DNA of 64,000 nt from Clostridia bacterium (GTDB taxonomy: Bacteria; Bacillota; Clostridia; Oscillospirales; CAG-272): contig JAFQUJ010000004.1 in NCBI GenBank assembly GCA_017408585.1, positions 12,662-76,661 on the forward strand, given 5' to 3'. The notes under the pieces were generated by a model. The model saw nothing but the letters and a program-made list of their open reading frames with translations. It was not told the DNA's origin and ran no database searches. Positions 1 through 64,000 of the stretch are shown here, piece after piece; the stretch's first letter is position 1; each line of letters begins with the position of its first letter. The translations under genes were made by a program, and so were the position numbers.

Positions 1-429
1 CAGTATTCTCATAGAGCCTATAACTCCAAATTGACAGGTATTCGCTAAAAAGCTGAAGGTTGCAGGCTTTGTCGCATCTAATATCGAATTATAGCCCATC
101 TGCTTTAATAGGGTAATAGCTCTGCCCTTAATGTCGATAAAATAAGCCTCGTCGCGATTTCTTGTAATGCCATTCAATCTCTTGAAGTCATTTAACCTCT
201 TTTGAAGATTGTAGTCGCTTTCGCTTGATACCGATATAACGCCATCGCTCTGACACAAATCAAAAAGCTCTGAGCGTCTTTTATCGTCTATTAAATATAT
301 TCTTGATAGCTCGCAAAAAAGCTTGCTTCTTTCCTCTTTTGATATGAAATCAGCTATAAGTAGCTCAAATTCAAAATATGAGGTTAGAAAACGCTCCTCG
401 AGGATTGTTAGCTTTGTTGATAATGTCAT
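1..429 (-). CDS. hypothetical protein, N-terminal part (gene runs off the window start)
   Basis: Absent from the ORF track because no stop lies inside the window. The minus-strand frame is open from ATG 429-427 (MTLSTKLTILEERFLTSYFEFELL...) to base 1. GAGG-type RBS about 8 nt upstream. No family recognised. Confidence 0.45.
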   Translation of the reverse strand, partial: MTLSTKLTILEERFLTSYFEFELLIADFISKEERSKLFCELSRIYLIDDKRRSELFDLCQSDGVISVSSESDYNLQKRLNDFKRLNGITRNRDEAYFIDIKGRAITLLKQMGYNSILDATKPATFSFLANTCQFGVIGSMRIL

Positions 430-476
430 TTTAATTACCTCTTTTCCTTATTGTTTTTATTCTACTTCATTTCTTG

Positions 477-899
477 CTATTTTTCAAGCATTTCCTTGTA
501 TTCGCTTACAATTTCGTTAATTGTCGCTAAGCGCTTTGATTTATCAAGCTCGGTGCTCGTCGATTTCTTGATTGATGCCGAGAGCATTTGATAATACACC
601 AAAAAGATTTGGAGCTTGATTTTTTCGTCTGTTTCGCTTGCGAGAAGGTGTACATCCTTTTCAAGCTCAATCAGCTTGAAAACTACTGCCTCGCCAATTC
701 CTACGCCTATGTCAGTTAGTGGCTTTAATATGCAATATATCGTTTCGTCAACGGGAATAGTCGCTATTTGCCTGAAAATGTGGTTCTCGCCCTTGTGGTC
801 GGTTAGCTCTATTATGTCCTTATTCTTTTCATCAAGTAGTATTTTTTGTAGGCTTACGCCTATGTCGGAGCGTAGCTCCATTGGGTTAAGTTCAGTCAT
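477..899 (-). CDS. DUF1292 family protein
   Basis: 140 aa acidic protein. The pattern ...GENHIFRQIATIPVDETIYCILKPL...VVFKLIELE is typical of DUF1292 small proteins of Firmicutes. Confidence 0.65.
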   Translation of the reverse strand: MTELNPMELRSDIGVSLQKILLDEKNKDIIELTDHKGENHIFRQIATIPVDETIYCILKPLTDIGVGIGEAVVFKLIELEKDVHLLASETDEKIKLQIFLVYYQMLSASIKKSTSTELDKSKRLATINEIVSEYKEMLEK

Positions 900-1035
900 T
901 TTTTGATAATTACCTCTTTTCTTTTTTGGCTTTTCGCCTTGTGTGCTAATTATACATCATTTTCTCGTCGCTTTTGTCCTCGCTTTTGTGACATATAAAA
1001 AATAGCTATTTTTCAACATAAATAGTGGAAAACTC

Positions 1036-1064
1036 TTGACACTTATTAATAAATATTATATAAT
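1036..1064 (+). promoter_or_regulatory. sigma-A-type promoter far upstream of dnaA
   Basis: TTGACA 1036-1041, 17-nt spacer, TATAAT 1059-1064. A DnaA-box-like AGTGGAAAA lies at 1024-1032 just upstream. Confidence 0.7.
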
Positions 1065-1112
1065 AATACTAGATTAGTGTTTTTACACGCACACGCGCGA
1101 CCGAGGAGCCTT

Positions 1113-1345
1113 TACTTTTTCTTTAGCACAAAGAAAAAGTAAAACAAAAAGAAAGCATATAGGAAATATATAGAAAAAATAAAGTTTTATTCATTCACTT
1201 TTTAGCACAAGGAAAAAGCAAAACAAAAAGAAAGCATATAGGGAATATACAAAGAAAAATAGAGCTTTCTTCATTCACTTTTTAGCACAAGGAAAAAGTA
1301 AAACAAAAAGAAAGCATAAGGGAATATATAGAAAATATTTTAATT
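1113..1345. repeat. three tandem 80-83 nt repeats between the distal promoter and dnaA
   Basis: Units start near 1113, 1196 and 1276 (cactttttagcacaaggaaaaag(c/t)aaaacaaaaagaaagcata…ggaatata…). Confidence 0.85.
1115..1155 (-). repeat. Y-Y-R triad element in reverse orientation (Y-R-R on the plus strand)
   Basis: CTTTTTCTTT-agcac-AAAGAAAAAG-taaaac-AAAAAGAAAG. First unit of a 3 x 80-83 nt tandem repeat (1113-1345) whose other two units carry degenerate copies. Confidence 0.8.
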
Positions 1346-1366
1346 AACCCTTATTTCATAGTATAG

Positions 1367-1407
1367 TTTCTTTTTTGGTAGCTTTTTTCTTTTCTTAAAG
1401 AAAAAAG
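1367..1407 (+). repeat. Y-Y-R triad element (forward), 27 nt upstream of the dnaA ATG
   Basis: TTTCTTTTTT-ggtag-CTTTTTTCTTTT-ctt-AAAGAAAAAAG. Segment 2 is the inverted repeat of segment 3 and segment 1 is the mirror repeat of segment 2. Confidence 0.85.
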
Positions 1408-1433
1408 TACAATAATCACAAAGGAGAGAAAGC

Positions 1434-2816
1434 ATGCCTAATTTAACTAACATTTGGATACCGATATCAGAGATATTGAAGTCCCACCATCACGACACAG
1501 CATATAATTTATGGTTCAGCGATATGGAATTAGTATCGCTCACCTCAAAGGAAGCAATGTTCACCACAACTCAAAATGCGAAAAGAGATGTTCTATTAGA
1601 CATTTTTGCGGACGAGCTGGCAGATGCAACATTTCAGGTAGTGGGATTTAGACCCAGAATAATCGTTATTTCGACAGAGAACGAGGAAATAGACCTATCA
1701 GCACCAAAAATCGAAAGATTCGAGGAAATAGAGCGTGGAGAGGCTACAAGCACAGACGACATTGTAATGCCTGAGGATTATCGCAGTGATTACACCTTTG
1801 ACAACTTCGTGGTTGGCGCATCAAACGAGTTCGCATATGCTGCGGCAAGGGCAGTTTCCGAAAAGGACTTTAACGATCCACAAACTCTTCGTACAAACGC
1901 ATACAATCCTCTATTCATATATGGCCCGTCGGGAGTTGGAAAAACGCACCTTCTTTATGCGATAACAAACAAGCTTGCAAAGCGTTATCCAAAAAAGAAG
2001 ATTGTATATATCAAGGGCGAGGAATTCACCAATCAGCTGGTTGACGCAATAAGAAACAAAACAACCGTTGAGTTTAGAGAAAAATTCCGTTCAGTTGATA
2101 TTCTCCTAATCGACGATATTCAGTTCGTTGCAGGACGCGAGGCTACACAGCTCGAGGTTTTCAATACCTTTAATGCAATCTATGAGGAGCGAAAGCAAAT
2201 CATTCTCACCTCTGACCGTCCACCAAACGAGATTAAAACACTTGAGGAGCGTCTGAGAACAAGATTTTTGAGTGGACTTCTAGCCGATGTTTCGTTGCCG
2301 GATTTCGATTTAAGGCTCGCAATCCTTCAACAAAAGGCAAAGCAGAACAACATTTACCTATCAACAGAAATTCTAAGATACATAGCAGAGAATATCACAT
2401 CGTCAATTCGTCAAATTGAGGGCATTATTAAGCGTCTTGGCGCTATCAAGTTCCTTCAAGGCGGAGAGCTGACGCTCGAAAGAGTTAAGGAGTCAATCAA
2501 GGACTATATCGCTGTCAAGGGCGATGACTCCAAAAAATTCGAGGAAATTCTAATCGCTGTTTCAACTAAGTACGGAATTTCTCGCGAGGATATTCTTTCA
2601 AATAAGCGTAACAAGGAAATAGTGATGGCTCGTCATATTTGCGTCTATATCGCAAGAGAAATCACTTCACTCTCCCAAGCTCAAATAGCTAAGATACTTA
2701 ATCGCGATAGGTCAACTCTCGTTTCTAGCGAAAAGGTCGTTAAGGACCGTATGGCTGATGACGCAGACTTCGCATTCGATATTCGTGAGCTAATTCGTTC
2801 CTTAACTCAACAGTAG
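1434..2816 (+). CDS. dnaA: chromosomal replication initiator DnaA
   Basis: 460 aa. Walker A GPSGVGKTHL, Walker B LLIDDIQF, C-terminal DnaA-box-binding HTH (ARHICVYIAREITSLSQAQIAKILNRDRSTL). RBS aaaggagag. Confidence 0.97.
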   Translation: MPNLTNIWIPISEILKSHHHDTAYNLWFSDMELVSLTSKEAMFTTTQNAKRDVLLDIFADELADATFQVVGFRPRIIVISTENEEIDLSAPKIERFEEIERGEATSTDDIVMPEDYRSDYTFDNFVVGASNEFAYAAARAVSEKDFNDPQTLRTNAYNPLFIYGPSGVGKTHLLYAITNKLAKRYPKKKIVYIKGEEFTNQLVDAIRNKTTVEFREKFRSVDILLIDDIQFVAGREATQLEVFNTFNAIYEERKQIILTSDRPPNEIKTLEERLRTRFLSGLLADVSLPDFDLRLAILQQKAKQNNIYLSTEILRYIAENITSSIRQIEGIIKRLGAIKFLQGGELTLERVKESIKDYIAVKGDDSKKFEEILIAVSTKYGISREDILSNKRNKEIVMARHICVYIAREITSLSQAQIAKILNRDRSTLVSSEKVVKDRMADDADFAFDIRELIRSLTQQ

Positions 2817-2826
2817 GGTTTCTTTA

Positions 2827-2867
2827 CTTTTTCTTTAGCACAAAGAAAAAGTAAAACAAAAAGAAAG
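2827..2867 (-). repeat. Y-Y-R triad element in reverse orientation, just downstream of dnaA
   Basis: Same 41-nt sequence as 1115-1155. Confidence 0.8.
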
Positions 2868-2974
2868 CACACGAGGGAAAATAATTTAAAAATATTCCTT
2901 ATTTAGCCTAAAATAATAAAGTAAAGTGAACAATATTGCTTCGTAGGTTTTATTAAATTAAGCCAAATAAACTC

Positions 2975-3062
2975 GGATTATACCTCTGGTGGTGAACTGA
3001 TTAAATCGAAATTTGGCTGTCGAGCCACCTCGACCGGATTATGCCCACGGTGGCGTCCCCGC
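2975..3062. repeat. variant GC-hairpin module
   Basis: …ctggtggtgaactgattaaatcgaaatttggctgtcgagccacctcgaccgg… The hairpin is gtcgag-ccac-ctcgac where the other copies have ctcgac-ccgc-gtcgag (arms swapped, structure kept). Confidence 0.7.
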
Positions 3063-3119
3063 CTCTTTTTTTCTTGTTTTTTTCTTAATAAATATATACT
3101 GCTTAGTAGCAGTATTAGT

Positions 3120-3475
3120 AGGGGCGTTGGAAAAGTAGGAAAACTCCGATAAGACTTGAAAATAAAGGAAATTTGGGCAAGACTTATCAACACAGATATT
3201 GGAAAACCGAGTGGTTAAAATGTTGGAAATTCAAGTGGAAAACGGAGCATAAAAGCCCACAAATAATTCACAGTTGAAAACTTTTCCACGCCACAAGCTG
3301 AAAGCTCGCTTGTCAAAAGGGCTTTAAGCGATTGTGGAAAAGAGTGGAAAACAAGGTTATCAACAGGTTGAAAAGGAAAACTTATCCACTCAATATATGC
3401 TAACGCTTTTGATATACACTTCGTGCACGATATTCCGTTGGGACACAATACACAGATAAAAAATATTTTTATAGA
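3120..3475. promoter_or_regulatory. oriC: DnaA-box cluster plus AT-rich candidate unwinding region in the dnaA-dnaN spacer
   Basis: Near-consensus boxes (TTATCCACA): TTATCAACA 3182-3190 and 3355-3363, TTATCCACT 3380-3388, TTTTCCACG 3280-3288. Complements: TGTGGAAAA 3331-3339, AGTGGAAAA 3231-3239 and 3341-3349, plus several TTGGAAAA variants. AT-rich run cagataaaaaatatttttatag about 3451-3475. Confidence 0.8.
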
Positions 3476-3477
3476 AT

Positions 3478-3514
3478 AGTTTCTTTTGTTTTACTTTTCT
3501 TTTGCTTAAAGAAA
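3478..3514 (+). repeat. Y-Y-R triad element (forward), 33 nt upstream of the dnaN ATG
   Basis: TTTCTTTT-gtttta-CTTTTCTTTT-gctt-AAAGAAAAG. The long run is 4 in all three segments. Confidence 0.85.
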
Positions 3515-3546
3515 AGTAAAAAAATACAATATAAAAGGAGAAAAAA

Positions 3547-4695
3547 ATGGTAGTAATTTTTGACAGAGACACACTAATGAACGCGCTAACACCGGCACTA
3601 TACACGGTAGCGGGAAAGAACACGATGGCGACAATAGAGGGTGTACACCTAGTATGCACCGAGGACGGAAAATGCAAGATAGAAACACAGGATTTAGAGA
3701 AGGGCTTTAGAACCTCAATTATAGCAAATGTAGAGGAGGAGGGCGATGTAGTAATAAACGCCAACAAACTACTCCAAATCATGAAGGTAATGCCTGCAGG
3801 AAATGTCAAGGTAAGCGTTGACAGCAACTTTTCCACCAGAATTGAGTCCGGACTATCGCACTTTGACATTAAGGCGCTCCCTGGCGATCAATTTCCACCA
3901 TTGCCCGAGATTATTGGAGAGAGAGGCTTTTTGATATCGCAGAGTATGTTCCGCCGACTAGTAAACAGAATTTACTTTGCGATAGGACAAAACGACTCAC
4001 GCCCTGTATTCAATGGCGCATATTTCAAGATAACAAACGACCAGCTATTAATAGTAGCGTGTGACGGAAACAGACTGGCATACTGTGAAAAGAATGTACA
4101 GCTAGAAAACAGATGCCATGACGGAATGAGCTTGAATTTAAGATTTATCGTACCCGGAAAGACCTTAAGCGACATACTCAAAATGACGAAGGACACCGAC
4201 GAAACGATGGAGATAAGAATCAGCCGTCGATACATCATCTTCCATTTTGGCGCATATATGTTCTTCTCAAAGACGATAGATGCCGAATACATTGACTATA
4301 ACAGAATTTTGCCAAGCACACATAGAGTAGTAACATACCTTGACGCGCAATCACTCAGAGGCGCGCTTGAGCGTAGCTCACTAATTGTAGAGGACCGCCT
4401 AGCAGGAAGCATAAGAGCATATGTAAAATTCACCGTAGAGGGCAAGGAATTGCTTGTATCTACAACCAGTGCGAACGGAAATGTATTTGATACAATTCCG
4501 ATAACACACGAGGACGACGAGGGAATAGTAATCGGCTTCAACTGTAGATTTATGCTTGACGCACTCAAGGTTTGCGACGATTGCGAGCTAAAAATGTCCT
4601 ATAATAACCCACTCAAGGGAGTACTTATTGAGCCACAGGATTGCGAGGATGCGACATATAAGTACTTCGTTATGCCGATAAGAATGAATAATTAA
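3547..4695 (+). CDS. dnaN: DNA polymerase III beta sliding clamp
   Basis: 382 aa directly downstream of dnaA/oriC. Three-domain clamp-like sequence ending ...YKYFVMPIRMNN. RBS aaaaggagaa. Confidence 0.94.
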   Translation: MVVIFDRDTLMNALTPALYTVAGKNTMATIEGVHLVCTEDGKCKIETQDLEKGFRTSIIANVEEEGDVVINANKLLQIMKVMPAGNVKVSVDSNFSTRIESGLSHFDIKALPGDQFPPLPEIIGERGFLISQSMFRRLVNRIYFAIGQNDSRPVFNGAYFKITNDQLLIVACDGNRLAYCEKNVQLENRCHDGMSLNLRFIVPGKTLSDILKMTKDTDETMEIRISRRYIIFHFGAYMFFSKTIDAEYIDYNRILPSTHRVVTYLDAQSLRGALERSSLIVEDRLAGSIRAYVKFTVEGKELLVSTTSANGNVFDTIPITHEDDEGIVIGFNCRFMLDALKVCDDCELKMSYNNPLKGVLIEPQDCEDATYKYFVMPIRMNN

Positions 4696-4890
4696 CGCTT
4701 TGCGTTAATTATTCATTCTATGAATTGCAACTCAAGGTTGCATGAATAGCACTGCGTGCATGAATAGTTGCTACGCAACATGAATTGCCTGACGGCATTT
4801 AAGTTGTTGTAATTCAATTCATGACGCAAAGCGTCAATTCATGTGCCAAAGGCACAATTCATGACACGGAGAGTCAATTCATTGTAGGAG
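4681..4890. repeat. CATGAAT-linked hairpin array (dnaN 3' end to the four-helix-bundle gene)
   Basis: Starts with an 18-bp perfect inverted repeat at 4681-4719. Then tgcaac/gttgca, gcac/gtgc, gttgc/gcaac and tgcc/ggca hairpins joined by catgaat(t/a)g. Centre tttaagttgttgtaattcaattcatg. Then acgc/gcgt, tgcc/ggca and gac/gtc hairpins joined by caattcatg. Confidence 0.85.
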
Positions 4891-4895
4891 AAAAA

Positions 4896-5249
4896 ATGGG
4901 TAAAAATTTACTTATAGAATTATCAAAGCAATTTGCGATAGATATTATAAATCTATGTAATGAAAAAAAGGATTGTAAAAAAGGAAACTCTTTATTTAAT
5001 CAAATTTTACGAAGTGGAACATCGATTGGTGCAAATATTCATGAAGGAAATTATGGAAGTAGCAGAGCTGATTTTATAAACAAATTTCAAATAGCACTAA
5101 AAGAATGTTATGAAACAATATATTGGCTTGAAATTTTTAAAGAAACAAATCTTATTTCCGTTGACGATTTTGATGTTTTATATAAAAAATGCTGTAAAAT
5201 TAGAACCCTTTTAATTTCTTCATTAAAAACATTAAAGAAAAATAGTTAG
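4896..5249 (+). CDS. four-helix-bundle protein (23S rRNA intervening-sequence protein / Avd-like family)
   Basis: The ORF 4821.. is trimmed to MGKNLL at 4896 (RBS gtaggag); the upstream part is hairpin-repeat sequence. Motifs LRSGTSIGANIHEG and ...ALKECYETIYWLEI match the S23-IVS four-helix-bundle family. Visibly much more AT-rich than the flanking genes. Confidence 0.7.
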   Translation: MGKNLLIELSKQFAIDIINLCNEKKDCKKGNSLFNQILRSGTSIGANIHEGNYGSSRADFINKFQIALKECYETIYWLEIFKETNLISVDDFDVLYKKCCKIRTLLISSLKTLKKNS

Positions 5250-5267
5250 ATTTATTTCATAGTATAG

Positions 5268-5309
5268 TTTCTTTTTTGGTAGCTTTTTTCTTTTGCTTAA
5301 AGAAAAAAG
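5268..5309 (+). repeat. Y-Y-R triad element (forward), 10 nt upstream of the recF ATG
   Basis: TTTCTTTTTT-ggtag-CTTTTTTCTTTT-gctt-AAAGAAAAAAG. Part of a roughly 60-nt repeat (tttatttcatagtatag…) shared with the 1350-1410 and 17338-17399 copies. Confidence 0.85.
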
Positions 5310-5318
5310 TACGATAAT

Positions 5319-6410
5319 ATGATTATAAAAAATATAGAATTAACCTGCTTTCGGAGCATAGAGGGGCGGAAGATAGAATTTACGCCGACGGTCAATGTAA
5401 TACATGGCAGAAATGCTCAAGGAAAGACGAACATAATCGAGGCAATATACCTATTTGCGAGGGGGCGAAGCTTTCGTGCGTTTAGGGACAAGGAAATGAT
5501 TATGTTTGACAAGAGCGCGGGCTACGCCTTACTTGAATTTTCAAAGGGTGAGCAGAGCTCGAGGCTAGGAGTACAGCTCAGCCGAAGTGCACCGAAGGCA
5601 TTTTACAAGAATGGCAACAGGGTTGCCAAGACATCTGAGATAATAGGCGAGTTTAGGGCGGTGCTATTTTGCCCATCTCACCTAGGAATAATAAGTGACT
5701 CTCCATCGGTTAGACGAAATTTTCTTGATGTAGCGATAAGCCAGCTAAAGCCCGTGTATATCAAGATGCTATCAAGATATAACGAGGTAGTTTCGGCAAG
5801 AAACGCAATACTCAAAATGGACGAGGCTGAGAGGGCGCAATATCGCGACATGATTGACTTTTATTCAAGCGAGCTAGCGGTATTGTGCGCAGATATAGCC
5901 GATGTACGAAACGAGTATGTCAAGAAGCTAGACTACTGGGTCAAGCAATTTTTCGAGCAAATGACAGATGGCAGAGAAATTCCAAAAATCAGCTATGAAA
6001 CGAACGCATCAAGCGAGGATTTCGAGTCAAGAGAGAGCCTAAAAAACAAGTATGGCAGACTTTTGACGGAAAATTTGGAGCGAGAAATGCGATACGGGGC
6101 GACAATATTTGGAATACACAAGGACGACCTAAAAATCGAGATTAACGGGCGTGAGGCAAGATTTTTCGCATCACAAGGACAGCAACGCTCGCTTGCATTA
6201 GCCATGAAAATGGCGGAGGGCGAGATATCGAGGGAGCACACAGGCGAGTATCCCGTGTTCCTGCTTGACGATGTGCTATCCGAGCTTGACGAGCAAAGGC
6301 GAAGATATGTTTTATCGAACATTAACGACCGACAGGTGATTATCACCTCGTGCGAAACATCGTTCTTTGCAGAGGAAGAAACGAATTTTATTCCAATAAA
6401 CAATGCGTAG
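5319..6410 (+). CDS. recF: DNA replication/repair protein RecF
   Basis: 363 aa. Walker A GRNAQGKTN, ABC signature SQGQQRSLALA, Walker B FLLDDVLSELD. Canonical position after dnaN. Confidence 0.95.
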   Translation: MIIKNIELTCFRSIEGRKIEFTPTVNVIHGRNAQGKTNIIEAIYLFARGRSFRAFRDKEMIMFDKSAGYALLEFSKGEQSSRLGVQLSRSAPKAFYKNGNRVAKTSEIIGEFRAVLFCPSHLGIISDSPSVRRNFLDVAISQLKPVYIKMLSRYNEVVSARNAILKMDEAERAQYRDMIDFYSSELAVLCADIADVRNEYVKKLDYWVKQFFEQMTDGREIPKISYETNASSEDFESRESLKNKYGRLLTENLEREMRYGATIFGIHKDDLKIEINGREARFFASQGQQRSLALAMKMAEGEISREHTGEYPVFLLDDVLSELDEQRRRYVLSNINDRQVIITSCETSFFAEEETNFIPINNA

Positions 6411-6670
6411 AGTGCTACGCAAGTGCGGACCGGGGACGCCCCCGGAGGCGAACTGATTAAATCGAAATTTGGCTCTCGACCCGCGTCGAGTGAGGAATGA
6501 ATTGTGCCTTTGGCACATGAATTGCAACTGCGTTGCATGAATTGAACGCAAGCGTTCATGATTTGCTCCTACGGAGCATTAATGCATACAAGGTGTGCAA
6601 TTCATGACACAGGGTGTCAATTAATGGCGTTAGCCAATTCACGCCCACAGGGCTATTCATTCCAAAGGAT
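6405..6670. repeat. composite repeat: GC-hairpin module plus CATGAAT-linked hairpin array (recF-remB spacer)
   Basis: Stop-spanning hairpin gcgtag-agtg-ctacgc. Module gcggaccggggacgcccccggaggcgaac…aaatcgaaatttggctctcgacccgcgtcgag. Then seven or eight small hairpins with catgaatt / caattcatg linkers. Near-identical copies at 54461-54640, and inverted at 28640-28797 and 25799-25925. Confidence 0.9.
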
Positions 6671-6680
6671 AATATATAAA

Positions 6681-6923
6681 ATGTATATACATATAGGAAG
6701 CAATAAAAGTGTAAGGGCGTGCGATATTGTGGCTGTTTTCGACCTAGATACAGCGACGGTGTCGGTGCATACGAGAAGCTTTTTATCAACAGCTCAAAGA
6801 GAGGGCAGAGTTAAGGCGCTTGGCACAGATTTGCCAAAATCATTCATTATTATGAAGGATAATACAATCTATCTTAGCCCATTTAATACAGCAACAATCT
6901 CAAAGGACATACTTTTTCTTTAA
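6681..6923 (+). CDS. remB: DUF370 / RemB-like small protein
   Basis: The ORF 6558.. is trimmed to MYIHIGSNKSV at 6681; the upstream part is repeat sequence. About 80 aa in the conserved recF-(yaaB/remB)-gyrB position. The last codons and the stop lie inside a triad repeat. Confidence 0.72.
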   Translation: MYIHIGSNKSVRACDIVAVFDLDTATVSVHTRSFLSTAQREGRVKALGTDLPKSFIIMKDNTIYLSPFNTATISKDILFL

Positions 6924-6950
6924 GCAAAAGAAAAAGTATGCAAAAATAAG
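6912..6950 (-). repeat. Y-Y-R triad element in reverse orientation (degenerate mirror arm) overlapping the remB stop
   Basis: CTTTTTCTTT-aagc-AAAAGAAAAAG-tatgc-AAAAATAAG. Confidence 0.65.
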
Positions 6951-7150
6951 TGACACTCGAAATTTTAATTTCGCTAGTGGAAGTTATCCCCGAGAAAAGC
7001 GAGTGGGGGAAACTATGATAAAAAACCAATATCGTAATAATTGCGTGATTGAAGCAAGCAAAAGAAAAGTATGCAAAAATAAGTGACACTCGAAATTTTA
7101 ATTTCGCTAGTGGAAGTTATCCCCGAGAGAAACGAGTGGGGGAAACTATA
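6936..7150. repeat. two copies of an ~82-nt repeat spaced 133 nt apart, in the remB-gyrB spacer
   Basis: gtatgcaaaaataagtgacactcgaaattttaatttcgctagtggaagttatccccgaga(a/g)aa(g/a)cgagtgggggaaacta at 6936-7017 and 7069-7150. Contains the bulged hairpin cact-cgaaat-ttta-atttcg-(ct)-agtg. A partial third copy lies at 7424-7460. Confidence 0.85.
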
Positions 7151-7250
7151 TATAACTAAAATGTGATAAAAATGCGACAAGGCTCTCGTGCCTTGCAAAG
7201 TAGTCCGTTTTGTCCGTTTTGGTGTGATAAAATAACTAACAGAGCGATAG

Positions 7251-7372
7251 TTAAATGCGGACCGGGGACGCCCCCGGAGGCGAACTAATTAAATCGAAAT
7301 TTGGCTCTCGACCCGCGTCGAGTGCTCCTGCGGAGCGTTTGGACACCCACGGAGGCGAACCAATTAAATGGT
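7251..7372. repeat. GC-hairpin module (one full copy plus one partial)
   Basis: aaatgcggaccggggacgcccccggaggcgaactaattaaatcgaaatttggctctcgacccgcgtcgagtg, then …cccacggaggcgaaccaattaaatgg. Confidence 0.85.
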
Positions 7373-7385
7373 TTTCATAGTAAGA

Positions 7386-7411
7386 TTTCTTTTTTGGTAG
7401 CTTTTTTCTTT
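7386..7411 (+). repeat. truncated Y-Y-R triad element (purine arm missing) upstream of gyrB
   Basis: TTTCTTTTTT-ggtag-CTTTTTTCTTT followed by unrelated sequence. Confidence 0.7.
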
Positions 7412-7450
7412 GGAGAAATGCTTTCACACTCGAAATTTTAATTTCGTTAG

Positions 7451-9712
<2,262 letters not shown>

Positions 9713-9721
9713 TATATATAC

Positions 9722-9760
9722 TTTCTTTTTGATTTGCTTTTTCTTTTGTTAAAGAAAAAG
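9722..9760 (+). repeat. Y-Y-R triad element (forward), 26 nt upstream of the gyrA ATG
   Basis: TTTCTTTTT-gatttg-CTTTTTCTTTT-gtt-AAAGAAAAAG. The long run is 5 in all three segments. Confidence 0.85.
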
Positions 9761-9785
9761 TAAAAATAATTAGGAGAAACAAAAA

Positions 9786-12368
9786 ATGGCAGAAAACAAT
9801 CACAACAATGGTCTCGATTATGAAAATATCGAGCAAATGATAGTAAATCGCAACATTGAGTCAAGAGTCAAGGAAGCGTTTCTTGAATACTCAATGAGCG
9901 TAATTGTATCCCGTGCGTTGCCAGATGTACGCGACGGAATGAAGCCCGGTCAAAGAAGAGTTATGTACGCTATGTACGAGGACAACCTCACCTCAGACAA
10001 GCCCTTTAGAAAATCGGCAACAACAGTTGGTAATGTGCTTGGTAGATACCATCCACACGGTGACCAAGCCGTATATGGAACAATGGTTCGTATGGCACAG
10101 CCCTTCTCACTTCGCCACCCCTTAGTTGACGGACACGGAAACTTCGGTAGCGTTGACGGAGACAGCGCAGCGGCTTACCGTTATACCGAGGCGAGAATGT
10201 CAAAGCTTGCAAACGAGCTTGTAGCCGACATTGAAAAGGATGTAGTAGATTTTGTTCCCAACTTTGACAACTCAAGAAAAGAGCCAACCGTGCTCCCATC
10301 AAGATTTCCTAATGTGCTTGTAAACGGAAGCGTTGGTATCGCGGTAGGTATGGCGACAAATATTCCACCTCACAATCTCGGCGAGGTAATTGATGGCACA
10401 ATCCATCTAATTGATAACCCCGAGGCAACGGTTGAGGAAATGATGGAATATGTAAAGGGCCCGGACTTCCCAACCTATGCAACAATATATGGCAAAAGAG
10501 GCATAATTGACGCCTATACAACAGGACGAGGCAGAGTCACCGTACGCTCAAAGGCAGAGTACGACGAGGAGCACCACAGAATTATCGTAACAGAAATTCC
10601 CTACATGGTAAATAAGAGTCAGCTAATCGAGAGAATGGCAGACCTTGTAAGAGATAAAAAGGTAGAGGGAATTACCAATATTGCCGACGAGAGTGGTCGT
10701 GCCGGAATGAGAATAGTAATCGAGTGCAGGCGTGATGCAAATCTTCAGGTAATACTCAATCAGCTATATAAGAATACACAGCTTCAAGACACTTGCGCCA
10801 TGAATATGCTCGTGCTTGTAAACGGAGAGCCAAAGACGCTGGGACTTCGTGAGATTTTAAGTGAGTATATCAAGTTTCAAATAGAGGTTGTAGAGAGAAG
10901 AACTCGCTTTGACCTAAGAAAAGCAGAGGCAGAGGCGCACATTTACGAGGGATATAAGATTGCAATCGACAATATCGACGAGGTAATCAATATCATTCGC
11001 TCAAGCGAGAGCCCCGCAACTGCAAAGGTAAGCCTACAAGAGAGGTTCTTGTTATCCGAAAAGCAGTCACAAGCTATTGTTGAAATGACCTTGGGCAAGC
11101 TCAGCGGAATGGAAAGACAAAAGATAGAGGACCGTCTTGAAAAGCTCCACGCAACAATTAAGGAGCTAACCGAAATCTTGGCAGACCCACAAAAAATTAA
11201 GGAAATCATTAAGAGTGAGCTTGCAGAAATCAAGAGAAAATACGCTGACGAGCGTCGCACAGAGATTGTCGATAGCGAGGACGAGATTGACCTTGAGGAC
11301 CTAATCGAGCGTCACGAATGTGTAATCACACTAACAAATTCGGGATATATCAAGAGAATACCGGCTGACACCTATGAGGCTCAGCACAGAGGCGGTAAGG
11401 GACTTATCGCAATGGGCACAAAGGAAGAGGACTTCATTGAAAATATCCTTGTTGCATCATCACACGCACACCTACTTATGTTTACCGATAATGGTAAGAT
11501 TTTCGTAAGAAAGGTTTATAGAATACCCGAAAGCTCAAGAACAGCTAAGGGCTCTAACCTAATCAACCTAATCGAGATTGAAAAGGGCGAAAAGGTTACT
11601 GCAATGGTAGCTCTTGACTCCTTCGAGGAGGACGAGTACCTCGTTATGATAACACGCAAGGGCGTAATTAAGCGCACACGCGTTATGGAATACGAGTATC
11701 AGCGTAAGGGTGGTAAGATTGCAATCAATCTCGACGAGGGCGACGAGCTAATCTTTGTTGCTCGCACCAAGGGCGATAGCGACATACTTATCGCATCAAG
11801 AAACGGTCAAGGCGTTCGCTTCAGCGAAAGCAAGGTATCAATAGTTGGTAGAACCGCAAGAGGCGTTCGTGGTATCGAGCTAAGAGGCGACGACGAGGTT
11901 TGCGGAGCAGTTATCGTTGACGAGAGCAAGTATCTACTCACCGTTACAGAAAACGGATTTGGAAAGCGTAGCTCATTCGATGACTTCGAGTCGAGAAATC
12001 GTGGAATATTCGGTGTTCGTGCGCATAACATTACCGATAAGACAGGCAGACTTGCAACAATCGGCGCAGTTACCGAGGACGAGGATATTATGGCAATCAC
12101 CGACGCAGGCGTTGTAATTAGAACTCATGTTGATGAAGTTCCTGTATATAATCGTAGTGCAAGCGGTGTTCGTGTAATGAGAATTGCCGAGGGCGCAAAG
12201 GTTGCAAAAATGACCTTCACATCAAGAGAAAATGAAGAGCCAAACGCAGAAAATGGCGAGGCTGAGGGCACTCCTGGCACAGAAAATGGCACACAGGGTG
12301 AGCCAAATGCACCACTAACCCCCGAGGACATTCCAACAGTCACCCCGGGCGCTGACGCAAACGAGTAA
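9786..12368 (+). CDS. gyrA: DNA gyrase subunit A
   Basis: 860 aa. The sequence [11 protein letters not shown] contains the catalytic Tyr region and HPHGDQAVY is QRDR-like. C-terminal beta-pinwheel repeats plus an acidic/low-complexity tail. Confidence 0.97.
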
Positions 12369-12371
12369 GAC

Positions 12372-12932
12372 ATGAAAAGGCTTATAGTTTTAATATTAAC
12401 TCTTGCACTTTTGGCAAGCACGCTCGTGCTTGCCTCGTGTGCAGGGCAAAGCGAGGACGAGGCAAAGCAAATCGCCGGCGATTTGATGGAGCGCGCATAT
12501 GTTTTAAACGAGGCTTATTACGGAAAAGGGCTACCCTGTGACGAGAATGAGCATGTTGAGGGCGATTATTACTATGTTAGTGAGAGCGCCCCAATCAGAG
12601 TTAGAAATGACTTGATAGTGGAAACTAAGGCTGTCTTTTCAAATGCGATTGCATCAAGCCTTATATCAGTCTATCTAGATGGCACATCTAATATGGGCGT
12701 GGTAGTGTTCGCACGATACATCACAGGCCCAAGTGGCTATTTGACAGTCTATAAGGACTACGAGAATGTAGTCGAAAATGTTACAAAATACGATACATCT
12801 ACCATTGAAATTACAAAAAACTCGAAAAATAAGATAATTTTCTCAATAAAAACCACCGATGGTGCAAAATCCGCCGAGGTTACTCTTATAAGAGAAAATG
12901 ATAGCTGGAAAATAAATTCGCCAACATACTAA
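12372..12932 (+). CDS. lipoprotein, unknown function
   Basis: Signal peptide with lipobox LVLASC. Starts 3 nt after the gyrA stop. No confident family. Confidence 0.65.
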   Translation: MKRLIVLILTLALLASTLVLASCAGQSEDEAKQIAGDLMERAYVLNEAYYGKGLPCDENEHVEGDYYYVSESAPIRVRNDLIVETKAVFSNAIASSLISVYLDGTSNMGVVVFARYITGPSGYLTVYKDYENVVENVTKYDTSTIEITKNSKNKIIFSIKTTDGAKSAEVTLIRENDSWKINSPTY

Positions 12933-13100
12933 TTTTAGTGCGGATAAGTGACAGTCCAAGAACACGAGCGAAAGCGATGTGCGATTGGGTATTGGAACTT
13001 ATGCAAGGGAGTGCGGAGCACGAGTCGCAGTGCGGAATGAAATTGCTTCGTTAGTGTGTTGCAATTTTGACTATGCAAAAACGGGATATGTTAAATATTT
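12933..13100. repeat. dispersed intergenic repeat (related to 31110-31190 and, inverted, to 17178-17228)
   Basis: gataagtgacagtccaagaacacgagc… is the reverse complement of 17178-17228. …gagtgcggag…aaattgcttcgt(t/g)ag(t/a)gtg… is shared with 31125-31175. Confidence 0.7.
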
Positions 13101-13113
13101 TTTCATAGTATGG

Positions 13114-13152
13114 TTTCTTTTTGTTTTACTTTTTCTTCTCCTAAAGAAAAAG
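13114..13152 (+). repeat. Y-Y-R triad element (forward), 38 nt upstream of the recA ATG
   Basis: TTTCTTTTT-gtttta-CTTTTTCTTC-tcct-AAAGAAAAAG. Confidence 0.8.
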
Positions 13153-13189
13153 TAAAAAAGCAAAGGAAGTAAAGGAAGTGAGGTTTAAT

Positions 13190-14308
13190 ATGGCAAAAAA
13201 GACGACAAAAAAGAATGCGCCAACAGAAGCGACAGCGCCAAGCGCTGAGCAGAAGAAAAAGGCGTTGGAAACTGCGCTTGCGCAGATAAGAAAGAACAAC
13301 GGTGAGGGCTCGATTATCCGTCTGGGCGACGCTCCCGATATAAAGATAAGCGCAGTATCAACAGGCTCGCTCACGCTTGACCTAGCGCTAGGAGTAGGCG
13401 GACTTCCAAAGGGAAGAATTATAGAAATTTACGGTCCTGAATCATCAGGAAAAACAACGATAGCACTTCACGCAATAGCCGAGAGCCAAAAGCAAGGCGG
13501 AACGGCGGCGTTCATCGACGCAGAGCACGCGCTCGACCCTGTGTACGCAAAGGCGATAGGCGTAAACACCGATGACCTCTTAGTTTCACAGCCCGACAAC
13601 GGTGAGCAGGCGCTCGAGATTGCCGAGGCGCTAATCAACTCGGGAGCTGTTGATATTATCGTAATTGACTCAGTTGCAGCACTTGTTCCACAACAGGAAA
13701 TTGAGGGTGGAATGGGCGATAGCCACATGGGCGTTCAAGCAAGACTTATGTCACAGGCGCTTCGTAAGCTCGCAGGAGCAATCAATAAGACAAACTGTAT
13801 TCTAATTTTCATTAACCAATTAAGAAGCAAGATTGGCGTAATGTACGGAAACCCCGAAACCACAACAGGTGGTAATGCGCTCAAATTCTACGCGTCCGTG
13901 CGTATAGATATAAGGAAGAGCGAAACGCTCAAAAACGGAAGCGACGCATATGGAAACCGTGTAAAAGCCAAGGTTGTAAAGAACAAGGTTGCCCCACCAT
14001 TTAGAATAGCAGAGTTCGACATTTTGTACGGCATAGGAATTTCTAAGTCAACAGAGGTAATCGACCTCGCAATCGAGCTGGGAATAGTTGAAAAGAGTGG
14101 CTCATTCTTCACCTATGGAGATACCAAAATTCAAGGCAAGGATAAGACAAGAGCCTACTTTGAGGCAAATCCCGAATTAATGGACGAGCTTGAGGCAAAA
14201 ATCAAAGCAAAGCTTGCAAACATGGACGATGGTGACGCTCCATCGGGCGACGATGACGATTTTGGAGTAGGCGAGGACTTTGACTTGTCAGATCTTGGTC
14301 TAGACTAA
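13190..14308 (+). CDS. recA: recombinase RecA
   Basis: Trimmed to MAKKTTKK at 13190 (RBS aaaggaagtgagg). Walker [11 protein letters not shown]1/L2 regions, acidic C-terminal tail. Confidence 0.97.
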
Positions 14309-14405
14309 TTTTAAAATGTCTAAAATCCATCAAGTGTAGTTGGACAGGGTTTTTCACAGGAACGCCCGAATTTTATCAAACATTATTCAGACTGATTTTA
14401 CAAAA

Positions 14406-14438
14406 TTTCTTTTTACCTTACTTTTTCAAAAGAAAAAG
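14406..14438 (+). repeat. Y-Y-R triad element (forward, shortened), 38 nt upstream of the recX ATG
   Basis: TTTCTTTTT-acctta-CTTTTTC-AAAAGAAAAAG. Confidence 0.7.
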
Positions 14439-14475
14439 CAAAGGTATATACAGCAAAGACAAATAAAGGAAGCTT

Positions 14476-15120
14476 ATGGAAAATAAAATTTACTATAAGA
14501 TAGAAAAAATCAAAAAAACGCCACAGGGTTACATTTTTTACATTACCTCTTCGCTTGGAACGAGCTTTGAAATGCCCGTTTCGCCCGATCAATATGATCG
14601 TTTCGATCTCGAGGAGGGAGAAATTATTGACGATGCACACTTCTTGAAGATAAGAGAGGAGCATCTCTTTGATAATGCGCGTCGTCACGCCTTTTCGATA
14701 CTTTCCTATGGCGAAAACAACAAAAAAATGCTTGCCACCAAGCTTCAAAGACAGGGCTTTTCAAGGGAGCTAAGCGAGAATGTAGCTCTCTACATGGAGC
14801 ATCGTGGCTACATTGACGAGAAAAAGCAAATGGGGCTTTTAATCGACACATACTTAAAGAAAAAGTTTGGCAGAATTAAGATTGTTGAGGAACTTATTTT
14901 AAAGGGCTATCGTCGTGACGAGGTGTCCGAGTATGTTAAGGGCGCGCTCACAGAGATAAATTTTGCCGAAAACTGTGCATGGATAATCGAGCACAAGTAT
15001 AATCCACTCCCAAAAGATCCAAACGAGATAAAGAAAATGATGACCGCACTCATGCGCTATGGCTATAACATAGGCGACATTAAGGAAGCGATTCGCATTT
15101 TCCAAGAGGGGCAGGCGTGA
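14476..15120 (+). CDS. recX: RecA regulator RecX
   Basis: 214 aa downstream of recA. Helical-repeat sequence (…ALYMEHRGYIDEKKQ…, …LMRYGYNIGDIKEAI) typical of RecX. Confidence 0.82.
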   Translation: MENKIYYKIEKIKKTPQGYIFYITSSLGTSFEMPVSPDQYDRFDLEEGEIIDDAHFLKIREEHLFDNARRHAFSILSYGENNKKMLATKLQRQGFSRELSENVALYMEHRGYIDEKKQMGLLIDTYLKKKFGRIKIVEELILKGYRRDEVSEYVKGALTEINFAENCAWIIEHKYNPLPKDPNEIKKMMTALMRYGYNIGDIKEAIRIFQEGQA

Positions 15121-16484
15121 TGGAAAACAGAGCACTAAGAATAGGCTTTGTGTCGCTTGGCTGTCCCAAAAATCAGCTCGACACAGAGGTCATGCTGGGT
15201 CATGTGGTAAACGCAGGCTACGAGGTTACCCCCGACGAAACGGAGGCGGACATTGTAATTATCAACACCTGCGCCTTTATCGGTGACGCCAAAAAGGAGT
15301 CAATTGACAACATTCTCGATATTGCATGGCTAAAGGAAAATAACAATCTAAGGGGAATTATCGTCACAGGGTGCTTGGCAGAGCGCTATCGTGACGAGGT
15401 TATGCGTGAGATGCCCGAGGTTGATGCTGTTCTCGGAACGGGAAGCATTCACAACATAATCGAGGCAATAAGGGCAGTAAGACGCAAGGAAAAATATTCG
15501 TCATTTGAGGACAAAAACGAGGTTGCGCTCGGTGGAGACAGAATAGTCACCACGGGCGACGCCATGGCATATTTGAAGATTGCCGAGGGCTGTGACAACC
15601 GTTGCACATATTGCGCCATTCCGTCAATTCGAGGCAAATTCCGCTCACGCCCCATGGACGATATCATAACTGAGGCAAGGGAGCTTGTCGAAGGCATTGG
15701 CATAAAGGAGCTTGTGGTTGTCGCACAGGATACAACTGCGTACGGAATAGACCTGTATGGCAGATATGCGCTCCCCGAGCTACTAAGACGCCTAGCGAAC
15801 GAAACCGATGTTGAATGGCTAAGAGTTTTGTATTGCTATCCCGATAAAATCACCGACGAGCTAATTCGTGAATTTAACGAAAACCCAAAGCTTGTCAAGT
15901 ACATTGATTTACCAATTCAGCACATAAGCTCGAAGATTTTAAAGCGCATGAATAGGCGTGGTGATGGCGCGCTCGTTCGTGATGTGATTTCTAAATTACG
16001 CACACACATCGAGGGCATTTCCATTCGCTCAACCGCTATCGTGGGCTTCCCCGGTGAAACAGACGAGGACTTCGAGGAGCTTTGCGCCTTTATAAAGGAA
16101 GCAAGATTTGAGCATTTTGGAGCGTTTACCTACTCACGCGAGGAGGGCACGCCTGCTCACGATTTTGCCGACCAAATAGATGACCAAATAAAGCAAGACA
16201 GATACGATATAATCATGGAGCATCAGCTCGGCATCGTCGAGGAAATGCAACAAAATAGAATAGGCGAAAAAATCAGCGTTCTAATCGAGGCATACGATCC
16301 TGTAAGCGAGGCATATTATGGCCATAGCGACAAGGACGCTCCCGATATCGACGGCAAGGTGTTTGTCCAAGCCAAAAAGGGAACACTTAGCGAGGGCGAT
16401 ATAGTTACGGTTGAGGTTATAGAGGCGCTGGAATACGACCTCATCGCTTCGGTCGTTGATGGCGGCGCTCTGCGTCGTTACTAA
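15120..16484 (+). CDS. rimO: ribosomal protein S12 methylthiotransferase RimO
   Basis: The ATG at 15120 overlaps the recX TGA. N-terminal MTTase domain (SLGCPKNQLDTE), radical SAM CxxxCxxC (CDNRCTYC), C-terminal TRAM. The last 9 codons are encoded by the first unit of the downstream tandem repeat. Confidence 0.88.
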   Translation: MENRALRIGFVSLGCPKNQLDTEVMLGHVVNAGYEVTPDETEADIVIINTCAFIGDAKKESIDNILDIAWLKENNNLRGIIVTGCLAERYRDEVMREMPEVDAVLGTGSIHNIIEAIRAVRRKEKYSSFEDKNEVALGGDRIVTTGDAMAYLKIAEGCDNRCTYCAIPSIRGKFRSRPMDDIITEARELVEGIGIKELVVVAQDTTAYGIDLYGRYALPELLRRLANETDVEWLRVLYCYPDKITDELIREFNENPKLVKYIDLPIQHISSKILKRMNRRGDGALVRDVISKLRTHIEGISIRSTAIVGFPGETDEDFEELCAFIKEARFEHFGAFTYSREEGTPAHDFADQIDDQIKQDRYDIIMEHQLGIVEEMQQNRIGEKISVLIEAYDPVSEAYYGHSDKDAPDIDGKVFVQAKKGTLSEGDIVTVEVIEALEYDLIASVVDGGALRRY

Positions 16485-17320
16485 CTACTCCCCCGACCTT
16501 AGCGTACACCCTAGTACGCTATCGCCCGTGGAAGTAGTAGAGCCTAGCACAGCTTGCCGTGAACGCCCGAAGTATAGGGGTTGATGCTAGCTAAATACTG
16601 CGTTACTAGCTTTTGCCACGACCTCAGCGTACGCCCTAGTACGCTATCGCCCGTGGCAAAATCAGAGCCTTGTCTTTAGCTGCCTGAACGCCCGAAGTGT
16701 AGGGGTTGATGGCGGCGCTCTGCGTCGTTACTAACTACTCCCCCGACCTTAGCGTACACCCTAGTACGCTATCGCCCGTGGAAGTAGTAGAGCCTTGTCT
16801 TTAGCTGCCTGAACGCCCGAAGTGTAGGGGTTGATGCTAGCTAAATACTGCGTTACTAGCTTTTGCCACGACCTTGACTATAAGAACCTGACCTACCTGT
16901 TCTTGCGAACAGCCTGCTTTGCAGATAGTGAAAATCAAATAGAATTTTCACGGTCAGAACCTTGTTACTCATTACATTCGTAATAAAAAAAGATAGCCTT
17001 CGCCCGTGGCAAAATCAGAGCCTTGTCTTTAGCTGCCTGAACGCCCGAAGTGTAGGGGTTGATGGCGGCGCTCTGCGTCGTAACTCGTGAACCCCAAGGC
17101 TCACAAATTCGCCTCGAGGACCCCGAGAGCTCGCCCTACGACCTGCGACTCACTTCGTTCGCTTGCATAAGCTCCACTAGCCAATCGCACTTCGCCTTTG
17201 GCTCGTGTTCTTGGACTGTCGCTTATCAGCGTACACCCTAGTACGCTATCGCCCGTGGAAGCAGTAGAGCCTAGCTGAGCTTGCCCTGAACGACCGAAGT
17301 GTAGGGGTTGGTGGCTAATT
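16456..17320. repeat. tandem array of six junction-type (ACCTT / ATCGCC) structured units of ~125 nt, two carrying insertions
   Basis: Units begin with GTTGATG(G/C) at 16456, 16580, 16705, 16830 and 17058, and GTTGGTGG at 17306. Each ends …gaacgcccgaagtgtagggg. Two alternating subtypes. Units 4 and 5 carry insertions of about 100-125 nt in place of or next to the inner hairpin. Confidence 0.9.
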
Positions 17321-17353
17321 TTCGTTGCTATCTAAATTTATTTCATAGCATAG

Positions 17354-17395
17354 TTTCTTTTTTGGTAGCTTTTTTCTTTTGCTTAAAGAAAAAAG
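17354..17395 (+). repeat. Y-Y-R triad element (forward), 22 nt upstream of the pgsA ATG
   Basis: Identical core to the recF copy. Confidence 0.85.
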
Positions 17396-17416
17396 TACAA
17401 ACAGGAGGATATAATT

Positions 17417-17992
17417 ATGAATTTACCTAACAAGTTAACACTGCTAAGAGCGATACTTGTGCCTGTTTTCATGGCATGCATGCTCTATATTAAAAATCCG
17501 ACGGTATGTGCTATTGTGTCAGTTGTTGTTTTTGCGATAACAGCGCTAACAGATATGCTTGATGGAAAAATTGCGAGAAAGTACAACCTTGTGACCAATT
17601 TTGGCAAGTTTATGGACCCTCTCGCTGACAAGTTTATGGTTTTTGCAGCACTTTTAGTTATCACTGTAAAGAGCACAGGCGTGCTCCAGCAGGTAATGAT
17701 TTGGGCAAGTGCAATCGTGTTCTTGCGTGAGCTTGGCGTGACCTCAATTCGCCTAGTATGCGCAAATAGCGAGGTTGGCGTAGTTGCAGCAAGCTGGTTT
17801 GGCAAGTGCAAGACAGTTACCCAAATCGTCGCAATAATCGTGCTTATCCTAGAGCCTGTGGTTGTTTTACACCTAGTAAACACCTATTATATAGCATCAT
17901 ATGTCGCAGTAGGAGCTATGCTCATTATGACAATCGGTAGCGGAATTGACTATCTCAAAACCTACTGGGGCGTATTGACTAAAGAAAAATAA
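17417..17992 (+). CDS. pgsA: CDP-diacylglycerol--glycerol-3-phosphate 3-phosphatidyltransferase
   Basis: 191 aa membrane protein with the CDP-alcohol phosphatidyltransferase motif DMLDGKIARKYNLVTNFGKFMDPLADK. Confidence 0.9.
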   Translation: MNLPNKLTLLRAILVPVFMACMLYIKNPTVCAIVSVVVFAITALTDMLDGKIARKYNLVTNFGKFMDPLADKFMVFAALLVITVKSTGVLQQVMIWASAIVFLRELGVTSIRLVCANSEVGVVAASWFGKCKTVTQIVAIIVLILEPVVVLHLVNTYYIASYVAVGAMLIMTIGSGIDYLKTYWGVLTKEK

Positions 17993-18000
17993 TTTCGTGC

Positions 18001-18200
18001 GTTGATATCGTCGTTCTGCGTCGTAACTCGTGAACCCCAAGGCTCACAAATTCGCCTCGAGGACCCCGAGAGCTCGTCCTACGACCTGCGACTCACTTCG
18101 TTCGCTTACATAGGTAATTCTAACAAAAAGCAAGTTTTTTAGAATTACGATAGCTTGGACAGTTATCGTTAAGATAGCCATCGCCCGTAGTAAAACAATA
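18001..18200. repeat. junction-type element copy with insertion; its first ~110 nt repeat 17058-17168
   Basis: gttgat…ctgcgtcgtaactcgtgaaccccaaggctcacaaattcgcctcgaggaccccgagagctcg(c/t)cctacgacctgcgactcacttcgttcgctt lies on both sides of pgsA. Ends …gatagccatcgcccgtag. Confidence 0.85.
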
Positions 18201-18205
18201 CAATA

Positions 18206-18232
18206 AAAGGCAGTCATTGACTGCCTTTTCTG
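18206..18232 (+). terminator. rho-independent terminator-like hairpin
   Basis: aaggcagtc-att-gactgcctt followed by ttctgtt. Confidence 0.6.
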
Positions 18233-18249
18233 TTATCCCTTGATAATTT

Positions 18250-18265
18250 TGATATCATGATATCA
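18250..18265. promoter_or_regulatory. perfect 16-bp palindrome TGATATCATGATATCA (2 x TGATATCA), candidate operator upstream of the CotH gene
   Basis: Read directly from the sequence. The same 16-mer occurs at 46295-46310. Confidence 0.55.
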
Positions 18266-18406
18266 TTTTTGAGAGTGGAGAATGCGTTTTACAATTCATA
18301 GAGCGAAGCGAGAATTTTTGGCGTTCTCGGTTCACGCCGACAGGGTATTGATTTTTTAATATATATGTGTTAAAATAAAAAAGAAGAAGAAATAGGGGGT
18401 GAGCCA

Positions 18407-20539
18407 ATGAGGAAAATAATAGCTACCATGATGGCGATTTTGCTTTGCGCTTGCGCCATTGTGCTTATATCGTGTGAGAGCACGGAGCGTATAAGTGTAA
18501 GGTATAGTGCGACACAGGGTGGCATAATTGAGGGAATTGCCTATCAATCAAAGGAGATAAAGAAGGGCGAGAGCGCAACCTTTGCGACTGTTAGCGCCAA
18601 GGCAATCTCGGGCTACGAGTTTGTCTCTTGGAGCGATGGCTCGACCGAGGCTACAAGAACGGACACCCTAAGCGCAAGCACCACCCTTGAGGCGACATTC
18701 AAGAAGGCGCAAATCACCGTTACCTATAAGGCGACAGAGGGTGGAAAAGTCGACGGAATAACCACACAGATGGCTGAAAAGGGCTCATATTTTCAAGAGG
18801 TGCGCGCAGTAGCCGAAGAGGGCTATGCTTTCGTCCGTTGGGACGATGACACATTTTTCGAGGAGCGCCTAGATATCGCAAGCGAAAGCAAGACCTACAC
18901 CGCAATCTTTGAGAAGATTGATTACATAGAAATCGAGTATATCGCATCACAGGGTGGAACGCTTGAGGGCGAGCTCCGTCAAAAAACGGACAAAAAGGGC
19001 GAGTCCTTTACCACCGTCAAGGCAGTAGCCGACGAGGGCTGGAGATTTTCGCATTGGAGCGACAATATAATGACGATTGAGCGCACCGATATTGCAAGCG
19101 AGGACAAGAGCGTTGTCGCAATCTTCGTCGAAACGGTAAAGGTTACATTTAGTCCGTTTGACGAAAGCCATGGCGAAATCAGCGGAAGAAAGACACAGAT
19201 AGTTGATAAGGGCTCAAAAACAATTCCCGTGACCGCAGTTGCTAAGGCTGGCTACAAATTCGTTTGCTGGTCAAACGGAGAAGAGGACGCAACAATGGAG
19301 TTTGCACCCGAGAGCGATTGCGAGGTTTTCGCAATATTTATCACCGAATATTACGAGCTGAGCGCAATTTATATAAACACACTCAACTCAAAGCCCGTAA
19401 TGCTAAAGGATCAGCCCATTACCTGCTCCGTTACTGCGGTAAAGGATGATAGCTTTAGCGTGTATAATGCCGGAGCGACCATAAAGGGACGAGGAAACAC
19501 CTCTTGGGAGGAGTCCGACAAAAAGCCATATAAGATAAAATTTGAACACAAGGTTGACCTTTTTGATATGGGCGAGGCAAAGGATTGGACCTTTATTCCA
19601 AACTACACCGATAAGAGCCTTATACGAAACTTTATCACCTATAAGAGCGCAAAAATCTTTGATTCTCTTGGAGCTACCACCGATTGCGAGCTTGTTGAGC
19701 TTTGGCTGAACGGAGAATACAGGGGCGTATATCTTGCGTGCGAGCAAATCGAGGTAGCAGATGGGCGAGTCGAGATTGACGAGAGCCTATCAGAGCTTGA
19801 CACGGGCTACCTAATCGAGCTTGACGGACGCAAGGACGGAAACCACTTTGCCATCAGCACCACGCTTAGAAATAACGCAAATAGCAATCCAAGCGTCGCA
19901 GTTGACAGATATTATGTTATCAAATCTCCCGACACAACCGACACGCTCTTCACGCCCGAGCACAAGGCGTTTATACAGAGCTACATTCAAAATTGCATCA
20001 CTACCTTAGAGCAAAATAGCGACTACGCCAAGGTATGCGAGCTAATAGATGTTGATTCCTTTGCGCAGGCGTATATCGTGTTCGAGCTGTTCAGAGCAGC
20101 AGATGTTGGATTTTCAAGCTTTTATCTGCATAAGGACGCCGGTGGGAAAATAAAGTGCGGACCTGTGTGGGATTTTGACAGAGGACTCGGCAACATAAAT
20201 TATAACAGGGACTGCTACACAATCGACAATCTATATGCCAAAAACAGTAACGAATGGTTCTATGGACTTTTGCAGTTTGAGGAATTCAAGGCGCTTGTCA
20301 CAAAATATCTTTGGGACTACAAGGACGAGCTTGAGAGCACGCTAAATGACCTTTACGATTATGTGCTATCATGTCCTAAGGCGTTTGAGCGCAACTTCAC
20401 AAAATGGGATATTTTAGACAAGGCAATTTATCCAAACCCCGCTGATATGAATGCGGTAAAGACCTGGCAGGGTCAGGTTGAGTATGTGCGTGACTATGTA
20501 GCAAGGTCGCTTGCGTATCTTCTAACACAATATAAATAA
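18407..20539 (+). CDS. secreted lipoprotein with InlB-B-type repeats and a C-terminal CotH kinase-like domain
   Basis: Lipobox LISC. Four to five repeats of about 75 aa (…GY.FV.WSDG…). CotH-like region YKIKFEHKVDLFDMGEAKDW…LWLNGEYRGVYLACEQIE. Confidence 0.78.
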   Translation: MRKIIATMMAILLCACAIVLISCESTERISVRYSATQGGIIEGIAYQSKEIKKGESATFATVSAKAISGYEFVSWSDGSTEATRTDTLSASTTLEATFKKAQITVTYKATEGGKVDGITTQMAEKGSYFQEVRAVAEEGYAFVRWDDDTFFEERLDIASESKTYTAIFEKIDYIEIEYIASQGGTLEGELRQKTDKKGESFTTVKAVADEGWRFSHWSDNIMTIERTDIASEDKSVVAIFVETVKVTFSPFDESHGEISGRKTQIVDKGSKTIPVTAVAKAGYKFVCWSNGEEDATMEFAPESDCEVFAIFITEYYELSAIYINTLNSKPVMLKDQPITCSVTAVKDDSFSVYNAGATIKGRGNTSWEESDKKPYKIKFEHKVDLFDMGEAKDWTFIPNYTDKSLIRNFITYKSAKIFDSLGATTDCELVELWLNGEYRGVYLACEQIEVADGRVEIDESLSELDTGYLIELDGRKDGNHFAISTTLRNNANSNPSVAVDRYYVIKSPDTTDTLFTPEHKAFIQSYIQNCITTLEQNSDYAKVCELIDVDSFAQAYIVFELFRAADVGFSSFYLHKDAGGKIKCGPVWDFDRGLGNINYNRDCYTIDNLYAKNSNEWFYGLLQFEEFKALVTKYLWDYKDELESTLNDLYDYVLSCPKAFERNFTKWDILDKAIYPNPADMNAVKTWQGQVEYVRDYVARSLAYLLTQYK

Positions 20540-20549
20540 AGCTAACACA

Positions 20550-20586
20550 AAAAAAGAGATTTGCAAACGCAAATCTCTTTTTTTAT
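20550..20586. terminator. bidirectional terminator between the convergent CotH genes
   Basis: aaagagatttgc-aaac-gcaaatctcttt flanked by an A-run and a T-run. Confidence 0.8.
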
Positions 20587-20589
20587 TTG

Positions 20590-20725
20590 AGAAAATAACG
20601 CTCCGTAGGAGCAAATCATGAAAGCAATGCTTTTAATTCATGCCGAAGGCAATTCATGTTGCATAGCAACTATTCATGAAACCATGAGGCTGCAACTAAT
20701 TGGTGTAGCTCAATAGTCAAAATTT
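20590..20725. repeat. AATTCATG-linked hairpin array
   Basis: gctcc-gta-ggagc, aaagc-aat-gcttt, gcc-gaa-ggc and ttgc-ata-gcaa hairpins joined by (a/t)a(a/t)tcatg. Confidence 0.75.
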
Positions 20726-20728
20726 CAT

Positions 20729-22855
20729 TTAGTCTAAATTAGTGTAGTTTTCCTTCAAGGCTGTAAGGGATTTTTCAAGGTACGCCTTACAATATGCGAC
20801 ATGCTCCTCCCAGGTGTCGATTTCGACAATGTAGGTTGGGTTGGTCCATGTATTGACGCCGATTACATCCCACTTTTCAAAGTTTTGCTTATATGCCTCG
20901 CTCTTGGAGAGGGCATAGGTGGTCACATCGTCAATCATTTTTTCAATTTTTGGCGCATATTCTGCAAGCTCTGTGGCAACAAGCGCCTTGAAATCGTCAA
21001 ATCTTAATAGCCCCTTAAACCAAGGGTTCTTATCTCTTGCATAAAATTCCAAATTGCTTGAGCTGGGGTCTTGATAGTAGGTTTTACCATATGATTTGTG
21101 CTCTGCGTTTCCGAGCGACATATCAAAATCCCACACAGGTCCACACCTCATAACCCCACCTGCGTCCTTATACATATAGAACGACGAGTAGTCAACATCG
21201 GGGTTCTTGGTTAACTCATATACAATATATGCCTGTGCAAACGATTTTACATCAATTAGCTCACACACCTTAGCGTAATCGTCAGCATAGAGCGCATCAA
21301 TGCAAGACTTAATATAAGCACGAATGTATTCCTTGTGAGCGTCGGTAATTTCAAGCTCGTCGGGGGCCTTTATCGTGTAAGCGCGATTGCTTCTAAGAGA
21401 ATCGGGCACAGACACATAAATATCGGTTGATGCACCATCAAGCGCCCATTGGTCCATCTCAATTAGATAGCCCGTATCGACGCTATCGGGAATTTCGGTT
21501 ATATCAACACGATCATCATCAATCTCGATTTGCTCGCAAAGCAGATACACTCCACGATATTCTCCGTTAAGATAAACCTCGACGCTCTGACAATCGGGTG
21601 ACGCCTCTAGCTCGCTAAATTCGCCGGCAATCTTGTACGCAAGGCAGTTTCTTAGAAGAGAATTATCAATATAATCAGCCAAAAGCACCCAATCCTTCGC
21701 CTTTCCAAAGCCGAATAGATTTTGCGACACATCAAGCTTGAATTTGTAGGGCTTTTTGGGGAATTTTGTCCAAGTAGAGTTGCCTCTGCCTCGAATTTGA
21801 GCTGTCGCCTCGATTAGATTGTGGTCGCCTTCTGTGTCATTTATACTGATTGTGCAAGCGATATAGTCCTTTTTAGAGGTTACATCCTTACCTGTTACTG
21901 TATTAATAAAAACTGTTGGTAGGCCGTAGCCCTTTTTCATAAAATGTGCGTAAATTGTTGTGTCCTCGGTGGGCGTTATAGCCATTGATTTTGAGGTTGT
22001 TCCGTCGCTCCAGCACACAAACTCGTATCCCTCAATCTCACGAACAACAACTGCAAAAGAGCTCTCGCCAACAACCACCTGTTGCACGGCCTCGCCTGCG
22101 ATTTTTCCCATTGTGGGGTCGCATGTAAAGGTGACGGTGTAGTATTTTTTGAAGGTTGCCTGAACGCTAAGCCCATCTGCTGTGATAAGGTCGTTTCTTA
22201 TAGGATTTGTGCTTCCGTCGCTCCAAGAAACGAACTTGTAGCCCTCGCTAGCCACTGCAGTAACGGTGCTTGAATAATCGCCAATGGTCACGCTTTGTGT
22301 TGCCTCGCCGTTGATTTTTCCGCCCTCGCCACTCTCATATGTAACGCTAGCCTTGTTGGTAAAAATGGCAGTAAAGGTCTTGTCGGTATCGCCAAGGTCA
22401 CGCCTTGTGGGGCTCTTGTTACCATCGTCCCAAGAAACAAACCTAAAGCCCTCGTCAGCTATCGCCGTAACGCTAACTCCGTTACCACCGGGGGTTATGT
22501 ATTGCGTAGCTTGACCCTCGATAGAGCCACCACCCTCGCATTCATATTTAAGAGTTACTCTGTCAAGAGCGAAGGTTGCGCTAAATGTAGCACTTGCGCT
22601 AAGGAAATCCTCTCGCCTTGCCTCGGTTGAGCCATCGCTCCAAGAAACGAACTTATAGCCATTATTTGGCACAGCCATGACAGCGTTGAATTTAGCCACG
22701 CCATCAACAGCGTCCTTTACCTGATAGGGCATGCCCGAAATGTACCCACCCTCAAGCGCAGTATATTGAACGCTAATCGAGACAGGCTCATCAGAGCAAG
22801 AGCTAAGGGCAAAAAGAGCCAAAATAATTAAAGCAAATAAAAGTAGCCTTTTCAT
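20729..22855 (-). CDS. secreted lipoprotein with InlB-B-type repeats and a C-terminal CotH kinase-like domain (paralog)
   Basis: Same architecture and length as 18407..20539 (lipobox LSSC; YKFKLDVSQNLFGFGKAKDW…VYLNGEYRGVYLLCEQIE). Convergent with its paralog. Confidence 0.78.
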   Translation of the reverse strand: MKRLLLFALIILALFALSSCSDEPVSISVQYTALEGGYISGMPYQVKDAVDGVAKFNAVMAVPNNGYKFVSWSDGSTEARREDFLSASATFSATFALDRVTLKYECEGGGSIEGQATQYITPGGNGVSVTAIADEGFRFVSWDDGNKSPTRRDLGDTDKTFTAIFTNKASVTYESGEGGKINGEATQSVTIGDYSSTVTAVASEGYKFVSWSDGSTNPIRNDLITADGLSVQATFKKYYTVTFTCDPTMGKIAGEAVQQVVVGESSFAVVVREIEGYEFVCWSDGTTSKSMAITPTEDTTIYAHFMKKGYGLPTVFINTVTGKDVTSKKDYIACTISINDTEGDHNLIEATAQIRGRGNSTWTKFPKKPYKFKLDVSQNLFGFGKAKDWVLLADYIDNSLLRNCLAYKIAGEFSELEASPDCQSVEVYLNGEYRGVYLLCEQIEIDDDRVDITEIPDSVDTGYLIEMDQWALDGASTDIYVSVPDSLRSNRAYTIKAPDELEITDAHKEYIRAYIKSCIDALYADDYAKVCELIDVKSFAQAYIVYELTKNPDVDYSSFYMYKDAGGVMRCGPVWDFDMSLGNAEHKSYGKTYYQDPSSSNLEFYARDKNPWFKGLLRFDDFKALVATELAEYAPKIEKMIDDVTTYALSKSEAYKQNFEKWDVIGVNTWTNPTYIVEIDTWEEHVAYCKAYLEKSLTALKENYTNLD

Positions 22856-22858
22856 AAA

Positions 22859-23224
22859 TTATTTGATAAGTGTAGATAAAATAATTCTAGCGCTTGCAAC
22901 ATTTGTAGCAAGTGGAATAGATTGAACATCGCAAAGACGAAGAAGAGCAGAAACATCAGGCTCGTGAGGCTGAGAGGTCAGTGGGTCACGAAGGAAGATG
23001 ATAAGGTCAAGCTTGCCCTCGGCAACCATAGAGCCAATCTGTTGGTCGCCCCCAAGAGGACCGCTCTTCATTCTTCTAACATTAAGACCGGTTTCTCCCA
23101 TAACAAGAGTTCCGGTAGTTCCCGTAGCAAAAAGCTCATGGTGTGCAAGCACATCCTTATATTCAATAGCGAGCTTTATCATATCGTCTTTTTTCTTGTC
23201 GTGGGCTATTAGTGCAATTCTCAT
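22859..23224 (-). CDS. mgsA: methylglyoxal synthase
   Basis: 121 aa. [15 protein letters not shown]…LFATGTTG…[10 protein letters not shown]… is the canonical MgsA sequence. Confidence 0.92.
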
Positions 23225-23230
23225 TTTTTA

Positions 23231-23420
23231 AGTGGTGATAAGCTTCGCAATACTGCGTTGCTCCCGAACGCCGACCTTGCCGTATGAAAATACGCCATCG
23301 CCCGTCGCTGATGCGGTGCGCCTTGCGCAGGGGTTCCCCAAAGCGAACAAAGTGAGCTTCGGGGGTTCGCGTGATTGCTTGCTTCTAACCCCTTAATCTC
23401 GGGGCTTTATCACTCTCTCC
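23231..23420. repeat. junction-type element plus associated downstream module
   Basis: …aatactgcgttgctcccgaacgccg-ACCTT-gccgtat-gaaa-atacgcc-ATCGCC-cgtcg…, then …caaagcgaacaaagtgagcttcgggggttcgcgtgattgcttgcttctaacccc…, also found at 38165-38240. Confidence 0.8.
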
Positions 23421-23516
23421 TTTTCATTTTTATTTAATTTATTTCGAGGAATGAGCGGTATCCCTTAAAATCGGGGTTTTATCACTTTTTCCTTTTCATT
23501 TTTACCTATTTATTGA

Positions 23517-23557
23517 TTTCTTTTTTGTTCACTTTTTTCTTTTTCCAAAGAAAAAAG
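23517..23557 (+). repeat. Y-Y-R triad element, plus-strand orientation, between two minus-strand genes
   Basis: TTTCTTTTTT-gttca-CTTTTTTCTTT-ttcc-AAAGAAAAAAG, 10 nt from the stop of 23568..25760. Confidence 0.8.
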
Positions 23558-23567
23558 TGAGAACACA

Positions 23568-25760
23568 TCATATCTTACAGCCGAGGGTGATTTCGCTTTG
23601 AGTGGTTTCGTAGGCGTCACCGTTAGGCAGATACACGATCTTACGGACATTATCGTTTGATTTTACATGAATTGTAAGCTCGTTATTGGTTTTTCTCCAA
23701 GAAACGAAGACATTGCCGGCGATAGTGGAAACAGTTCCTCTTGCGCTGTCGCGCCCCTCGATATATGGCTTAATCGAGATAGATTTTTCCTCGACATTAT
23801 AGGTTCTAACGCCGAGAATGGTTGCGCTAAACTCATAGATTGCGAGTGCGCCCCATGCGTGACAATCACTTCTTGACTCTGTTGGAGTTTCGGGGATAGT
23901 AGTACAGCCGAGCTTGAGAAGGCCTCTATACGAGCTCATCATTTCCTCGGTATATGAATACATTCCCACAGCCTCGAGCGCACGGAAATAGAAGTACGCA
24001 AATGCGTATGTAGCCTTCGCATCGAGCGTGAGCGAGTTTTTCATAATCTGCTTAGCGCGACGAGGCTTTGCAGTACCACTAAGTGTACACCAGGTCTGCA
24101 TATGCTGAGAAAATCTTGTGTGGTCAACATTGTCGGCGTAAAGTCCCTTTTCCTCGTCCCAGAACACACGATTTGTGTTTTCCTTTAGCTCCTCGGCAAG
24201 ACCAAGATACTCTCTTGCGACATCTGTTCTGCCACAAACTGCATTGAGCTTAGCTCCACATTGTAAAAAGTACGCCATCATAGGATTATAGATACCGATA
24301 ATTCCACCATCAATATTTACGGGAACACCGCCATCGTTCTTGCCCTCGACATAGCTCCAAGGCTTAGCCCAGTCAACGAAATTCCAATACTTGCTTTGAC
24401 CTACAAGTCCGTCATCGGTCATGTGGCGTCTAAACCATTCGATTACGCCATCAATTGCGCGAAGGTGAGCTCTGACAAGTGTGGTGTCGCCAAATCGAAT
24501 ATAGTGCGCGTACACCATAAATATAAAATAGAATTGAAATGTAGGAATGTGTTGCTCGCCGACAGAGGGGGTTCTTGATGGCATAAGTCCATCAGCGTAT
24601 TGCGCCTGTGCGAAATCGTTCATAGCCTTGCGTGCAAGCAAATCGTCATCGGTCAGCTGATAGTTAAACAGCATTTGAAGCGAGGTATCCATAGCATATT
24701 GAAGCTGTTCATAGAAAGGGCAATCCTCGTAGGATTCGTGCATACAGCGTCTAAGGGTGCGCACGCTGATATCCCAGAGGGCGTTATCGTCATCACGACC
24801 AAAATCGTAGTCCTCACGCACGCTCATAGGGTAGTTTACCTCTGTGAAATTAACCATTTCAACAGACACATCTCCCACCGTTTCCACCTTTATAAAGCGG
24901 AAGCATCTAAACCAGAATGGCTCAAAGATATATTCGCCATCAACTGTTACAGTATCAATCATTTCGCGACAAATTCCCTTGCTCCTGTCGGTGCGGTGCG
25001 AGTTGGTCTTGCCCTTGTCGCTATCAAAGCACTCAAAATATACTAAATCAACCACACCCTTGCCCGAAATCTTAAATCTGGGGAAGCCAAAGGTAAGGTA
25101 TTCAGCCTCAAAATATGTACCGTCAAAGGAAATAATTGAGCGCTTATCGGCAAAGTCGAGCATAGGAATAGGACGCTCAAACAAGAAGCATTTGTTAGTT
25201 GAGCCCCACCAATAGTGGTCAGCCTCGCCATTTGAAATTCCGCATTGAACCTTAGCACCAACAAATTTAAGAGCGCCTTGCTTTACAGAATCGTGTCTTT
25301 CACGAGTTGTCGCAGAATAGCAGGAGCGAGCATTTATATGCTCAATTCCGTCACATACTGCGCAAAGGAAGCTCTCGTCGCTTTTGATTATGGTGTCACC
25401 ACACACAAGCTCAAGCGCAAGCAGAGCAGAGCCGACACGGAGCACGCCCTCGATAGGCGACATTTTGCCCTCCATATCAGTTGAAACCAGCTGAAGCACC
25501 TCGACAAAAAGCTCGTTTTTGCCTTCCTTTAAATATTTAGTTACATTAACGGTGTCGAAAAAGGTCTTTTCACGAGAGCCCTTGCAAGGACCAACAGCGA
25601 CCATTTCGCCATTAATAAAAAGCTTGTACCTCGCTTGTGCTGAAACCTCAACTATGGCATTTTCAACCACATCAAGCACAAAATCGCGCTTGAAGAAGTA
25701 GGTTTTGTTGTCAGAGGCGTTTGTTGCCTCGGGGTGTGTTATCCAAGAACAATGTTTCAT
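23568..25760 (-). CDS. alpha-L-rhamnosidase-like (GH78-type) six-hairpin glycoside hydrolase
   Basis: 730 aa. N-terminal rhamnosidase-N-like beta-sandwich (…ARYKLFINGEMVAVGP…) and an (alpha/alpha)6 region with YEDCPFYEQLQYAMDT. Substrate unknown. Confidence 0.6.
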   Translation of the reverse strand: MKHCSWITHPEATNASDNKTYFFKRDFVLDVVENAIVEVSAQARYKLFINGEMVAVGPCKGSREKTFFDTVNVTKYLKEGKNELFVEVLQLVSTDMEGKMSPIEGVLRVGSALLALELVCGDTIIKSDESFLCAVCDGIEHINARSCYSATTRERHDSVKQGALKFVGAKVQCGISNGEADHYWWGSTNKCFLFERPIPMLDFADKRSIISFDGTYFEAEYLTFGFPRFKISGKGVVDLVYFECFDSDKGKTNSHRTDRSKGICREMIDTVTVDGEYIFEPFWFRCFRFIKVETVGDVSVEMVNFTEVNYPMSVREDYDFGRDDDNALWDISVRTLRRCMHESYEDCPFYEQLQYAMDTSLQMLFNYQLTDDDLLARKAMNDFAQAQYADGLMPSRTPSVGEQHIPTFQFYFIFMVYAHYIRFGDTTLVRAHLRAIDGVIEWFRRHMTDDGLVGQSKYWNFVDWAKPWSYVEGKNDGGVPVNIDGGIIGIYNPMMAYFLQCGAKLNAVCGRTDVAREYLGLAEELKENTNRVFWDEEKGLYADNVDHTRFSQHMQTWCTLSGTAKPRRAKQIMKNSLTLDAKATYAFAYFYFRALEAVGMYSYTEEMMSSYRGLLKLGCTTIPETPTESRSDCHAWGALAIYEFSATILGVRTYNVEEKSISIKPYIEGRDSARGTVSTIAGNVFVSWRKTNNELTIHVKSNDNVRKIVYLPNGDAYETTQSEITLGCKI

Positions 25761-25798
25761 ATCTTTATCCTTCCATTTTATAATTCTCGTTATAAATC

Positions 25799-25965
25799 TT
25801 GCTCCATAGGAGCATTAATGCACACATTGTGCGCAATTCATGCGACTTGTCGCAAATCATGAACGCTTGCGTTCAATTCATGCAACGCAGTTGCAATTCA
25901 TGTGCCAAAGGCACAATTCATTCCTCACTCCGCATTCCACATTCCGCACTTGAACGCATTCCGTT
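25799..25965. repeat. inverted partial copy of the 6493-6650 hairpin array plus a CATTCCR heptamer tail
   Basis: …catgaacgcttgcgttcaattcatgcaacgcagttgcaattcatgtgccaaaggcacaattcattcctcactccgcattccacattccgc…. Confidence 0.85.
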
Positions 25966-26435
25966 CATATCACCTCGCACACGAATGCGCGATGGAGACC
26001 GCCATTTTGATAGAATTTGAGGGGGGATGTGTCGCAAAAGCCCTCTTTTTCCAAATCGAAGGTGTAGAGAACCTTTAGCTTCAATGTGATTTTCGCCTCG
26101 TCGATTACAACAAAGCCATCATCGCATGAATATTTGAGGTCGCACGCCTCGAATTTGTTTACATTAGCGCCCGATTTTGTTCCACAAAACGCAAGAGCGT
26201 CCTTTTTTTCGTCGCCAAAAAACGACAATGTCATTTTATCGGTTTTCTCCAAAAGCCCGTAGGTGTGTCGCTCGGGGCGCACAAACACGGTGCAAATCTC
26301 CTTGCCCCAAAGCACGCCGGATGCTCCCCACGAAACAGTCATTGTGTTAGCCTCGCCATCGGGAGTGACCACGCTCAAAAGAGCGCCTGCGCCAATAAGG
26401 GTGGAAAAGCCTTGATTTAGCTCGCTTAGCTTCAT
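25965..26435 (-). CDS. flavin reductase-like FMN-binding split-barrel protein
   Basis: 156 aa. …ANTMTVSWGASGVLWGKEICTVFVRPERHTY… is typical of the flavin reductase-like domain family. Confidence 0.7.
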   Translation of the reverse strand: MKLSELNQGFSTLIGAGALLSVVTPDGEANTMTVSWGASGVLWGKEICTVFVRPERHTYGLLEKTDKMTLSFFGDEKKDALAFCGTKSGANVNKFEACDLKYSCDDGFVVIDEAKITLKLKVLYTFDLEKEGFCDTSPLKFYQNGGLHRAFVCEVI

Positions 26436-26587
26436 ATTTCACCTCGAAAATTAGTTGTCAAGATAATTTTATCAAAAAAACCGTCTCTCGTCAATAAGAA
26501 AGAGCAAAAATAGTTCCTCGATAGGCAAAAAATGAGCAAAAATTCAAAAAAATCTGTTAAGTTTGCGCTCAAATTAAAAAAATACTC

Positions 26588-26616
26588 TTGACTTTTTTTA
26601 TATAATATTATATCAT
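26588..26616 (+). promoter_or_regulatory. candidate promoter of rny
   Basis: TTGACT 26588-26593, 17-nt spacer, TATCAT 26611-26616. Confidence 0.55.
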
Positions 26617-26759
26617 TATTATATGTAGATTTAATGATAATGCTAAAATGCCTAAAATTGTCCTCTGCGATTTGAGGGGAGCTTGATTGCATTTGCGCAT
26701 GCGTCATTTGTTGCATAAGAAAATTTTGTGAGTCAATTCTCACAGGAAAGGAGCATAAC

Positions 26760-28307
26760 ATGCTAGAATATGTTATCGGCGGAGCTATTGGTATCGCTGT
26801 CGGTGCACTAATCGGTGCTATTATCGGCTACATAATAAGAAAAAAATCCGCAGAAAAGCGTGTCGGCTCGGCAGAGGCTCAGGCAGCAAGCATTCTTGAA
26901 AATGCAATGCTCGCAGCTGAAACCAAGCGCAAGGAGATGATCCTTGAGGCAAAGGAGCAAATACTTGCAGATAAAAACGAGTTCGAGCGTGAGGTTAAGG
27001 AAAGAAGAAACGAGCTGTCCCGTCAAGAACAGCGACTTAACAACAAGGAAGAAAATCTTGACAGAAAAACAGAGGCTCTTGAAAAGCGCGAGGAGGCGCT
27101 TGCCAAGAAAATCAAGGAATATGAGGAGCTACTTGAAAAGGTTAAGACCATTCGCGAGGAGCAATTAAAGCTACTTGAGAGAATTTCGGGCTACTCAATT
27201 GAAGAGGCTAGGGCTCTTCTCATTAAAAACCTAGAGGACGAGGTAAGACACGAGCAGGCTCAAAGACTTATGGAGCTTGAGGCTGAATGGAGGGAGAACG
27301 CAGACGCAGAGGCTAGAAACATTATCGCTCTTGCTATCGCTCGTTGCGCAGCTGACCATGTTAGCGAGGCGACCATTTCTGTTGTTCAAATTCCAAACGA
27401 CGACATGAAGGGTCGTATTATCGGCCGTGAGGGTCGTAATGTTCGTACAATCGAAAACCTCACAGGTGTTGAGCTTATTATTGACGATACCCCTGAGGTT
27501 ATCACAATCTCGGGCTTTGACCCTGTAAGGCGTGAAATTGCAAGAATTGCTCTCGAAAAGCTTATCGCTGACGGACGCATTCACCCAACAAGAATTGAGG
27601 ACTGCGTTGAAAGAGCTAAGAGAGAGGTTGAAACCACCATTAAGCAGGCGGGCGAAAAGGCAACCTTTGAAACAGGCGTTCACGGACTTAATATCGAGCT
27701 TATTAAGCTACTTGGTAGGCTCAAATTTAGAACAAGCTATGGTCAAAATGTGCTCACACACTCAATCGAGGTGTCCGAGCTGTCGGGAATTATCGCAGCA
27801 GAGCTTGGCGCAGATGTTACTCTTGCTAAGCGTGCAGGACTTCTTCACGATATCGGTAAGGCGCTCACCGCTGAAATCGAGGGCTCACATGTTCAAATCG
27901 GCGTAGATGTGGCTAAAAAGTATAAGGAAAGCAAGGAAGTTCTCCACGCAATCGAGGCTCACCATGGTGATGTTGAGCCACATTCACTTATCGCATTTAT
28001 CGTTCAAGCGGCTGATGCCATCAGCGCAGCTCGCCCGGGCGCAAGAAGAGAAAATCTTGAAAACTACATTAAGCGTCTTGAAAAGCTCGAGGAAATCGCC
28101 AACAGCTTTGACGGCGTAGAAAAGACCTTCGCAATTCAGGCAGGCCGTGAAATTCGTATCATGGTTAAGCCCGAGCAAATAAACGACGATACCATGCCAC
28201 TCGTAGCTCGTGAAATCGTTAAAAAGATTGAAAGTGAGCTAGAGTATCCGGGACAGATTAAGGTTAATTTGATACGAGAGAGCAGAGTAGTAGATTACGC
28301 CAAATAG
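26760..28307 (+). CDS. rny: ribonuclease Y
   Basis: 515 aa. N-terminal TM helix, long coiled coil, KH domain ([15 protein letters not shown]), HD domain (HSIEV…LLHDIGKA). Confidence 0.95.
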
Positions 28308-28310
28308 GCG

Positions 28311-28895
28311 ATTATAACTTCGTTATGTGTTGTTGCTCCTCGCCGGCGACCTCGATGTACGCATTGTACACCTTCGTCCGCCGTCTGTGGTGCGCCTAAC
28401 CTAACTCGTTCTAATCCCCTATTTCCACCAAGTGGAGTGCGCGTTGGGCTTCATCCACGACCTTGCCGTACGCTATGTACGCCATCCCCGTGGCTTCCAG
28501 TCCGCCTTCGGTGGCAAACCGAACGCTCCGCAGGAGCATATCGAGCACGAAGCGCATATCGAGTTGCGTTAGCAACATATCGAGTCCGTTAGGACATATC
28601 GACCTATGCAACTCCCTTCGGCGTGAATAGTTGCTGTGCAACATGAATTGGCTAACGCCATTAATTGACACTCTGTGTCGTGAATTGCACACCTTGTGTG
28701 CATTAATGCTCCGTAGGAGCAAATCATGAACGCTTGCGTTCAATTCATGCAACGCAGTTGCAATTCATGTGCCAAAGGCACAATTCATTCCTCATTCAGC
28801 ATTTCGCACTTGCGAAGCACCGCACTTGCGAAGCACCGCACTTGCGTAGCACTGCACTTGCGTAGCACCGCACAATATGGCACTAAGTGTCAATT
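28311..28895. repeat. compound repeat region in the rny-ymdB spacer
   Basis: Two junction-type elements (28321-28410 and 28455-28520). ATATCGAG-linked hairpins (28530-28615). Inverted copy of the 6493-6650 array (28640-28797). 16-nt tandem cgcacttgcg(a/t)agcac x 4.3 (28805-28873). Confidence 0.85.
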
Positions 28896-28897
28896 AT

Positions 28898-28933
28898 GGG
28901 AACGACACTTGTCGTTCCCATTTTAAATTTTTC
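28898..28933 (+). terminator. terminator-like hairpin upstream of ymdB
   Basis: gggaacgac-actt-gtcgttccc followed by attttaaattttt. Confidence 0.6.
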
Positions 28934-28965
28934 GAGCTTAGCTCGGTAGAAAGAATTTTTAAATA

Positions 28966-29739
28966 ATGTTTAAAATCTTAGCAATAGGAGATGTATGTGG
29001 GCCTTGCGGGGTCGAGTACATCAAAAGCAATTTATGGCGCATCAGGCGCGAAAATCAAATAAACATGGTTATTCTCAATGGCGAGAATTCCGCTGAGCCG
29101 AATGGCATTGACAGGCAGAGCGCTGAGGTGCTATTTGAGAGTGGAGCTGATGTTATCACCACGGGAAATCATGTATTTAGAAAGACGAGCGTTTTTTCGT
29201 ATCTTGACGATTGCGAATACATTTTACGCCCGTTAAATTACCCTAAGACGAACCCCGGTCACGGCTCGTGCATTATAAAAATAGACGGATACAGGGTGCT
29301 TTGCATGAACGCCTTGGGTAGCGCCTACATGGACGCTAGCGGGTGTCCGTTTGAGGCGATAGAGGCGACTCTTAAATACAACGAGGGCTTATACGATTTT
29401 GTGGTGCTTGACATTCACGCAGAGGCGACAGGCGAGAAAAGGGCGATTGCCTACAACTTTGCCGACGCTCTTAGCGTATGCTTTGGCACTCACACGCATG
29501 TTCAAACAAATGATGCGTGCATATTAGAGGGTGGCTGTGGCTATCTTACCGATCTTGGAATGGTGGGGGCGACTGATAGCATTTTAGGCGTCAAAAAGGA
29601 CTGCGTAATCCATCGCTTAAAGACGAAAATGCTCTCGCGCTTTGACTTCGCAGATGGCGAGGCGAGGGGCGACGGAGCTATATTTGAGCTTGACACAAAA
29701 ACAGGAAAATGTGTTGGCTGTAAGACAATTAGATTTTAA
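28966..29739 (+). CDS. ymdB: YmdB-like metallophosphoesterase (2',3'-cyclic-nucleotide phosphodiesterase family, TIGR00282)
   Basis: MFKILAIGDVCGPCG…ILNGENSA…TTGNH… Conserved rny-ymdB synteny as in Bacillus. Confidence 0.88.
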   Translation: MFKILAIGDVCGPCGVEYIKSNLWRIRRENQINMVILNGENSAEPNGIDRQSAEVLFESGADVITTGNHVFRKTSVFSYLDDCEYILRPLNYPKTNPGHGSCIIKIDGYRVLCMNALGSAYMDASGCPFEAIEATLKYNEGLYDFVVLDIHAEATGEKRAIAYNFADALSVCFGTHTHVQTNDACILEGGCGYLTDLGMVGATDSILGVKKDCVIHRLKTKMLSRFDFADGEARGDGAIFELDTKTGKCVGCKTIRF

Positions 29740-29804
29740 TTATGCTCGCAGGGGCATACCTGCAAAATTTATGCTCGCGGGGGCGTACCCGTAAGGAGAT
29801 ATAT

Positions 29805-31082
29805 ATGAAAACAACAGAGCTACTTAGCTATGTAGAGGCAGGAGCGCTAGACGCTCGTTTAGCTGAAATTTATGGTGACGAGAATGTAGATGCTCAAAGA
29901 AAAAGATACACAGAGGCAATCGAGGAGTTCTACAACATTTATGGTGAGCGCGAGACAGAGCTTTTCAGCGTTCCCGGCAGAAGTGAGATCTCGGGCAACC
30001 ACACCGACCACAATCACGGATGCGTGCTTGCAGGCTCAATAAATCTTGACATAATTGCGGTTGCATCAAAAACGGACAACACCGAAATTCGCATTAAGAG
30101 CAAGGGCTTTGATGAGGATGTTGTTGATATTGCAAAATACACAAAGCCAAACGAGGACGATTACTTCAAGTCAAGTGCGCTAATTGCGGGCATGGCAAGG
30201 GCATTTTGCGACCTTTCTCTAAATGTTGGTGGCTATGTAGCATACACAACCTCGAATGTTTTCAAGGGCTCGGGACTTTCCTCGTCTGCTGCGTTTGAGG
30301 TAATGATAGGCAATATGCTAAACCACTTCTATAATGGTGGCAGAGTTGACAATGTAGAGATTGCGAAGATGGCGCAATTTGCCGAGAACAAGTTCTTTGG
30401 CAAGCCCTGCGGACTTATGGATCAGGTTGCGTGCGCTGTTGGAGGCTTTGTTGCGATTGATTTTGAAGATCCAACCAGTCCTAAGATTGAAAAAATCGCG
30501 CTTGACCTTGATGCTAAGGGCTATGCGCTTTGTATAGTAAACACAGGTGGCAACCATGCCGACTTAAACGAGGATTATGCGTCTGTTCCTGCCGAAATGA
30601 AGAGCGTCGCTCGTTATTTTGGTCATAGCGTTCTAAGAGAAATGACCCTTGAGGAGCTTCTTAGCGACATTGAGGGCGCAAGAGCGAGAGTTGGCGACAG
30701 AGCGATTTTAAGAGCCATTCACTTCTTTAACGAGAATGTAAGAGTATCGGCACAGGCAAGGGCTCTCCTTGACGGTGACCTTGACGAGTTCTTCTCAGGC
30801 GTTATGGCGTCGGGACGCTCATCGTTTATGTACCTACAAAATGTATTCACCACAAAGAATGTGTCCGAGCAAGGACTATCTCTTGCTCTCGCTCTAACCG
30901 ATAACGCCTTAAAGGGCAAGGGTGGCGCATACAGAGTTCACGGTGGTGGCTTTGCCGGCACAATCCAAGCCTTCGTACCAAAATCCGAGGTAGAAGCCTA
31001 TCGCAAGGTAATTGACAGCGCATTTGGCGCAGGGGCTTGTCATGTGTTGAGGATAAGAGGATATGGTGCAATAAAGCTTTGA
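29805..31082 (+). CDS. galactokinase-family GHMP kinase
   Basis: Trimmed to MKTTELL at 29805 (RBS gtaaggagat). Galactokinase signature PGRSEISGNHTDHNHGCVL and GHMP motif GSGLSSSAA. Confidence 0.8.
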   Translation: MKTTELLSYVEAGALDARLAEIYGDENVDAQRKRYTEAIEEFYNIYGERETELFSVPGRSEISGNHTDHNHGCVLAGSINLDIIAVASKTDNTEIRIKSKGFDEDVVDIAKYTKPNEDDYFKSSALIAGMARAFCDLSLNVGGYVAYTTSNVFKGSGLSSSAAFEVMIGNMLNHFYNGGRVDNVEIAKMAQFAENKFFGKPCGLMDQVACAVGGFVAIDFEDPTSPKIEKIALDLDAKGYALCIVNTGGNHADLNEDYASVPAEMKSVARYFGHSVLREMTLEELLSDIEGARARVGDRAILRAIHFFNENVRVSAQARALLDGDLDEFFSGVMASGRSSFMYLQNVFTTKNVSEQGLSLALALTDNALKGKGGAYRVHGGGFAGTIQAFVPKSEVEAYRKVIDSAFGAGACHVLRIRGYGAIKL

Positions 31083-31084
31083 GG

Positions 31085-31320
31085 CTTGATAAGCGGCGAC
31101 AATCTCAAAAATGCGGAATGAGGAATGCGGAGTGCGGAGTGAATAAAATTGCTTCGTGAGAGTGTAGCAGTTTTGGCTATACAAAAGCGGAATTTGGCTC
31201 TCGACCCGCGTCGAGTGTGCAATTCACGACACGGAGTGTCAATTAATGGCGTTAGCCGATTCGCGTGCGAAGCGCAATTCATTTTGGTCGATATGTCCTA
31301 ACGGACAAAAAACAAAGGAT
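31085..31320. repeat. compound repeat: GGAATGCGG-type heptamers, partial GC-hairpin module, hairpin array
   Basis: atgcggaatgaggaatgcggagtgcggagtg…, aatttggctctcgacccgcgtcgagtg, gacac-gga-gtgtc, tggc-gtta-gcca, gcg-tgcgaa-gcgc, gtcc-taac-ggac. Confidence 0.8.
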
Positions 31321-31323
31321 ACT

Positions 31324-32097
31324 ATGATAGCATACACATTATTTTCCGGCTCGACGGGAAATTCAATTTACATAAAAAACGGCTCTGACGAGATTTTGAT
31401 TGATGCGGGAAAGAGCGCATCGGCAATCGACAAGGCGCTATGCTCGCTCGGCTCTGCCTTGAAGAGCATCAAGGCGATTTTTCTCACGCACGAGCACAGC
31501 GACCACACGGGTGGTCTTGAAATTATCTCGAAAAAGCATCACATACCAATACATATCACCGCCCCGTCATATCCTAGGGTGGCGTATCAAGGCTCGTTTG
31601 TGTCACAGAGTGCCATCTCGCACAAGATACATTACGAGGTCAAGGTTGGCTCGCTCACCGTAAGGTCATTTTGCGTGCCTCACGATAGCATACAAAATGT
31701 TGGCTACATTATCACAACCGACGAGGGCGAGAGCCTTGGGATTGCAACCGACATAGGTCATGTAACCGACGAAATTAAGGAGTCACTCCTTGGAGTTGAG
31801 TGTGCGATTGTCGAGTCAAATCACGATAAGTTTCTGCTTGTCGCAGGGCCTTATCCCGAATTTTTAAAGCACAGAATTTTAGCAGATACAGGACACCTTG
31901 CAAACGAGGATAGTGCCGAGCTGTGTCTGTTTTTGGCGAAAAATGGCACAAAATCAATCACTCTTGCGCACCTAAGTCGCGAGAACAACTCTCCCGAGCT
32001 TGCCTTTTTGGCAACAAGAGAGGCTCTCGATAAAAACGGATATGGCGAGGTTTGTCTTAGCGTCGCCTCTCCCTGCGAGTGTGTCAAGGTGAGATAA
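31324..32097 (+). CDS. MBL-fold metallo-hydrolase (YycJ-like)
   Basis: Trimmed to MIAYTLFSGSTGNS at 31324; the upstream ORF part is repeat sequence. HEHSDH metal-binding motif. Confidence 0.8.
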   Translation: MIAYTLFSGSTGNSIYIKNGSDEILIDAGKSASAIDKALCSLGSALKSIKAIFLTHEHSDHTGGLEIISKKHHIPIHITAPSYPRVAYQGSFVSQSAISHKIHYEVKVGSLTVRSFCVPHDSIQNVGYIITTDEGESLGIATDIGHVTDEIKESLLGVECAIVESNHDKFLLVAGPYPEFLKHRILADTGHLANEDSAELCLFLAKNGTKSITLAHLSRENNSPELAFLATREALDKNGYGEVCLSVASPCECVKVR

Positions 32098-32107
32098 GGG
32101 GGATATT

Positions 32108-33229
32108 ATGAAGGTATTAATCTCGATAGACTCCTTTAAGGGCTCGCTTAGCTCCATTGAGGCAGGCGAGGCAATCAAAAGGGGAATTTTGCGTGCGAAA
32201 AGCGACACAGAGGTCGTTGTTTTGCCTCTTGGCGATGGCGGAGAGGGCACAACCGACGCGCTTCGTCTTGCCTACAAGGCTAAAAGGCGCACCATCACCA
32301 CGCTTAACCCAATCGGCAGAAAAATAAGGGCTAGCTACTACATAGTGGGCAATCGTGCGATAATGGAAATGAGCGCATCGGCGGGGCTGTGCTTGATAAA
32401 GGAAAGCCAAAGAGACCCCATGCACACAACCACCTATGGTGTTGGTCTTATGATAAGAGATGCAATAGAAAACGGGGCAACCGAATTTCTTATCGGTGTT
32501 GGCGGAAGCGCTACAAACGATGGCGGAATCGGTATGCTTCAGGCGCTCGGCTTTAGCTTCCTTGACTGTAACGGAAACGAGGTAGGCTTTGGCGCATATG
32601 GCGCAGGAAGCGTCTGTAAGGTGTTTAGAGGCAGAGCTATGACAGCTCTTAAGGATTGCACCTTCAAAATACTTTGCGATGTTCAAAATCCACTTCTTGG
32701 CCCTAACGGAGCAAGCTATGTTTATTCATATCAAAAGGGCGCAAGGGGCGAGGTTATAAATTTGCTCGAGGGTTGTCTTAAAAGCTTTGCTAAGGCGACA
32801 AGGGTTTCCTTGCCGAAGGCTGACCCATACGCACCCGGCTCAGGCGCTGCGGGTGGCCTTGGCTTTGCGTTTCTTAGCTACCTTGGCGCAGAATTGCTCA
32901 GCGGGGCGCACGAGGTTTTGCGTGCCACTCGCTTTGAGGAGCACCTAGAGGACGCAAATATAGTTATCACGGGCGAGGGCAGAATTGACTCTCAAAGCGT
33001 TAACGGAAAAGCACCAATCATAGTTGCAGAGGTGGCAAAAAGGCACTCAAAGAGAGTAATCGGCTTGTGTGGCATAACAGGTGATGGCTACGAGGCGTGC
33101 TATGAGGCGGGCATTGACGAAATTCACGCCATAGCAGACCCGAGCAAAACCACCGAGGAAAACATGAAAAAAGAGATAGCGATAGCTAATCTTGAAAATA
33201 AAGCATACGAAATTTTTTCAAAAATTTAA
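32108..33229 (+). CDS. glxK: glycerate kinase
   Basis: MKVLISIDSFKGSLSSIEAGEAI…PLGDGGEGT… is the canonical glycerate kinase N-terminus. 373 aa. Confidence 0.88.
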   Translation: MKVLISIDSFKGSLSSIEAGEAIKRGILRAKSDTEVVVLPLGDGGEGTTDALRLAYKAKRRTITTLNPIGRKIRASYYIVGNRAIMEMSASAGLCLIKESQRDPMHTTTYGVGLMIRDAIENGATEFLIGVGGSATNDGGIGMLQALGFSFLDCNGNEVGFGAYGAGSVCKVFRGRAMTALKDCTFKILCDVQNPLLGPNGASYVYSYQKGARGEVINLLEGCLKSFAKATRVSLPKADPYAPGSGAAGGLGFAFLSYLGAELLSGAHEVLRATRFEEHLEDANIVITGEGRIDSQSVNGKAPIIVAEVAKRHSKRVIGLCGITGDGYEACYEAGIDEIHAIADPSKTTEENMKKEIAIANLENKAYEIFSKI

Positions 33230-33265
33230 AGGGGCAACCCAAGAGTAAGATAAAGAGGTATAAAA

Positions 33266-34534
33266 ATGGGCTTTGTAAAAAATCCTGTAAAGGGAATGTG
33301 CGACATTCTCCCACAAGATATGCGACTAAGGGAGAGGGCGCTTTCACTTATTAAGAGCGCATATAGCAGATATGGCTTTGAGGGTATTGAAACTCCTGTT
33401 ATGGAATCAATTGACAACCTTTTGTCAAAGCAGGGTGGAGAGAACGAAAAGCTAATATTCAAGGTTTTAAAGAATGGCGCTGACCTTCAAAGAGCGCTGG
33501 AGCGTGGGGGAGAGCTTGCCGAGAGTGGCTTGCGCTATGATTTAACCCTTCCGCTTGCAAGATATTATTCAAATAACACAAACAATCTCGCATCACCCTT
33601 TAAGGCGCTTCAAATCGGTAGCGTTTTTAGAGCTGACAAGCCTCAAAAGGGCAGATTTAGACAGTTCACCCAATGCGATATTGATATTCTCGGTGACGAG
33701 AGCAACTTTGCCGAGATTGAGCTAATCAGCGCAACAGCGGGTATGCTTTGCACAATCTTTTCCGAGATGGGAATAAATGACCGTAAATTCAAGGTTCATA
33801 TAAATGACCGTCGTATCCTTTTGGCGATTGGTCGCATGGCAGGCTTTACCGAGGACGAGGTTTCCTCTGCTCTTATCTCACTTGACAAGCTTGATAAAAT
33901 CGGCTTTGATGGCGTTCGTGCTGAGCTTATCGAGAATGGCTATAACGAGCAAAGCGTCGATAAGTATCTGGGCATATACAGTAATGCCGAGGGACAGAGC
34001 GTTGAGAGCTTTTGCGCAAAAATCGGCGAGGAGTATCTGGATTTGGCAGTTGCAAAGAGCCTAAACGAGATTATCGAGTGCGCAACCGCAAGCGTTCCCG
34101 ACACGGTTGAGCTTTGCTTTGACCCAACTCTTGTTCGTGGAATGGGCTACTACACAGGCCCAATCTTCGAGGTTACAACTGATGGCTATGGCTTCTCAAT
34201 TGCAGGTGGCGGACGATACGATAAAATGATAGGTAAATTTACAGGCAAGGACACCTGCGCTGTCGGCTTCTCAATCGGCTTTGAGAGAATTATCACCATT
34301 TTAAAGGACTACCTAAGCGACGAGGCAGGCAAGCTAAGAGGCGAGGCAATTGCATACCTAATCGATAAAAGAGCACCTCTTGAAAGAAAAATGGAAATCT
34401 ATGCCGAGGCGCAAGCGCTTCGTGCCGATGGCAAGACAGTTACAATCGTGCCAATGAAGAAAAACCTCAAGTTCCAAATTGAAGAGCTTGAAAAAATCGG
34501 ATATACGAAATTTAACAAAATCTATAACGATTAA
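33266..34534 (+). CDS. hisS: histidine--tRNA ligase
   Basis: 422 aa class II aaRS. Motifs …LRYDLTLPLARY…, FRADKPQKGRFRQFTQCD, GGGRYD, plus a C-terminal anticodon-binding domain. Strong terminator downstream. Confidence 0.88.
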   Translation: MGFVKNPVKGMCDILPQDMRLRERALSLIKSAYSRYGFEGIETPVMESIDNLLSKQGGENEKLIFKVLKNGADLQRALERGGELAESGLRYDLTLPLARYYSNNTNNLASPFKALQIGSVFRADKPQKGRFRQFTQCDIDILGDESNFAEIELISATAGMLCTIFSEMGINDRKFKVHINDRRILLAIGRMAGFTEDEVSSALISLDKLDKIGFDGVRAELIENGYNEQSVDKYLGIYSNAEGQSVESFCAKIGEEYLDLAVAKSLNEIIECATASVPDTVELCFDPTLVRGMGYYTGPIFEVTTDGYGFSIAGGGRYDKMIGKFTGKDTCAVGFSIGFERIITILKDYLSDEAGKLRGEAIAYLIDKRAPLERKMEIYAEAQALRADGKTVTIVPMKKNLKFQIEELEKIGYTKFNKIYND

Positions 34535-34542
34535 TAAAAAAC

Positions 34543-34589
34543 ACAGAGCAAGATATAAGGAAAAGCCTTGTATCTTGCTCTGTTTTTTG
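34543..34589 (+). terminator. rho-independent terminator of hisS
   Basis: 18-nt arms acagagcaagatataagg / ccttgtatcttgctctgt (one mismatch) followed by tttttt. Confidence 0.85.
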
Positions 34590-34599
34590 TATGTGAATT

Positions 34600-34757
34600 A
34601 ACAACAGGGAGCCCCTGTGGGCGAACAAAACGCTCCGCAGGAGCATATCGAGTCAGCAACGCTGACATATCGAGTTGCGTTAGCAACATATCGAGTCCGT
34701 TAGGACATATCGACTTATATGCGTCCTTGTGTGCATTAAAGTGCGAGCTCCGTGCTT
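34600..34757. repeat. ATATCGAG-linked hairpin array
   Basis: gtcagc-aac-gctgac, gttgc-gtta-gcaac and gtcc-gtta-ggac hairpins joined by atatcgag, then atatcgacttatatgcgtccttgtgtgca… as at 43780-43815. Confidence 0.8.
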
Positions 34758-36299
34758 TTATAGCTGTTTAATTAAATTAATGTAGAATTCGCACGATTTT
34801 GCAATCGATTCCAGGCGAATTTTTTCGTTATGAGCGTGGATTGAGCGACGCTCCTCGAGGGTTAAATCCATAGCGGAGAAGCGATAAACCTTGTCGCTTA
34901 GCTCACCGTAATGGCGACTGTCAGAGCACTGCATCATAAGATAAGGTGTGACAATACAGCCCTGCCATGTGGCTGAAATTGCGTTTGCAACCATCTCATA
35001 CTCGTGGCAATCCGTGCGCGAAATTCGGCTTGGATTTGACGCATAAAGAGGTACAATTTCAATCTCGTCGTCGTGAATTTGACGCCTCAAATATGCGAGC
35101 GCGCTATCAACGGTATCACCGGGGTTAAGTCTTATATTCGATACCATGCTAGCCTCGGTTGGCATAACATTTGGCGCATCGCTTCCGTTTGCCTGTGTAA
35201 ACGCAACGGTTGTGCGTATAAGCGCATTTATCTCGCCACCGCTCTTTTTGCCGATAAGGCTGATAATTCCACTAAACGCCCACAAATTCGCAAAAATTGT
35301 GCGATAAAGCGGGGTAGAGCGCCTGCCGAGCGTATTGAACATTTGGTACGCAGGGTCGCTCATTTTCATTTTGAAGGGGTGCTTTTCAATTGATGCGCAA
35401 GCGTCACTTAGCCTTCCTATAAGCGAGCGTGGCTTAGGTGATGATGCATGACCGCCGTTAGATTTTAAGCGATACTCAACATTGAGCATACCCTTTTCGG
35501 CAATACCAATCATTCCACAAGCGCACTTGACGCCGGGGAATACATTCTCGCACACAGCTCCGCCCTCGTCAAGCACAAGCCCTATTTTTATGCCATTGCT
35601 TTTGAAGTATTTTACAATCTCGGGTGCGCCAAGACCGTTAGTTTCCTCGTTACCTGCAAAGGCAAGGTAGATGTCCCTTGATGGCTCAAAGCCACGCGCG
35701 ATTAGAGTGTCGGTGGCAAACAGAGCGCCATTCATTGTGACCTTGGTGTCAAGCGTGCCTCGTCCCCAAAGCACTCCGTCCTCGATTATGCCCTCAAAGG
35801 GTGGCTTTTCCCAACCACTCTCGTCAACGCCGACAACATCGAAGTGCGCCATCAAAACCACAGCCTCGTCACCTTCACTCTCAACTGACGACACAGGGTT
35901 AGCCCCTGCTTCGTGAGCGTCCAATGAATTTCCACTACACAATGACGGATTTTGGGTGTCTAGCCCTCTCGACCTCGGTAGCTTAAAAAGAATGGCACGA
36001 TTTGGTAAGCGAATAAACTCGCATTTTTCAAACACATTTGGATAAAGCGAGGGAAGTGAGGAGATTAGCCCCTCAAACTCAGCCTCGTCGTCAAGAGAGG
36101 GGTCAGAGTGCGATATCGTCTTGAATTTTACAAGCGTTCTAAGACACTCAGTAGCCCTTTCGGCATCAAAATCCGTGTCTGTTTCAATCTCGAGAGGTAC
36201 TCTCTTGGGCTTGAAGGTTAGCGTGCGAATAACAATCACTAAAATCAACGCTAAAAGCACTACGCCAATAGCTCCAAGCGTTATATATAAAGCTTCCAT
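34758..36299 (-). CDS. M20 family metallopeptidase with N-terminal membrane anchor
   Basis: 513 aa. TM helix at the N-terminus. MAHFDVV…WGRGTLDTK…AGNEETNG are M20 metal-binding motifs. Confidence 0.8.
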   Translation of the reverse strand: MEALYITLGAIGVVLLALILVIVIRTLTFKPKRVPLEIETDTDFDAERATECLRTLVKFKTISHSDPSLDDEAEFEGLISSLPSLYPNVFEKCEFIRLPNRAILFKLPRSRGLDTQNPSLCSGNSLDAHEAGANPVSSVESEGDEAVVLMAHFDVVGVDESGWEKPPFEGIIEDGVLWGRGTLDTKVTMNGALFATDTLIARGFEPSRDIYLAFAGNEETNGLGAPEIVKYFKSNGIKIGLVLDEGGAVCENVFPGVKCACGMIGIAEKGMLNVEYRLKSNGGHASSPKPRSLIGRLSDACASIEKHPFKMKMSDPAYQMFNTLGRRSTPLYRTIFANLWAFSGIISLIGKKSGGEINALIRTTVAFTQANGSDAPNVMPTEASMVSNIRLNPGDTVDSALAYLRRQIHDDEIEIVPLYASNPSRISRTDCHEYEMVANAISATWQGCIVTPYLMMQCSDSRHYGELSDKVYRFSAMDLTLEERRSIHAHNEKIRLESIAKSCEFYINLIKQL

Positions 36300-36325
36300 A
36301 AAACCTCTTATAAAAGGATCTCACA

Positions 36326-36364
36326 CTTTTCTTTATTAAAAAGAAAAGCGTGGCAAAAGAAAAA
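36326..36364 (-). repeat. Y-Y-R triad element in reverse orientation, upstream of the M20 peptidase gene
   Basis: CTTTTCTTT-atta-AAAAGAAAAG-cgtggc-AAAAGAAAAA. On the minus (coding) strand this reads Y-Y-R and ends 27 nt before the ATG at 36299. Confidence 0.75.
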
Positions 36365-36477
36365 CTTGGCGAGGGCAAAAAAGTGGGAATTGAGAAAAGG
36401 CAGTAGCCCATCAAGGCTTGTAAAAATGATATTTTACCAAACCTTAAAAGGATAGGGCTATGTTTTCCACAGTGTGA

Positions 36478-36518
36478 TTTCTTTTTTGCTTACTTTTTTC
36501 TTTTTCCAAAGAAAAAAG
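36478..36518 (+). repeat. Y-Y-R triad element, plus-strand orientation, between two minus-strand genes
   Basis: TTTCTTTTTT-gctta-CTTTTTTCTTT-ttcc-AAAGAAAAAAG, abutting the stop of 36519..37190. Confidence 0.8.
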
Positions 36519-37190
36519 TTATAATAGCCCTTTTTTATACATAATTCTTGCGACGATAATAGTAAACACAACGCCGACGGGAACCATAATGCCGACTGTG
36601 CCTGCGTTGAGTGCAGGAATAGTCACAAAAAGGATAAGCATAAGAATGATAGGTGCAATTGCAAGCTTCCAATTTTTAGACACGAAAACCACGCCAAGAC
36701 CGCCAAACAAGGCAGGAAGCATTTGAGCAAACGCAGGGTCAAGCACAGGATTTTCGAGAATAGGAGTTAGCGGAATAATGAGAATTACACCGATAATAAC
36801 GATAATAGTTGTAACAATGCTGGATGTCGCAATTGCGATAGTCGAGATAATCTCGCCCTCCTCGCTGTTGGACTTAACCTCAGCCTTTTCCATAGCGTCA
36901 AGCGCCACAGGGAGCTTTAGATTGGAAATGTTACCTGTAACAAAGGAGAGGTATGTTCCACCTGCGCCAAGCATAGGCACATAGGTAATAACCTCAATAA
37001 GACCAACCGCCCAATACATAGGAACGGTAGCAATCAAGCCCTTGCCGAGAGCGCTCCAGTTAGGAACAGCTTGGAAGATTACGCAAAGAAGCAAGGGAAA
37101 AAGGAAAATGAGCGCCAAAAGCGTAAACGACCAAATTTTTCCGTCGCGGTGAACGCTGTCAAGATATGATAGCTCCTTCTTTTCTCTCAT
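36519..37190 (-). CDS. polytopic membrane protein, unknown function
   Basis: Start set at MREKKEL (ATG 37190-37188), forming an ATGA overlap with the upstream gene's stop. Multiple hydrophobic helices. Confidence 0.6.
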   Translation of the reverse strand: MREKKELSYLDSVHRDGKIWSFTLLALIFLFPLLLCVIFQAVPNWSALGKGLIATVPMYWAVGLIEVITYVPMLGAGGTYLSFVTGNISNLKLPVALDAMEKAEVKSNSEEGEIISTIAIATSSIVTTIIVIIGVILIIPLTPILENPVLDPAFAQMLPALFGGLGVVFVSKNWKLAIAPIILMLILFVTIPALNAGTVGIMVPVGVVFTIIVARIMYKKGLL

Positions 37191-37999
37191 GCGATAACAC
37201 CTCCCAGCCAAGCGGTAATTGGAATAGCTGACGCCATACCGAGCACCATAGAAATAGGAAGAGCGTAGTCATTTAGCCACTTCCATTTTAGCTTTTTCAT
37301 AAGCACGCCACAAAGAACCATAATGAGCGCACTAACAATCATAACAAGAACGGGAACAAGACCCGAGGTCGAGGTATATTGAACGACCTCCTCAATGCCC
37401 TGATCGTTTTTCTCAATAGTTGTAAAAATACCATTTTCGCTCGACCAAAGACGATAAACATCACAGAAAACGAAGCCAAGAAACGCCGAAATCATGCCAA
37501 GGAACATAGCATTGTTAAAGATTTCACGCCACTTTGCGTCGCTCTTTTCGAGCTTAATCATACCATTTTGAATTTTCTTGGTAAGAAGTGGGGTGAGGAT
37601 AAGACCGAGAAGAATGCCGATTGTCATAACCCAAAGGATAGTGACAAAAATGCCGGGGTCGGTTACCTCCTTGCCCAAGGTTTCACCAAAGCCACTCATG
37701 GCATTGTTAGCTGCAATCATCTCATAAGAGAGCGAGCCGATAACCGAAAGCCTAAGCCAAGGCACAGCCACGCCAAGCGACTTGGAGAGGGAAAGCACAC
37801 CCACCAAAATGGATATAGCGGGCGCTATCGTGAAAACAGCCGAAGAAATAATAGTTTTTTTAAGCACACTCTTGTCCATTCCCTTGGCAAGAGCTCTACG
37901 ATAAGCGCGAATCAGAAAATAAAACGATTGCGCCAGCACCGTAGCTATTATAATCGAAACTATGATATAGATTATGGGGTGGTTAACATCAAATGTCAT
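37187..37999 (-). CDS. polytopic membrane protein (DUF5058-like)
   Basis: 270 aa with several TM helices. Translationally coupled to 36519..37190 and followed by the M20 peptidase. The family call is from memory of DUF5058 N-termini and is tentative. Confidence 0.55.
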   Translation of the reverse strand: MTFDVNHPIIYIIVSIIIATVLAQSFYFLIRAYRRALAKGMDKSVLKKTIISSAVFTIAPAISILVGVLSLSKSLGVAVPWLRLSVIGSLSYEMIAANNAMSGFGETLGKEVTDPGIFVTILWVMTIGILLGLILTPLLTKKIQNGMIKLEKSDAKWREIFNNAMFLGMISAFLGFVFCDVYRLWSSENGIFTTIEKNDQGIEEVVQYTSTSGLVPVLVMIVSALIMVLCGVLMKKLKWKWLNDYALPISMVLGMASAIPITAWLGGVIA

Positions 38000-38019
38000 A
38001 TAAATTTTTGAGCGTTGAT

Positions 38020-38400
38020 AATCTACGACAATCTTCGTTGCTCCTCAATGGTGACCTTGACGCACGCAAAAAAGTGCGCCTGCGCCCGCCATTTCCGGTG
38101 CGCCTTGCCTGTCTTGATTCTAAACGCTCAAACCTCCTGTTTTTTGTTTGGGTTCATTAATTGCTCCTCAAAGCGAACAAGGTGAGTTTTGGGGGGTTGC
38201 GTGTCTGCTTGCTTCTTAACCCTTAAACCTCCTGTTTTTTTGTTTATCGGCTCTTCCCCAGCACGAGTTGGCTTTTGACAGAAAACTGCTTTGAACTACT
38301 GCGTTCTCGCTCGGTTACAGACCATGAACGGTATGCGCCCTCGCTCCGCCTTGTATTTCTTTGCCATTTATCCGTCAAATTCGCCTTGCAGCTCACCTCT
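38020..38400. repeat. junction-type element plus associated modules
   Basis: …ttcgttgctcctcaatggtg-ACCTT-gacgcac-gcaaaaaa-gtgcgcc-tgcgccc-gccatt… 38165-38240 is shared with 23330-23400. 38300-38375 (actgcgttctcgctcggttacagaccatgaacggtatgcgccctcgctccgccttgt) is shared with 61675-61735. Confidence 0.8.
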
Positions 38401-38471
38401 TAGCTGTGGCAGAGCCTCTTTGATTTTTTCGAGCACCGTTTCTTTTTCCAAAGAAAAGGTGCAAAGCCCGA

Positions 38472-39830
38472 CTACTCGTCGAGCTTTATGCCGAAGCGCT
38501 GGGCGGTATCTCTATCGAGGGTAGAGAATTTAGTATATTGACCGAGCCAGCTCATGGTAACCTTACCGGTTGAGCCATGACGGTTTTTAGCGACGATAAC
38601 ATCGACGATATTTTGCTTTTCGGGGTCAAGTCCGTAATAGTCACGGCTGAGGAAGATAACCATATCGGCGTCCTGCTCGATTGAGCCCGAGTCACGAAGG
38701 TCACTCAGCATAGGTGGACGGTCCTTTTCCTTTTCAGCTGCACGAGCGAGCTGTGAAAGCACCATAACGGGAACGCCCAGCTCCTTTGCGATAACCTTAA
38801 GTCCACGAGAAATTTCGCCAATCTGGTTTACTCTGTTCTGGTCGCCACCACGCCTTTCGGGTTGCATGAGCTGAAGGTAGTCAACAATAACAAGACCAAG
38901 ATTTTTAACCCTACGAAGCTTAGCCTTCATAGAGGTAAGAGAAATTCCTGTTGTATCATCAATATAAATATCCGTTTCAGAGAGAAGGCTTGACGCAACA
39001 GCGAGCTTTTCCCAATCGTCAACTGAGAGATCACCCTTGCGAAGCTTTTGCGAGTCAACCATCGCCTCGCTTGATATGATACGAGAAACAAGCTCCTCGT
39101 TTGACATTTCAAGAGAGAAAATGCAGACTGCCTTTTTGGTGCGCTTAGCAACGCTAGCGCCGATATTAAGAGCAAACGAGGTTTTACCAACACCGGGTCG
39201 CGCGCCGACGATAATTAGGTTACCCTTATTAAGACCGACCAAGGTATTATCGAGCTCGCTAAAGCCCGTTTGAATACCGAGCGCGTCCTCGGTAGGACCA
39301 TCACGGAGCATATTTAGATGCTCATAGGTTTTAACCAGAACCTCGCGAATGTGGGCAAAATCGTGACGCTCATTATTTCCTGCGATTTCGTAAATTTTAC
39401 GCTCCGCCAGGTCAACGATTTGAGCGACATCCTCGCCCTCGGTGAAGGCAACTCTTTGAATTTCCTCGGTTGCCTCGATTAACTTTCTTAAAATGCTCTT
39501 ATCGTGAACGATTTTTGCGTAATCCTTTGCGTTTTGGGCGCTTGGAACTACCTCTGCGATAACACGAATATAAGCTCTTGCCTCGGCATCGTCATTATAA
39601 ACTCCGCGAGAAACCATCTCATTTAGGAGAGTGACGAGGTCGATAATTTTGTTTCTTAGGTTGAAATCGAGCATAATCTCGAAAATGCGCTTATGCTCCT
39701 CGATATAGAAGTCGTCAACGCTGACAATCTCGGCAACATCGTTAAAGCAGTTAGGGTCAATTAGAATTGAGCCTAAAACCGATTGCTCTGCATCGACGGA
39801 GAAGGGAAGCTTTCTTTGTAATCCGTCCAT
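38472..39830 (-). CDS. dnaB: replicative DNA helicase DnaB (DnaC in Bacillus nomenclature)
   Basis: 452 aa. PFSVDAEQSVLGSIL N-terminus, Walker A GARPGVGKTSF, Walker B IVDYLQLM, SQLARAAE. Confidence 0.95.
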   Translation of the reverse strand: MDGLQRKLPFSVDAEQSVLGSILIDPNCFNDVAEIVSVDDFYIEEHKRIFEIMLDFNLRNKIIDLVTLLNEMVSRGVYNDDAEARAYIRVIAEVVPSAQNAKDYAKIVHDKSILRKLIEATEEIQRVAFTEGEDVAQIVDLAERKIYEIAGNNERHDFAHIREVLVKTYEHLNMLRDGPTEDALGIQTGFSELDNTLVGLNKGNLIIVGARPGVGKTSFALNIGASVAKRTKKAVCIFSLEMSNEELVSRIISSEAMVDSQKLRKGDLSVDDWEKLAVASSLLSETDIYIDDTTGISLTSMKAKLRRVKNLGLVIVDYLQLMQPERRGGDQNRVNQIGEISRGLKVIAKELGVPVMVLSQLARAAEKEKDRPPMLSDLRDSGSIEQDADMVIFLSRDYYGLDPEKQNIVDVIVAKNRHGSTGKVTMSWLGQYTKFSTLDRDTAQRFGIKLDE

Positions 39831-39840
39831 TTGTCACCTC

Positions 39841-40287
39841 TTATTTTTCAACGACCTGAACGCTTAGCTTAGCGCTGATGCCGGCATAGAGCTTAACCTC
39901 TACAATATAAGTGCCAAACGCCTTAATGGGAGCATCAAGCTCGATTTTTCTCTTGTCGATATCAAGAGAGAACTCCTTCTTTAACGCCTCGGCAATATCC
40001 TTTGAGGTAACAGCGCCATAAAATCTACCGTCACTTCCTGCCTCAGCCTTAATTACAACCTTAATTTCGCCGATTTTTGAGGCAAGCTCTCTCGCCCTTG
40101 CCTTTTCTTGCTCTATTTTGTGCTCCTCTGATGCCTTTTTGTTCTTAACATCATTCATAGCTCTTGCGTCAGCTACAACTGCGAGCTTTCTTGGGAATAG
40201 GAAGTTTCTCGCATAACCGTCGCTTACCTCGATTATGTCGTTTTTCTTGCCCTGTCCCTTTACATCCTGTAATAATACTACCTTCAT
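39841..40287 (-). CDS. rplI: 50S ribosomal protein L9
   Basis: [36 protein letters not shown] is the canonical L9 N-terminus. 148 aa. Confidence 0.95.
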
Positions 40288-40289
40288 TT

Positions 40290-42317
40290 TTAGTCCTCCA
40301 CATTGAAGTAATCGTCTATTGCGTCCTTGAGCATAACAAGGGTTTGCTGAATTGACGCGCTCTTAATCTGCGCTCCCGCAGAGTCATAGCGTCCGCCACC
40401 CTTCAATCTTTCAAGGATAAGCTGAACATTTACACTACCATTTGAGCGCGCGCTGATATGAACGGTATCGTCAATCTGCATGAGCGCAAATGAAGCGCTA
40501 ACGCCCTCAACGCTAAGAAGGCTATCGGCAACCTTAGCGACAAGAGCACGGTCTGTGCTAGCGTCACCAACCTCGTAATTTACAGCGATTGCTGTACAAT
40601 TTCGATACATTTCAACCTTTTGACCGAACTTCGAGATTTGGCGATAATCAATAATATTAGTTTTAAATAGATCCTGAATTGCCTCATATGACGCATTATT
40701 GTCAAGCAAATACATAGCTGCGCCATAGGTCTTAGGGCCTGTACCCTTAGTAAACTGCTTAGTATCAAGCGAGATACCTGCCAAAAGCATATTAGCCTCA
40801 ACAGCCTCAAGGGTTGTCATAGGCAAGCATTGCTCAAGCATTTCAGCCACAAGCTCACAGGTTGACGACGAGGCGGGGTCGATATACTCAATTAAGAGCT
40901 TACGCTCGCTCTCGGCGGTTTTTCTGTGGTGGTCGATAATTGCGATATTGTAAACATTGTTATAAATATCAATTGACTCAAACATATCGGGGTTGTTTAC
41001 ATCGGCAATAACGAGAAGAGTTTCGCTCTTAATAAGGTCAAGACCTCTTGCCGAGTCAACAAACAGTCCCTTGTACTTGTACTCGTCAAAGAATTTCATA
41101 CAGCGCTTGATATTGGGGTTCTTGGGGTCGGTTACGACATTAACCTTAACGCCACAAATCATAGCGAGGCGTGCAAGTCCCACGCTAGCACCGAATGCGT
41201 CATAGTCCGGATACTTGTGACCCATAATGATAACATTAGATGCGCTAGCCATAAGGCTGACAAGCTTGCTACCTGCAACTCTTGCAGGCACTTTGGTCCT
41301 TTTATGAACGGTGCTTGTCTTACCGCCAAAGAAGGAAATATTCTCGTCAAACTTGACAACCGCTTGGTCGCCACCACGCTGAAGCGCCATATCAAGAGCA
41401 GCGTGCGCAGCCCTTTCCTTGTCAGCGAGAGTGCCCTTAATTTTAGCAACACCGATAGAGATGGTAACAGGCACAAAGCCACTGCCAACACGAATGTTTC
41501 TTATCTTGTCGAGAATTTCAAACTTGTTTTCAATGAATTTCTCGAGGTCCTCGTTTCTAAATATGAAAATGTACTTGTCCTTTTCGTATTCCTTTATAAT
41601 TCCGTTAACCTCGTTTGCCCAAGCACGCATTTCGGTTTCAATCTTGCCTGATGCCTCACGATAATTTTCCTGCTCAAACTGCAAAAGCTCCTCGAGGTTG
41701 TCAACGATGATATACGCAATAATCTTTTCGTCGTCGCAAACGAATTTTTGAAGGCGTGCAAGCTCCGTAATATCACGGAAGATAAGAAGGCTATAAAGCT
41801 TGCCGGCGGAGCTGATTTTTGTAACCTCAACACGATAGGTGCGCTCGCCAAGCGTGGTTATAATCTCCTTCTCGTTTTTGTCATCACCCTCGGGCAAGGG
41901 GTTTTGCATAATCAAGCTAAGGCTCTTGCCGAGCAGAGAGCCACTAACGCCTGATGCGTCCTGTGCAAAGCGATTGAACCAAATGATTTTCTTTTGCTCG
42001 TCACAAATTAGCGCAGGCTCGCTTGCCGAATTTACGACATCATACATAATAGAGCCAAGCACAGGGCCGGTAGGGCCGTGTACCTTGCGCTTCTTTTCAA
42101 GAGAGCTAAAGCCAAGCATGGTAAAGATGCTAAGAGAGATAGCGCCAAGAACCATAATTATTGAAATCAAAAGCAAATTTTCGGGAGAGCGTGATGCCCA
42201 AAGAGCGCCGAGCGCACAGCATGACGCACAAAGAATTAGCGAAATGATTTCAGCGAGCGTTCTATAAACAGAGCGCTTTTCCTTTTTGTTATACATATAA
42301 TTCTCCTTAAAGGTCAT
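40290..42317 (-). CDS. gdpP: GdpP/YybT-like DHH-DHHA1 phosphoesterase (cyclic-di-AMP phosphodiesterase family)
   Basis: 675 aa. Two TM helices, PAS-like and degenerate GGDEF region, DHH (…[13 protein letters not shown]…, IIDHHR) and DHHA1 (GGGRYDSAG). Conserved gdpP-rplI-dnaB synteny. The start could be a few codons downstream. Confidence 0.85.
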
Positions 42318-42389
42318 TTATCATATAATTATTTATAACATTTTAACACAAAAATACAGATTTGTAAAGTAGTATTGTAGATTTTACTC

Positions 42390-42418
42390 TTGAAAGGCGT
42401 TCAAATTTGTGTTATACT
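42390..42418 (+). promoter_or_regulatory. candidate promoter of the GlmU-like gene
   Basis: TTGAAA 42390-42395, 17-nt spacer ending in TGT (extended -10), TATACT 42413-42418. Confidence 0.65.
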
Positions 42419-42453
42419 ATGCTTGTTAATGTGTTTACTTGAAGGAGAGAAGA

Positions 42454-43605
42454 ATGAAAAAGCTTTTTGTAGTAATTTGCAGACCATCAGAGGACGAGAA
42501 GATAGAGCCGGAACAGCAAATGCTGTATTTCTCCCCACTCTATGAGCATACTTATAGGAAATTTGCCGACGCAGTCAAGCTTTTAGGACTTGAATATGAG
42601 GTTGTAAGAAGCGCAACCTTCACTCTTGAGGGCGTTTCCAACGAGATAAATTGTGACATTGAGGACATTGTTGCCTTTACACACCCCCTCGCGTTTTTGG
42701 CTGAAAGGTCGGTTATCGAGGACGCGATAAGCTTTGTTGCGACAAACGATCTTGCCTATGCCACCGTAGGCTCGGCAAGGGGACTATATGCCACAATAGG
42801 CACAGGAAAGATGCTCGCTGAGGATACGGTTTCAAGCCCCTATGACTTTATCACCATGATAGGCAACTGTGGCGCCTGCTGTGAAAATAAGGGCTTTGGA
42901 AATGAGAAGGCAACGCCCGACACAAAGCGTGAATATTTACACAGGGTTGAGCGTTATCGTAGAGAATTCCTTGATTATCTGTGCGAATTTGGCGTTCAAA
43001 TCGACCTTTATGACGGAGTTATGATTTCTCCTGTAACAAGCATAGGAGAGGGAACTGTAATTTTACCAAACACTCAAATTTTAGGCCATAGCATTATAGG
43101 ACAGGGCTGTCTTATTGGGCCTAACGCCATAGTTTCCGGCTCGATAGTGTGTGATAGATGTGTGGTTGACAGTAGCTACATTTACGCATCAACCATCGAA
43201 AAAGAGGTCGAAATAGGGCCGTTTTGCCACATAAGCGAGGGCTGTCACTTGCTCTCACATTCAAAAACTCTTGCGTATTCTAAGCTTAAAGGCGTTACGC
43301 TTGGCGTGTCAAGTAAGATTTACGAGCATTGTCTAATAGAGGATTGCGATATCGGCGCGAGAGTCACGATAGGCGCAGGCACTCAAAGCGTAAATTATGA
43401 TGGAAAAAAGGCGTTCGAGTGCAAGATATCCGACGATGCCTTCGTGGGCGCAGGCGTTCAGCTAATAGCCCCACTCTCAATAGGTCATGGCGCATATGTC
43501 GCCGCAGGCTCAACCATAACTGACGATGTCCCCAACGGCGCGCTTGCAATCGCAAGGGAATATCAGTCCAACCACGAGAACTGGGCTAAGCGAAGAAACC
43601 GGTAG
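42454..43605 (+). CDS. GlmU-like left-handed beta-helix acetyltransferase with a divergent N-terminal domain
   Basis: Start at MKKLFVV (RBS gaaggagag). The C-terminal half is hexapeptide repeats ending …NYDGKKAFECKISDDAFVGAGVQLIAPLSIGHGAYVAAGSTITDDVP…, as in GlmU. The N-terminal half lacks the LAAGKGTRM-type nucleotidyltransferase signature. Lies in the GlmU position upstream of pth. Confidence 0.62.
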   Translation: MKKLFVVICRPSEDEKIEPEQQMLYFSPLYEHTYRKFADAVKLLGLEYEVVRSATFTLEGVSNEINCDIEDIVAFTHPLAFLAERSVIEDAISFVATNDLAYATVGSARGLYATIGTGKMLAEDTVSSPYDFITMIGNCGACCENKGFGNEKATPDTKREYLHRVERYRREFLDYLCEFGVQIDLYDGVMISPVTSIGEGTVILPNTQILGHSIIGQGCLIGPNAIVSGSIVCDRCVVDSSYIYASTIEKEVEIGPFCHISEGCHLLSHSKTLAYSKLKGVTLGVSSKIYEHCLIEDCDIGARVTIGAGTQSVNYDGKKAFECKISDDAFVGAGVQLIAPLSIGHGAYVAAGSTITDDVPNGALAIAREYQSNHENWAKRRNR

Positions 43606-44000
43606 TTTTCTTCGCGTCGATATGCTCCCCTCGGTCGCACGATAGCCCTTGCAGGCACGATATGTCCTGCGGACACGAGATGCTTTGCCTCGGCAAAGCG
43701 AGAGGTTAGAAAAAGAGAGCATATCATATCGAGCAACGAAGTTGCATATCGAGTTGCGCAGCAACATATCGAGTCCGTTAGGACATATCGACTTATATGC
43801 GTCCTTGTGTGCAAAACGCTCCATAGGAGCAAATCATTCCACATTCCGCATTCCACATTCCGCATTCCACATTCAGCACTTGCGAAGCACCGCATTCCGC
43901 ATTGCGACTCCCTTCGGTCGCTTGCATGGCTACCACCAGCCAATCGTTCTTCACTTCGCTTGAACTCTTGGGGTGTACGCACATCCGCATTTATACGAGG
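43606..44000. repeat. compound repeat: ATATCGAG-linked hairpins and CATTCCR heptamer run
   Basis: gcaac-gaa-gttgc, gttgc-gca-gcaac and gtcc-gtta-ggac hairpins joined by atatcgag (43725-43790). cattcc(a/g) x 6 (43835-43877). Also the hairpin gcgac-tcccttc-ggtcgc. Confidence 0.8.
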
Positions 44001-44006
44001 TATACC

Positions 44007-44633
44007 ATGTCAATTTTTGATTTATTTAAGAAAATAGAAAGAGAAAGTGCGACACAGGGTGGCGCAATTTCACATATCATAGTGGGGCTTGGCAATCCGG
44101 GCAAGGAATACGAGATTACAAGGCACAATGCCGGCTTTATGGCGATAGACCGTCTTTGCGAGGCGCTCGGAGTCAAGTGTGACAGGGCAAAATTCAAGGC
44201 ACTTGTCACAGAGGCAACCATAGCCGATACGCGAGTCTTGATAATGAAGCCACAAACATATATGAACCACTCGGGCGAGGCTGTTGCCGAGGCGTCACGC
44301 TTTTATAAGATAGCACCGGAAAATGTTATCGTAATAAGCGACGATATCACGCTGGATGTGGCTAAATTGCGCATTCGCAAAAAGGGAAGCGCAGGCGGTC
44401 ATAATGGCCTAAAAAGCATTATAGAGCACCTAAATACAGACACATTCCCCCGTATAAAGCTCGGAGTAGGTCAAAAGCCACACCCCGATTATGATGTAGT
44501 AGATTGGGTTTTGGGCAAATTCGCAAGCCAAGATCTTGAAGCGCTGAAAAAGACGATAGAAGACATAAAAGCTCCCATTGAATTGATGATTAAGGGCGAT
44601 TATGATGGAGCGATGAACGCCTTCAATAGATAA
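44007..44633 (+). CDS. pth: peptidyl-tRNA hydrolase
   Basis: Trimmed to MSIFDLF at 44007; the upstream ORF part is repeat sequence. GLGNPGKEYEITRHNAGF and GSAGGHNGLKS motifs. Confidence 0.93.
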   Translation: MSIFDLFKKIERESATQGGAISHIIVGLGNPGKEYEITRHNAGFMAIDRLCEALGVKCDRAKFKALVTEATIADTRVLIMKPQTYMNHSGEAVAEASRFYKIAPENVIVISDDITLDVAKLRIRKKGSAGGHNGLKSIIEHLNTDTFPRIKLGVGQKPHPDYDVVDWVLGKFASQDLEALKKTIEDIKAPIELMIKGDYDGAMNAFNR

Positions 44634-44700
44634 ATGAAATGGCTTTGCCATGAATTGCGACAAATCGCATGAATTGCAACCGTGTTGCATGAAAGGGTGA
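44634..44700. repeat. short CATGAAT-linked hairpin array (pth to the flavin reductase gene)
   Basis: tggc-ttt-gcca, tgcga-caaa-tcgca and tgcaac-cgt-gttgca hairpins joined by tgaat. Confidence 0.8.
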
Positions 44701-44702
44701 CT

Positions 44703-45257
44703 ATGAAAAGACAATTAAAACCCGGGGCGCTTGTTGCGCCTGTGCCGGCGGTAATGGTATCGTGTGGTAGCATGGAAAAGCCGAACATTATCACGATAGC
44801 GTGGTGTGGAATTTTAAACACATCACCCGCCAAAACATATATTTCCGTGCGCCCGGAGCGCTATTCCTATGATTTGATTAAGAGCTCGGGCGAGTTCGTT
44901 ATCAACCTTGTCCCAAGGGAGCTTGCAAGGGTTGCTGACTATTGTGGAATGGTAACAGGACGCAAAATAGACAAGTTTAAGAAATGCTCTCTTACCCCAA
45001 TAAAAAGCCCCGAGCTGAATGTCCCCATGATAGAGGAATGTCCAATAAGCCTTGAATGTAAGGTTAGCGACATAATAAAGCTCGGCACACACGATATGTT
45101 TATAGCCGATATCGTAGGCGTAAATGTTGACGAAAGGCTCTTTGAGGGCGACAAAATTTGCATAAACAGAGCGCACCTGTGTGCGTATGCTCATGGAGAA
45201 TACTATGAGCTTGCAAAGCGCATCGGCAAGTTCGGTTTCTCCGTCAAGCGCCGATAG
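44703..45257 (+). CDS. flavin reductase-like FMN-binding protein
   Basis: Trimmed to MKRQLKPG at 44703. …PNIITIAWCGILNTSPAKTYISVRPERYSYDLI… matches the flavin reductase-like domain. Confidence 0.75.
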   Translation: MKRQLKPGALVAPVPAVMVSCGSMEKPNIITIAWCGILNTSPAKTYISVRPERYSYDLIKSSGEFVINLVPRELARVADYCGMVTGRKIDKFKKCSLTPIKSPELNVPMIEECPISLECKVSDIIKLGTHDMFIADIVGVNVDERLFEGDKICINRAHLCAYAHGEYYELAKRIGKFGFSVKRR

Positions 45258-45350
45258 GCGTCAATTTTTGTTGTTGCTCCTCGCTGACAACCTCGACTAT
45301 CACAAGATAGCCATCGCCTGTCAGCTGTGGTGCGCCTAAAAAATTTTAGC
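45258..45350. repeat. junction-type element
   Basis: …tgttgttgctcctcg-ctgaca-ACCTC-gactatc-acaa-gatagcc-ATCGCC-tgtcag-ctgtggtgcgcctaa. Preceded by the stop-spanning hairpin cgcc-gata-ggcg. Confidence 0.8.
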
Positions 45351-45406
45351 CTATCAACCCTTGAAGCCGAGCGCACATATCATTGTTTTTTGATTTTTAG
45401 TTTGAT

Positions 45407-45441
45407 TTCTTTTTGTCCCCTTTTTCTTTTTCCAAAGAAAG
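45407..45441 (+). repeat. Y-Y-R triad element (forward, purine arm truncated)
   Basis: TTTCTTTTT-gt-CCCCTTTTTCTTT-ttcc-AAAGAAAG. First of two tandem copies of a roughly 95-nt unit. Confidence 0.7.
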
Positions 45442-45499
45442 CCGAGAGCCTCGGCAGGCAGGAGAAGGAAGCTTATAGGGTTTTTAATTTTTAGTTTGA

Positions 45500-45543
45500 T
45501 TTCTTTTTGTCCCCTTTTTTCTTTTTCCAAAGAAAAAGGGGGG
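45500..45543 (+). repeat. Y-Y-R triad element (forward), 27 nt upstream of the SGNH hydrolase ATG
   Basis: TTTCTTTTT-gt-CCCCTTTTTTCTTT-ttcc-AAAGAAAAAGGGGGG. Confidence 0.8.
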
Positions 45544-45569
45544 AAAATATATAAAACGAGGTAGAAAAA

Positions 45570-46223
45570 ATGATTTTTGAAAATGGAGACAGAGTAGTAT
45601 TTGCGGGTGACAGTGTAACCGACAGTGGAAGAAAGCGCCCATACGGAGAAGGACTTTGGGAGGGCGTTGGAAACGGATATGTAAGAAATGTTGACTCAAT
45701 GCTAAGCGTGCTTTATCCCGAAAGACTCATTCATATAACAAATGTAGGCTGTGGTGGAGCGACAAGTGCGGATATGCTAAGAGATTGGGAAACCAATGTA
45801 GAGGCGTGCAAGCCCGACTATGTGTTCTTTATGATAGGAGCAAACGATGTATGGCGTCACTTTGACGAGCCTGCGTTTGACCATAGCGAGCGCTCACCCG
45901 AGGCGTACAGGGCCAACATAGAGGCAGTATGTGAAAGAACGGTTGGCAAGGTAAAGGGACTCTTTATTATCAGCCCCTTCTACATGGAAGCAAACAACGA
46001 TGACCCAATGAAGAAAATGACCGTGGAATATGCGAAAATATGCGAGGATGTGGCTAAAAAGTACGGTGCAACCTACATAGATGTTCAAGAGGACTTTGAT
46101 AAGCACCTAGAGCATAGATATCCCGCCTACATTTCGTGGGACAGAGTTCATCCTAACTGGGTTGGCTCAATGATAATAGCGTCGAAGATTATGAAAGTGA
46201 TAGGTGCGAAAAATCTATATTAA
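45570..46223 (+). CDS. SGNH/GDSL hydrolase
   Basis: VVFAGDSVTD (block I Ser), GANDV (block III) and a C-terminal DRVHP (block V). Confidence 0.8.
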   Translation: MIFENGDRVVFAGDSVTDSGRKRPYGEGLWEGVGNGYVRNVDSMLSVLYPERLIHITNVGCGGATSADMLRDWETNVEACKPDYVFFMIGANDVWRHFDEPAFDHSERSPEAYRANIEAVCERTVGKVKGLFIISPFYMEANNDDPMKKMTVEYAKICEDVAKKYGATYIDVQEDFDKHLEHRYPAYISWDRVHPNWVGSMIIASKIMKVIGAKNLY

Positions 46224-46234
46224 TAAAAACAAAA

Positions 46235-46259
46235 AGACCTCGCGTGAGGTCTTTTTTTG
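46235..46259 (+). terminator. rho-independent terminator of the SGNH hydrolase gene
   Basis: agacctc-gcgt-gaggtct followed by ttttttt. Confidence 0.8.
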
Positions 46260-46286
46260 TCACTTTTTTATGTCATATTTTTATTT

Positions 46287-46310
46287 TGACATCATGATAT
46301 CATGATATCA
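46287..46310. promoter_or_regulatory. TGACATCA-TGATATCA-TGATATCA triple 8-mer, candidate operator upstream of the LRR protein gene
   Basis: Contains the same perfect 16-bp palindrome as 18250-18265. Lies about 85 nt upstream of the predicted -35. Confidence 0.55.
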
Positions 46311-46393
46311 AAATATGCAAGGCTTTGCCTTAATGATGTGTTTGTTTTTGTTTGGTGCGCATTGCAACAGCCCCTATTTTTGTGCAATATGTC

Positions 46394-46422
46394 TTGACAT
46401 CTTGAATATTATATGATAATAT
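46394..46422 (+). promoter_or_regulatory. candidate promoter of the LRR surface protein gene
   Basis: TTGACA 46394-46399, 17-nt spacer with TGA (extended -10), TAATAT 46417-46422. Confidence 0.65.
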
Positions 46423-46480
46423 ATACCCATAAATATTTTATGATGGGTGTCGAGCCACTCGACCCCGTAAGGAGAAAATT

Positions 46481-49400
46481 ATGAAAAAGCTAATAACAAT
46501 GCTTGCTATGTGCATAATTTTGTGCTGTGCGCTTGTGCTTTCGGTTAGTGCGGCAACCTCGGTTACTGATGACGGAAGCAATGTAACGCTTGGCGATTGC
46601 ACGATAGCAAATCTTGACGGAGTGACAATTCCGTCACCAACAAGAGGTCTTGCATATTCTCTTGATGATGAAACAATGACCGCAACTGTAACGGGCAGAG
46701 GCTCGTTTGCAGGTGGCGACCTTGTTATCCCATCAACCGTAACTTATGGCGGTGAGGTATACAATGTTAAAACTGTTGCACCATTTGCTTTTAACGGTTC
46801 AAACGGTGGATGGCTCACTTACAACATCTATGTTCCCGACTGTGTTACCCGTTTGGGTGGCGGTGGCTCACAAGGATGTTTTGGTAACTCCAACCTTCGT
46901 GATGTTTACATCGGCTCAGGTCTTACCGAACTTGAACAAGAGGTGTTCAGCGGTTCAAGGGGCGTTACTTCGTTTGTTTTGAAATCTAAGATTACAAAAG
47001 TAGGCGTATACGCATTCAACTCTCTTACAAAGGGTAGTGACCCGTTCAAGGCGTTTGAGCTTGACCTTTCAAATGTTACCCGTTTTGAAAAGCTCGCATT
47101 TAACGGTGCAACTTTTATAAGCGGTATCGACTTCGAATTCTCACCTAACATTGAGTATATCGGTGATGAGGCGTTTATCAGCAGTAAAATTAGCGGAACT
47201 ATAATAATTCCCGAGGATGTTGCACTTGGAAGCCGTTGCTTTAACGGAACAAGCTTTGACCTCGTTGTTATCAATGTTAAGGAAGGCACAGTAAGAGAGC
47301 TTCCTAAGGAGCTTTTCTCGGGTGCAAGCTCGGGACTTAAGGTTGCTATCACCGGTAGAGCGACAACAAACTCAACGCATGTCCTCTCCGGTAACAGTAT
47401 GAGTATTTATATGCAAACAAAGGCTCAAATTGAGGAACTTGTTACTGCAATTTCAAAGCAAACAGGTAGCGACAGACTTGATAATAGTGTAACATACTAC
47501 GCATGCAATGACGGTCTTTCATTCACTTCAACAACAAGCGGAGTGTTAAGCGAAGGTCAAACAGCAAGTGTGCACTGTTGGACTGCCGAGACAGTTGTTC
47601 GTGAGGCAAACTGCACCTACGCAAGACGCGAGGCATATATTTGCTATGCTTGTGGTGATGAAGACATCATTTCCCAAGGAACTGAGCTTGGAAATCACAT
47701 CTTTGAAACATATACAAAGGCTCCTACCTGCCAATCGGTAGGCTATACCGAATATGACTGCACAGTATGTGATCTTCAAGAGGTTGGCGCGTTTGTAGAT
47801 AAGACCGCGCACTCAAATACAGTAGTGATATACGGTGCGGTAAACGGATCAACTCTCGAGGTAAGCTACTACTGCGAATACTGTAACACACTTGACAGAA
47901 CCGAAAATGTAAGCCTTGTAAACAAGTGCTACATTGAGGGCTACGGACTATTTGACGCAACACTTGAATATGTAAGCGTAGATGCAAACGGAGTTGCAAC
48001 TCCCTCGGGCGCTACCTTTGATAATGCAGTAATTTATTTCCCATCATATGTTCAGGTGGGTGACGAGATTGTCGAGGTAAAGACAGTTCAGGGCTTTAAG
48101 GCAAAATCAATCAAGTCAATCTATATTCCCGATACAGTTACAAGAATTGCGGGTGGCTCGGGCGTTGGTTGCTTTGGTGACTGCTACGACCTTAAAAACA
48201 TCGTAGTCGGCAAGGGCGTTACAAAAATCGAGAGAGAAGCCTTTTGCATGGGTAAAGCAATCACCGTTGATGAATTTATCTTCAAGGGAACGATTACCGA
48301 AATCCACTTCAAAGGACTTAATGCAGTAAAACAGGCATCAACAGAAATTCCTTACGAATTTAAAACATATCTTTCATATGTTGGAGCATACGCAAACCTT
48401 GGTGGCTCAATCATAAGAGAGGCACATATTGCCAAGGGCTGTGACCTTAGCGAAAAATTTGCATTTAACGACTCAAACGCACTTGTAACAGTTTATATTG
48501 AGGGTGGCGACACTCCTGAAACCGCACTTGACTTAGGTCAAGAGTTTACAAGTAACACCTCTACACAATACTACTACATCAAGGGTTATGTAACAGTTAG
48601 CGGTCGGGCGGTTCTTTCAGGACTTAACAACACAAGAATTTTCATGGAAAGCGTTGATGCAGTTGATGTATTTGCTAACGCAATAAAGAAACAAGATTTT
48701 GCTTACAGAATGGACAATGCAACATTCCTTGATTGTAAAACACAAAAAACATGGCTTATTAAGTCAGATGCGGACAGAGCAGAGCATACCGTCACCTTCT
48801 TCCATGGAGGTGTTATTACCGAAGCAGAGGCTTCCTGCACACAGGGTGCTATCTTTGTTGAAAGATGCTTTATTTGTGGCGCAACCGTTAGCCAAGAGGT
48901 TGGCGAGCCACTTGAGCATCAGGTTGACGGCGGAGTAATCACGGTTATGCCTAACTGTCGTGACACAGGAAAAATCATTTATACTTGTATTGACTGTGGA
49001 GAAAGTGAGGAGCGCGAAATCTTCCGCGACTACTCAACACATGATTACAAGGTATATCTTGTATATGCACAAGGGCTTGACAAAGCGGGCAACAGAAGCA
49101 CAAAATGCACAATCTGTGACGATATGACAAGCTCTGAGACAACGCTTCCTATCATTGTGGCGCTCGGCTACTCTGTAAGAGATCCAAATGGCGCAAGAGA
49201 TGGTCTTGACGGTGGCTATACAATCAATAACGAGCTACTAAACGAGTATGAAAGACTTAATGGCAAGGTTAGACTTGGAATTATAATCGCAAACGCAAAC
49301 GAGGCAAAGGCAATCGGTCTTGTTGGAGAGGGCTTTAAGGTTCTCGGCGCAAAGGCACTTCAGGTAGAGCTGGAATCTCGTGAATATTCAAGCTTCAACC

Positions 49401-49636
49401 TAAGCATTGTGGGCTTTACAACTGATGCACACAGAGCACTTGACCTCGTAATTAGCGCATACATTGTAGCAGATATTGATGGTGACGGAGCAGAGGAAAT
49501 CTCGTATATTCAATATACACTACCACAAAATAACGCACAGGACACCTTTGGTTCAAGCGTGCTTAATATCGTAAGCATTGACAGAGCGTGCCCGGCCCCT
49601 GTGGTATCTGCTTCTTACACAGGCAAAGAGGACTAA
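46481..49636 (+). CDS. large secreted protein with BspA-type leucine-rich repeats and Cys-rich modules
   Basis: 1051 aa. Signal peptide (…VLSVSAAT). Two blocks of LRR_5-like repeats (IPSTVTYGGEVYNVKTVAPFAF…; IYIPDTVTRIAGGSGVGCF…) separated and followed by CxxC-rich segments. Confidence 0.7.
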   Translation: MKKLITMLAMCIILCCALVLSVSAATSVTDDGSNVTLGDCTIANLDGVTIPSPTRGLAYSLDDETMTATVTGRGSFAGGDLVIPSTVTYGGEVYNVKTVAPFAFNGSNGGWLTYNIYVPDCVTRLGGGGSQGCFGNSNLRDVYIGSGLTELEQEVFSGSRGVTSFVLKSKITKVGVYAFNSLTKGSDPFKAFELDLSNVTRFEKLAFNGATFISGIDFEFSPNIEYIGDEAFISSKISGTIIIPEDVALGSRCFNGTSFDLVVINVKEGTVRELPKELFSGASSGLKVAITGRATTNSTHVLSGNSMSIYMQTKAQIEELVTAISKQTGSDRLDNSVTYYACNDGLSFTSTTSGVLSEGQTASVHCWTAETVVREANCTYARREAYICYACGDEDIISQGTELGNHIFETYTKAPTCQSVGYTEYDCTVCDLQEVGAFVDKTAHSNTVVIYGAVNGSTLEVSYYCEYCNTLDRTENVSLVNKCYIEGYGLFDATLEYVSVDANGVATPSGATFDNAVIYFPSYVQVGDEIVEVKTVQGFKAKSIKSIYIPDTVTRIAGGSGVGCFGDCYDLKNIVVGKGVTKIEREAFCMGKAITVDEFIFKGTITEIHFKGLNAVKQASTEIPYEFKTYLSYVGAYANLGGSIIREAHIAKGCDLSEKFAFNDSNALVTVYIEGGDTPETALDLGQEFTSNTSTQYYYIKGYVTVSGRAVLSGLNNTRIFMESVDAVDVFANAIKKQDFAYRMDNATFLDCKTQKTWLIKSDADRAEHTVTFFHGGVITEAEASCTQGAIFVERCFICGATVSQEVGEPLEHQVDGGVITVMPNCRDTGKIIYTCIDCGESEEREIFRDYSTHDYKVYLVYAQGLDKAGNRSTKCTICDDMTSSETTLPIIVALGYSVRDPNGARDGLDGGYTINNELLNEYERLNGKVRLGIIIANANEAKAIGLVGEGFKVLGAKALQVELESREYSSFNLSIVGFTTDAHRALDLVISAYIVADIDGDGAEEISYIQYTLPQNNAQDTFGSSVLNIVSIDRACPAPVVSASYTGKED

Positions 49637-49643
49637 AACAATA

Positions 49644-49673
49644 AAAGAGCTTCATTTTGAAGCTCTTTTTTTG
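49644..49673 (+). terminator. rho-independent terminator of the LRR protein gene
   Basis: aaagagcttc-atttt-gaagctcttt followed by a T-run. Confidence 0.8.
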
Positions 49674-49712
49674 TTTTCTTTTGCGCCTTAAAAATAAAAT
49701 TTATAATATATA

Positions 49713-49746
49713 TTTACTTTTTATCTATTTTATGCTAGAATATAAT
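49713..49746 (+). promoter_or_regulatory. candidate promoter of the hydrogenase-like/TIR/asparaginase operon
   Basis: TTTACT 49713-49718, 17-nt spacer ending TGC, TAGAAT 49736-49741. An overlapping TATAAT lies at 49741-49746. Confidence 0.55.
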
Positions 49747-49778
49747 TTGAATAAGACTGTTTTGGGGAAGAGGATTAT

Positions 49779-51206
49779 ATGAGGGAGAAAAGAAGGTTTG
49801 ACACAGAGGTTCAATATGTAAAATATAAGGTGCTAAAGGAGGTCGCTCGCAGAAAGTGGGACAACACTCTGCTTGAAACGATTTTTGACATTCCCAAAAT
49901 TATAGTTTCGGGTAATACGCCAAGCGCCAGATGCTGTGTTTACAAGGAAAGAGCAATAGTTGAGGAGCGAATAAGAATGGCGATGGGTGGCGACAAGTCC
50001 AACCCTAATGTTATCGAGGTAATCGGTATCGCCTGTGACGAGTGTCCCGCAGGTGGATACGAGGTTGGAAGCGCTTGCCGTGGCTGTCTTGCTCACAACT
50101 GTGAATATGTTTGCAAGTTTGGCGCGCTCACCTTCGACGAGAACCATGTTGCGCACATTGATAAATCAAAATGCGTTGAGTGCGGTCAATGCTCACGAGT
50201 TTGCCCCTATGGCGCTATAACTCACCGTACACGCCCTTGCGAGAAGGCGTGTAAAATCAAGGCGATTTACGCAGGTGGTGAAACTAAGGAGGCAAAAATC
50301 GACAATACAACCTGTATTGCGTGTGGAAACTGCGTTTACCATTGTCCGTGGGGCGCAATTTCCGATAAATCCTATATTTGTGATGTAATCGATATGCTAA
50401 AGAGCGCTAAGCGTGAGGGCTACAATGTTTACGCAGTTGTCGCTCCGTCAATTCTCACACAGTTTGCTTACGCAAAGCCGGGACAGGTGATTGCGGGAAT
50501 TAAGGCGCTCGGCTTTACCGATGTTATCGAGGCTGCGCTAGGCGCTGATATGGTTGCAGACGAGGAGTCAAGGGAGCTGGTTGAAAAGGGCTCGCTTATC
50601 AGCTCGTGCTGTCCTGCGTTTGTTTCGCATGTTGAAAAGCAATTCCCCGAGCTTTTACCGCTTGTTTCAAGCACGCTCTCACCCATGGCATCAATTTGTA
50701 GGTTCTTCAAGCTACGAGAGCCAAGCGCGAAATTCGTCTTTATCGGCCCTTGTACTGCGAAAAAGCTCGAATTCCAAAAGGAAGGCGTGCGCGAGTTTGT
50801 CGATAGTGTTATCACCTTTGAGGAGCTTCAAGCGCTATTTGGAAGCCGTGACATAGACATAACCGTGTTTAACGAGGAGCAAACCATCGGCGCTAGCCAC
50901 TTTGGACGCAACTTTGCACGCTGTGGTGGTCTTGCCGATGCAGTAAGAGAGGGCATTTGCGAGCATGGCGAGAACGAGTTCTTCGAGCTTAAAAGCGTTT
51001 CGTGTAACGGAATTGAGCAATGCGTTAGCGCACTTATCAAAATGAAATATGGCAAGCTTGATGTCAACTTCATTGAGGGCATGGCGTGCGTCGGTGGCTG
51101 TGTTGGAGGCGCAGGCTGTCCTGTTCACACAACCGATAAGCCACAAAGCGCATCGGGTAACGATGACGAAATTACAAGCATTTTAGAGTCAATCAAAAGA
51201 TTTTAG
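49779..51206 (+). CDS. [FeFe]-hydrogenase-like protein (two 4Fe-4S ferredoxin motifs plus H-cluster domain)
   Basis: CVECGQCSRVCP and CIACGNCVYHCP ferredoxin motifs. H-cluster-like motifs SSCCPAF (L1), GPCTAKKLE (L2) and EGMACVGGCVGGAGCP (L3). Confidence 0.8.
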   Translation: MREKRRFDTEVQYVKYKVLKEVARRKWDNTLLETIFDIPKIIVSGNTPSARCCVYKERAIVEERIRMAMGGDKSNPNVIEVIGIACDECPAGGYEVGSACRGCLAHNCEYVCKFGALTFDENHVAHIDKSKCVECGQCSRVCPYGAITHRTRPCEKACKIKAIYAGGETKEAKIDNTTCIACGNCVYHCPWGAISDKSYICDVIDMLKSAKREGYNVYAVVAPSILTQFAYAKPGQVIAGIKALGFTDVIEAALGADMVADEESRELVEKGSLISSCCPAFVSHVEKQFPELLPLVSSTLSPMASICRFFKLREPSAKFVFIGPCTAKKLEFQKEGVREFVDSVITFEELQALFGSRDIDITVFNEEQTIGASHFGRNFARCGGLADAVREGICEHGENEFFELKSVSCNGIEQCVSALIKMKYGKLDVNFIEGMACVGGCVGGAGCPVHTTDKPQSASGNDDEITSILESIKRF

Positions 51207-51231
51207 GTCTTAGGACTAAAAGGAGAATAAA

Positions 51232-52215
51232 ATGAGCAAAATATTTATTAGCTACTCACACAGAAACGAGGATGTTGCAAAGGAGATTGTCGCCTTCCTT
51301 GAAAAAAACGGAAGTCGTTGCTACATTGACTACCGTGATATCGACCCCGGTAAAAACTACGCCTCTCAGCTCACCAGAGCCATAGGCGATTGCGACCATG
51401 TTGTGCTTATCGCATCAAGCGCCATGAATGGCTCAAGCTATATGCTTAACGAGCTTGATATTATCGTGGAAAAGAACAAGCACCTAGTTCCGTTCTTTAT
51501 CGAGGAATTTGAGATGGATGACGATTTTCGCTTCTATCTTGGTAGGGCGCAGAGAATTATCGCATACCCCGACAAGCCAAGCACATATTTTACAAGGCTT
51601 GCAAGAGCGCTTAATATTGAGGTGAGCGCTGAAAGAGCGCCCGAAAGAGCAGAGACTCTCCCCTCTAACACCAAAAAGATTTTTGACTACATACCTGCTC
51701 GTGGAATTATGATAAACCCCGAGGACAGGGAAAGAAATGTATCGTTCCGCACAGACACCTTTATCAATCTTCTTGGCGGAATTTACGATAAGGTTAATGC
51801 GCTCAACAGCGACGAGCAGGCGCGCGAGATTTTCCATAGCTCAGGCTATGCAAGCGGAAAATCGTTCGCTCAAAGGCTAAATTCTCAATGGGATATGCTT
51901 TCCGACAGCGCACCCGACTATGCTGAAAAGCTCAAAAAATGGTGCGATTTCGACTCCGATGTGGGTTGGGGAAGATTTAGCAGTGAAATCGAAATTAACG
52001 AGGAAACGGGCGAGTTCAAGGGAACTCTTAAAATTAACGAAAGCTTCATCGTTGACAGGCGAGGAGGCAGACCTGTGTGCGAGTTTGTGCGTGGATATTG
52101 CGAGGGCGTAATCGAAACACTACTTAACGCAGGCGTCGAGCTAAAATGCGTAAAATGCCCACTCAAAAACAGATTTAGTAGCGTTTGCGAGTTTGAAATC
52201 GTCCTAGTTGACTAA
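51232..52215 (+). CDS. TIR domain protein fused to a C-terminal V4R-like ligand-binding domain
   Basis: N-terminus MSKIFISYSHRNEDVAKEIVAFLEKNG…IASSAMNGSSYMLNELD resembles the TIR_2 pattern, with a candidate catalytic Glu in NELD. The C-terminus …GWGRF…RPVCEFVRGYCEGVIETLLNAGVELKCVKCPLKNRFSSVCEFEIV matches the V4R consensus (pvC.f..Gy..Gv…C…C.Fei). Confidence 0.72.
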   Translation: MSKIFISYSHRNEDVAKEIVAFLEKNGSRCYIDYRDIDPGKNYASQLTRAIGDCDHVVLIASSAMNGSSYMLNELDIIVEKNKHLVPFFIEEFEMDDDFRFYLGRAQRIIAYPDKPSTYFTRLARALNIEVSAERAPERAETLPSNTKKIFDYIPARGIMINPEDRERNVSFRTDTFINLLGGIYDKVNALNSDEQAREIFHSSGYASGKSFAQRLNSQWDMLSDSAPDYAEKLKKWCDFDSDVGWGRFSSEIEINEETGEFKGTLKINESFIVDRRGGRPVCEFVRGYCEGVIETLLNAGVELKCVKCPLKNRFSSVCEFEIVLVD

Positions 52216-52237
52216 AAATACCTAAAAAGAGGATAAT

Positions 52238-53233
52238 ATGAAGATACTATTTGCTTTTACAGGCGGAACTATCGGCTCAACCCTTTCGGGCGAAACAATC
52301 AGCACCGATAGCTCTAAGCCATACAAAATTATAGATGCGTACAGAGAGGCGTTTGGCATCGATTTCGACTACGATACCGTAGAGCCATATAACGAGCTGA
52401 GCGAGAACAGCACAGGCGACCATTTGAGAGCACTCTGTGATTGTGTTTGCGAGAAAATCAATCTTGGCTATGATGGAATTATCGTAACTCATGGCACAGA
52501 TACCCTTCAATATAGCGCGTCGGCGATTGCCTACTCAATAGGACTCAGCGACACCCCTGTGTGCGTGGTTTCGAGCAATTTTCCAATCGAGGATCCTCGC
52601 TCAAACGCGCTTGCAAACCTAAGAGGCGCAGTTGCTCTGATTAAGAACGCAAGGGGGCTTGGCGCTCGCGGTGCGTTCGTTTCCTATCGAAACCCCGACA
52701 ACACAACAAAAATTTACAGGGCAACTCATTTGCTCGAATCAAAGCCATTTACCGACGAGGTTTGTACTGCGTATGACGCTTATTTTGCGCTTGTCGATGG
52801 TGATAAAATAATAAAAAATCCCGCCCTTTGTGAAATAGAGGACGAGATTGAGCCTATAAAGCCAAGTGGGCTAACAAGGGATTGTGGTGGAATTTTGGTG
52901 CTTGCGCCATATGTTGGAATGACCTATCCACCGTGTCTTGATGGCATAACGCATATAATTTTAAATTCGTACCATTCCGGCACGATTAACACAAAAAGCC
53001 CCGAGGCTGTGTCGTTTTTTGCACACGCAAGAGAAAAGGGCGTAAAGGTTTATTTGACGGGTGCTATGGCAGGGCCGGAGTACGAGAGTGCGACTCTGTT
53101 TGAGAAGCTGGGAATTATACCCATTCGCAATATTTCACCAATTAGCGCATACATTAAGCTATGGATGCTTTTATGCGCGGGCAGAGGCGAGGGTGAAATG
53201 ATGCGCTCACTCTCATGCGACATCGCTCGCTAA
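52238..53233 (+). CDS. L-asparaginase family (type I-like) protein
   Basis: FAFTGGTIGS (catalytic Thr motif), THGTDTL and a later …SYHSGT… Starts 22 nt after the TIR gene. Confidence 0.78.
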   Translation: MKILFAFTGGTIGSTLSGETISTDSSKPYKIIDAYREAFGIDFDYDTVEPYNELSENSTGDHLRALCDCVCEKINLGYDGIIVTHGTDTLQYSASAIAYSIGLSDTPVCVVSSNFPIEDPRSNALANLRGAVALIKNARGLGARGAFVSYRNPDNTTKIYRATHLLESKPFTDEVCTAYDAYFALVDGDKIIKNPALCEIEDEIEPIKPSGLTRDCGGILVLAPYVGMTYPPCLDGITHIILNSYHSGTINTKSPEAVSFFAHAREKGVKVYLTGAMAGPEYESATLFEKLGIIPIRNISPISAYIKLWMLLCAGRGEGEMMRSLSCDIAR

Positions 53234-53250
53234 ATCAAAAGAAAAAGAAA

Positions 53251-53277
53251 AATCGGCAAGCGTCAGCTTGCCGATTT
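53251..53277. terminator. terminator hairpin shared by tRNA-Thr (minus strand) and the asparaginase operon (plus strand)
   Basis: 11-bp stem aatcggcaagc-gtca-gcttgccgatt. A strong T-run follows on the minus strand; only TT follows on the plus strand. Confidence 0.75.
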
Positions 53278-53353
53278 TGGAGCTACTAATCGGAATCGAA
53301 CCGATGACCTCATCCTTACCAAGGATGTGCTCTACCAACTGAGCCATAGTAGC
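53278..53353 (-). tRNA. tRNA-Thr (anticodon GGU)
   Basis: The reverse complement GCTACTA-TG-GCTC-AGTTGGTA-GAGC-A-CATCC-TTGGTAA-GGATG-AGGTC-ATCGG-TTCGATT-CCGAT-TAGTAGC-T-CCA folds into a perfect cloverleaf. Encoded CCA. Own promoter and terminator. Confidence 0.95.
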
Positions 53354-53366
53354 ATTTGCGTAGGTT

Positions 53367-53395
53367 ATTTTATCACAATTATTTCGCTTTGTCAA
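53367..53395 (-). promoter_or_regulatory. promoter of tRNA-Thr
   Basis: On the minus strand: TTGACA (53395-53390), 17-nt spacer ending TGA, TAAAAT (53372-53367). The tRNA 5' end lies about 14 nt downstream. Confidence 0.7.
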
Positions 53396-53416
53396 GAGGT
53401 TTTCTTACTTTTCTCT

Positions 53417-53456
53417 GCTTTTCTTTGCTGAAAAGAAAAGCTTGGCAAAAGAAAAG
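53417..53456 (-). repeat. Y-Y-R triad element in reverse orientation
   Basis: GCTTTTCTTT-gctg-AAAAGAAAAGC-ttggc-AAAAGAAAAG, between the tRNA-Thr promoter and the radical SAM gene. Confidence 0.75.
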
Positions 53457-53513
53457 AGAAAAATAAATAATAAAATTTGAAGCCTTGCGACGCAATTTAC
53501 ATAAGGAGAAAAT

Positions 53514-54503
53514 ATGTCACAGGTAAATGAGAATCCGTTTGTGTATAGCGACACGAACAAAAGATATCATACATACGATTACTATTTAAGACACACCTTT
53601 GGCGAAAAGTGCGCTAAGGTGACCTTAGACGCAGGGCTTACTTGCCCTAACATAGACGGTACTTGCTCGTATGGTGGCTGTATATATTGCGCCGGTGGAA
53701 GTGGGGCAAGAACAATAGATAAGCGCCAATCGCTTAGCGAGCAATACAATAGCCAACGAGCTATAATGCTAAAAAAATGGAGCAATATAACTAAGTTTAT
53801 ACCATATCTTCAAGCATATACAAACACGCACACCACCCCCGAGAACCTTGTTCGTATTTTAGACGAGGTAAGGGCGCTTGACGGGGCGGTCATGATAGAT
53901 ATTGCCACAAGGGCTGATTGTCTTGAAAACGAGAAAATCGACATACTAGCCACCCTATCGGAGCAAATTCCACTCACCATAGAGCTGGGGCTTCAAAGTA
54001 GCGATGACGATACCGCAAGGCTGATAAATCGAGGACACACCCTTGACACCTTCATTGATGCGTTTTCGAGAATAAGGGAGCGCGCGCCGAGGGTGAAAAT
54101 CGCTGTTCATATAATCAATGGCTTGCCACGCGAAAATAGAGAGAAAATGCTCAAAACCGCACACACAGTCGCCGATTTGGGCGCAGATATAATCAAAATT
54201 CACCTTCTCCATGTCATAGAGGGAACGCCACTTGCCACCATGTATAAAAGGGGAGAGTACGAGCCACTCACCCTTGAGGAATATGTTAGCATAGTGTGCG
54301 ACCAAATAGAAATTCTTCCAAGCGAAATGGTCATAGAGCGATTGACGGGCGACGCAGAGAGAAGCGAGCTTCTAGCTCCCGAATGGAGCTTAAAAAAGAC
54401 CGTCGTCATAAACGAAATCGACAAGGAGCTATACCGTAGAGGAACATATCAAGGAGCGATGCTACGCAAGTGCGGACCGGGGACGCCCCCGGAGGCGAAC
54501 TAA
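53514..54503 (+). CDS. TIGR01212-family radical SAM protein
   Basis: N-terminus …RYHTYDYYLRHTFGEKCAKVTLDAGLTCPNIDGTCSYGGCIYC is characteristic of TIGR01212 (YhcC-like). The last 14 codons or so (MLRKCGPGTPPEAN) are encoded by a dispersed repeat module. Confidence 0.85.
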   Translation: MSQVNENPFVYSDTNKRYHTYDYYLRHTFGEKCAKVTLDAGLTCPNIDGTCSYGGCIYCAGGSGARTIDKRQSLSEQYNSQRAIMLKKWSNITKFIPYLQAYTNTHTTPENLVRILDEVRALDGAVMIDIATRADCLENEKIDILATLSEQIPLTIELGLQSSDDDTARLINRGHTLDTFIDAFSRIRERAPRVKIAVHIINGLPRENREKMLKTAHTVADLGADIIKIHLLHVIEGTPLATMYKRGEYEPLTLEEYVSIVCDQIEILPSEMVIERLTGDAERSELLAPEWSLKKTVVINEIDKELYRRGTYQGAMLRKCGPGTPPEAN

Positions 54504-54783
54504 TTAAATCGAAATTTGGCTCTCGACCCGCGTCGAGTGAGGAATGAATTGTGCCTTTGGCACATGAATTGCAACTGCGTTGCATGAATTGAACGCAAGC
54601 GTTCATGATTTGCTCCTACGGAGCATTAATGCACACAGGGTGTGCATATAGGTCGATATGTCCTAACGGACTCGATATGTTGCTAGCGCAACTCGATATG
54701 CACTTCGTGCTCGATATGCTCCTACGGAGCGTTTTGTTCGCCCACAGGGGCTCCCTGTTGGCTCTCGACCCGCGTCGAGTGTG
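54461..54783. repeat. composite repeat: GC-hairpin module, CATGAAT array, ATATCGAG array (inverted), partial GC module
   Basis: 54461-54640 is nearly identical to 6415-6595. 54650-54725 carries ctcgatat-linked hairpins. 54755-54783 is …ggctctcgacccgcgtcgagtg. Confidence 0.9.
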
Positions 54784-55557
54784 TCAATTTAGGGTGATGC
54801 GCAACGCCGGTACGACTCCGACATCGTCGCTTTTTACATAGAAAAGGTCGCCACCGTTTGCGTAGCCGTCGGGGTTGACGCCTCTTGTGTCAAGTCTATA
54901 TGCTTGATAGGGGGAGCGCAGCCACCACCAGCCATTTCCCAAAAGGTTGCTCTCCGTGCATACACGCACGCCTGCCCCTCTTGCGTAGTCACTTGTTGTC
55001 ATTTGTCGGTGTGTGTCATGCGTTAAATAGCTACCATCGAAGCCATATGATAGACGAGTTATCTCGCTTTGGCTTAGCAAGAATATTTTATCGCTTGTGT
55101 CCTCGCAGATAAAATCGCAACTCAGGTAGCCTGTGCTCTCTAAGCTGTTATCTACTAGTGTATCAATTATTTTGCCTTTTTGAAAATCGTCAAAGGCGAT
55201 ATTGTATAGCTCGTCATTGAGCCATTTTCTTATCTCGCTGTCGGCATAATTGCTTGATTTTGCGTCAAAGCGATGATTTGCGATAATGCTATCACAAAGC
55301 AAGAGCGCTATATCGCCCTCACAAAAAAGAATTCTCCATCTAATCGGCTCAACCTTAAAGAAGTAGGCTGCGCCCTTTTCCACAGGCTTACCGTTTGAAA
55401 AGGTGTAGCCCTCGACAAAGGGCTTAGCGACAACCCTTGAATACCATGCGCCATCGCTACCTAAAAGGTAGCCTTTTTCATTTGTGGTGTTGGAAATTTC
55501 CACGCCATCAGCCTTTATTGCTTGTGGATATTCGCCAAAAAACACTTTATTTTCCAT
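54784..55557 (-). CDS. DUF6273-like protein
   Basis: 257 aa. FGEYPQ…EPIRWRIL…IRKWLN…WWLRSP…VVPALRI motifs recall DUF6273. No signal peptide seen. Confidence 0.5.
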   Translation of the reverse strand: MENKVFFGEYPQAIKADGVEISNTTNEKGYLLGSDGAWYSRVVAKPFVEGYTFSNGKPVEKGAAYFFKVEPIRWRILFCEGDIALLLCDSIIANHRFDAKSSNYADSEIRKWLNDELYNIAFDDFQKGKIIDTLVDNSLESTGYLSCDFICEDTSDKIFLLSQSEITRLSYGFDGSYLTHDTHRQMTTSDYARGAGVRVCTESNLLGNGWWWLRSPYQAYRLDTRGVNPDGYANGGDLFYVKSDDVGVVPALRITLN

Positions 55558-55618
55558 ATTCGCTCCTTATTTTATCTCGTTAGCCAATTCACGAACGCTT
55601 GCGTTCAACTTGTGCCGA

Positions 55619-57496
55619 TTACTTGATTTTATCAAGCGTCATGCGATACGATTGTCTTAGTCCCCACGCGCAAAGCTCAACACCACTCTCGTCAAGCTCG
55701 CTTGATGTCATTACCACATTGTCAAGGCACATAGCCCCGTGACGCTCTGTTTTGGTAATTGAATAGGCGCTCTTGCCATCAGTTATAGGGAACACTATCG
55801 TGTTGTCCTGATGATACTTGTCGGTGAAGGCAAAAATTCTAATTTTGTCAAAGCTCTTGTCGTTAAATTGGAGAATTGTAAGAGTTGGAGTGTTGCAAAG
55901 AATATGACATTCGCTATCCTGCCAAAGCTCACGCTCCGCCTTGTAAGCACAAATAAAATCGCCAAGAGCGCCAAGCGTTGTGTCGCTTACCTGTGTCAAA
56001 TCACAGCTGACGCCAATAGGGCCACCGCAAAGAGCATTTTTGATAAATTCGAGATTTGCCTCTTCAAGACGGAACCAGCTACAATCTGCGCTAAGCAAAA
56101 TTCGCTCCTCGGTGCTTCCAACGGGGTATGATGGGGTAAAGCCCTCAAGGGAGCGAATAGTCGCCCACTTTTCCAAAATGGAGCAGGGCATACGAACAAG
56201 AGTTGACTTGAAAATATCAAGCTGTTCGTAAATTCCGTGATTGTCGCTTGCCCAAAAGCTATCAAAATAGGGAACGAGCGACATTGACATACGCCCACCA
56301 CCACTAGCACAGCATTGAAGATGAATGCCGGGATATTCACGCTTGATGCGAGAGAGAAACTCGATAAAGCCACGATAAAAATCAATAAACGCATGACGAG
56401 TGCTATCAAAGCGAAGTGGCGCATTAAGGTCGAACTTTATAAGCTCAACACCATACTTGTCAATGCAAGCCTTCAGCTTGGCGTAAATGTAATCGACGGC
56501 CTCGCTCGACGCAAAGTTTATGTATGCGTGCTGTCCCGACGGAATGATATAATGCTCGCTATGCTCACAAATGCTCCTTGAAAATTTCGAGGAGCGCTCA
56601 ATTTCAAACCAAAGCCCAAATTTTAGACCAAATTCGCGCACCTGTGTCGCAAATTCGCTAAGCCTGCCACACATTCCGCAGTCCTCGGGCTCAACCCAAT
56701 CGCCAACAACATCCCACCATTTTTGCGTTTCGCCAAACCAGCCGGCATCAACTGTAAAGTATTCACAGCCAATCGCACTAGCTCTCTTTAATTGCTCCAT
56801 GAGCGAGTCATAGCTCATGAGGTCAAAGTGGCTCATCCAAGAGTTGTAGATTATCGGCAGAGGCTTTTTATATAGCTCGTTTGAATACCTGTGAAGCTTG
56901 TAGGCGTCAAGGTCGAGCTTGCTTTTAAAGGTGTAAAATAGCGTATCGGGAAGCCTTAGCTCCTCGTTTGGTGCGAGGGTGTAGCTGAAATTGTCGCTTT
57001 TTATGCCCATTTCTACACGCACAAGCCTAGGGCCGAGAAACTCAGCGTCACGGCATACGCGATATTCAAACATTGACTCAGCCATGAGGTGAAATACAAG
57101 ACCGCGCTGATTTTGTGTGTTGTAAAGAGCGACAAAGGGGTTTACATCCTGATTTGTGCGAATTTCGTCGCTTTGACCATACACACCCGTGACAAGAGGC
57201 GCCCATGCGCCCTGCCCCTCGCTTATGTGCTCGTTATACTGTGTATATACCTCGTATTCACCACCATTTATGGTGAATTTCGATAGAACTGTCGTTATTG
57301 TGACGGGGTGGTCGCTTATGTTTTTTATCGTGTCGGAGCGTCTGTTTACCCCCGAGGAGTGTTTGAAAAACGAGGATTTGATAAAAAATATATCGTTTTG
57401 GAACTCGTATCCGTCCTCGCACCTTGTCGGTGCACCCTCGACCTCGGCAAAATCTCCGTAAATTGTAAATAAATCTCGAATATCTGTTACTATCAT
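55619..57496 (-). CDS. alpha-galactosidase (GH36-like)
   Basis: 625 aa. …YNSWMSHFDLMSYDSL…FTVDAGWFG…FGLWFEIE…IKFDLN…CASGGGR… are GH36 catalytic-domain motifs. Confidence 0.82.
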   Translation of the reverse strand: MIVTDIRDLFTIYGDFAEVEGAPTRCEDGYEFQNDIFFIKSSFFKHSSGVNRRSDTIKNISDHPVTITTVLSKFTINGGEYEVYTQYNEHISEGQGAWAPLVTGVYGQSDEIRTNQDVNPFVALYNTQNQRGLVFHLMAESMFEYRVCRDAEFLGPRLVRVEMGIKSDNFSYTLAPNEELRLPDTLFYTFKSKLDLDAYKLHRYSNELYKKPLPIIYNSWMSHFDLMSYDSLMEQLKRASAIGCEYFTVDAGWFGETQKWWDVVGDWVEPEDCGMCGRLSEFATQVREFGLKFGLWFEIERSSKFSRSICEHSEHYIIPSGQHAYINFASSEAVDYIYAKLKACIDKYGVELIKFDLNAPLRFDSTRHAFIDFYRGFIEFLSRIKREYPGIHLQCCASGGGRMSMSLVPYFDSFWASDNHGIYEQLDIFKSTLVRMPCSILEKWATIRSLEGFTPSYPVGSTEERILLSADCSWFRLEEANLEFIKNALCGGPIGVSCDLTQVSDTTLGALGDFICAYKAERELWQDSECHILCNTPTLTILQFNDKSFDKIRIFAFTDKYHQDNTIVFPITDGKSAYSITKTERHGAMCLDNVVMTSSELDESGVELCAWGLRQSYRMTLDKIK

Positions 57497-57601
57497 TTTG
57501 TTCTCCTTGTTCGCGCCTAATGGCGCACAATATTTATAAGGCTATTTTATCATATATGTATAAGGAAATCAAGAAAACCGTCTTAACTTTTTCTTTAAAT
57601 A

Positions 57602-57630
57602 TTGAAAATTGCGCTACGGTGTGATATTAT
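57602..57630 (+). promoter_or_regulatory. candidate promoter of the HAD hydrolase operon
   Basis: TTGAAA 57602-57607, 17-nt spacer ending TGA, TATTAT 57625-57630. Confidence 0.65.
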
Positions 57631-57664
57631 ATTATAGAACGCAAACACAGAATAGAGGATTTTT

Positions 57665-58375
57665 ATGATAAAGGTAGTTTTATTTGACCTTGACGGAACG
57701 CTTCTGCCAATGGATCAGGATTTGTTTATCAAGGCGTATTTTGGTGGGCTTGCAAGAAAGCTCGCACCCTATGGCTACGAGAGCGAGGCTCTTGTCAAGG
57801 CTATTTGGCAGGGAACTGCCATGATGATTAAAAACGACGGTCAAGGGCTAAACGAGGATGTCTTTTGGGATGTTTTCGCTAAGCTCTATAACGAAGAGCC
57901 ACGCAAGAATGAGCATCTGCTTGACGAATTCTATCAAAACGAGTTTGATTTGGTTCAAAATAGCTGTGGCTTTGACAAAAGGGCGAGGGCTGTGATTGAT
58001 TTGGTTAAGAAAAAGGGGCTAAGAGTAGCGCTTGCAACAAACCCCGTTTTTCCGCCTCTTGCCACGCAAAAGCGCATAAAATGGGCAGGGCTGTCGCACG
58101 AGGAGTTTGAGCTGGTTACCAACTACTCAAATTCACGCCATTGTAAGCCAAATCCGGAGTATTATCTTGATATTGTGCGCACTCTTGGAGTTAAGTGCGA
58201 GGAGTGTCTTATGGTTGGAAATGATGTAAGAGAGGACATGATTGCAAGGGAGCTTGGAATGAGCGTTTTTCTGCTCACCCCGTGTCTTATCAACAAGGAT
58301 AACGAGGATATTAGTAAATATCCAAATGGCGATTTTGATGCGCTGATTTCGTTTATCGAGAAAATCAATTCTTAG
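57665..58375 (+). CDS. HAD-superfamily hydrolase
   Basis: VVLFDLDGTLL (motif I), ATNP (II) and VGNDVREDM (IV). Good sigma-A-type promoter upstream. Confidence 0.85.
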   Translation: MIKVVLFDLDGTLLPMDQDLFIKAYFGGLARKLAPYGYESEALVKAIWQGTAMMIKNDGQGLNEDVFWDVFAKLYNEEPRKNEHLLDEFYQNEFDLVQNSCGFDKRARAVIDLVKKKGLRVALATNPVFPPLATQKRIKWAGLSHEEFELVTNYSNSRHCKPNPEYYLDIVRTLGVKCEECLMVGNDVREDMIARELGMSVFLLTPCLINKDNEDISKYPNGDFDALISFIEKINS

Positions 58376-58467
58376 GTCAAAATTCCTTAAAAAAATATAT
58401 AAAGATATAGACAATGACAAAAAATTGTGATAAAATAATTACGATACTATAAAAACGAGGTGTAAAA

Positions 58468-59133
58468 ATGGAAGAACTTTTTGTAGAAAAATATAAAATC
58501 GCTGAAAAGCATTACGCTAACGCGATTGACCTTATAACAGAGCTTGTAACTAGATTTAAAGAGGAAAAATGCCCCGATTACGATGTCAATTATGCACTCG
58601 CTCAATACGATGTTATGCTCCAGGCTGTGCTTTTGGCAAGCGTAGCACAGGGAGAGGTTGAGATGCCGGAAATCGGCTTTATCGAAAATCTCACAAAGCA
58701 TGGCGATTTGATGAATGCGCTAAATGCGGAAATCTCCGAGGCAGGCCTTGATTACGAGGAAATCGAATGGGGCGACATCGGTAGCATGATGAGTCGCAGT
58801 CAAGCTGTATCAAACAGAATTGTAAAGCTCGTTTCACAGATTGCATATAATGTATCCGAGGGCTTAATAGACGATATTGCGTTTGTTGATGCGTGCGATA
58901 AGAGATGCGATTTTCTTGATAAGCTCTTAAATGAAACGCTTCCCATCGTTATCGCAATTTGCGAGTCTGACGGTGATTCAATGCAGGACTTCAACCCCTC
59001 AGATGACGAGGTTACAGGCATTGAAAACGAGATAAGCGTAGGAACAGACCTTCTTCGCAAGATGCTCTCTGACAGATGGAAAAAGCGTCTTGACGCGCTG
59101 GGAAATGGCGCACCCGACCCCGACGATAATTAA
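58468..59133 (+). CDS. hypothetical acidic helical protein, paralog A (possibly TerB-like)
   Basis: 221 aa. Shares QYD(V/L)(M/I)LQ(A/S)VLLA, …I…(L/I)T..GD…, E.DGDS and L..RWK(K/Q) with the next gene. RBS aaaacgaggtg. Confidence 0.6.
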   Translation: MEELFVEKYKIAEKHYANAIDLITELVTRFKEEKCPDYDVNYALAQYDVMLQAVLLASVAQGEVEMPEIGFIENLTKHGDLMNALNAEISEAGLDYEEIEWGDIGSMMSRSQAVSNRIVKLVSQIAYNVSEGLIDDIAFVDACDKRCDFLDKLLNETLPIVIAICESDGDSMQDFNPSDDEVTGIENEISVGTDLLRKMLSDRWKKRLDALGNGAPDPDDN

Positions 59134-59164
59134 TAGTCAATATTAAGTAAGAGAGGTACATAAA

Positions 59165-59827
59165 ATGGCAAACGACATTCAAGCAAGATTTAATGTAGCA
59201 AGAGATAGCTATGCAAGGGTTGAGTCAATTTTAAGAGATATGACCGAGAAGGTTGTGTCCTTTGAAAGCGATTTTAGACACGATTGGGCGATGCTCCAAT
59301 ATGATTTGATTTTGCAATCAGTCTTGCTCGCACAAGCAATCGCTGATGGCAAGTATCTTGCAATCGAAAATAGCTTTATTCGTCAAATCACCGATTATGG
59401 CGACATTACACTCGCATTCAACCAAAAGGCAAGCGACGAGAACCTCGGTCTTGAGGAGCTCGATTGGGACGGACTTGCAGAGCTTATTATAAGCGCTGAC
59501 GACGAAAGAAGAGTAAAGCTTGTTACAATCTTTACATCTATTGCGTGGGACTACTCAAACACGCTTATTGGCTTCTTTGCGCCTGTTGATGCGGTAATCG
59601 AAAGAGATTACTTAAAGGAAATCGTAGATGCAACCGTTATCATTTTGTTTGCGTTTACCGAAATCGACGGAGATTCGGTTGAGCAAAGACACGAGGCGGG
59701 AAGCGACGCTGACAGAGAGCTAACAATTGCGGTAAGTATGCTCGAAAACCTTCTTGTTAAGAGATGGAAGCAAAAGATTGCCGAATTCGAGGCTTGGAGA
59801 AGAAGAAATAATCCAGATGCGGAGTAA
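59165..59827 (+). CDS. hypothetical acidic helical protein, paralog B (possibly TerB-like)
   Basis: 220 aa tandem paralog of 58468..59133. LLAQAIADGKYLAIENSFIRQI resembles the TerB ADG…E motif. RBS aagagagg. Confidence 0.6.
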   Translation: MANDIQARFNVARDSYARVESILRDMTEKVVSFESDFRHDWAMLQYDLILQSVLLAQAIADGKYLAIENSFIRQITDYGDITLAFNQKASDENLGLEELDWDGLAELIISADDERRVKLVTIFTSIAWDYSNTLIGFFAPVDAVIERDYLKEIVDATVIILFAFTEIDGDSVEQRHEAGSDADRELTIAVSMLENLLVKRWKQKIAEFEAWRRRNNPDAE

Positions 59828-59830
59828 AAT

Positions 59831-61564
59831 ATGAAAAGAACCTTTGAAGAACACAAGATAAGAAGGGTGCACGATTTAAACGGCGCTTGGAAATTCAAGC
59901 TCGACCCCGACAATGTCGGTAAGGACGAGGGCTGGTTTTATGGTTTGAGCGATGCCGAGGATGTAATCGTTCCGTCCTGCTGGAATAACGAGCTGGGGCT
60001 TTTGAACTACGAGGGCGTGGCTTGGTACGAGAAGAAATTTGAGATTACGGGTGACGATTACACGGGCTTGCTCTTTGAGCTTGGATGCGTTATGACATAT
60101 GCCGAGGTTTGGCTTGACGGCAAGCTACAGTGCGAGCATTACGGTGCATTTACCGCGTTTAGCTTTACCGCCTATGCAGAAAAGGGAGCACACTCTCTCG
60201 TTGTACGCGCGGATAGCTCCTTTGACAAGCACTCCTTCCCACAAAGGTACACAGACTGGTTCAACTACGGCGGTATTGCAAGAGATGTGTCGATGTATGA
60301 GCTTAAGGGCATAAGCATTCTTGACAACCATATAGCGTACACTCTTTGTGACGACCTTAAGAGCGTTAAGGTGCACGCGGAGCTCGAGCTTTTCAACACT
60401 CTTGACAAGGAAAGTAGCTCCCCGCTCAGCGTAAGAATCGGAGATACAGAGATTTTTTGTGGCAATGTAAGCCTTGGCGCATCAGAGAGAAAAATAATCT
60501 CAACGCCCGAGGTTGAGCTTGACGGCATTGAGCTTTGGGATACAGACTCTCCTAAGCTTTACACGGTGGTTGCAGAAACGGATTCCGATGACCTGATTGA
60601 CAGAGTGGGATTTAGAAAAATTGAGGTTAAGGATAATAACATTCTCCTAAACGGCAGGAGCATTGAGCTTCTTGGCGTTAACCGCCACGAGGAGCACCAC
60701 GAATGGGGCTTTGCGTTCCCACCAAAGCTCATGAAGCGTGACCTTGACCTGATTCTTGATATGAACTGCAACACGATTCGTGGCTCACACTACCCCAATT
60801 CCAAGATTTTCGTTGATATGCTCGACGAGAAGGGCATTCTTTTCTGGAGCGAAATTCCTATGTGGGGCTGTGGCTTCGCTTGGGAGCTGTTTACCGACCC
60901 GATAATTGTAGAGCGCGGTCTTAATATGCACAAGGAAATGGTAAAGCAATACTATAACCACCCATCAATTATTATTTGGGGTATGCATAACGAAATTGAT
61001 TCCGCAAAGGAAACCGCCGCCACCTTGACAAAGACATTCTATGATTATTTAAGAGAATTTGGCGGAAACAGGCTTATTACCCACGCATCTAACCATCCGT
61101 TAGATGATGTTTGTATGGGTTACGATGATATTATTTGTATTAATATCTATCACGGCTGGTATGACTACAATGGATATCCAAAGACTATGAAGGCTTGGGA
61201 GATACTTGTTGAGCAGTTAAGAGAAAGACTTGCATCTCGGGGCTGGAGCGATAAGCCCGTTATTATGAGTGAGTTTGGCGCAGCTGCACTTGCAGGCTTC
61301 CACTCGCACTTTGACACCGTTCGTTGGAGCGAGGAATACCAAAGAGATTTGCTTGAATATACTCTTGAGCTGTTCCATAATACCGATTATATGCGCGGAA
61401 CATACATTTGGCAGTTTGCCAATATCAGAACCTCCCCCGAGATGAACATGAACCGCGTGCGCTACTTCAACAATAAGGGCATAGTTGACGAGAACAGAAA
61501 CCCGAAGGCGGCTTACTTCAAGGTTAAGGAGCTTTACGGCAAGTACGCGCTCGAGAATAAATAA
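59831..61564 (+). CDS. GH2 glycoside hydrolase (beta-glucuronidase/beta-galactosidase-like)
   Basis: 577 aa. …LNGAWKFKLDP…VPSCWNNE…GVAWYEKKF…, NRHEEH, IRGSHYPNS, WGMHNE (acid/base region), SEFGA (nucleophile region). Starts 3 nt after paralog B. Confidence 0.82.
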   Translation: MKRTFEEHKIRRVHDLNGAWKFKLDPDNVGKDEGWFYGLSDAEDVIVPSCWNNELGLLNYEGVAWYEKKFEITGDDYTGLLFELGCVMTYAEVWLDGKLQCEHYGAFTAFSFTAYAEKGAHSLVVRADSSFDKHSFPQRYTDWFNYGGIARDVSMYELKGISILDNHIAYTLCDDLKSVKVHAELELFNTLDKESSSPLSVRIGDTEIFCGNVSLGASERKIISTPEVELDGIELWDTDSPKLYTVVAETDSDDLIDRVGFRKIEVKDNNILLNGRSIELLGVNRHEEHHEWGFAFPPKLMKRDLDLILDMNCNTIRGSHYPNSKIFVDMLDEKGILFWSEIPMWGCGFAWELFTDPIIVERGLNMHKEMVKQYYNHPSIIIWGMHNEIDSAKETAATLTKTFYDYLREFGGNRLITHASNHPLDDVCMGYDDIICINIYHGWYDYNGYPKTMKAWEILVEQLRERLASRGWSDKPVIMSEFGAAALAGFHSHFDTVRWSEEYQRDLLEYTLELFHNTDYMRGTYIWQFANIRTSPEMNMNRVRYFNNKGIVDENRNPKAAYFKVKELYGKYALENK

Positions 61565-61594
61565 TAGCAAATACGCGCTACTATAATCAAACAA

Positions 61595-61624
61595 AAAACC
61601 GCGACCTGTGTCGCGGTTTTGTTG
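61595..61624 (+). terminator. rho-independent terminator of the GH2 gene
   Basis: aaaaccgcgac-ctgt-gtcgcggtttt followed by gttgtt. Confidence 0.75.
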
Positions 61625-61860
61625 TTGCTCTCTCGGCAATACGGCTTGCTTTTTGACAAAAAATAGCTTCGAAACACTGCGTTCTCGCTCGGTTACAGAC
61701 CATAAACGGTATGCGCCCTCGCTCCGCCTTGTTTTTCATTGCTCTTTGTTTGCCAAATTCGTTACACAAGACAACCCTTAATCACCTCGTTCGCTTTTTT
61801 CTCGGCAATACGGCTTGCTTTTTGACAAAATAGCTTTGAAATTTTGCCAAATTACACGAA
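61625..61860. repeat. intergenic repeat modules
   Basis: ctcggcaatacggcttgctttttgacaaaa(a)atagctt occurs twice (61631-61675 and 61800-61845), flanking a copy of the 38300-38375 module. Confidence 0.75.
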
Positions 61861-61863
61861 TTC

Positions 61864-62610
61864 TTATTTTCCTAGGGCAAAATCTATTATTGCGTTATAG
61901 TATTGCTCCTTTGCCTCGGGGAAGGGGTTAAACCAACAATGCTCCATGCCCTCGACCTCGATATAGGTGACATTTCTGCCAAGCTCCTTCATTTTGGCAA
62001 CGAAGCGATCGGAGTGAAAGCCCTTGTTTACTGCGCCATCATTTGTTCCGTGTAAAACAACATACGGAATGTCGGGCATCTCGGGTGCGAGGTGATACGC
62101 CGAGTGGCGCTCAATTTCAGCGTCAAGACCGATTGGCGAGTCAAAAAACGCAGTATAAATCGTTCTTGGAAGGTCCTCTCGCTCGGTGGCGTGAAGCTTT
62201 AAATCGCACACAGGGCAGTTCGTAACGCACGCTCGAGGTGTGATTTTTGCGTATCTTGAATAGATTAGCGCGCTATGCCCACCCATTGAGCCACCTGTGG
62301 AAATTATAGGCGTGTCTTGGGGGTCAAGCTCGTATTTTTCGAGCGCAACGCGCACAAGCTCGTCAACATACTTGACCGAGGAGTCATTCATCCAGCTCCA
62401 AGGGCCATAATACGGAAAGATTGACAGAATACCCTTTTCGGCGAGAAGCACCTCAAGCTCACCCGCCTCGTGACGCAAATCTCTTGCGCCGAGTCCGTGA
62501 AAATCAAGCACGATAGCGACAGGCTTATCCTTTAATAGTGCCCCATTTGTAAACGCATAGCTATCGAGCGTTTCGGGGCAAATCTTAAGTGATGTGTATG
62601 TTATTTCCAT
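61864..62610 (-). CDS. alpha/beta hydrolase (esterase/peptidase S9-like)
   Basis: Start set at MEITYTS (ATG 62610-62608, RBS aaggag 6 nt upstream), immediately after the GH43 stop. Nucleophile elbow GGSMGG. …LHGTNDGAV… carries the catalytic Asp region. Confidence 0.75.
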   Translation of the reverse strand: MEITYTSLKICPETLDSYAFTNGALLKDKPVAIVLDFHGLGARDLRHEAGELEVLLAEKGILSIFPYYGPWSWMNDSSVKYVDELVRVALEKYELDPQDTPIISTGGSMGGHSALIYSRYAKITPRACVTNCPVCDLKLHATEREDLPRTIYTAFFDSPIGLDAEIERHSAYHLAPEMPDIPYVVLHGTNDGAVNKGFHSDRFVAKMKELGRNVTYIEVEGMEHCWFNPFPEAKEQYYNAIIDFALGK

Positions 62611-62611
62611 T

Positions 62612-64000
62612 TTATCGCTCCTTGTATTCAAAGAATTTGAAATCGGCGTGAAGGTGATTTCCTGTCAAATCCTGAGCGCACATACAAACGAATGTGCCTG
62701 TGTGTCCCTCGTGACCGATATCGCAATACGCCTCGTCACTAAGGTTAGAGCAGTCAAGCGCACCGCCTATCTCAAAATATCTCTCGCCATCAAGAGAGTA
62801 TGAGAATTTAAGAGTCAAATCGTCAAACTCGGCTCTTAAATAAACGCCCGTGGCGTCGCCTATCAGCACGCGTCCGTCGGGGACGGGATTGTAGAATTTT
62901 AAGGAGTCACGCACGATAATTCTCAATGCGTTTTGAGAGCTTTCCTCGTCGCGCGACATATATAGATAAAAGAAGTTATAGGTGTCATAAATTACGCTAA
63001 GCCCTGCCATTTGCTGAAAGGTTTTTGGCTCAAGCTCAACATATGTGGTCGAGGTTGTGTGGAACGCCTGAAGCCTGCGCCCAACCATTACCTGCTCGTT
63101 CCAAGAGGTTATTGCCTCGTGACCATAGAGCCTTAAATAGCCCTTTCTTGCACACAGAGAGCCTCGTTTTTCGGTGAGTGGAATACGAAGCGTCTTAAAA
63201 TGAGGCGGAAGCGTATCCATATCGAAATACTCTCGCTCGGGCAAGCTATTAAAGGGGTGCTCGTCGAGATCAAGCTCAAATTCAACGGGGGGAACAACTC
63301 CGCCACCCTTTAATCTAAGCCAACCGTTTTCGTCCCATACAACAGGCGCAAGGGCGCTCTCTCTGCCTAAGATGGAGCGACTTTTTTCGCCTAAGGGGCG
63401 AGTGCAAAGGTATGCTACAACCATTTCGCCCGAGGGAGTGTCGATAAGAGAGGCGTGACCGGTTCTTTGAAGAGGGCTTTCGGGGTTGTTACGCACAGTC
63501 AAAAGAGGCATGGGATCTGCCTCGTAAGGCCCCCAAAGATTTTTAGAGCGCGCCATTTGAACGCCGTGGTTATACATTGTGCCACCCTCGGCAAGCATAA
63601 GATAGTAATAGCCGTTTTTCTTGTAGAGGTGGGGAGCTTCGGTTGCGCCGACGCTCGTGCCGTCAAAGATTTGAACGATATCGCCAACAAGCCGTTTCTC
63701 GCTTGGCGAGTATTCCTGCATTAGAATTCCCGAGAAATCGTTTTTCTCCATGCGATGATCCCAACGCATATTAAGAAGATACTTTTTTCCATCGTCATCG
63801 TGGAAAAGCGAGGGGTCAAAGCCACTTGAGTTTAGATAAATCGGCTCACTCCACTCACCCGAAAAAATATCGGTGGTGGTAACAAGATAGTTGTGAGTGT
63901 CCTTGAAAATTCCGTGAAAATTTCTCGTGTTGGTGTAAATTAGATAGAACACGCCATCACAATAGGAAAGGCAAGGCCCCCAAACTCCGCCCGAGTTGGG
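62612..64000 (-). CDS. GH43 beta-xylosidase/alpha-L-arabinofuranosidase with C-terminal beta-sandwich, 5' end outside the window
   Basis: The frame stays open beyond M at 63952 to the window end (…PNSGGVWGPCLSYCDGVFYLIYTN…), as in GH43 WAP.L.Y.DG.FYL.YT. The C-terminal half resembles the GH43_C2 domain. Confidence 0.8.
   Translation of the reverse strand, partial: PNSGGVWGPCLSYCDGVFYLIYTNTRNFHGIFKDTHNYLVTTTDIFSGEWSEPIYLNSSGFDPSLFHDDDGKKYLLNMRWDHRMEKNDFSGILMQEYSPSEKRLVGDIVQIFDGTSVGATEAPHLYKKNGYYYLMLAEGGTMYNHGVQMARSKNLWGPYEADPMPLLTVRNNPESPLQRTGHASLIDTPSGEMVVAYLCTRPLGEKSRSILGRESALAPVVWDENGWLRLKGGGVVPPVEFELDLDEHPFNSLPEREYFDMDTLPPHFKTLRIPLTEKRGSLCARKGYLRLYGHEAITSWNEQVMVGRRLQAFHTTSTTYVELEPKTFQQMAGLSVIYDTYNFFYLYMSRDEESSQNALRIIVRDSLKFYNPVPDGRVLIGDATGVYLRAEFDDLTLKFSYSLDGERYFEIGGALDCSNLSDEAYCDIGHEGHTGTFVCMCAQDLTGNHLHADFKFFEYKER

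Follow-up and report, generated by a model that had tools for sequence, protein, structure and literature searches.

Short repeats, each made of two pyrimidine arms and one purine arm, lie before dnaA, dnaN, recF, gyrA, recA and other genes in a 64,000-nucleotide stretch of a genome from an uncultured gut Clostridia lineage, hereafter the window. They raise the question of what such an element is, and whether its three arms are held together by a triple helix, in RNA or in DNA.

A three-arm repeat at gene boundaries

The family follows the formula T(a)-C-T(b), linker, C-T(b)-C-T(a), loop, A(a)-G-A(b)-G, over about 40 bases. Eleven copies in plus orientation and at least 5 in minus orientation were counted in the window. 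The exact n=6 hairpin pattern was matched 5 times with 0 expected, and a general regular expression for the triad 14 times, against 0 in 100 dinucleotide-preserving shuffles, which excludes chance as the source of these copies. All those named in the original prediction, the 11 forward copies and one reverse copy (36326-36364) before an M20 peptidase gene, were located, and their spacing of 10 to 38 nt between arm 3 and the start codon agreed with the distance from the ATG that it gave.

On the plus strand, the copy in the dnaA 5′UTR (1367..1407) reads TTTCTTTTTT-ggtag-CTTTTTTCTTT-tctt-AAAGAAAAAAG, with a=3, b=6/6/6 over the three arms and the ATG 27 nt downstream. The copy before dnaN (3480..3521) has a=3, b=4/4/4 and a stem of 14 bp, TTTTA/TAAAA extension included; its core arm 3 lies 31 nt before the ATG. 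Before recF (5268..5309, b=6/6/6) the ATG is only 10 nt off and no Shine-Dalgarno (SD) sequence intervenes. Copies before gyrA (9722..9760) and recA (13114..13157, stem of 14 bp) both have b=5/5/5; the one before pgsA (17354..17395, b=6/6/6) has a unit of about 62 nt in common with the dnaA and recF copies. Two more forward copies with b=6/6/6 are antisense, 23517..23560 being located 11 nt past the stop of a minus-strand rhamnosidase-like gene and 36478..36519 directly past that of the minus-strand ORF 36519-37211. Three forward copies depart from the full triad form. The partial copy before recX (14406..14438) has TTTCTTTTT as arm 1 and a stem of merely CTTTTTC/GAAAAAG, which leaves TTTC of arm 1 partnerless. 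An imperfect copy at 45406..45441 (b=5/5/3) is the first of two that belong to a segment of about 94 nt duplicated in tandem, and another before a GDSL/SGNH hydrolase gene (45500..45538) has b=5/6/5, arm 1 being equal to arm 3 and not to arm 2.

On the minus strand, a copy inside the dnaA leader (1111..1154, b=5/5/5) precedes a tandem array of 2.7 units, each of 79 nt, with decayed copies. A second one, antisense to dnaA (2823..2866, b=5/5/5), is separated from the dnaA stop by 7 nt for the extended stem and 11 nt for the core. The copy at the end of a remA-like gene (6908..6950) has a decayed arm 1 in the window (AAAAATAAG), which is intact in two same-species strains. The copy before the M20 gene (36326..36364, b=4/4/4) is sense to this minus-strand gene, with the ATG 27 nt away. 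A decayed copy was found at 38439-38458, and one with b=4/4/4 (53417..53455) upstream of a TTGACA hexamer and a minus-strand tRNA-Thr gene. The reverse copies 1111-1154, 2823-2866 and 53417-53455, and the decayed ones at 6908-6950 and 38439-38458, had been missed earlier. The M20, GDSL, recA, recX and pgsA genes were confirmed by Pfam.

A match of T over A and C over G at every position had been claimed. It spans a+1+b positions and stops short of the stem's final G-C pair; opposite this pair, the first linker base after arm 1 is a G in 84/92 types. The stem is often 3-5 bp longer than the pyrimidine/purine core, in which case 1-2 nt of linker are left free. Two classes of free linker were seen, 4-6 nt without stem extension, or 0-2 nt with an extension of 3-5 bp. 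The latter combination corresponds to the deep-groove crossing distance of RNA pseudoknots. Compensatory changes support the stem extension, which leaves so little linker that the triplex may compete with it.

Covariation of the three arms

The concerted change of length in the three arms, on which the original prediction was built, holds well beyond the window. A census of the window and 22 related Clostridia loci gave 101 copies, from which 78 distinct types (window and 21 related loci, the same-species L001 being left out) were compared. Both run lengths were equal between arms 1 and 3 in 48/78 types (permutation mean 7.6), b1=b3 in 70/78 (mean 19.3) and a1=a3 in 51/78 (mean 26.2), values reached in 0/20000 permutations, although these counts are not independent events, because many copies are related by descent, and the signal in such low-complexity arms amounts to two run lengths. 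Where a and b were unequal (70 types), the mirror arrangement was seen in 48 and a direct-repeat-like one in none. A single genome (L036) may hold several classes, (2,4), (4,3) and (2,6), each consistent over the three arms. At orthologous sites, b differed across species but was equal in all three arms, with values of 6, 6, 6, 4, 5 and 5 before recF and of 6, 6, 5 and 7 before dnaA, where there was also one case of 5/4/5. That the constraint is internal to each element is seen from paired copies around one spacer, which differ in b.

An independent replicate consisted of 120 metagenome loci for which the b=6 hairpin was the sole criterion of choice. Of the 23 types having an upstream arm, 21 had b1=6, for a background frequency of 8.7%, and 16 had a1=a3 (permutation mean 7.3, observed value reached in 0/20000). 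The replicate also brought in two new classes, (4,6) and (5,6), as well as copies flanked by GC-rich sequence. We conclude that the three arms covary in the mirror, or parallel, sense required by a pyrimidine-motif triplex.

The reading we prefer, to which we give a probability of about 40%, is that of a REP-like dispersed repeat whose forward strand would be selected for an RNA intrastrand triplex acting in cis in 5′UTRs. Arms 2 and 3 would form an A/U-rich hairpin, the forward strand being the one under selection, and the 5′ pyrimidine arm 1 would lie in the major groove of this hairpin, parallel to the purine arm 3. The predicted triples are 8-12 consecutive U.A-U and one C+.G-C, and the geometry would be akin to that of loop 1 over stem 2 in an H-type pseudoknot.

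Orientation, spread and the competing explanations

About 60% of copies are sense and 10-35 nt ahead of a start codon; about 40% of the intergenic copies are antisense to their neighbours, 5-25 nt past a stop codon, and keep the triad (47 sense vs 31 antisense, p=0.09). The 5′UTR element that had been proposed is thus recognisable in the many copies directly upstream of an RBS, but the antisense copies after stop codons indicate that the repeat is not simply a 5′UTR element, and a function in mRNA only fails to explain why the triad is maintained there. The hairpin end adjoins the start or stop codon (median 18-31 nt), and arm 1 faces a spacer of about 250 nt.

The presence of both orientations is also what a selfish or neutral DNA repeat would give, of REP or MITE type, an A/T-rich counterpart of the BoxC/PIT/TMECO repeats (see below) without designed role in host mRNA. 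The element would then need the triad in single-stranded DNA in order to be copied or gene-converted, or the triad would do no more than disturb replication and favour local instability, and gene boundaries would be places where insertions are tolerated. This explanation, which we consider rather unlikely, agrees with several features of the family. Loops and linkers are uniform per genome and differ among genomes, with several subfamilies coexisting in each (the GGTAG linker belongs to one subfamily only). In L014, an identical segment of about 85 nt, RBS included, is found upstream of both dnaA and dnaN. Decayed copies are present, inverted pairs surround spacers as in BIMEs, the taxonomic distribution is patchy, and dispersed intrastrand triplex motifs without known host function are documented. 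Relatives whose DnaA is 62-64% identical have no element near dnaA, so that it is dispensable for these genes. However, neither presence/absence polymorphism nor run-length change was seen among 11 same-species strains, a few Pfam scans revealed no transposase or RAYT gene, and no terminal inverted repeats or target duplications were recognised. Random insertion at tolerated sites does not predict that the hairpin end abuts start and stop codons, either. Finally, triad integrity is better in sense copies, a1=a3 being observed in 81% of them vs 48% of antisense ones (Fisher p=0.006), and the stem extensions of sense copies show an excess of forward-strand G.U over A.C pairs (15 vs 4).

Folding predictions brought up another possibility. 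RNAfold paired arm 1 with the SD region in five of five window copies tested, and of 33 copies with both an SD and a start codon no more than 45 nt away, 21 had 4 or more bases of arm 1 paired inside the SD window; the mean gain was -2.8 kcal/mol. The leader could then consist of two helices, the arm 2/3 hairpin (P2) being closed by an arm 1/SD helix (P1), and would act as a fourU-like translational repressor or thermometer, or as a processing stem, the mirror relation being incidental. A P1-like helix was also predicted between the reverse copy 2823-2866 and its flank. The prediction is unspecific, since A-U and G.U pairs let every U-rich tract bind a purine-rich RBS. Moreover, such a leader leaves b1=b3, a1=a3 and the missing direct-repeat arrangement unexplained, and an SD is missing from recF copies, as is an RBS partner from antisense ones, so that we find it improbable.

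As to the nucleic acid involved, a perfect sigma-70-type promoter, TTGACA-17-TATAAT, is present at 1036..1064 on the plus strand, with equivalents in L014, L016, L017 and L025. It precedes both dnaA-leader copies of the window, which places them inside the transcript. Five dnaA-upstream copies are found 96-321 nt 3′ of (near-)perfect TTGACA-17/18-TATAAT promoters, and by this criterion the dnaA copy is within the 5′UTR in five species. Judging from these conserved promoters, the dnaA copies are transcribed. The interval from arm 3 to the start codon is too short to fit a promoter.

Types in which b2 and b3 disagree are informative, as Hoogsteen contact with the purine arm of the same strand predicts that arm 1 equals arm 3, and duplex H-DNA, or a purine-motif triplex on the opposite strand, that it equals arm 2. 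Arm 1 was equal to arm 3 in 8 of these 10 types and to arm 2 in 1, which corresponds to about 6 independent events at 5:1 (p=0.22). This favours a fold of the single strand and disfavours duplex H-DNA, which the original prediction had kept as an option. A duplex-DNA element, in which negative supercoiling near promoters or the origin would extrude H-DNA from the arm 1/2 mirror or a cruciform from the arm 2/3 inverted repeat and modulate transcription or replication, is very improbable: arms 1 and 2 do form a homopyrimidine mirror repeat with a spacer of 4-6 nt, and the oriC-like region that separates dnaA from dnaN does have copies on its flanks, but H-DNA needs the arm 1/2 mirror that most discordant types lack and gives arm 3 no reason, no promoter signal was found at a constant distance before arm 1 or after arm 3, and sense copies are located between promoter and RBS, not at promoters.

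Relation to known elements and possible role

The repeat had no Rfam match. The original prediction that no similar bacterial family was described is wrong, since dispersed bacterial intrastrand triplex motifs have been published as BoxC/PIT/TMECO and ITxF classes I-IV (Hoyne & Maher 2000; Holder et al. 2015, PMC4666352). Like ours, the BoxC/PIT/TMECO repeats are short, intergenic and dispersed, and one strand carries three successive blocks that can fold back twice into a triplex; they are present in many copies per genome, patchy among relatives and found as inverted pairs. In the ITxF scheme, the forward strand of the Clostridia repeat has the class IV order (Hoogsteen, pyrimidine, purine arm) and would be a pyrimidine-motif intrastrand triplex, its complement being class II. 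TMECO, from Proteobacteria, is a G/C-rich purine motif (C-G-G, class II), unlike the A/T-rich pyrimidine motif (T.A-T and one C+.G-C) of these gut Clostridia. TMECO, the best-studied analogue, showed no link to the orientation or function of genes, and neither a triplex in vivo nor promoter or terminator activity was found for it (PMC4666352), whereas the Clostridia repeat abuts start and stop codons. Published ITxF surveys deemed A/T-rich motifs nearer to chance and did not report arm-length covariation.

REP/BIME elements of Proteobacteria are likewise extragenic hairpin repeats of 20-40+ nt at gene boundaries, in both orientations and inverted pairs, with a genome-specific consensus, and REP hairpins can stabilise upstream mRNA. 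They are, however, GC-rich imperfect palindromes with a conserved 5′ GTAG, mobilised by RAYT, and have no third, mirror-related arm. The ENE/MALAT1/PAN elements share U.A-U major-groove triples interrupted by C+.G-C, and a proposed protection of RNA ends; the MALAT1 triple helix is of a length comparable to 8-12 triples. There, in eukaryotic and viral nuclear RNAs, a U-rich internal loop clamps a 3′ A-rich tail, whereas the 5′ U-rich arm of the Clostridia repeat would bind its own adjacent hairpin, on the 5′ side of bacterial cistrons. In H-type pseudoknots (SAM-II, preQ1-II, telomerase RNA), the pyrimidine strand that immediately precedes the 5′ strand of a helix likewise occupies the deep groove, in parallel with the purine strand, several base pairs being spanned by a connector of 1-2 nt. 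These are single-copy, ligand- or protein-associated structures with a second stem, and often bury the SD in the triplex; the Clostridia repeat, in contrast, is dispersed, has no stem 1 and leaves the SD outside. Finally, fourU thermometers and anti-SD leaders also have a U-run predicted to pair with the SD via A-U and G.U, but these are single-gene devices without mirror-related hairpin, and SD pairing of the Clostridia repeat is weak (about -3 kcal/mol) and unspecific.

Pyrimidine-type intrastrand triplexes form in RNA, and purine-type ones do not (PMC4666352). The fold of the Clostridia repeat most likely forms in RNA as well, in line with the promoters before the dnaA copies and with the better triads and the G.U excess of sense copies. 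Triplex-capable bacterial repeats being already known, what is new is this family and its arm-length evidence. In sense copies, the triple helix could strengthen the otherwise weak A/U hairpin that borders the cistron on its 5′ side, by which the mRNA may be protected or insulated; it could also keep arm 1 off the purine-rich SD region. Antisense copies after stops would give the neighbouring mRNA only a hairpin, or may be passengers of copying.

Copies of the triad and their position at gene boundaries

The start of the window corresponds to the chromosomal origin region, and carries dnaA (1434-2816), dnaN (3547-4695), a 23S-IVP-like gene (4821-5249), recF (5319-6410) and gyrA (9786-12368), together with a remA-like gene, gyrB, recA, recX, pgsA and the gene of a MiaB-like radical-SAM enzyme. 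DnaA-box-like sequences are present between dnaA and dnaN, with a cluster at about 3150-3400. The relatives of DnaA, at 93-39% identity, all belong to uncultured gut Clostridia, Eubacteriales or Oscillospiraceae MAGs, and the window's DnaA was also found on 22 metagenome contigs.

All copies listed in the original prediction were found at their sites. Their form is T(a)-C-T(b), linker, C-T(b)-C-T(a), loop, A(a)-G-A(b)-G, hereafter called a triad; arms are numbered 1 to 3 in that order, arms 2 and 3 make the hairpin, and run lengths carry the number of their arm (b1, a3). The b runs were also as announced, namely 6/6/6 at dnaA, recF, pgsA, 23517 and 36478, 5/5/5 at gyrA and recA, and 4/4/4 at dnaN. 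Among the plus-strand copies, however, the recX stem is short, and those at 45406 and 45500 are imperfect. The exact hairpin with b = 6 occurs 5 times in the window, against 0 expected, and a general triad pattern gave 14 matches, against 0 in 100 dinucleotide-preserving shuffles. Further copies, all on the minus strand, were found at 1111-1154, 2823-2866 and 53417-53455; two more, at 6908-6950 and 38439-38458, are decayed. Frequently, the stem runs 3-5 bp past the pyrimidine/purine core, and these extensions show compensatory changes (for example CTA/TAG, CCTA/TAGG, TCA/TGA, CCCC/GGGG).

With gene boundaries taken from simple ORF-based gene calls, the hairpin side of the triad nearly always adjoins a gene boundary (median 18-31 nt), and arm 1 points to the long side of the spacer (median about 250 nt). 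The 5′UTR placement first proposed agrees with 47 intergenic copies that are sense, the forward strand of the element running along the coding strand, and upstream of a start codon; it does not account for 31 others, which are antisense, with the hairpin 5-25 nt past a stop codon. Many spacers contain both, the antisense copy following the stop codon of the upstream gene and the sense copy preceding the start codon of the next. At two metagenome loci from other lineages (L105, L190), the triad adjoins, as judged by eye, an apparent antisense tRNA gene at its 3′ end. These two loci and the window copy upstream of tRNA-Thr (53417-53455) suggest that the element is also placed at the boundaries of tRNA genes.

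In sense copies, the gap between arm 3 and the start codon is too small for a promoter, so at least the hairpin is expected to be transcribed. Upstream of dnaA, a perfect TTGACA-17-TATAAT promoter is present on the plus strand at 1036-1064, and equivalent perfect or near-perfect TTGACA-17/18-TATAAT promoters were found upstream of dnaA in four species (loci L014, L016, L017 and L025), 96-321 nt upstream of arm 1. Such a location of the dnaA promoters places the whole element within the dnaA 5′UTR. This leader, of about 150-370 nt, has a GC-rich segment (gcgcgcg..ccgag) after the promoter that is conserved in five species. In the window it also contains a tandem array (1122-1335) of 2.7 units of 79 nt, with a decayed reverse triad (cactttttagcacaaggaaaaag...aaaaagaaag) in each.

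The element was considered as a promoter in itself, TATAGT and TAGAAT before arm 1 and TACAAT and TATAAT after arm 3 resembling -10 boxes, and this was rejected. Aligned base profiles of 99 copies gave no -10/-35 hexamer signal, either upstream of arm 1 or downstream of arm 3, and promoter-like matches showed no distance peak relative to the element. The TTG ending arm 1 was discarded as a -35 element, lying by inspection about 27 nt from any -10-like hexamer. An intrinsic terminator was discarded as well: on the forward strand the T-tract precedes the hairpin, and on the reverse strand an A-tract follows it. No copy of the element was among the predictions of a terminator scan.

The Rfam Gut-1 RNA motif gave three matches below its gathering score of 50, at 9515-9588 (plus strand), 4811-4884 (minus) and 6460-6548 (plus), with 38, 36 and 33 bits (E = 2e-4 to 4e-3). 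Two are intergenic, and the remaining one, at 4811-4884, covers the start of the 23S-IVP-like ORF (4821-5249), which is on the other strand; the three may represent a Gut-1-like repeat or sRNA that has diverged in the lineage. The segment 2975-3090, past the dnaA-distal triad and before the DnaA-box cluster, has two direct repeats (ggattatRcc..ggtggYg), and after them a hairpin of terminator-like appearance with long T-tracts (3049-3090). Either a small RNA or the real terminator of dnaA could be located there. Upstream of pgsA, about 870 nt (16485-17350) were devoid of ORFs >60 aa and of Rfam matches. Two direct repeats of about 70 nt (…tcggggYtttatcac…tccttttcatttttaYY) lie at 23380-23500 and directly precede arm 1 of the 23517 copy. 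Read on the minus strand, the whole stretch separates a rhamnosidase stop codon from a short unannotated ORF of about 120 aa (about 22870-23225, by eye) preceding a CotH gene. The CotH-kinase-domain genes are convergent paralogues of about 710 aa with InlB-type B-repeats (18407-20539, plus; 20729-22855, minus). Strains of the same species (loci L001-L009) diverge in the region 3-10 kb before dnaA. A TraG/TrwB-type coupling protein is common to all of them, with, beyond it, a PARG-like gene and a D12 methyltransferase in some, and PycTM, a radical-SAM gene and an MmeI-like methyltransferase in others; the region looks like a variable defence or mobile island.

Covariation of the three arms and predicted fold

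The dnaA regions (+/−10 kb) of 80 related genomes were fetched and searched for triads, and 101 were found in the window and 22 loci. Once the same-species locus was left out, 78 distinct triad sequences (types) remained for covariation counts. Arms were compared with run-length tables, since parallel pairing is not representable in covariance models or structure-pair counts. The b1 and b3 runs were equal in 70 of the 78 types, a1 and a3 in 51, and both pairs in 48. Permuting arm 1 among types gave means of 19.3, 26.2 and 7.6, respectively, and 0 of 20000 permutations reached the observed counts, which is not to be read as a probability because the types share descent. Where a differs from b (70 types), the arms are in mirror arrangement in 48 cases, and in the direct-repeat arrangement needed for Watson-Crick pairing of arm 1 with arm 3 in none.

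Run lengths vary both within and between genomes. One genome (L036) has classes (2,4), (4,3) and (2,6), each agreeing across the three arms. At orthologous sites upstream of recF, b is 6, 6, 6, 4, 5 and 5 between species, the arms staying equal; upstream of dnaA, it is 6, 6, 5, 7, and 5/4/5. Among 11 strains of the window's species no run-length change was found, the sole differences being a linker SNP and one decayed arm 1, so that searching for compensatory changes at the strain level was uninformative.

Because of the kinship among the first types, an independent metagenome sample was taken. A scan for the b = 6 hairpin only, arm 1 being left unconditioned, gave 120 loci, and the sample was made up of 23 distinct types in which the hairpin is preceded, at 2-10 nt, by a T(a)-C-T(b) tract. 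In 21 of these 23 types b1 was 6, the background for T6 runs in this context being 8.7%, and a1 equalled a3 in 16, compared to 7.3 as the permutation mean (0/20000). Classes (4,6) and (5,6), new linkers, and copies inside GC-rich flanks are added by this sample. Three-way covariation, which the original prediction had put forward to be checked by tabulation, is upheld in the 78 types, and its repetition in an independent sample makes it robust.

As the arms are mirror-related, T comes over A and C over G, as a parallel third strand requires. This had been claimed for every position, and the mirror relation stands, except at the last G-C pair of the stem, where the opposing base in arm 1 is G instead of C. 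The blocks follow the order of class IV intrastrand triplexes (Hoogsteen pyrimidine arm, Watson-Crick pyrimidine arm, purine arm), and their sizes (a+1+b = 6-12) lie within the limits of the ITxF search, set at 6-15 stem positions and about 1-6 nt per loop. Most copies have 3-7 nt in loop 2, and the linker is 4-6 nt in 85 of 92 types, with either 4-6 free bases and no stem extension, or 0-2 free bases and an extension of 3-5 bp. In pseudoknots, the chain crosses the deep groove of an A-form helix with one or two loop-1 bases; the short linker followed by an extension resembles this crossing, as a consistency argument only. The best structural reading of these sequences is that the forward strand would fold alone, arm 1 lying in the major groove along arm 3, as a class IV pyrimidine-motif intrastrand triplex. 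It is likely, with a probability that we put at about 0.7, that the forward strand is kept triplex-compatible.

RNA or DNA level, and alternative roles of arm 1

Two asymmetries give indirect evidence of action at the RNA level. Equality of a1 and a3 was found in 81% of sense copies versus 48% of antisense copies (p = 0.006), and the stem extensions of sense copies have 15 forward-strand G.U versus 4 A.C (p = 0.02), internal pairs being 4 versus 0. RNA allows intrastrand triplexes of the pyrimidine type, and not of the purine type (PMC4666352). The triad is nonetheless kept in the 40% of copies that are antisense, which counts against a function in RNA only. Our best guess, tentative as it is, would be an RNA-level 5′UTR module acting on stability or on access to the RBS.

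The main rival, which we hold somewhat less probable, would be a REP-like repeat, selfish or acting at the DNA level. Within one genome, the loops and linkers hardly vary, and they differ between genomes (tgctt and ttcc in the window, tcagc in L014, cgcg-type in L036-L038), and a genome has several subfamilies, each found in both positional classes. In L014, identical segments of about 85 nt, RBS included, precede dnaA and dnaN. Around dnaA, relatives with 62-64% DnaA identity lack the element, those with 55-58% have it, and at 41-43% it is found in a composite form. The pattern is one of REP-like turnover or gene conversion on top of conserved positions. Like REP/BIME, the triad is an extragenic imperfect palindrome, genome-specific, in many copies, in both orientations and in inverted pairs. 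The 5′ GTAG/GTGG signature of REPs was not found as a general feature, GGTAG being the linker of one subfamily only, and no RAYT (Y1 transposase) gene was detected among the 18 window proteins scanned.

Distant relatives harbour another dispersed repeat, rich in G/C (CACCTCATCC, a variable GC hairpin, then CCTTCTCC-loop-GGAGAAGG or variants), at several sites each in L065, L063, L058, L064, L069, L031, L033, L075 and L030, and sometimes in tandem units of about 71 nt. An A/T triad is fused upstream of it in L054, L064 and L065, and a closely similar T-rich hairpin in L063. It was considered as a G/C analogue of the triad and rejected, because its first motif is constant while the hairpin varies.

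A real rival for the role of arm 1 is pairing with the Shine-Dalgarno (SD) sequence. RNAfold always formed the hairpin of arms 2 and 3 (z-scores −3.0 to −4.0), and predicted arm 1 to pair with the purine-rich SD region in all 5 sense copies of the window. At least 4 arm-1 bases were paired within the SD window in 21 of the 33 copies in which SD and start codon both come within 45 nt (mean gain −2.8 kcal/mol), which is no evidence of selection, as any U-tract would pair in this way. Such predicted pairing could also join the triplex in a switch.

Duplex H-DNA would use the mirror repeat of arms 1 and 2, which do mirror each other in most copies, and predicts b1 = b2, as does a purine-motif triplex of the opposite strand. 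Against both stand the 10 types in which arm 2 differs from arm 3, since arm 1 equals arm 3 in 8 of them and arm 2 in 1. This contrast of 8:1 by type (p = 0.04) comes down to about 6 independent events, 5:1 (p = 0.22), and is therefore suggestive, not decisive. Antiparallel Watson-Crick pairing of C-T(b) in arm 1 with A(b)-G in arm 3 can account for b1 = b3, but leaves a1 = a3 and the lack of direct-repeat types unexplained, and would be a minor contributor. A reverse copy might also pair, through its A-rich arm, with the U-rich arm of the forward copy across the spacer; this is excluded as the source of covariation, b differing between the two copies of one spacer (5 vs 6, 5 vs 4 and 4 vs 6 in the window).

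Known triplex motifs and significance

No Rfam family, those of ENE/MALAT1-type triple helices (a U-rich internal loop between stems, plus an A-rich tract) included, was found on any copy at the gathering score, with only chance miRNA-like matches at E>1. A literature search for a bacterial 5′UTR RNA triple helix found nothing relevant. The view that no bacterial repeat family like this one had been described has to be abandoned, as dispersed intrastrand triplex motifs are known in bacteria under the names BoxC/PIT (Hoyne and Maher 2000; cf. PMC4666352) and TMECO, the latter characterised in the ITxF survey with its classes I-IV (Holder et al. 2015, PMC4666352). TMECO is a G/C-rich class II purine motif of Proteobacteria; triplex formation was shown in vitro and a link with local genome instability reported, but a triplex was not detected in vivo, nor was any promoter or terminator activity (PMC4666352). 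The BoxC/PIT/TMECO consensus, CCCTCNCCC-N3-6-GGGNGAGGG-N3-GGGNGAGGG, is a G/C-rich purine motif, and the survey took A/T-rich motifs as nearer to chance (PMC4666352). The arms of the Clostridia element, T/A-rich with a single C or G, do not match this consensus. To the known motifs, the Clostridia family adds arm-length covariation, placement at gene boundaries and compatibility with RNA.

Earlier surveys of bacterial intrastrand triplexes reported abundance, but neither a function nor evolutionary signs of a role for the third arm. In the Clostridia family, this arm tracks the purine arm over many run-length changes, in several lineages and in an independent sample, and arm covariation is comparative evidence of the sort that usually establishes RNA helices.

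Long RNA triple helices occur in eukaryotic and viral non-coding RNAs, and in single-copy riboswitch pseudoknots. We know of none that is a repeated modular part of bacterial mRNAs. In a fuller scenario, unlikely when all its parts are taken jointly, this lineage of gut Clostridia and other metagenomic lineages would use a triple helix of MALAT1 length (8-12 U.A-U and one C+.G-C) as a modular, copy-and-paste 5′UTR element of many cistrons. The U-rich arm would alternate between docking in the groove, with the RBS free and the 5′ end buried, and pairing with the SD, with the RBS masked, and pH, Mg2+ or a factor binding the triplex would then modulate mRNA stability or translation. Provided that the fold is real, the element would offer a simple 45-nt system, directly testable, for a natural bacterial triplex, as well as a possible new means of cistron control or insulation and a ready-made part for synthetic biology. 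Should it be no more than a selfish repeat, it would still show that a mobile or converting DNA element can have a triplex-compatible shape as its unit of selection.

Follow-up and report, generated by a model that had tools for sequence, protein, structure and literature searches.

The ERIC/IRU repeats of Enterobacteria are imperfect palindromes of 127 bp, and Delihas' RU-1/2/3 repeats have been described as 'small mobile sequences' (PMC2759123, PMC3184786). REP/BIME repeats, which are associated with RAYT transposases, consist of palindromic units located after stop codons and have been proposed to act as 3′-end stabilisers of mRNA (PMC3733652). MITEs are recognised as non-coding, multicopy elements of less than ~300 bp, and classical representatives with an IS5-type YTAR duplication include Correia/NEMIS, RUP, and Nezha-type elements. 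Integron attC sites have a foot of the form R″ RYYYAAC ... R′ GTTRRRY and are associated with cassette arrays and the integrase IntI.

The window considered here, the whole 64,000-nucleotide stretch of Clostridial DNA that was analysed, carries dispersed and tandem copies of an element that can be compared with each of these systems. With a probability of roughly 0.6, it represents a new family of short palindromic interspersed repeats, ~125 nt long and belonging to the same broad class as MITE, ERIC/IRU, Correia, RUP/BOX, and REP/BIME elements, with a hairpin-in-hairpin as its conserved core. That core, ACCTY and WKCGCC strands held between complementary, varying stems, was reported by a first-pass annotation with the strands written as ACCT(T/C) and ATCGCC, and it is real: the window contains 10 matches to ACCTY-N8-38-ATCGCC where 1.59 would be expected, and 0 of 100 shuffles reach that count. 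True copies of the pattern start at 16496, 16621, 16746, 23274, and 45290, and core variants with ATCCCC and TGCGCC were located at 28466 and 38055, where they had been placed. Between rimO and pgsA, Tandem Repeats Finder reports a period of 125 with 3.2 copies (score 551, 16476-16875), and an array repeat search returned four 125-nt copies and five 86-nt copies at spacings of 125/125/228/249 nt. Covariance models of 127 positions (R1) and 73 positions (R2, core) were built, and the resulting features are collected in Table 1.

Table 1. Copies of the element, inserted modules, and a probable footprint in the window (window coordinate = C19 coordinate minus 12661).
Feature	Position	Strand	Remarks
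Probable footprint of a lost copy, 3′ of recA	14305-14335	+	CTAA TTTTAAAATGT CTAAAATCC
rimO-like ORF	15117-16484		stop codon TAA (16482-16484) inside unit 1
Unit 1, subtype A	16449-16573	+	nhmmer match C19:29110-29234; R1 match 16446-16575, 114.7 bits; folds as rod, -55.8 kcal/mol, z -5.4
Unit 2, subtype B	16575-16698	+	R2 core match 16598-16673; fold -47.1 kcal/mol, z -3.6; P2 helix of 10 bp, TTTTGCCACG/CGTGGCAAAA
Unit 3, subtype A	16700-16822	+	R1 match 16696-16825
Unit 4, subtype B	16825-17051	+	left part C19:29486-29541, right part C19:29649-29712
Module Y in unit 4	16882-16991		108-nt insert in the loop of inner hairpin P3 (GACTAT...ATAGCC)
Unit 5	17053-17299	+	contains modules Z and X
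Module Z in unit 5	17082-17133		52 nt; takes the place of part of the 5′ arm
Module X in unit 5	17145-17227		83 nt; directly after ACCT, before the inner hairpin
Stub of sixth unit	17300-17331	+	32 nt; outer arm TGTAGGGGTT, GGT, and first ~20 nt, ending at CGTTGC
Composite copy after pgsA	17993-18190	+	directly 3′ of pgsA stop codon (TAA, 17990-17992); 3′ arms absent; module Z 18025-18076, X variant 18088-18167
Single copy, 3′ end diverged	23225-23355	+	R1 59.9 bits; R2 core 23253-23326, 61.9 bits
Single full copy	28301-28427	+	R1 108.4 bits; begins at stop codon of 515-aa ORF 26760-28307
Partial copy, core only	28441-28508	+	adjoins the preceding copy; R1 model positions 30-98; R2 58.1 bits
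Single full copy	38005-38136	+	R1 110.4 bits; strand opposite to neighbouring genes; between SD-like CCTCC (38134-38138, minus-strand reading) and ATG (37999) of DUF5058 gene
Single full copy	45241-45369	+	R1 101.2 bits; its TAG (GATAGG) ends flavin-reductase ORF 44682-45257

The units of the rimO-pgsA array stand head to tail. The first-pass annotation had correctly recognised a tandem ~125-nt array, yet counted six units where five are complete and the sixth is a stub, and set the start at 16456, whereas the array begins at 16449, inside the rimO-like ORF, whose last codons are the outer 5′ arm of unit 1 (TTCGGTCGTT). Its alternation of two subtypes holds, the left halves reading GGCGGCGCTCTGCGTCGTTACTAACTACTCCCCCG or CTAGCTAAATACTGCGTTACTAGCTTTTGCCACG, as do the insertions it had seen in two units, one block in unit 4 and two in unit 5. 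These small repeats nest in units at set positions, either behind ACCT or within the loop of P3. A second copy of module Y exists in the genome, and module X is an independent repeat family of at least 20 genomic copies. Left-end stubs similar to the one after unit 5 lie behind arrays at C18:14797-14831 and C12:196248-196215, and in other species. Units abut with 0-2 nt between them and no unique spacers, which excludes CRISPR, and type III toxin-antitoxin RNA repeats, which adjoin a toxin gene, were also rejected, as the array sits between rimO and pgsA.

Each unit folds end to end as a single long imperfect hairpin, or rod. From foot to tip the rod comprises the outer helix P0, the split helix P0b, and helices P1 and P2, then the asymmetric internal loop ACCTY / WKCGCC, and finally helix P3 capped by a loop that varies. 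The two stems originally described exist, but as the inner part of this longer rod with its four or five helices rather than as the whole structure. Fold energies of units range from -40 to -56 kcal/mol, with z from -3.6 to -5.4. RNAalifold, applied to 20 of the genome's copies, yields 30 pairs, of which 27 have compensatory changes. In that fold 94.5% of cells are paired, a share that falls to 68.6% after shuffling and to 33-40% if the pairing partners are shifted, so that the proposed stem covariation stands far above chance. The core alone remains 94.9% paired across two phyla, against 72.3%. Loop sequences are conserved; helices drift yet remain complementary. Conservation of the unpaired junction strands, correctly noted in the earlier description, holds even between Clostridia and Desulfobacterales. 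Such conservation of asymmetric loops across phyla is left unexplained by plain selfish-DNA drift. Among stem mismatches, G-U (G-T) at 76 and A-C at 64 are nearly equal, with no RNA-type G-U excess, which is unlike the usual outcome of selection on an RNA helix. At the base of the rod, P0 of Clostridial copies is inverted-repeat-like and varies between copies around a consensus of only TTYRRNNGTT, and the foot reads ...GTT GAT ... CTR AAC....

The genome holds about 30 copies (43 nhmmer matches in 1.48 Mb), and 23 of 24 species of the same genus carry between 1 and 40. None of 16 other families of the order has any copy, and almost none of 300 Clostridia genomes searched carry the element. The same core recurs in 10 of 151 Desulfobacterales genomes, and in all there are hundreds of copies across more than 30 genomes. 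No phage or plasmid carriage was detected, since blastn gave no match and all eight IMG/VR pattern matches fail the covariance model. The occupied loci differ between species; in SIG661 (L001), copies follow recA and its preceding gene, not rimO. Presence/absence polymorphism also separates close relatives: among same-species contigs, the rimO-pgsA site holds 0 (scar), 1, 2, 3, or 5 units, the site after pgsA holds 1-3 units, with one or two extra complete units in strains L096, L093, L098, and L095, and the site after recA is either filled or reduced to a footprint, which in the window keeps both outer ends of the element present at the same site in L093. The element thereby accounts for strain differences in ORF ends and intergenic lengths, including RimO proteins of 449 or 454/455 aa and rimO-pgsA spacers of 81, 326, 412, 641, and 932 bp. 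No unambiguous fresh insertion was caught among the strain comparisons, and deletion or unequal recombination can account for every difference between strains.

In the relatives found in some Desulfobacterales, the same core lies inside a classical 195-nt MITE whose inner 125 nt are wrapped in 35-nt terminal inverted repeats, with a sharp inverted repeat of 22 nt, and which is flanked by a 4-bp YTAR target duplication (CTAA/CTAG/TTAA/TTAG). These MITEs number from 30 to over 100 in a genome, include optional internal modules and short internally deleted derivatives, and are oriented nearly at random (15 versus 9). What is common to both phyla is the interior, not the ends: for 21 Clostridial copies, no consistent direct repeat of 2-5 bp was found at any boundary offset, and no terminal inverted repeat common to Clostridial copies could be defined. 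The annotation had allowed that an IS end might account for the motif, and this holds in part, in that the element is MITE-like but its parent IS was not found. None of ~100 sampled loci has an ORF-bearing, autonomous copy, and where Desulfobacterales terminal inverted repeats are paired at a distance of 1.6-1.9 kb, nothing but host genes lies between them. The Y1 transposase (PF01797) is absent from the high-copy genomes G000, G008, G011, G022, and G023. IS4/IS5 DDE transposase (PF01609) is likewise absent from high-copy genomes, one of them 97% complete, which argues against an IS5-type partner in Clostridia, although MAGs may have lost IS copies.

At Clostridial loci, 68 of 73 first units share the orientation of the upstream ORF, and 55 of these 68 begin between -16 and +7 nt from its stop codon. 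Among elements on the minor coding strand of their region, orientation still agrees with the adjacent gene in 12 cases versus 1; it is the adjacent gene, not the replication strand, that orientation follows. Such strict co-orientation points to a constraint at the level of the transcript. Retention of the forward orientation for rapid three-frame stops is unsupported, as 51% of forward frames and 42% of reverse frames meet a stop within 24 nt. No promoter or terminator signals above chance were found in units. Traces of the organism were present in only two metatranscriptomes, where one 222-nt contig, at a depth of 3.7, spans a unit and carries no weight as evidence of transcription.

ERIC/IRU and RU-1/2/3 (PMC2759123, PMC3184786) are nearly equal in size to the Clostridial unit and likewise form one long imperfect hairpin, a likeness of architecture only, with no kinship in sequence expected. 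They are also intergenic and transcribed with their neighbours, as the Clostridial element would be, often touch or enter ORF ends, have enlarged variants with inserts at fixed internal sites, differ widely in copy number among related species, and lack a transposase of their own. Unlike them, the present family inhabits gut Clostridia and Desulfobacterales, its Clostridial copies lack a TA or other target duplication, their sense orientation and adjacency to stop codons are much stricter, and head-to-tail arrays are common. The Clostridial element, at ~125 nt, is short and multicopy like a MITE, and the Desulfobacterales relatives resemble the classical IS5-type families in terminal inverted repeats, YTAR duplications, high copy number, deleted derivatives, and random orientation, whereas the Clostridial family has neither those outer arms nor the duplication. 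With REP/BIME it shares palindromic units just 3′ of stop codons, tandem clusters of alternating subtypes, a CGTC tetranucleotide near one end (AGCGTCG), and a possible 3′-end stabiliser role, but its units are 3-5 times longer than REP palindromes (20-40 nt), contain several helices, and stand head to tail rather than alternately inverted, and no Y1/RAYT gene occurs in high-copy genomes. IS200/IS605-derived PATEs lack terminal inverted repeats and target-site duplications, insert 3′ of a fixed target of 4-5 nt in an orientation tied to the lagging-strand template, and occur with a Y1 transposase (TnpA). They agree with the present element in the lack of a target-site duplication and in the GAT boundary, but not in orientation, which here follows the adjacent gene rather than the regional strand, nor in the Y1 gene, absent from high-copy genomes.

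Under the preferred reading as a palindromic interspersed repeat, the element has multiplied in a single genus of uncultured gut Clostridia, its arrays lengthen and shorten as units recombine unequally, and copies are lost by deletion, leaving footprints behind. A competing idea, in which P0 is a copy of, or 'guide' to, its target because the 3′ arm looked as if made complementary to native gene sequence at rimO, was rejected: a family-wide consensus exists for the outer arm, the end of rimO is unlike that of its SIG661 orthologue, and the recA case shows the opposite asymmetry. 'Empty' alleles are therefore better read as deletion scars. A unit is probably transcribed as a 3′-UTR hairpin; it would form the first part of a 3′ UTR or inter-cistronic spacer, the transcript would fold into an RNA rod within the energy range given above, and the unit may be retained only in places and ways in which that rod does no harm or brings a benefit. 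The analogy of REP and ERIC suggests a possible role as a 3′-end stabiliser or processing site.

A bolder, unlikely possibility is that the ~73-nt asymmetric core (P1-P2-ACCTY/WKCGCC-P3) works as an RNA module of the sense strand, such as a site bound or cleaved by a conserved RNase or RNA-binding protein to define mRNA 3′ ends, and has spread between genes and phyla inside palindromic mobile DNA. If so, the core would be a 'portable 3′-UTR domain' common to gut Clostridia and marine Desulfobacterales.

Also improbable, and to a similar degree, is a host cis-acting 3′-UTR RNA domain, the internal loops of which would be bound in the sense transcript by a protein or RNase, and which would have been copied between genes by recombination rather than transposition. 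Strict sense orientation with stop-codon adjacency and conserved loops between varying helices fit this explanation. The outer palindrome gives the same stop triplets in either orientation, so only the asymmetric interior can explain polarity, and at the dnaB/DUF5058 locus the rod lies between SD and AUG, so that folding would be needed to join them. However, numbers from 0 to 40 copies among sister species, with occupancy that varies by strain, are unlike a needed regulator, the genes served are unrelated housekeeping genes, and neither the near-random orientation in Desulfobacterales nor the lack of a G-U excess agrees with it.

The core hairpin might instead be a folded single-stranded DNA site, recognised or cleaved by a recombinase or HUH transposase encoded elsewhere as in attC, IS200/IS605 ends, PATEs, and REP/RAYT, with arrays and stubs arising from site-specific events at the GAT behind the outer arm; this is distinctly unlikely. 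The architecture is attC-like: a 5x6-nt unpaired spacer parts two stacked stems, the inner stem has a fixed mismatch, and the terminal structure is variable and tolerates large inserts, and in both systems stems conserve structure, not sequence. G-T wobbles no commoner than A-C fit a DNA-level constraint, arrays frequently close on a solo 'outer arm + GAT', what the L098 scar retains is exactly ...CGTTGATG, and TTGAT is the target of ISDra2. Against these points, the polarity of the conserved triplets is reversed (outer arms ...GTT / AAC... versus attC R″ ...AAC / R′ GTT...), no gene cassettes lie between sites, copies are scattered at the ends of housekeeping genes rather than cassette-clustered, and P0-L pairs with P0-R of its own unit, which misfits a unit that starts after TTGAT. 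The gene-following orientation argues against lagging-strand transposition of single-stranded DNA, and, together with the absence of Y1 transposases, led to rejection of an IS200/IS605-type mechanism with a TTGAT target and replication-strand bias.

That the array specifies stand-alone sRNAs or self-cleaving ribozymes matured into ~125-nt units, the strongest form that the reading of the first-pass annotation could take, is very improbable. A regular 125-nt period, strong structure, and conserved unpaired strands are what such genes would show, and the covarying helices and conserved junctions behind the broader proposal of a structured RNA or protein-recognised motif do stand. Stand-alone RNA genes are nevertheless not supported: unit 1 runs into the coding end of rimO, the majority of loci hold one copy sitting on a stop codon, the genome has dozens of copies with variable occupancy, and unit number varies freely between strains. 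Together with the lack of promoters and terminators and the position of the core inside a Desulfobacterales MITE, this overlap and variability argue that units are not discrete ncRNA genes. As had been supposed, they match no known ncRNA family; Rfam 15 at gathering threshold finds only a tRNA in the whole window, and at E <=10 no match, ribozyme and sRNA families included, overlaps units in 16300-18300. Chance palindromes or an assembly artefact, for which only the general tendency of repeats to mis-assemble in MAGs speaks, can be dismissed, given the same array structure in independent assemblies (identical in L094, variant in L093, L095, and L096) and the number of genomes that carry copies.

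The repeat family is previously undescribed, although the kind of element is already known, and it adds a well-defined family with covariance models to the poorly annotated genomes of uncultured gut Clostridia. It also cautions annotators against taking these strongly covarying hairpins for ncRNA genes. Two features are uncommon in repeats of this kind, namely the conservation of unpaired loops across phyla and the almost exclusively sense placement at Clostridial stop codons. Should an RNA function underlie this polarity, the element would be a portable 3′-end module of natural origin.

The motif described in the first-pass annotation, a stem enclosing ACCTY, an inner hairpin, and ATCGCC, occurs 10 times in the window versus 1.6 expected, and the observation is sound. 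When the junctions were loosened slightly and an inner stem of 5 bp was demanded, 24 occurrences were found genome-wide (1.48 Mb, 20 contigs), and an iterated nhmmer search of the genome recovered 43 full or partial copies. Alignment of copies placed the two stems originally noted in only the inner part of a larger unit. From the 5′ side, this unit comprises an outer helix, P0 (9-11 bp, roughly TTYRRNCGTT ... AACGNYYRAA), GAT(A), a split helix, P0b (AGCG-nn-GCAA with TTGC-n-TGCT), CTGCGTTG, P1 (GCTCC/GGTGC, GGGCT/AGTCC, GTTCC/GGTAC, and others) with a fixed central mismatch, a very variable P2 of 5-10 bp closed by a Y-R pair, the junction strand ACCTY, and P3 (G-N-CGTAC or G-A-CTATC plus complement, with a fixed N·C mismatch), inside which lies a terminal loop of 4-8 nt; WKCGCC follows P3, and then the 3′ strands in reverse order, with GCCTTG. 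RNAalifold predicted 30 pairs from 20 copies in this genome, 27 with double (compensatory) changes, and standard pairs occupy 94.5% of cells in that structure, compared with 68.6% with shuffled partners and 33-40% with partners slid. The covariation proposed for the stems is therefore borne out, and is among the clearest obtainable from a single genome. Single units fold as rods on either strand (-40 to -56 kcal/mol, z -3.6 to -5.4).

Tandem Repeats Finder and a separate repeat search agree on a 125-nt period for the rimO-pgsA array, which alternates subtypes A and B as first noted, with five complete units and a stub in place of the six units counted initially. The insertions reported in two units are real; the 83-nt block of unit 5, module X, belongs to a repeat family of its own, present in the genome at 20 copies or more, so these insertions are nested small repeats. 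Module X usually has CATTCCG-type heptamer runs (CATTCCG/CACTCCG) on both sides, and is nested right after the ACCT of the main element at two places. On strain contig L103, a solitary copy of it lies in inverted orientation downstream of the flavin-reductase gene. The rimO-pgsA spacer of the related species SIG661 (contig L001, 9340-9685) has no element copy; it holds a ~300-nt segment of a further repeat type found in these genomes, bounded by inverted GGAATGC/GCATTCC heptamer runs.

Features of the window, with contig JAFQUJ010000004.1 positions where given
Feature	Window position	Remarks
NCATCAAGTG ... TTGGACAGGG motif	14305-14350	Immediately 3′ of elements, and of the recA footprint, in several species (also contigs L118, L157, L117); may be a further 3′ module of the unit or a second repeat travelling with it
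rimO-like radical-SAM gene	15117-16484	
Array region	16449-17331	Between rimO-like gene and pgsA
Unit 1	16449-16573	
Unit 2	16575-16698	
Unit 3	16700-16822	
Unit 4	16825-17051	108-nt block in P3 loop
Unit 5	17053-17299	52-nt block in 5′ arm, 83-nt block right after ACCT
Left-end stub	17300-17331	32 nt, after unit 5
AT-rich cassette	17340-17400	Perfect palindrome CTTTTTTCTTTT..AAAGAAAAAAG; upstream of pgsA
pgsA	17417-17992	
Composite copy	17993-18190	Begins directly 3′ of pgsA stop
Module X (~83-nt family, GCGACTC...GTCRCTTAT)	17145-17227; 18088-18167; about 12944-13012; about 43904-43976	Third and fourth: contig 25605-25673 and 56565-56637
DUF5058 site	37999-38140	SD-like AGGAGG, read on minus strand
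Opposite-strand copy	38005-38136	Between AGGAGG and ATG of DUF5058 gene
Weak diverged matches	38273-38382; 61650-61761	26 bits each against the element model; common sequence CTGCGTTCTCGCTCGGTTACAGACCATRAACGGTATGCGCCCTCGCTCCGCCTTG; possibly a sister subfamily or an older one
Flavin-reductase ORF	44682-45257	
AT-rich cassette, repeated	45400-45560	Partly tandem; upstream of GDSL-lipase gene

The AT-rich cassette, whose copy number differs among strains (contigs L098, L112), resembles a portable segment carrying a promoter or leader.

Most copies in this genome begin 0-14 nt after the stop codon of the same-strand upstream ORF or overlap it by up to 13 nt. Across the genus, 68 of 73 loci are co-oriented with the upstream ORF, and 55 of these 68 have their start between -16 and +7 nt relative to the final base of that ORF. 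In many cases the ORF ends on the TGA or TAG of the GTTGATAG within the element, or on a TAA immediately 5′ of that sequence, and unit 1 includes the last 36 nt of the rimO ORF. Elements are oriented according to the adjacent gene, not the regional strand: those on the locally minor coding strand still agree with the neighboring gene in 12 cases, with one case of the opposite kind. As the palindromic outer helix presents identical stop triplets whichever way it is read, and forward reading meets a quick stop not much more often than reverse reading, this polarity is explicable only by the asymmetric interior. At the DUF5058 site, the hairpin could bridge a "split ribosome-binding site," in which the rod would need to fold to bring AGGAGG and ATG together. 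Strain contig L262 carries a unit of a different subfamily there, and in the window allele a degraded second unit is present along with a direct repeat of 17 nt, CCTCCTGTTTTTTGTTT.

Strain states were read from contigs of other samples encoding identical PgsA. Between rimO and pgsA, these hold only a scar (GGTCGTTGATG joined to CTATCTAA; L098), one composite unit (L096), two units (L093 and four others), three (L095), or a five-unit array identical to the window (L094), and one to three units follow pgsA. After recA, L093 has a full unit, and the window, L095, and L098 have only CTAA-TTTTAAA(A)TGT-CTAA, the element's two extreme ends. The RimO-like C-terminus is repeat-dependent: the scar allele encodes 449 aa ending ...ASVVDAI*, and filled alleles encode 454-455 aa ending ...ASVVDGGALRRY*; another species has no element there and a different C-terminus. 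Three strain types also differ in the end of the flavin-reductase ORF (184, 185, and 196 aa). The strain states are consistent with units recombining unequally and with deletions at the hairpin foot, with no unambiguous new insertion at the three sites. Different species carry the element at different genes, and gains must therefore occur.

RecA places the host among uncultured gut "Eubacteriales/Oscillospiraceae" MAGs (86% identity to SIG661). A 127-position covariance model of the whole unit found 1-40 copies in 23 of 24 species of the genus and none in 16 other families of the order. Apart from two weak 53-nt matches, a 73-position core model matched only this genus among 300 Clostridia genomes, and 10 of 151 Desulfobacterales genomes had the core, with up to 32 or more copies. 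The Desulfobacterales matches, first found by a pattern scan of species genomes, are full-length in Desulfobacteraceae MAGs, where a homologous inner ~125 nt is enclosed in a ~195-nt element with sharp 22-nt terminal inverted repeats (TAACCCGCATTTCTCACGGGC), 4-bp flanking duplications (CTAA/CTAG/TTAA/TTAG), optional stem-loop modules, short derivatives without the core, and near-random orientation to genes (15 vs 9). This element is a classical MITE. A parent IS with the same ends was not found in the Desulfobacterales MAGs either, although MAGs often lose IS copies. Searches of phages, plasmids, and IMG/VR contigs gave no copy. Clostridial copies show no consistent target duplication, no ORF-bearing copy was found among the ~100 loci sampled, and the high-copy genomes, one of them 97% complete with 30 copies, lack both Y1 (IS200/RAYT) and IS4/IS5-type DDE transposases.

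The element represents a new family of interspersed palindromic repeats. Strict sense polarity, stop-codon adjacency, and conserved loops speak for RNA, and free copy-number variation speaks against a classic structured RNA. Mismatches in 102 model-aligned copies are barely more often G-T/T-G (76, leaving out one invariant T·G) than A-C/C-A (64), as expected of a DNA palindrome, young copies, or arm-to-arm correction, and contrary to long selection on an RNA helix. The earlier suggestion of a structured RNA or DNA/RNA motif holds as to covariation; an ncRNA gene array is rejected, as units vary freely in number, match nothing in Rfam, consistent with the initial failure to recognize a known family, and contain no promoter or terminator beyond chance. 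Identity with REP/RAYT, IS200/605 PATE, attC, or, for the Clostridial element, a strict MITE was rejected on the defining tests of each. The closest analogues include ERIC/IRU and related "small mobile sequences" (PMC2759123, PMC3184786), REP/BIME (PMC3733652), and classical MITEs. The element is unusual in its unpaired strands conserved across phyla and its gene-coupled polarity, and both features leave room for a genuine RNA role on the sense strand.

Follow-up and report, generated by a model that had tools for sequence, protein, structure and literature searches.

The TIR-V4R fusion gene in the 64-kb window (the whole stretch of DNA analysed) is part of a previously undescribed two-gene module, in which a protein with an N-terminal TIR domain and a C-terminal V4R/Bet3-fold domain is paired with an asparaginase-family protein. 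Our preferred reading, to which we assign a probability of roughly 45%, is that the pair forms a metabolite- or partner-gated TIR NADase switch coupled to the asparaginase-like enzyme. The module may represent a new ligand-gated stress or anti-phage system. A first reading made from the sequence alone (the sequence-only reading) knew of no described system with a TIR-V4R architecture, and neither the PADLOC models nor the searched literature contain a prior description of that architecture or of its pairing with an asparaginase.

A two-gene unit conserved across phyla

An asparaginase-family gene lies at most 100 nt downstream of the V4R-type gene, on the same strand, at 83 of 98 independent loci, and elsewhere within the locus at 8 more (91/98). 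The V4R-type gene stands without an asparaginase gene at 7 of the 98 loci, two of which are short contigs; at one locus (L038) a PALP enzyme sits directly downstream in place of the asparaginase. The median gap between the two genes is 10 nt in the first locus set, where overlaps of 1-4 nt are common, and the two proteins co-diverge (Mantel r 0.69, matched by 0 of 999 permutations). Any other gene family is common to no more than 7 of 78 loci. Because flanking genes vary from locus to locus, the pair acts as a unit of its own. Beyond Clostridia, it is present in Actinomycetota, Planctomycetota, Proteobacteria, Bacteroidota, Acidobacteriota, Kiritimatiellota, Aminicenantes and Bipolaricaulota, and many of the organisms and contexts that carry it are unrelated to hydrogen metabolism.

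The conserved unit is therefore better described by its two genes than as the 'one-gene module' first suggested. The sequence-only reading had also placed the fusion gene in a compact three-gene operon and proposed to ask whether homologs keep both neighbours; across genomes the asparaginase-family neighbour is retained, whereas the upstream hydrogenase is not. Dependence within the pair runs one way only, since members of the asparaginase-like family also stand alone: among the matches listed in a reciprocal scan, 29 of 30 new full-length partner-family relatives have no V4R-type gene nearby, and such stand-alone proteins are interspersed with linked ones. This pattern is equally compatible with an immune module and with an accessory protein attached to a resident metabolic enzyme.

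The genomic surroundings give no defence-island signal, as the immediate neighbours are mostly housekeeping genes with few convincing PADLOC matches. PADLOC models, another of the checks originally called for, recognise no defence system within the window. Phage and plasmid collections do not contain the module, and 2.9 million viral contigs yielded one distant match only.

Domains of the fusion protein and of its partner

Profile and fold matches identify the N-terminal part of the fusion protein (Table 1) as a TIR domain of the NAD-cleaving type, which would be expected to act as an NADase. Over residues 4-94, Pfam TIR_2 (PF13676) reaches 68.7 bits, where the cut-off is 28. The AlphaFold2 model shows a flavodoxin-like TIR fold with pLDDT 86-96 over residues 1-100, and Foldseek matches this part to SPARTA TIR-APAZ, TIR-1 and SARM1 at E-values of 1e-6 to 1e-5. 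The TIR assignment of the sequence-only reading thus stands, as does its candidate catalytic Glu in the NELD motif: E74 is invariant in 153 of 153 full-length relatives and aligns with the 'xEL'-motif Glu of Roq1, a plant NADase TIR, and of TIR-STING. An invariant Glu at the catalytic position favours an active TIR enzyme over a scaffold. The best PADLOC match is SAVED_TIR (3.4e-10).

Table 1. Features of the locus, in window coordinates
Feature	Position	Strand	Details or evidence
Palindromic terminator	49643-49669	both	12 pairs; terminator-like site scan
Promoter-like site	49713-49741	+	TTTACT-17-TAGAAT with TG extension; consensus scan, 9/12 matches
Hydrogenase ORF	49779-51206	+	475 aa
TIR-V4R ORF	51232-52215	+	327 aa
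TIR domain, residues 1-126	51232-51609	+	TIR_2 profile, Foldseek, E74
Glu74 codon (catalytic position)	51451-51453	+	
Linker, residues 127-150	51610-51681	+	low confidence, poorly conserved
V4R/Bet3-fold domain, residues 151-327 and stop	51682-52215	+	Pfam V4R, Foldseek, Cys conservation
Asparaginase-family ORF	52238-53233	+	331 aa
Hairpin	53249-53278	called on minus	13 pairs
tRNA-Thr(GGT)	53278-53353		convergent with the asparaginase-family gene

The linker that follows has variable alignment columns and a pLDDT below 50 at residues 134-150; the mean over the whole model is 82.9. For the C-terminal ~180 aa, the top Foldseek matches are Bet3/TRAPPC3 (target-normalised TM 0.59-0.67), and the phenol-sensor domains of PoxR, MopR and DmpR are matched at target TM 0.55-0.62 over ~185-190 aligned columns. 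AlphaFold2 and Foldseek agree on the V4R-type fold proposed at first. It was recovered in two independent models, of the window protein and of a second family member, with helices packed on a four-stranded antiparallel sheet as in the V4R/Bet3 (H-NOX-like) fold. The Pfam V4R match (PF02830, residues 266-323) is real but, at 23.5 bits, falls under the cut-off of 31. Across the family, the V4R profile matches 18 of 74 representatives (best E-value 9.3e-05) and the TRAPP profile matches 9 of 74, weakly; profile searches of PDB sequences gave no match. V4R and Bet3 are established homologues, and V4R domains are known to sense hydrophobic ligands allosterically (PMC2253512).

Two motifs, MINPEDxxRNVSFRTDT and KWCxFDSxVGWG, are invariant in the C-terminal domain. 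So is a set of six cysteines that the sequence-only reading did not mention (C238, C283, C290, C306, C309 and C319), kept in 151-153 of 153 relatives. C283, C306, C309 and C319 are invariant across these relatives; more distant members have His at the C306 position and keep the remaining three. C283 lies 26 residues before C309, C309 lies 10 before C319, and C306 precedes C309 by three. This resembles MopR, whose zinc-coordinating C155, C181 and C189 are 26 and 8 residues apart (PMC9556785). The invariant four may form a structural zinc site.

The partner retains its asparaginase-family assignment, with PF00710 at 89.1 bits against a cut-off of 22.5 and a full-length alignment to Vibrio AnsA (2ocd) over residues 3-313. 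In common with AnsA and GatD, it has the TGGT nucleophile Thr motif (T8-T11), the substrate Ser (S55) and HGTD (H85-D88), all invariant in 74 of 74 partners. Unlike those enzymes, it gives no Asparaginase_C match and has no GatE partner, and Clostridial-type partners appear to have lost the canonical catalytic Lys of the Thr-Lys-Asp triad. The Lys column holds Glu167 in the window partner, and Lys occupies it in 0 of 66 Clostridial-type partners versus 8 of 8 distant canonical ones, although an insertion close by makes this result depend on how the sequences are aligned. The apparent loss had gone unremarked in the earlier account. GatD and asnASE_I are the best NCBIfam matches, both far below their cut-offs. 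No PADLOC model matches the partner, and neither domain nor PADLOC profiles reveal a SLOG, Macro, SIR2 or other known signal-receiver domain there.

Interchangeable N-terminal domains and competing explanations

Across the family (401 representative clusters), the C-terminal domain is constant and the N-terminal domain is exchanged. Variants include TIR_2, CAP12/Pycsar-type TIR, ThsB-type TIR (the ThsB_TIR profile matches 5 members), Metallophos, and a MinD-like P-loop ATPase, a variant that PADLOC's defence-candidate model PDC-M28B hits at 2e-22. Other relatives carry a helical domain with an Rx4H motif, LRNxxxH being conserved in 11 members. Its profile matches are weak (HEPN_Apea 0.012, Csx1 0.0055, AbiJ 0.0016), fold and PDB searches with it returned no match, and its model is poor. 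The asparaginase is kept where the TIR domain is replaced by HEPN-like, Metallophos or MinD-like domains. Some loci instead have separate genes: a CAP12-type TIR gene at L079, PNP_UDP_1 genes within the operon at L078 and L085, and distinct TIR and V4R ORFs at L095. Distant operons include amino-acid enzymes (a PLP decarboxylase, 2-hydroxyacid-dehydrogenase-like and PAD-like proteins). This swapping, which extends over multiple phyla, was absent from the sequence-only reading.

An interchangeable effector on a constant sensor is a property of sensor-fused TIR immune effectors as well. TIR-SAVED and TIR-STING (CBASS), CAP12/Pycsar and SPARTA TIR-APAZ likewise join an N-terminal TIR domain with a catalytic-position Glu to a C-terminal sensor, but the sensor here has a V4R/Bet3 fold rather than being SAVED, STING, cNMP-binding or APAZ. 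Genes for a CD-NTase, a cyclase or an Argonaute are missing from the conserved or frequent neighbours, and we know of no asparaginase-family partner in the TIR systems of CBASS, Pycsar or SPARTA. In fold and Cys spacing, the C-terminus resembles the sensing domains (XylR_N + V4R) of the sigma-54 activators XylR, DmpR, MopR and PoxR, which are established sensors of small hydrophobic ligands. Sequence similarity to these is marginal, and in contrast to the NtrC-family proteins XylR and DmpR, TIR-V4R has no AAA+ sigma-54 activator or HTH, ends with the V4R-type domain and has TIR as its output. The best fold likeness is to Bet3/TRAPPC3 and archaeal V4R proteins (TM up to 0.67); Bet3 is a eukaryotic vesicle-tethering subunit without an enzymatic fusion partner or a link to asparaginase.

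In the NADase switch that we favour, the first gene would encode an effector-sensor, in which TIR is joined to a V4R/Bet3-fold domain that probably holds a structural zinc site, and the second gene, directly downstream and probably translationally coupled, the asparaginase-family enzyme. The V4R-type domain would most likely be the sensor, and would bind either the partner protein or a small molecule linked to the partner's reaction (an amino-acid amide, the product made from it or a similar metabolite). Such binding would govern how the TIR domain self-associates, and that domain would then hydrolyse or transform NAD+ and so arrest the cell; gated self-association and NAD+ loss would therefore amount to a metabolite- or partner-gated NADase switch. 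NADase switches are used in abortive-infection or stress responses. Of the ligand-gated NADase first proposed, the architecture and the conserved Glu fit; its suggested defence role is an inference, and the genes have no defence-island context. More tentatively, and on balance doubtfully, the module could exemplify a class of immune or stress systems, hitherto unrecognised and spanning phyla, in which a V4R/Bet3-fold sensor is always coupled to asparaginase-family enzymes and its effectors (several TIR types, HEPN-like, PNP, Metallophos, MinD-like ATPase) are interchangeable. If so, amino-acid amide metabolism, or a product made by an asparaginase-like enzyme, would be the trigger or the second messenger of a response that depletes NAD. 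To our knowledge, no known defence system uses such amino-acid-amide or asparaginase trigger logic.

Metabolic regulation is an unlikely explanation of the pair, though one to be taken seriously. Here a resident asparaginase-like amidohydrolase of amino-acid and nitrogen metabolism would have the V4R-type protein as an optional subunit for regulation or sensing; TIR would serve oligomerisation, or would sense or turn over NAD+ as a metabolic signal, and would play no part in phage defence. The one-way dependence agrees with this, and so do repeated gains or losses of the V4R gene next to a stand-alone enzyme family of wide occurrence, the housekeeping flanks, the asnS-like genes that adjoin some stand-alone copies, the amino-acid enzymes of the distant operons, the PALP enzyme at L038, and the chromosomal location of the module away from mobile elements. 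The role of V4R domains as allosteric hydrophobic-ligand sensors (PMC2253512) points the same way. However, the domains that replace TIR (CAP12-type TIR, Metallophos, PNP, HEPN-like) are degradative effector types typical of conflict systems rather than of metabolic regulation, the invariant Glu speaks for an active enzyme, and the distribution is patchy with variable flanks.

It is improbable that the module is Thoeris-like, with TIR-V4R as a ThsB-like infection sensor that makes an NAD-derived signal and the partner as a signal-activated effector that depletes asparagine or glutamine. Both systems have two genes, one for a bacterial TIR protein and, here, a second for an enzyme, and some family members match ThsB_TIR. 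The similarity of the TIR domain to ThsB models is weak (1.9e-09), and that to the NCBIfam type III ThcB4 model (1.8e-07), which alone among these has a curated cut-off, reaches 30.4 bits, far below the required 220; every ThsB and ThcB4 match spans no more than the generic TIR core. Against this reading, no ThsA-type partner (SIR2, Macro or TM-SLOG) accompanies the gene, the top 25 families listed in the neighbour and window censuses do not include ThsA, and the partner has no known signal-receiver domain. Moreover, TIR is swapped for domains that do not generate signals while the asparaginase stays, the partner family also exists alone, and Clostridial partners lack the canonical catalytic Lys by alignment.

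The hydrogenase gene and the local transcription unit

The gene upstream of the pair, first called hydrogenase-like, encodes a proper group B monomeric [FeFe] hydrogenase (TIGR04105, 523.7 bits against a cut-off of 450), with Fe_hyd_lg_C and Fer4 domains and the H-cluster motifs SSCCP, PCTAKKLE and MACVGGCVGG. It is probably co-transcribed with the pair in the window. The closest relative, L001 (83% identity in the TIR protein), has the same three genes, co-directional and with gaps of 23 and 53 nt around the TIR gene. At the other 76 loci of the first set the hydrogenase is absent, and no hydrogenase or maturase family is among the top 25 of the neighbour census; it is a lineage-specific operon neighbour outside the conserved module. 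Despite the shared direction, short gaps and absence of an intervening terminator in the window and L001, it is very improbable that TIR-V4R senses a redox state or metabolite for the hydrogenase, or that the asparaginase supplies ammonia for its maturation, and the metabolic sensor once proposed to use this enzyme fails the cross-genome comparison because the adjacency is confined to these two loci.

The three ORFs lie exactly where they were first placed, with gaps of 25 nt (hydrogenase to TIR-V4R) and 22 nt (TIR-V4R to asparaginase-family), and a GGAG/GAGG ribosome-binding site precedes each by 6-8 nt. Scans also recovered the promoter-like site, the upstream terminator and the 3′ hairpin noted at the outset, and found no terminator between the three genes in the window. 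The upstream terminator closes a BspA-LRR gene and marks the 5′ limit of the transcription unit; the promoter-like site, a consensus match only, lies before the hydrogenase gene. The GC content of the locus (0.445-0.475) matches that of the rest of the window, in agreement with the host-like composition reported earlier. The scan called the 3′ hairpin as the terminator of the convergent tRNA-Thr gene. It has an A-tract at one flank and a T-tract at the opposite flank and would therefore be able to act both ways, probably as a bidirectional terminator common to the three-gene unit and the tRNA gene.

Domain architecture of the TIR-V4R protein

Both domains that a sequence-only reading had assigned to the 327-aa TIR-V4R protein were recovered, the second by fold and below the Pfam membership threshold. 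The Pfam TIR_2 profile matches residues 4–94 with 68.7 bits (cut-off 28), and V4R matches residues 266–323 with 23.5 bits, under its cut-off of 31. An AlphaFold2 model built on 28 relatives (mean pLDDT 82.9) contains a disordered linker at residues 134–150, and Foldseek searches against the PDB separated its two halves cleanly by match. The N-terminal half resembles enzymatic TIR domains, namely SPARTA TIR-APAZ, C. elegans TIR-1 and SARM1. The C-terminal ∼180 residues resemble Bet3/TRAPPC3 (TM 0.59–0.67 on target) and the phenol-sensing domain of PoxR, MopR and DmpR in its entirety. V4R and Bet3 are homologous (PMC2253512), and a V4R-type assignment is confirmed at the level of the predicted fold. 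A profile search of PDB sequences for kinship of the C-terminal domain to MopR or PoxR returned spurious ferritin matches only, so the link to these proteins rests on fold and cysteine spacing.

The candidate catalytic Glu of the NELD motif is E74. All 153 full-length relatives (153/153) have it, and in alignment it coincides with the ‘xEL’ Glu of the plant NADase TIR Roq1 and of TIR-STING. The same relatives share a cysteine set overlooked in the earlier reading: C238, C283, C306, C309 and C319 are invariant and C290 is nearly so. C283, C309 and C319 follow one another at 26 and 10 residues; the zinc ligands of MopR (C155, C181 and C189) lie 26 and 8 apart (PMC9556785). Given this invariance, the MopR-like spacing and the His that takes the place of C306 in distant relatives, the C-terminal domain likely holds a structural Cys4 or Cys3His zinc site.

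The asparaginase-family partner

The asparaginase-family gene directly downstream, listed by the sequence-only reading as a neighbour to be checked across genomes, is a conserved one. Full-length TIR-V4R relatives comprise ∼110 clusters (45–58% identity), all from uncultured gut or rumen Clostridia. Among the first 77 genomic loci fetched (78 including the window), an asparaginase-family gene comes next after the TIR-V4R gene, in the same orientation, with a median gap of ∼10 nt and frequent 1- or 4-nt overlaps; other gene families are each common to at most 7 of the 78. A second scan, with distant C-terminal domains as queries, added loci from Alphaproteobacteria, Gammaproteobacteria, Flavobacteriia, Actinomycetota, Planctomycetota, Acidobacteriota, Kiritimatiellota, Aminicenantes, Bipolaricaulota, Thermotogae and one nanoarchaeon. 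The partner gene lies within 100 nt on the same strand in 83 of 98 unique loci and elsewhere within the locus in eight; the remaining seven, two of them short contigs, have none. The two proteins also co-diverge (Mantel r = 0.69, reached in 0 of 999 permutations). Asparaginase genes are rare, at an inferred one to three or so per genome; a pairing this consistent cannot be due to chance.

The partner is a bacterial asparaginase-family protein (PF00710, 89 bits) whose residues 3–313 align to Vibrio AnsA. TGGT, Ser55 and HGTD are kept in all 74 partners. The canonical catalytic Lys (‘RGNRATK’) is present in 8/8 distant canonical partners; the aligned column, which has an insertion nearby in the alignment, holds Lys in 0/66 Clostridial-type partners and Glu167 in the window. 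Stand-alone relatives (L148–L177) likewise lack Lys there, among the matches listed. The apparent lack of this Lys points to a changed active site or to another substrate, and not necessarily to a dead enzyme.

A reciprocal scan with the partner protein found at least 30 new full-length relatives, of which one among the matches listed, in a re-fetched locus (L033), is near a V4R-type gene. Claims of an ‘obligate pair’ and of a ‘pseudo-enzyme partner’ were softened accordingly, as the lysine-less family is commonly stand-alone. The stand-alone copies occupy varied contexts and are interspersed with linked ones, the nearest relative being a linked protein for 15 of 27 (among the matches listed). 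By this distribution, dependence is one-way, with the V4R-type gene repeatedly gained or lost beside a resident enzyme family. Three stand-alone copies, among the matches listed, sit beside asnS-like genes; those recorded at L169:1572-2948, L171:109-1530 and L175:4301-6052 are lysine-less and adjoin one aminoacyl-tRNA-synthetase-like family, asnS/aspS-like by eye and from N-terminal sequences only. TIR-V4R genes without an adjacent asparaginase were seen in Borkfalkia (L089) and in Christensenellaceae and Ornithoclostridium MAGs (L058 and L059). Because this organism group also has stand-alone lysine-less copies, the two genes may act unlinked there. A tRNA amidotransferase (GatB/AspS) connection, prompted by the partner's GatD-like match and by locus L101, proved sporadic (3/105 neighbours, few loci).

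Some loci vary the arrangement. A PLP-dependent PALP-family enzyme (L038:7000-8319, 151 bits) occupies the asparaginase slot 15 nt after one TIR-V4R gene and is a non-homologous replacement of the partner. Distant operons also contain PLP decarboxylases, 2-hydroxyacid-dehydrogenase-like proteins and one PAD-like protein, which, with the PALP enzyme, hint at amino-acid chemistry as a common theme. Tandem V4R-type genes of 326 and 350 aa (L049:5416-6396 and 6393-7445) precede a single asparaginase-like gene, and PNP_UDP_1 phosphorylase genes lie between the V4R-type and asparaginase genes of L078 and L085.

Exchange of N-terminal domains on a constant C-terminal domain

The window's C-terminal domain, used as query against 1.84 billion representative proteins, matched 401 clusters with E ≤ 0.001, of which 163 reach E ≤ 1e-10. 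It is placed C-terminally, or almost so, in the 150 matches listed, preceded by N-terminal regions of ∼150–400 residues. These regions differ: among 74 representatives screened with Pfam, the matches were to TIR_2 (16), CAP12/Pycsar-type TIR (4), ThsB-type TIR (5), MinD/CbiA-type P-loop (13) and Metallophos (4), and others match none of these. One family member (P0115) has a TIR/deoxyribosyltransferase-like N-terminal domain. The effector is a separate CAP12-type TIR gene (8e-31) in L079. In L095, the TIR (5510–5977) and V4R-type (5974–6504) parts are separate overlapping ORFs followed by an asparaginase-like gene, reflecting either a natural split or a frameshift.

The MinD-like variant carries a deviant Walker A motif, KGGxG[RK][ST], and is matched by the PADLOC defence-candidate model PDC-M28B (2e-22 in L073, 1.4e-13 in L076); the literature searched makes no mention of PDC-M28. 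Its KGGxGR[ST] form occurs in L073, L076, L077, L083, L096, L114, L123 and L146. Two asparaginases, of ∼365 and ∼490–530 aa, accompany it in L073, L083, L096 and L114. Two upstream ORFs are common to L083, L096, L114 and L123; in L083 and L114 they encode a 2-hydroxyacid-dehydrogenase-like protein and a ∼220–230-aa protein.

Another N-terminal type, silent in Pfam, is helical, ∼180 residues long and marked by a conserved LRNxxxH (Rx4H) motif; it matches HEPN_Apea, Csx1 and AbiJ weakly. No HEPN fold was recovered for one such protein (P0116), whose AlphaFold2 model is poor in the N-terminal domain (pLDDT 35–65) and matched by Foldseek in the C-terminal domain only; a profile search of the helical variant against PDB sequences gave no match. 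A ∼510–560-aa family without a Pfam match lies directly upstream of the Rx4H-type gene in four Lachnospiraceae loci (L063:3854-5434, L070:3677-5350, L092:3884-5425 and L101:1351-2889) and may be a third component of this subtype. Kapaibacterium and Bacteroidota proteins at L072:5455-6669 and L074:2671-3918 carry a homologous helical domain, which may be an inactive version, since the motif Arg and His are missing.

Degradative domains swapped on one constant sensing domain are the pattern of CARF, SAVED, SLOG and STING effectors, and this likeness is the main argument for a gated effector. We propose, with a probability of about 0.45, that the two genes form a module whose V4R/Bet3-fold domain would sense either the partner protein or a small molecule connected with its reaction. 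Sensing would gate TIR self-association, and the gated TIR would destroy NAD+. This mode of action is likened to that of sensor-fused TIR effectors, but the locus has neither the ThsA of Thoeris nor the cyclase of CBASS/Pycsar, and the protein lacks SAVED and STING domains as well as the AAA+ and HTH domains of XylR/DmpR-type regulators. The domain identities, the Glu, the Cys pattern, the gene pairing and the exchange of N-terminal domains are observed; enzymatic activity, metal, ligand, complex formation and biological role are inferences. We class the protein as a candidate gated TIR effector whose sensor fold is new and whose enzyme partner has no precedent.

TIR enzymes fused to sensors hold a central place in bacterial, plant and animal immunity. 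Of the known bacterial sensors, SAVED, STING and SLOG respond to nucleotides, and the Argonaute that partners TIR-APAZ in SPARTA responds to nucleic acids. If the family is functional, a V4R/Bet3-fold sensor and an asparaginase-family partner would join this repertoire, and the breakdown of NAD+ would be tied to the chemistry of amino-acid amides. At 50% identity the family comprises ∼400 clusters from many phyla, abundant Clostridia of the gut and rumen among them, and its annotation stops at ‘TIR domain-containing protein’. It also offers a concrete handle on the ligands of bacterial V4R domains beyond aromatic-responsive regulators.

Genomic context

In Pfam and PADLOC censuses of 105 immediate neighbours, housekeeping genes (MnmA, GatB, Spo0A, PNP and ABC transporters) predominate beside the pair, and convincing defence genes are few in PADLOC. 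Together with the one-way dependence on the asparaginase-like family, this context favours a purely metabolic regulatory role for the pair, which we regard as unlikely but worth serious consideration. In that case a TIR domain that looks catalytically competent would be put to unusual use, in housekeeping control.

A defence island, for its part, found no support: the 105 neighbours and 50 window ORFs gave mostly housekeeping genes and generic ATPase-type cross-matches to PADLOC, which has no model covering the two-gene system. One window ORF matches the PADLOC model mad3 (1.2e-32) and another a CARF-beta-galactosidase-type model (3.8e-18). The C-terminal domain has no match in 50,697 phage and 72,556 plasmid records, and its fold has none in the viral protein structures of BFVD. 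The literature searched neither describes the system nor links V4R or asparaginase with TIR or defence. Among 2.9 million IMG/VR viral contigs there is one distant match, followed 45 nt later by an asparaginase gene. A Thoeris-like scheme in which the asparaginase acts as effector is improbable, as non-signalling domains replace the TIR in relatives.

The compact three-gene layout and bracketing signals of the sequence-only reading were all located, and the locus has the GC content of the window, in line with the host-like composition described there.

Features of the TIR-V4R locus in the window
Feature	Position	Strand or placement	Remarks
BspA-type protein	46481-49636	+	immediately upstream of locus; 1051 aa, secreted
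Terminator	49643-49669	upstream of three ORFs	site scan
Promoter-like site	49713-49741	upstream of three ORFs	site scan
[FeFe] hydrogenase ORF	49779-51206	+ (co-directional)	good ribosome-binding site
TIR-V4R ORF	51232-52215	+ (co-directional)	good ribosome-binding site; 25 nt after hydrogenase ORF
Asparaginase-family ORF	52238-53233	+ (co-directional)	good ribosome-binding site; 22 nt after TIR-V4R ORF
Hairpin	53249-53278	called on minus strand	terminator of convergent tRNA-Thr(GGT)
tRNA-Thr(GGT)	53278-53353	minus	convergent with operon
Promoter-like site	53367-53395	just upstream of tRNA-Thr	TTGACA-17-TAAAAT, 11/12, TG extension
MnmL/YtqA radical SAM protein	53514-54503	+	downstream; tRNA modification; TIGR01212, 318 bits

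The hydrogenase is a genuine group B monomeric enzyme (TIGR04105, 523.7 bits against a cut-off of 450) with its H-cluster motifs present. Conservation of its neighbourhood, a check suggested in the sequence-only reading, did not hold: tblastn against the 77 loci and clustering of all ORFs placed it beside the TIR-V4R gene only in the window and its closest relative (L001), which rules it out of a conserved unit and makes a hydrogenase-linked role for the module very hard to credit.

A- and T-tracts flank the downstream hairpin, which is plausibly a bidirectional terminator. The BspA-type protein combines leucine-rich repeats (LRR_5) with repeated Cys-rich segments bearing CxxC-type clusters. 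The radical SAM neighbour is common to the window and L001 and absent from the other loci, and the promoter-like site by the tRNA gene is the best in the region.
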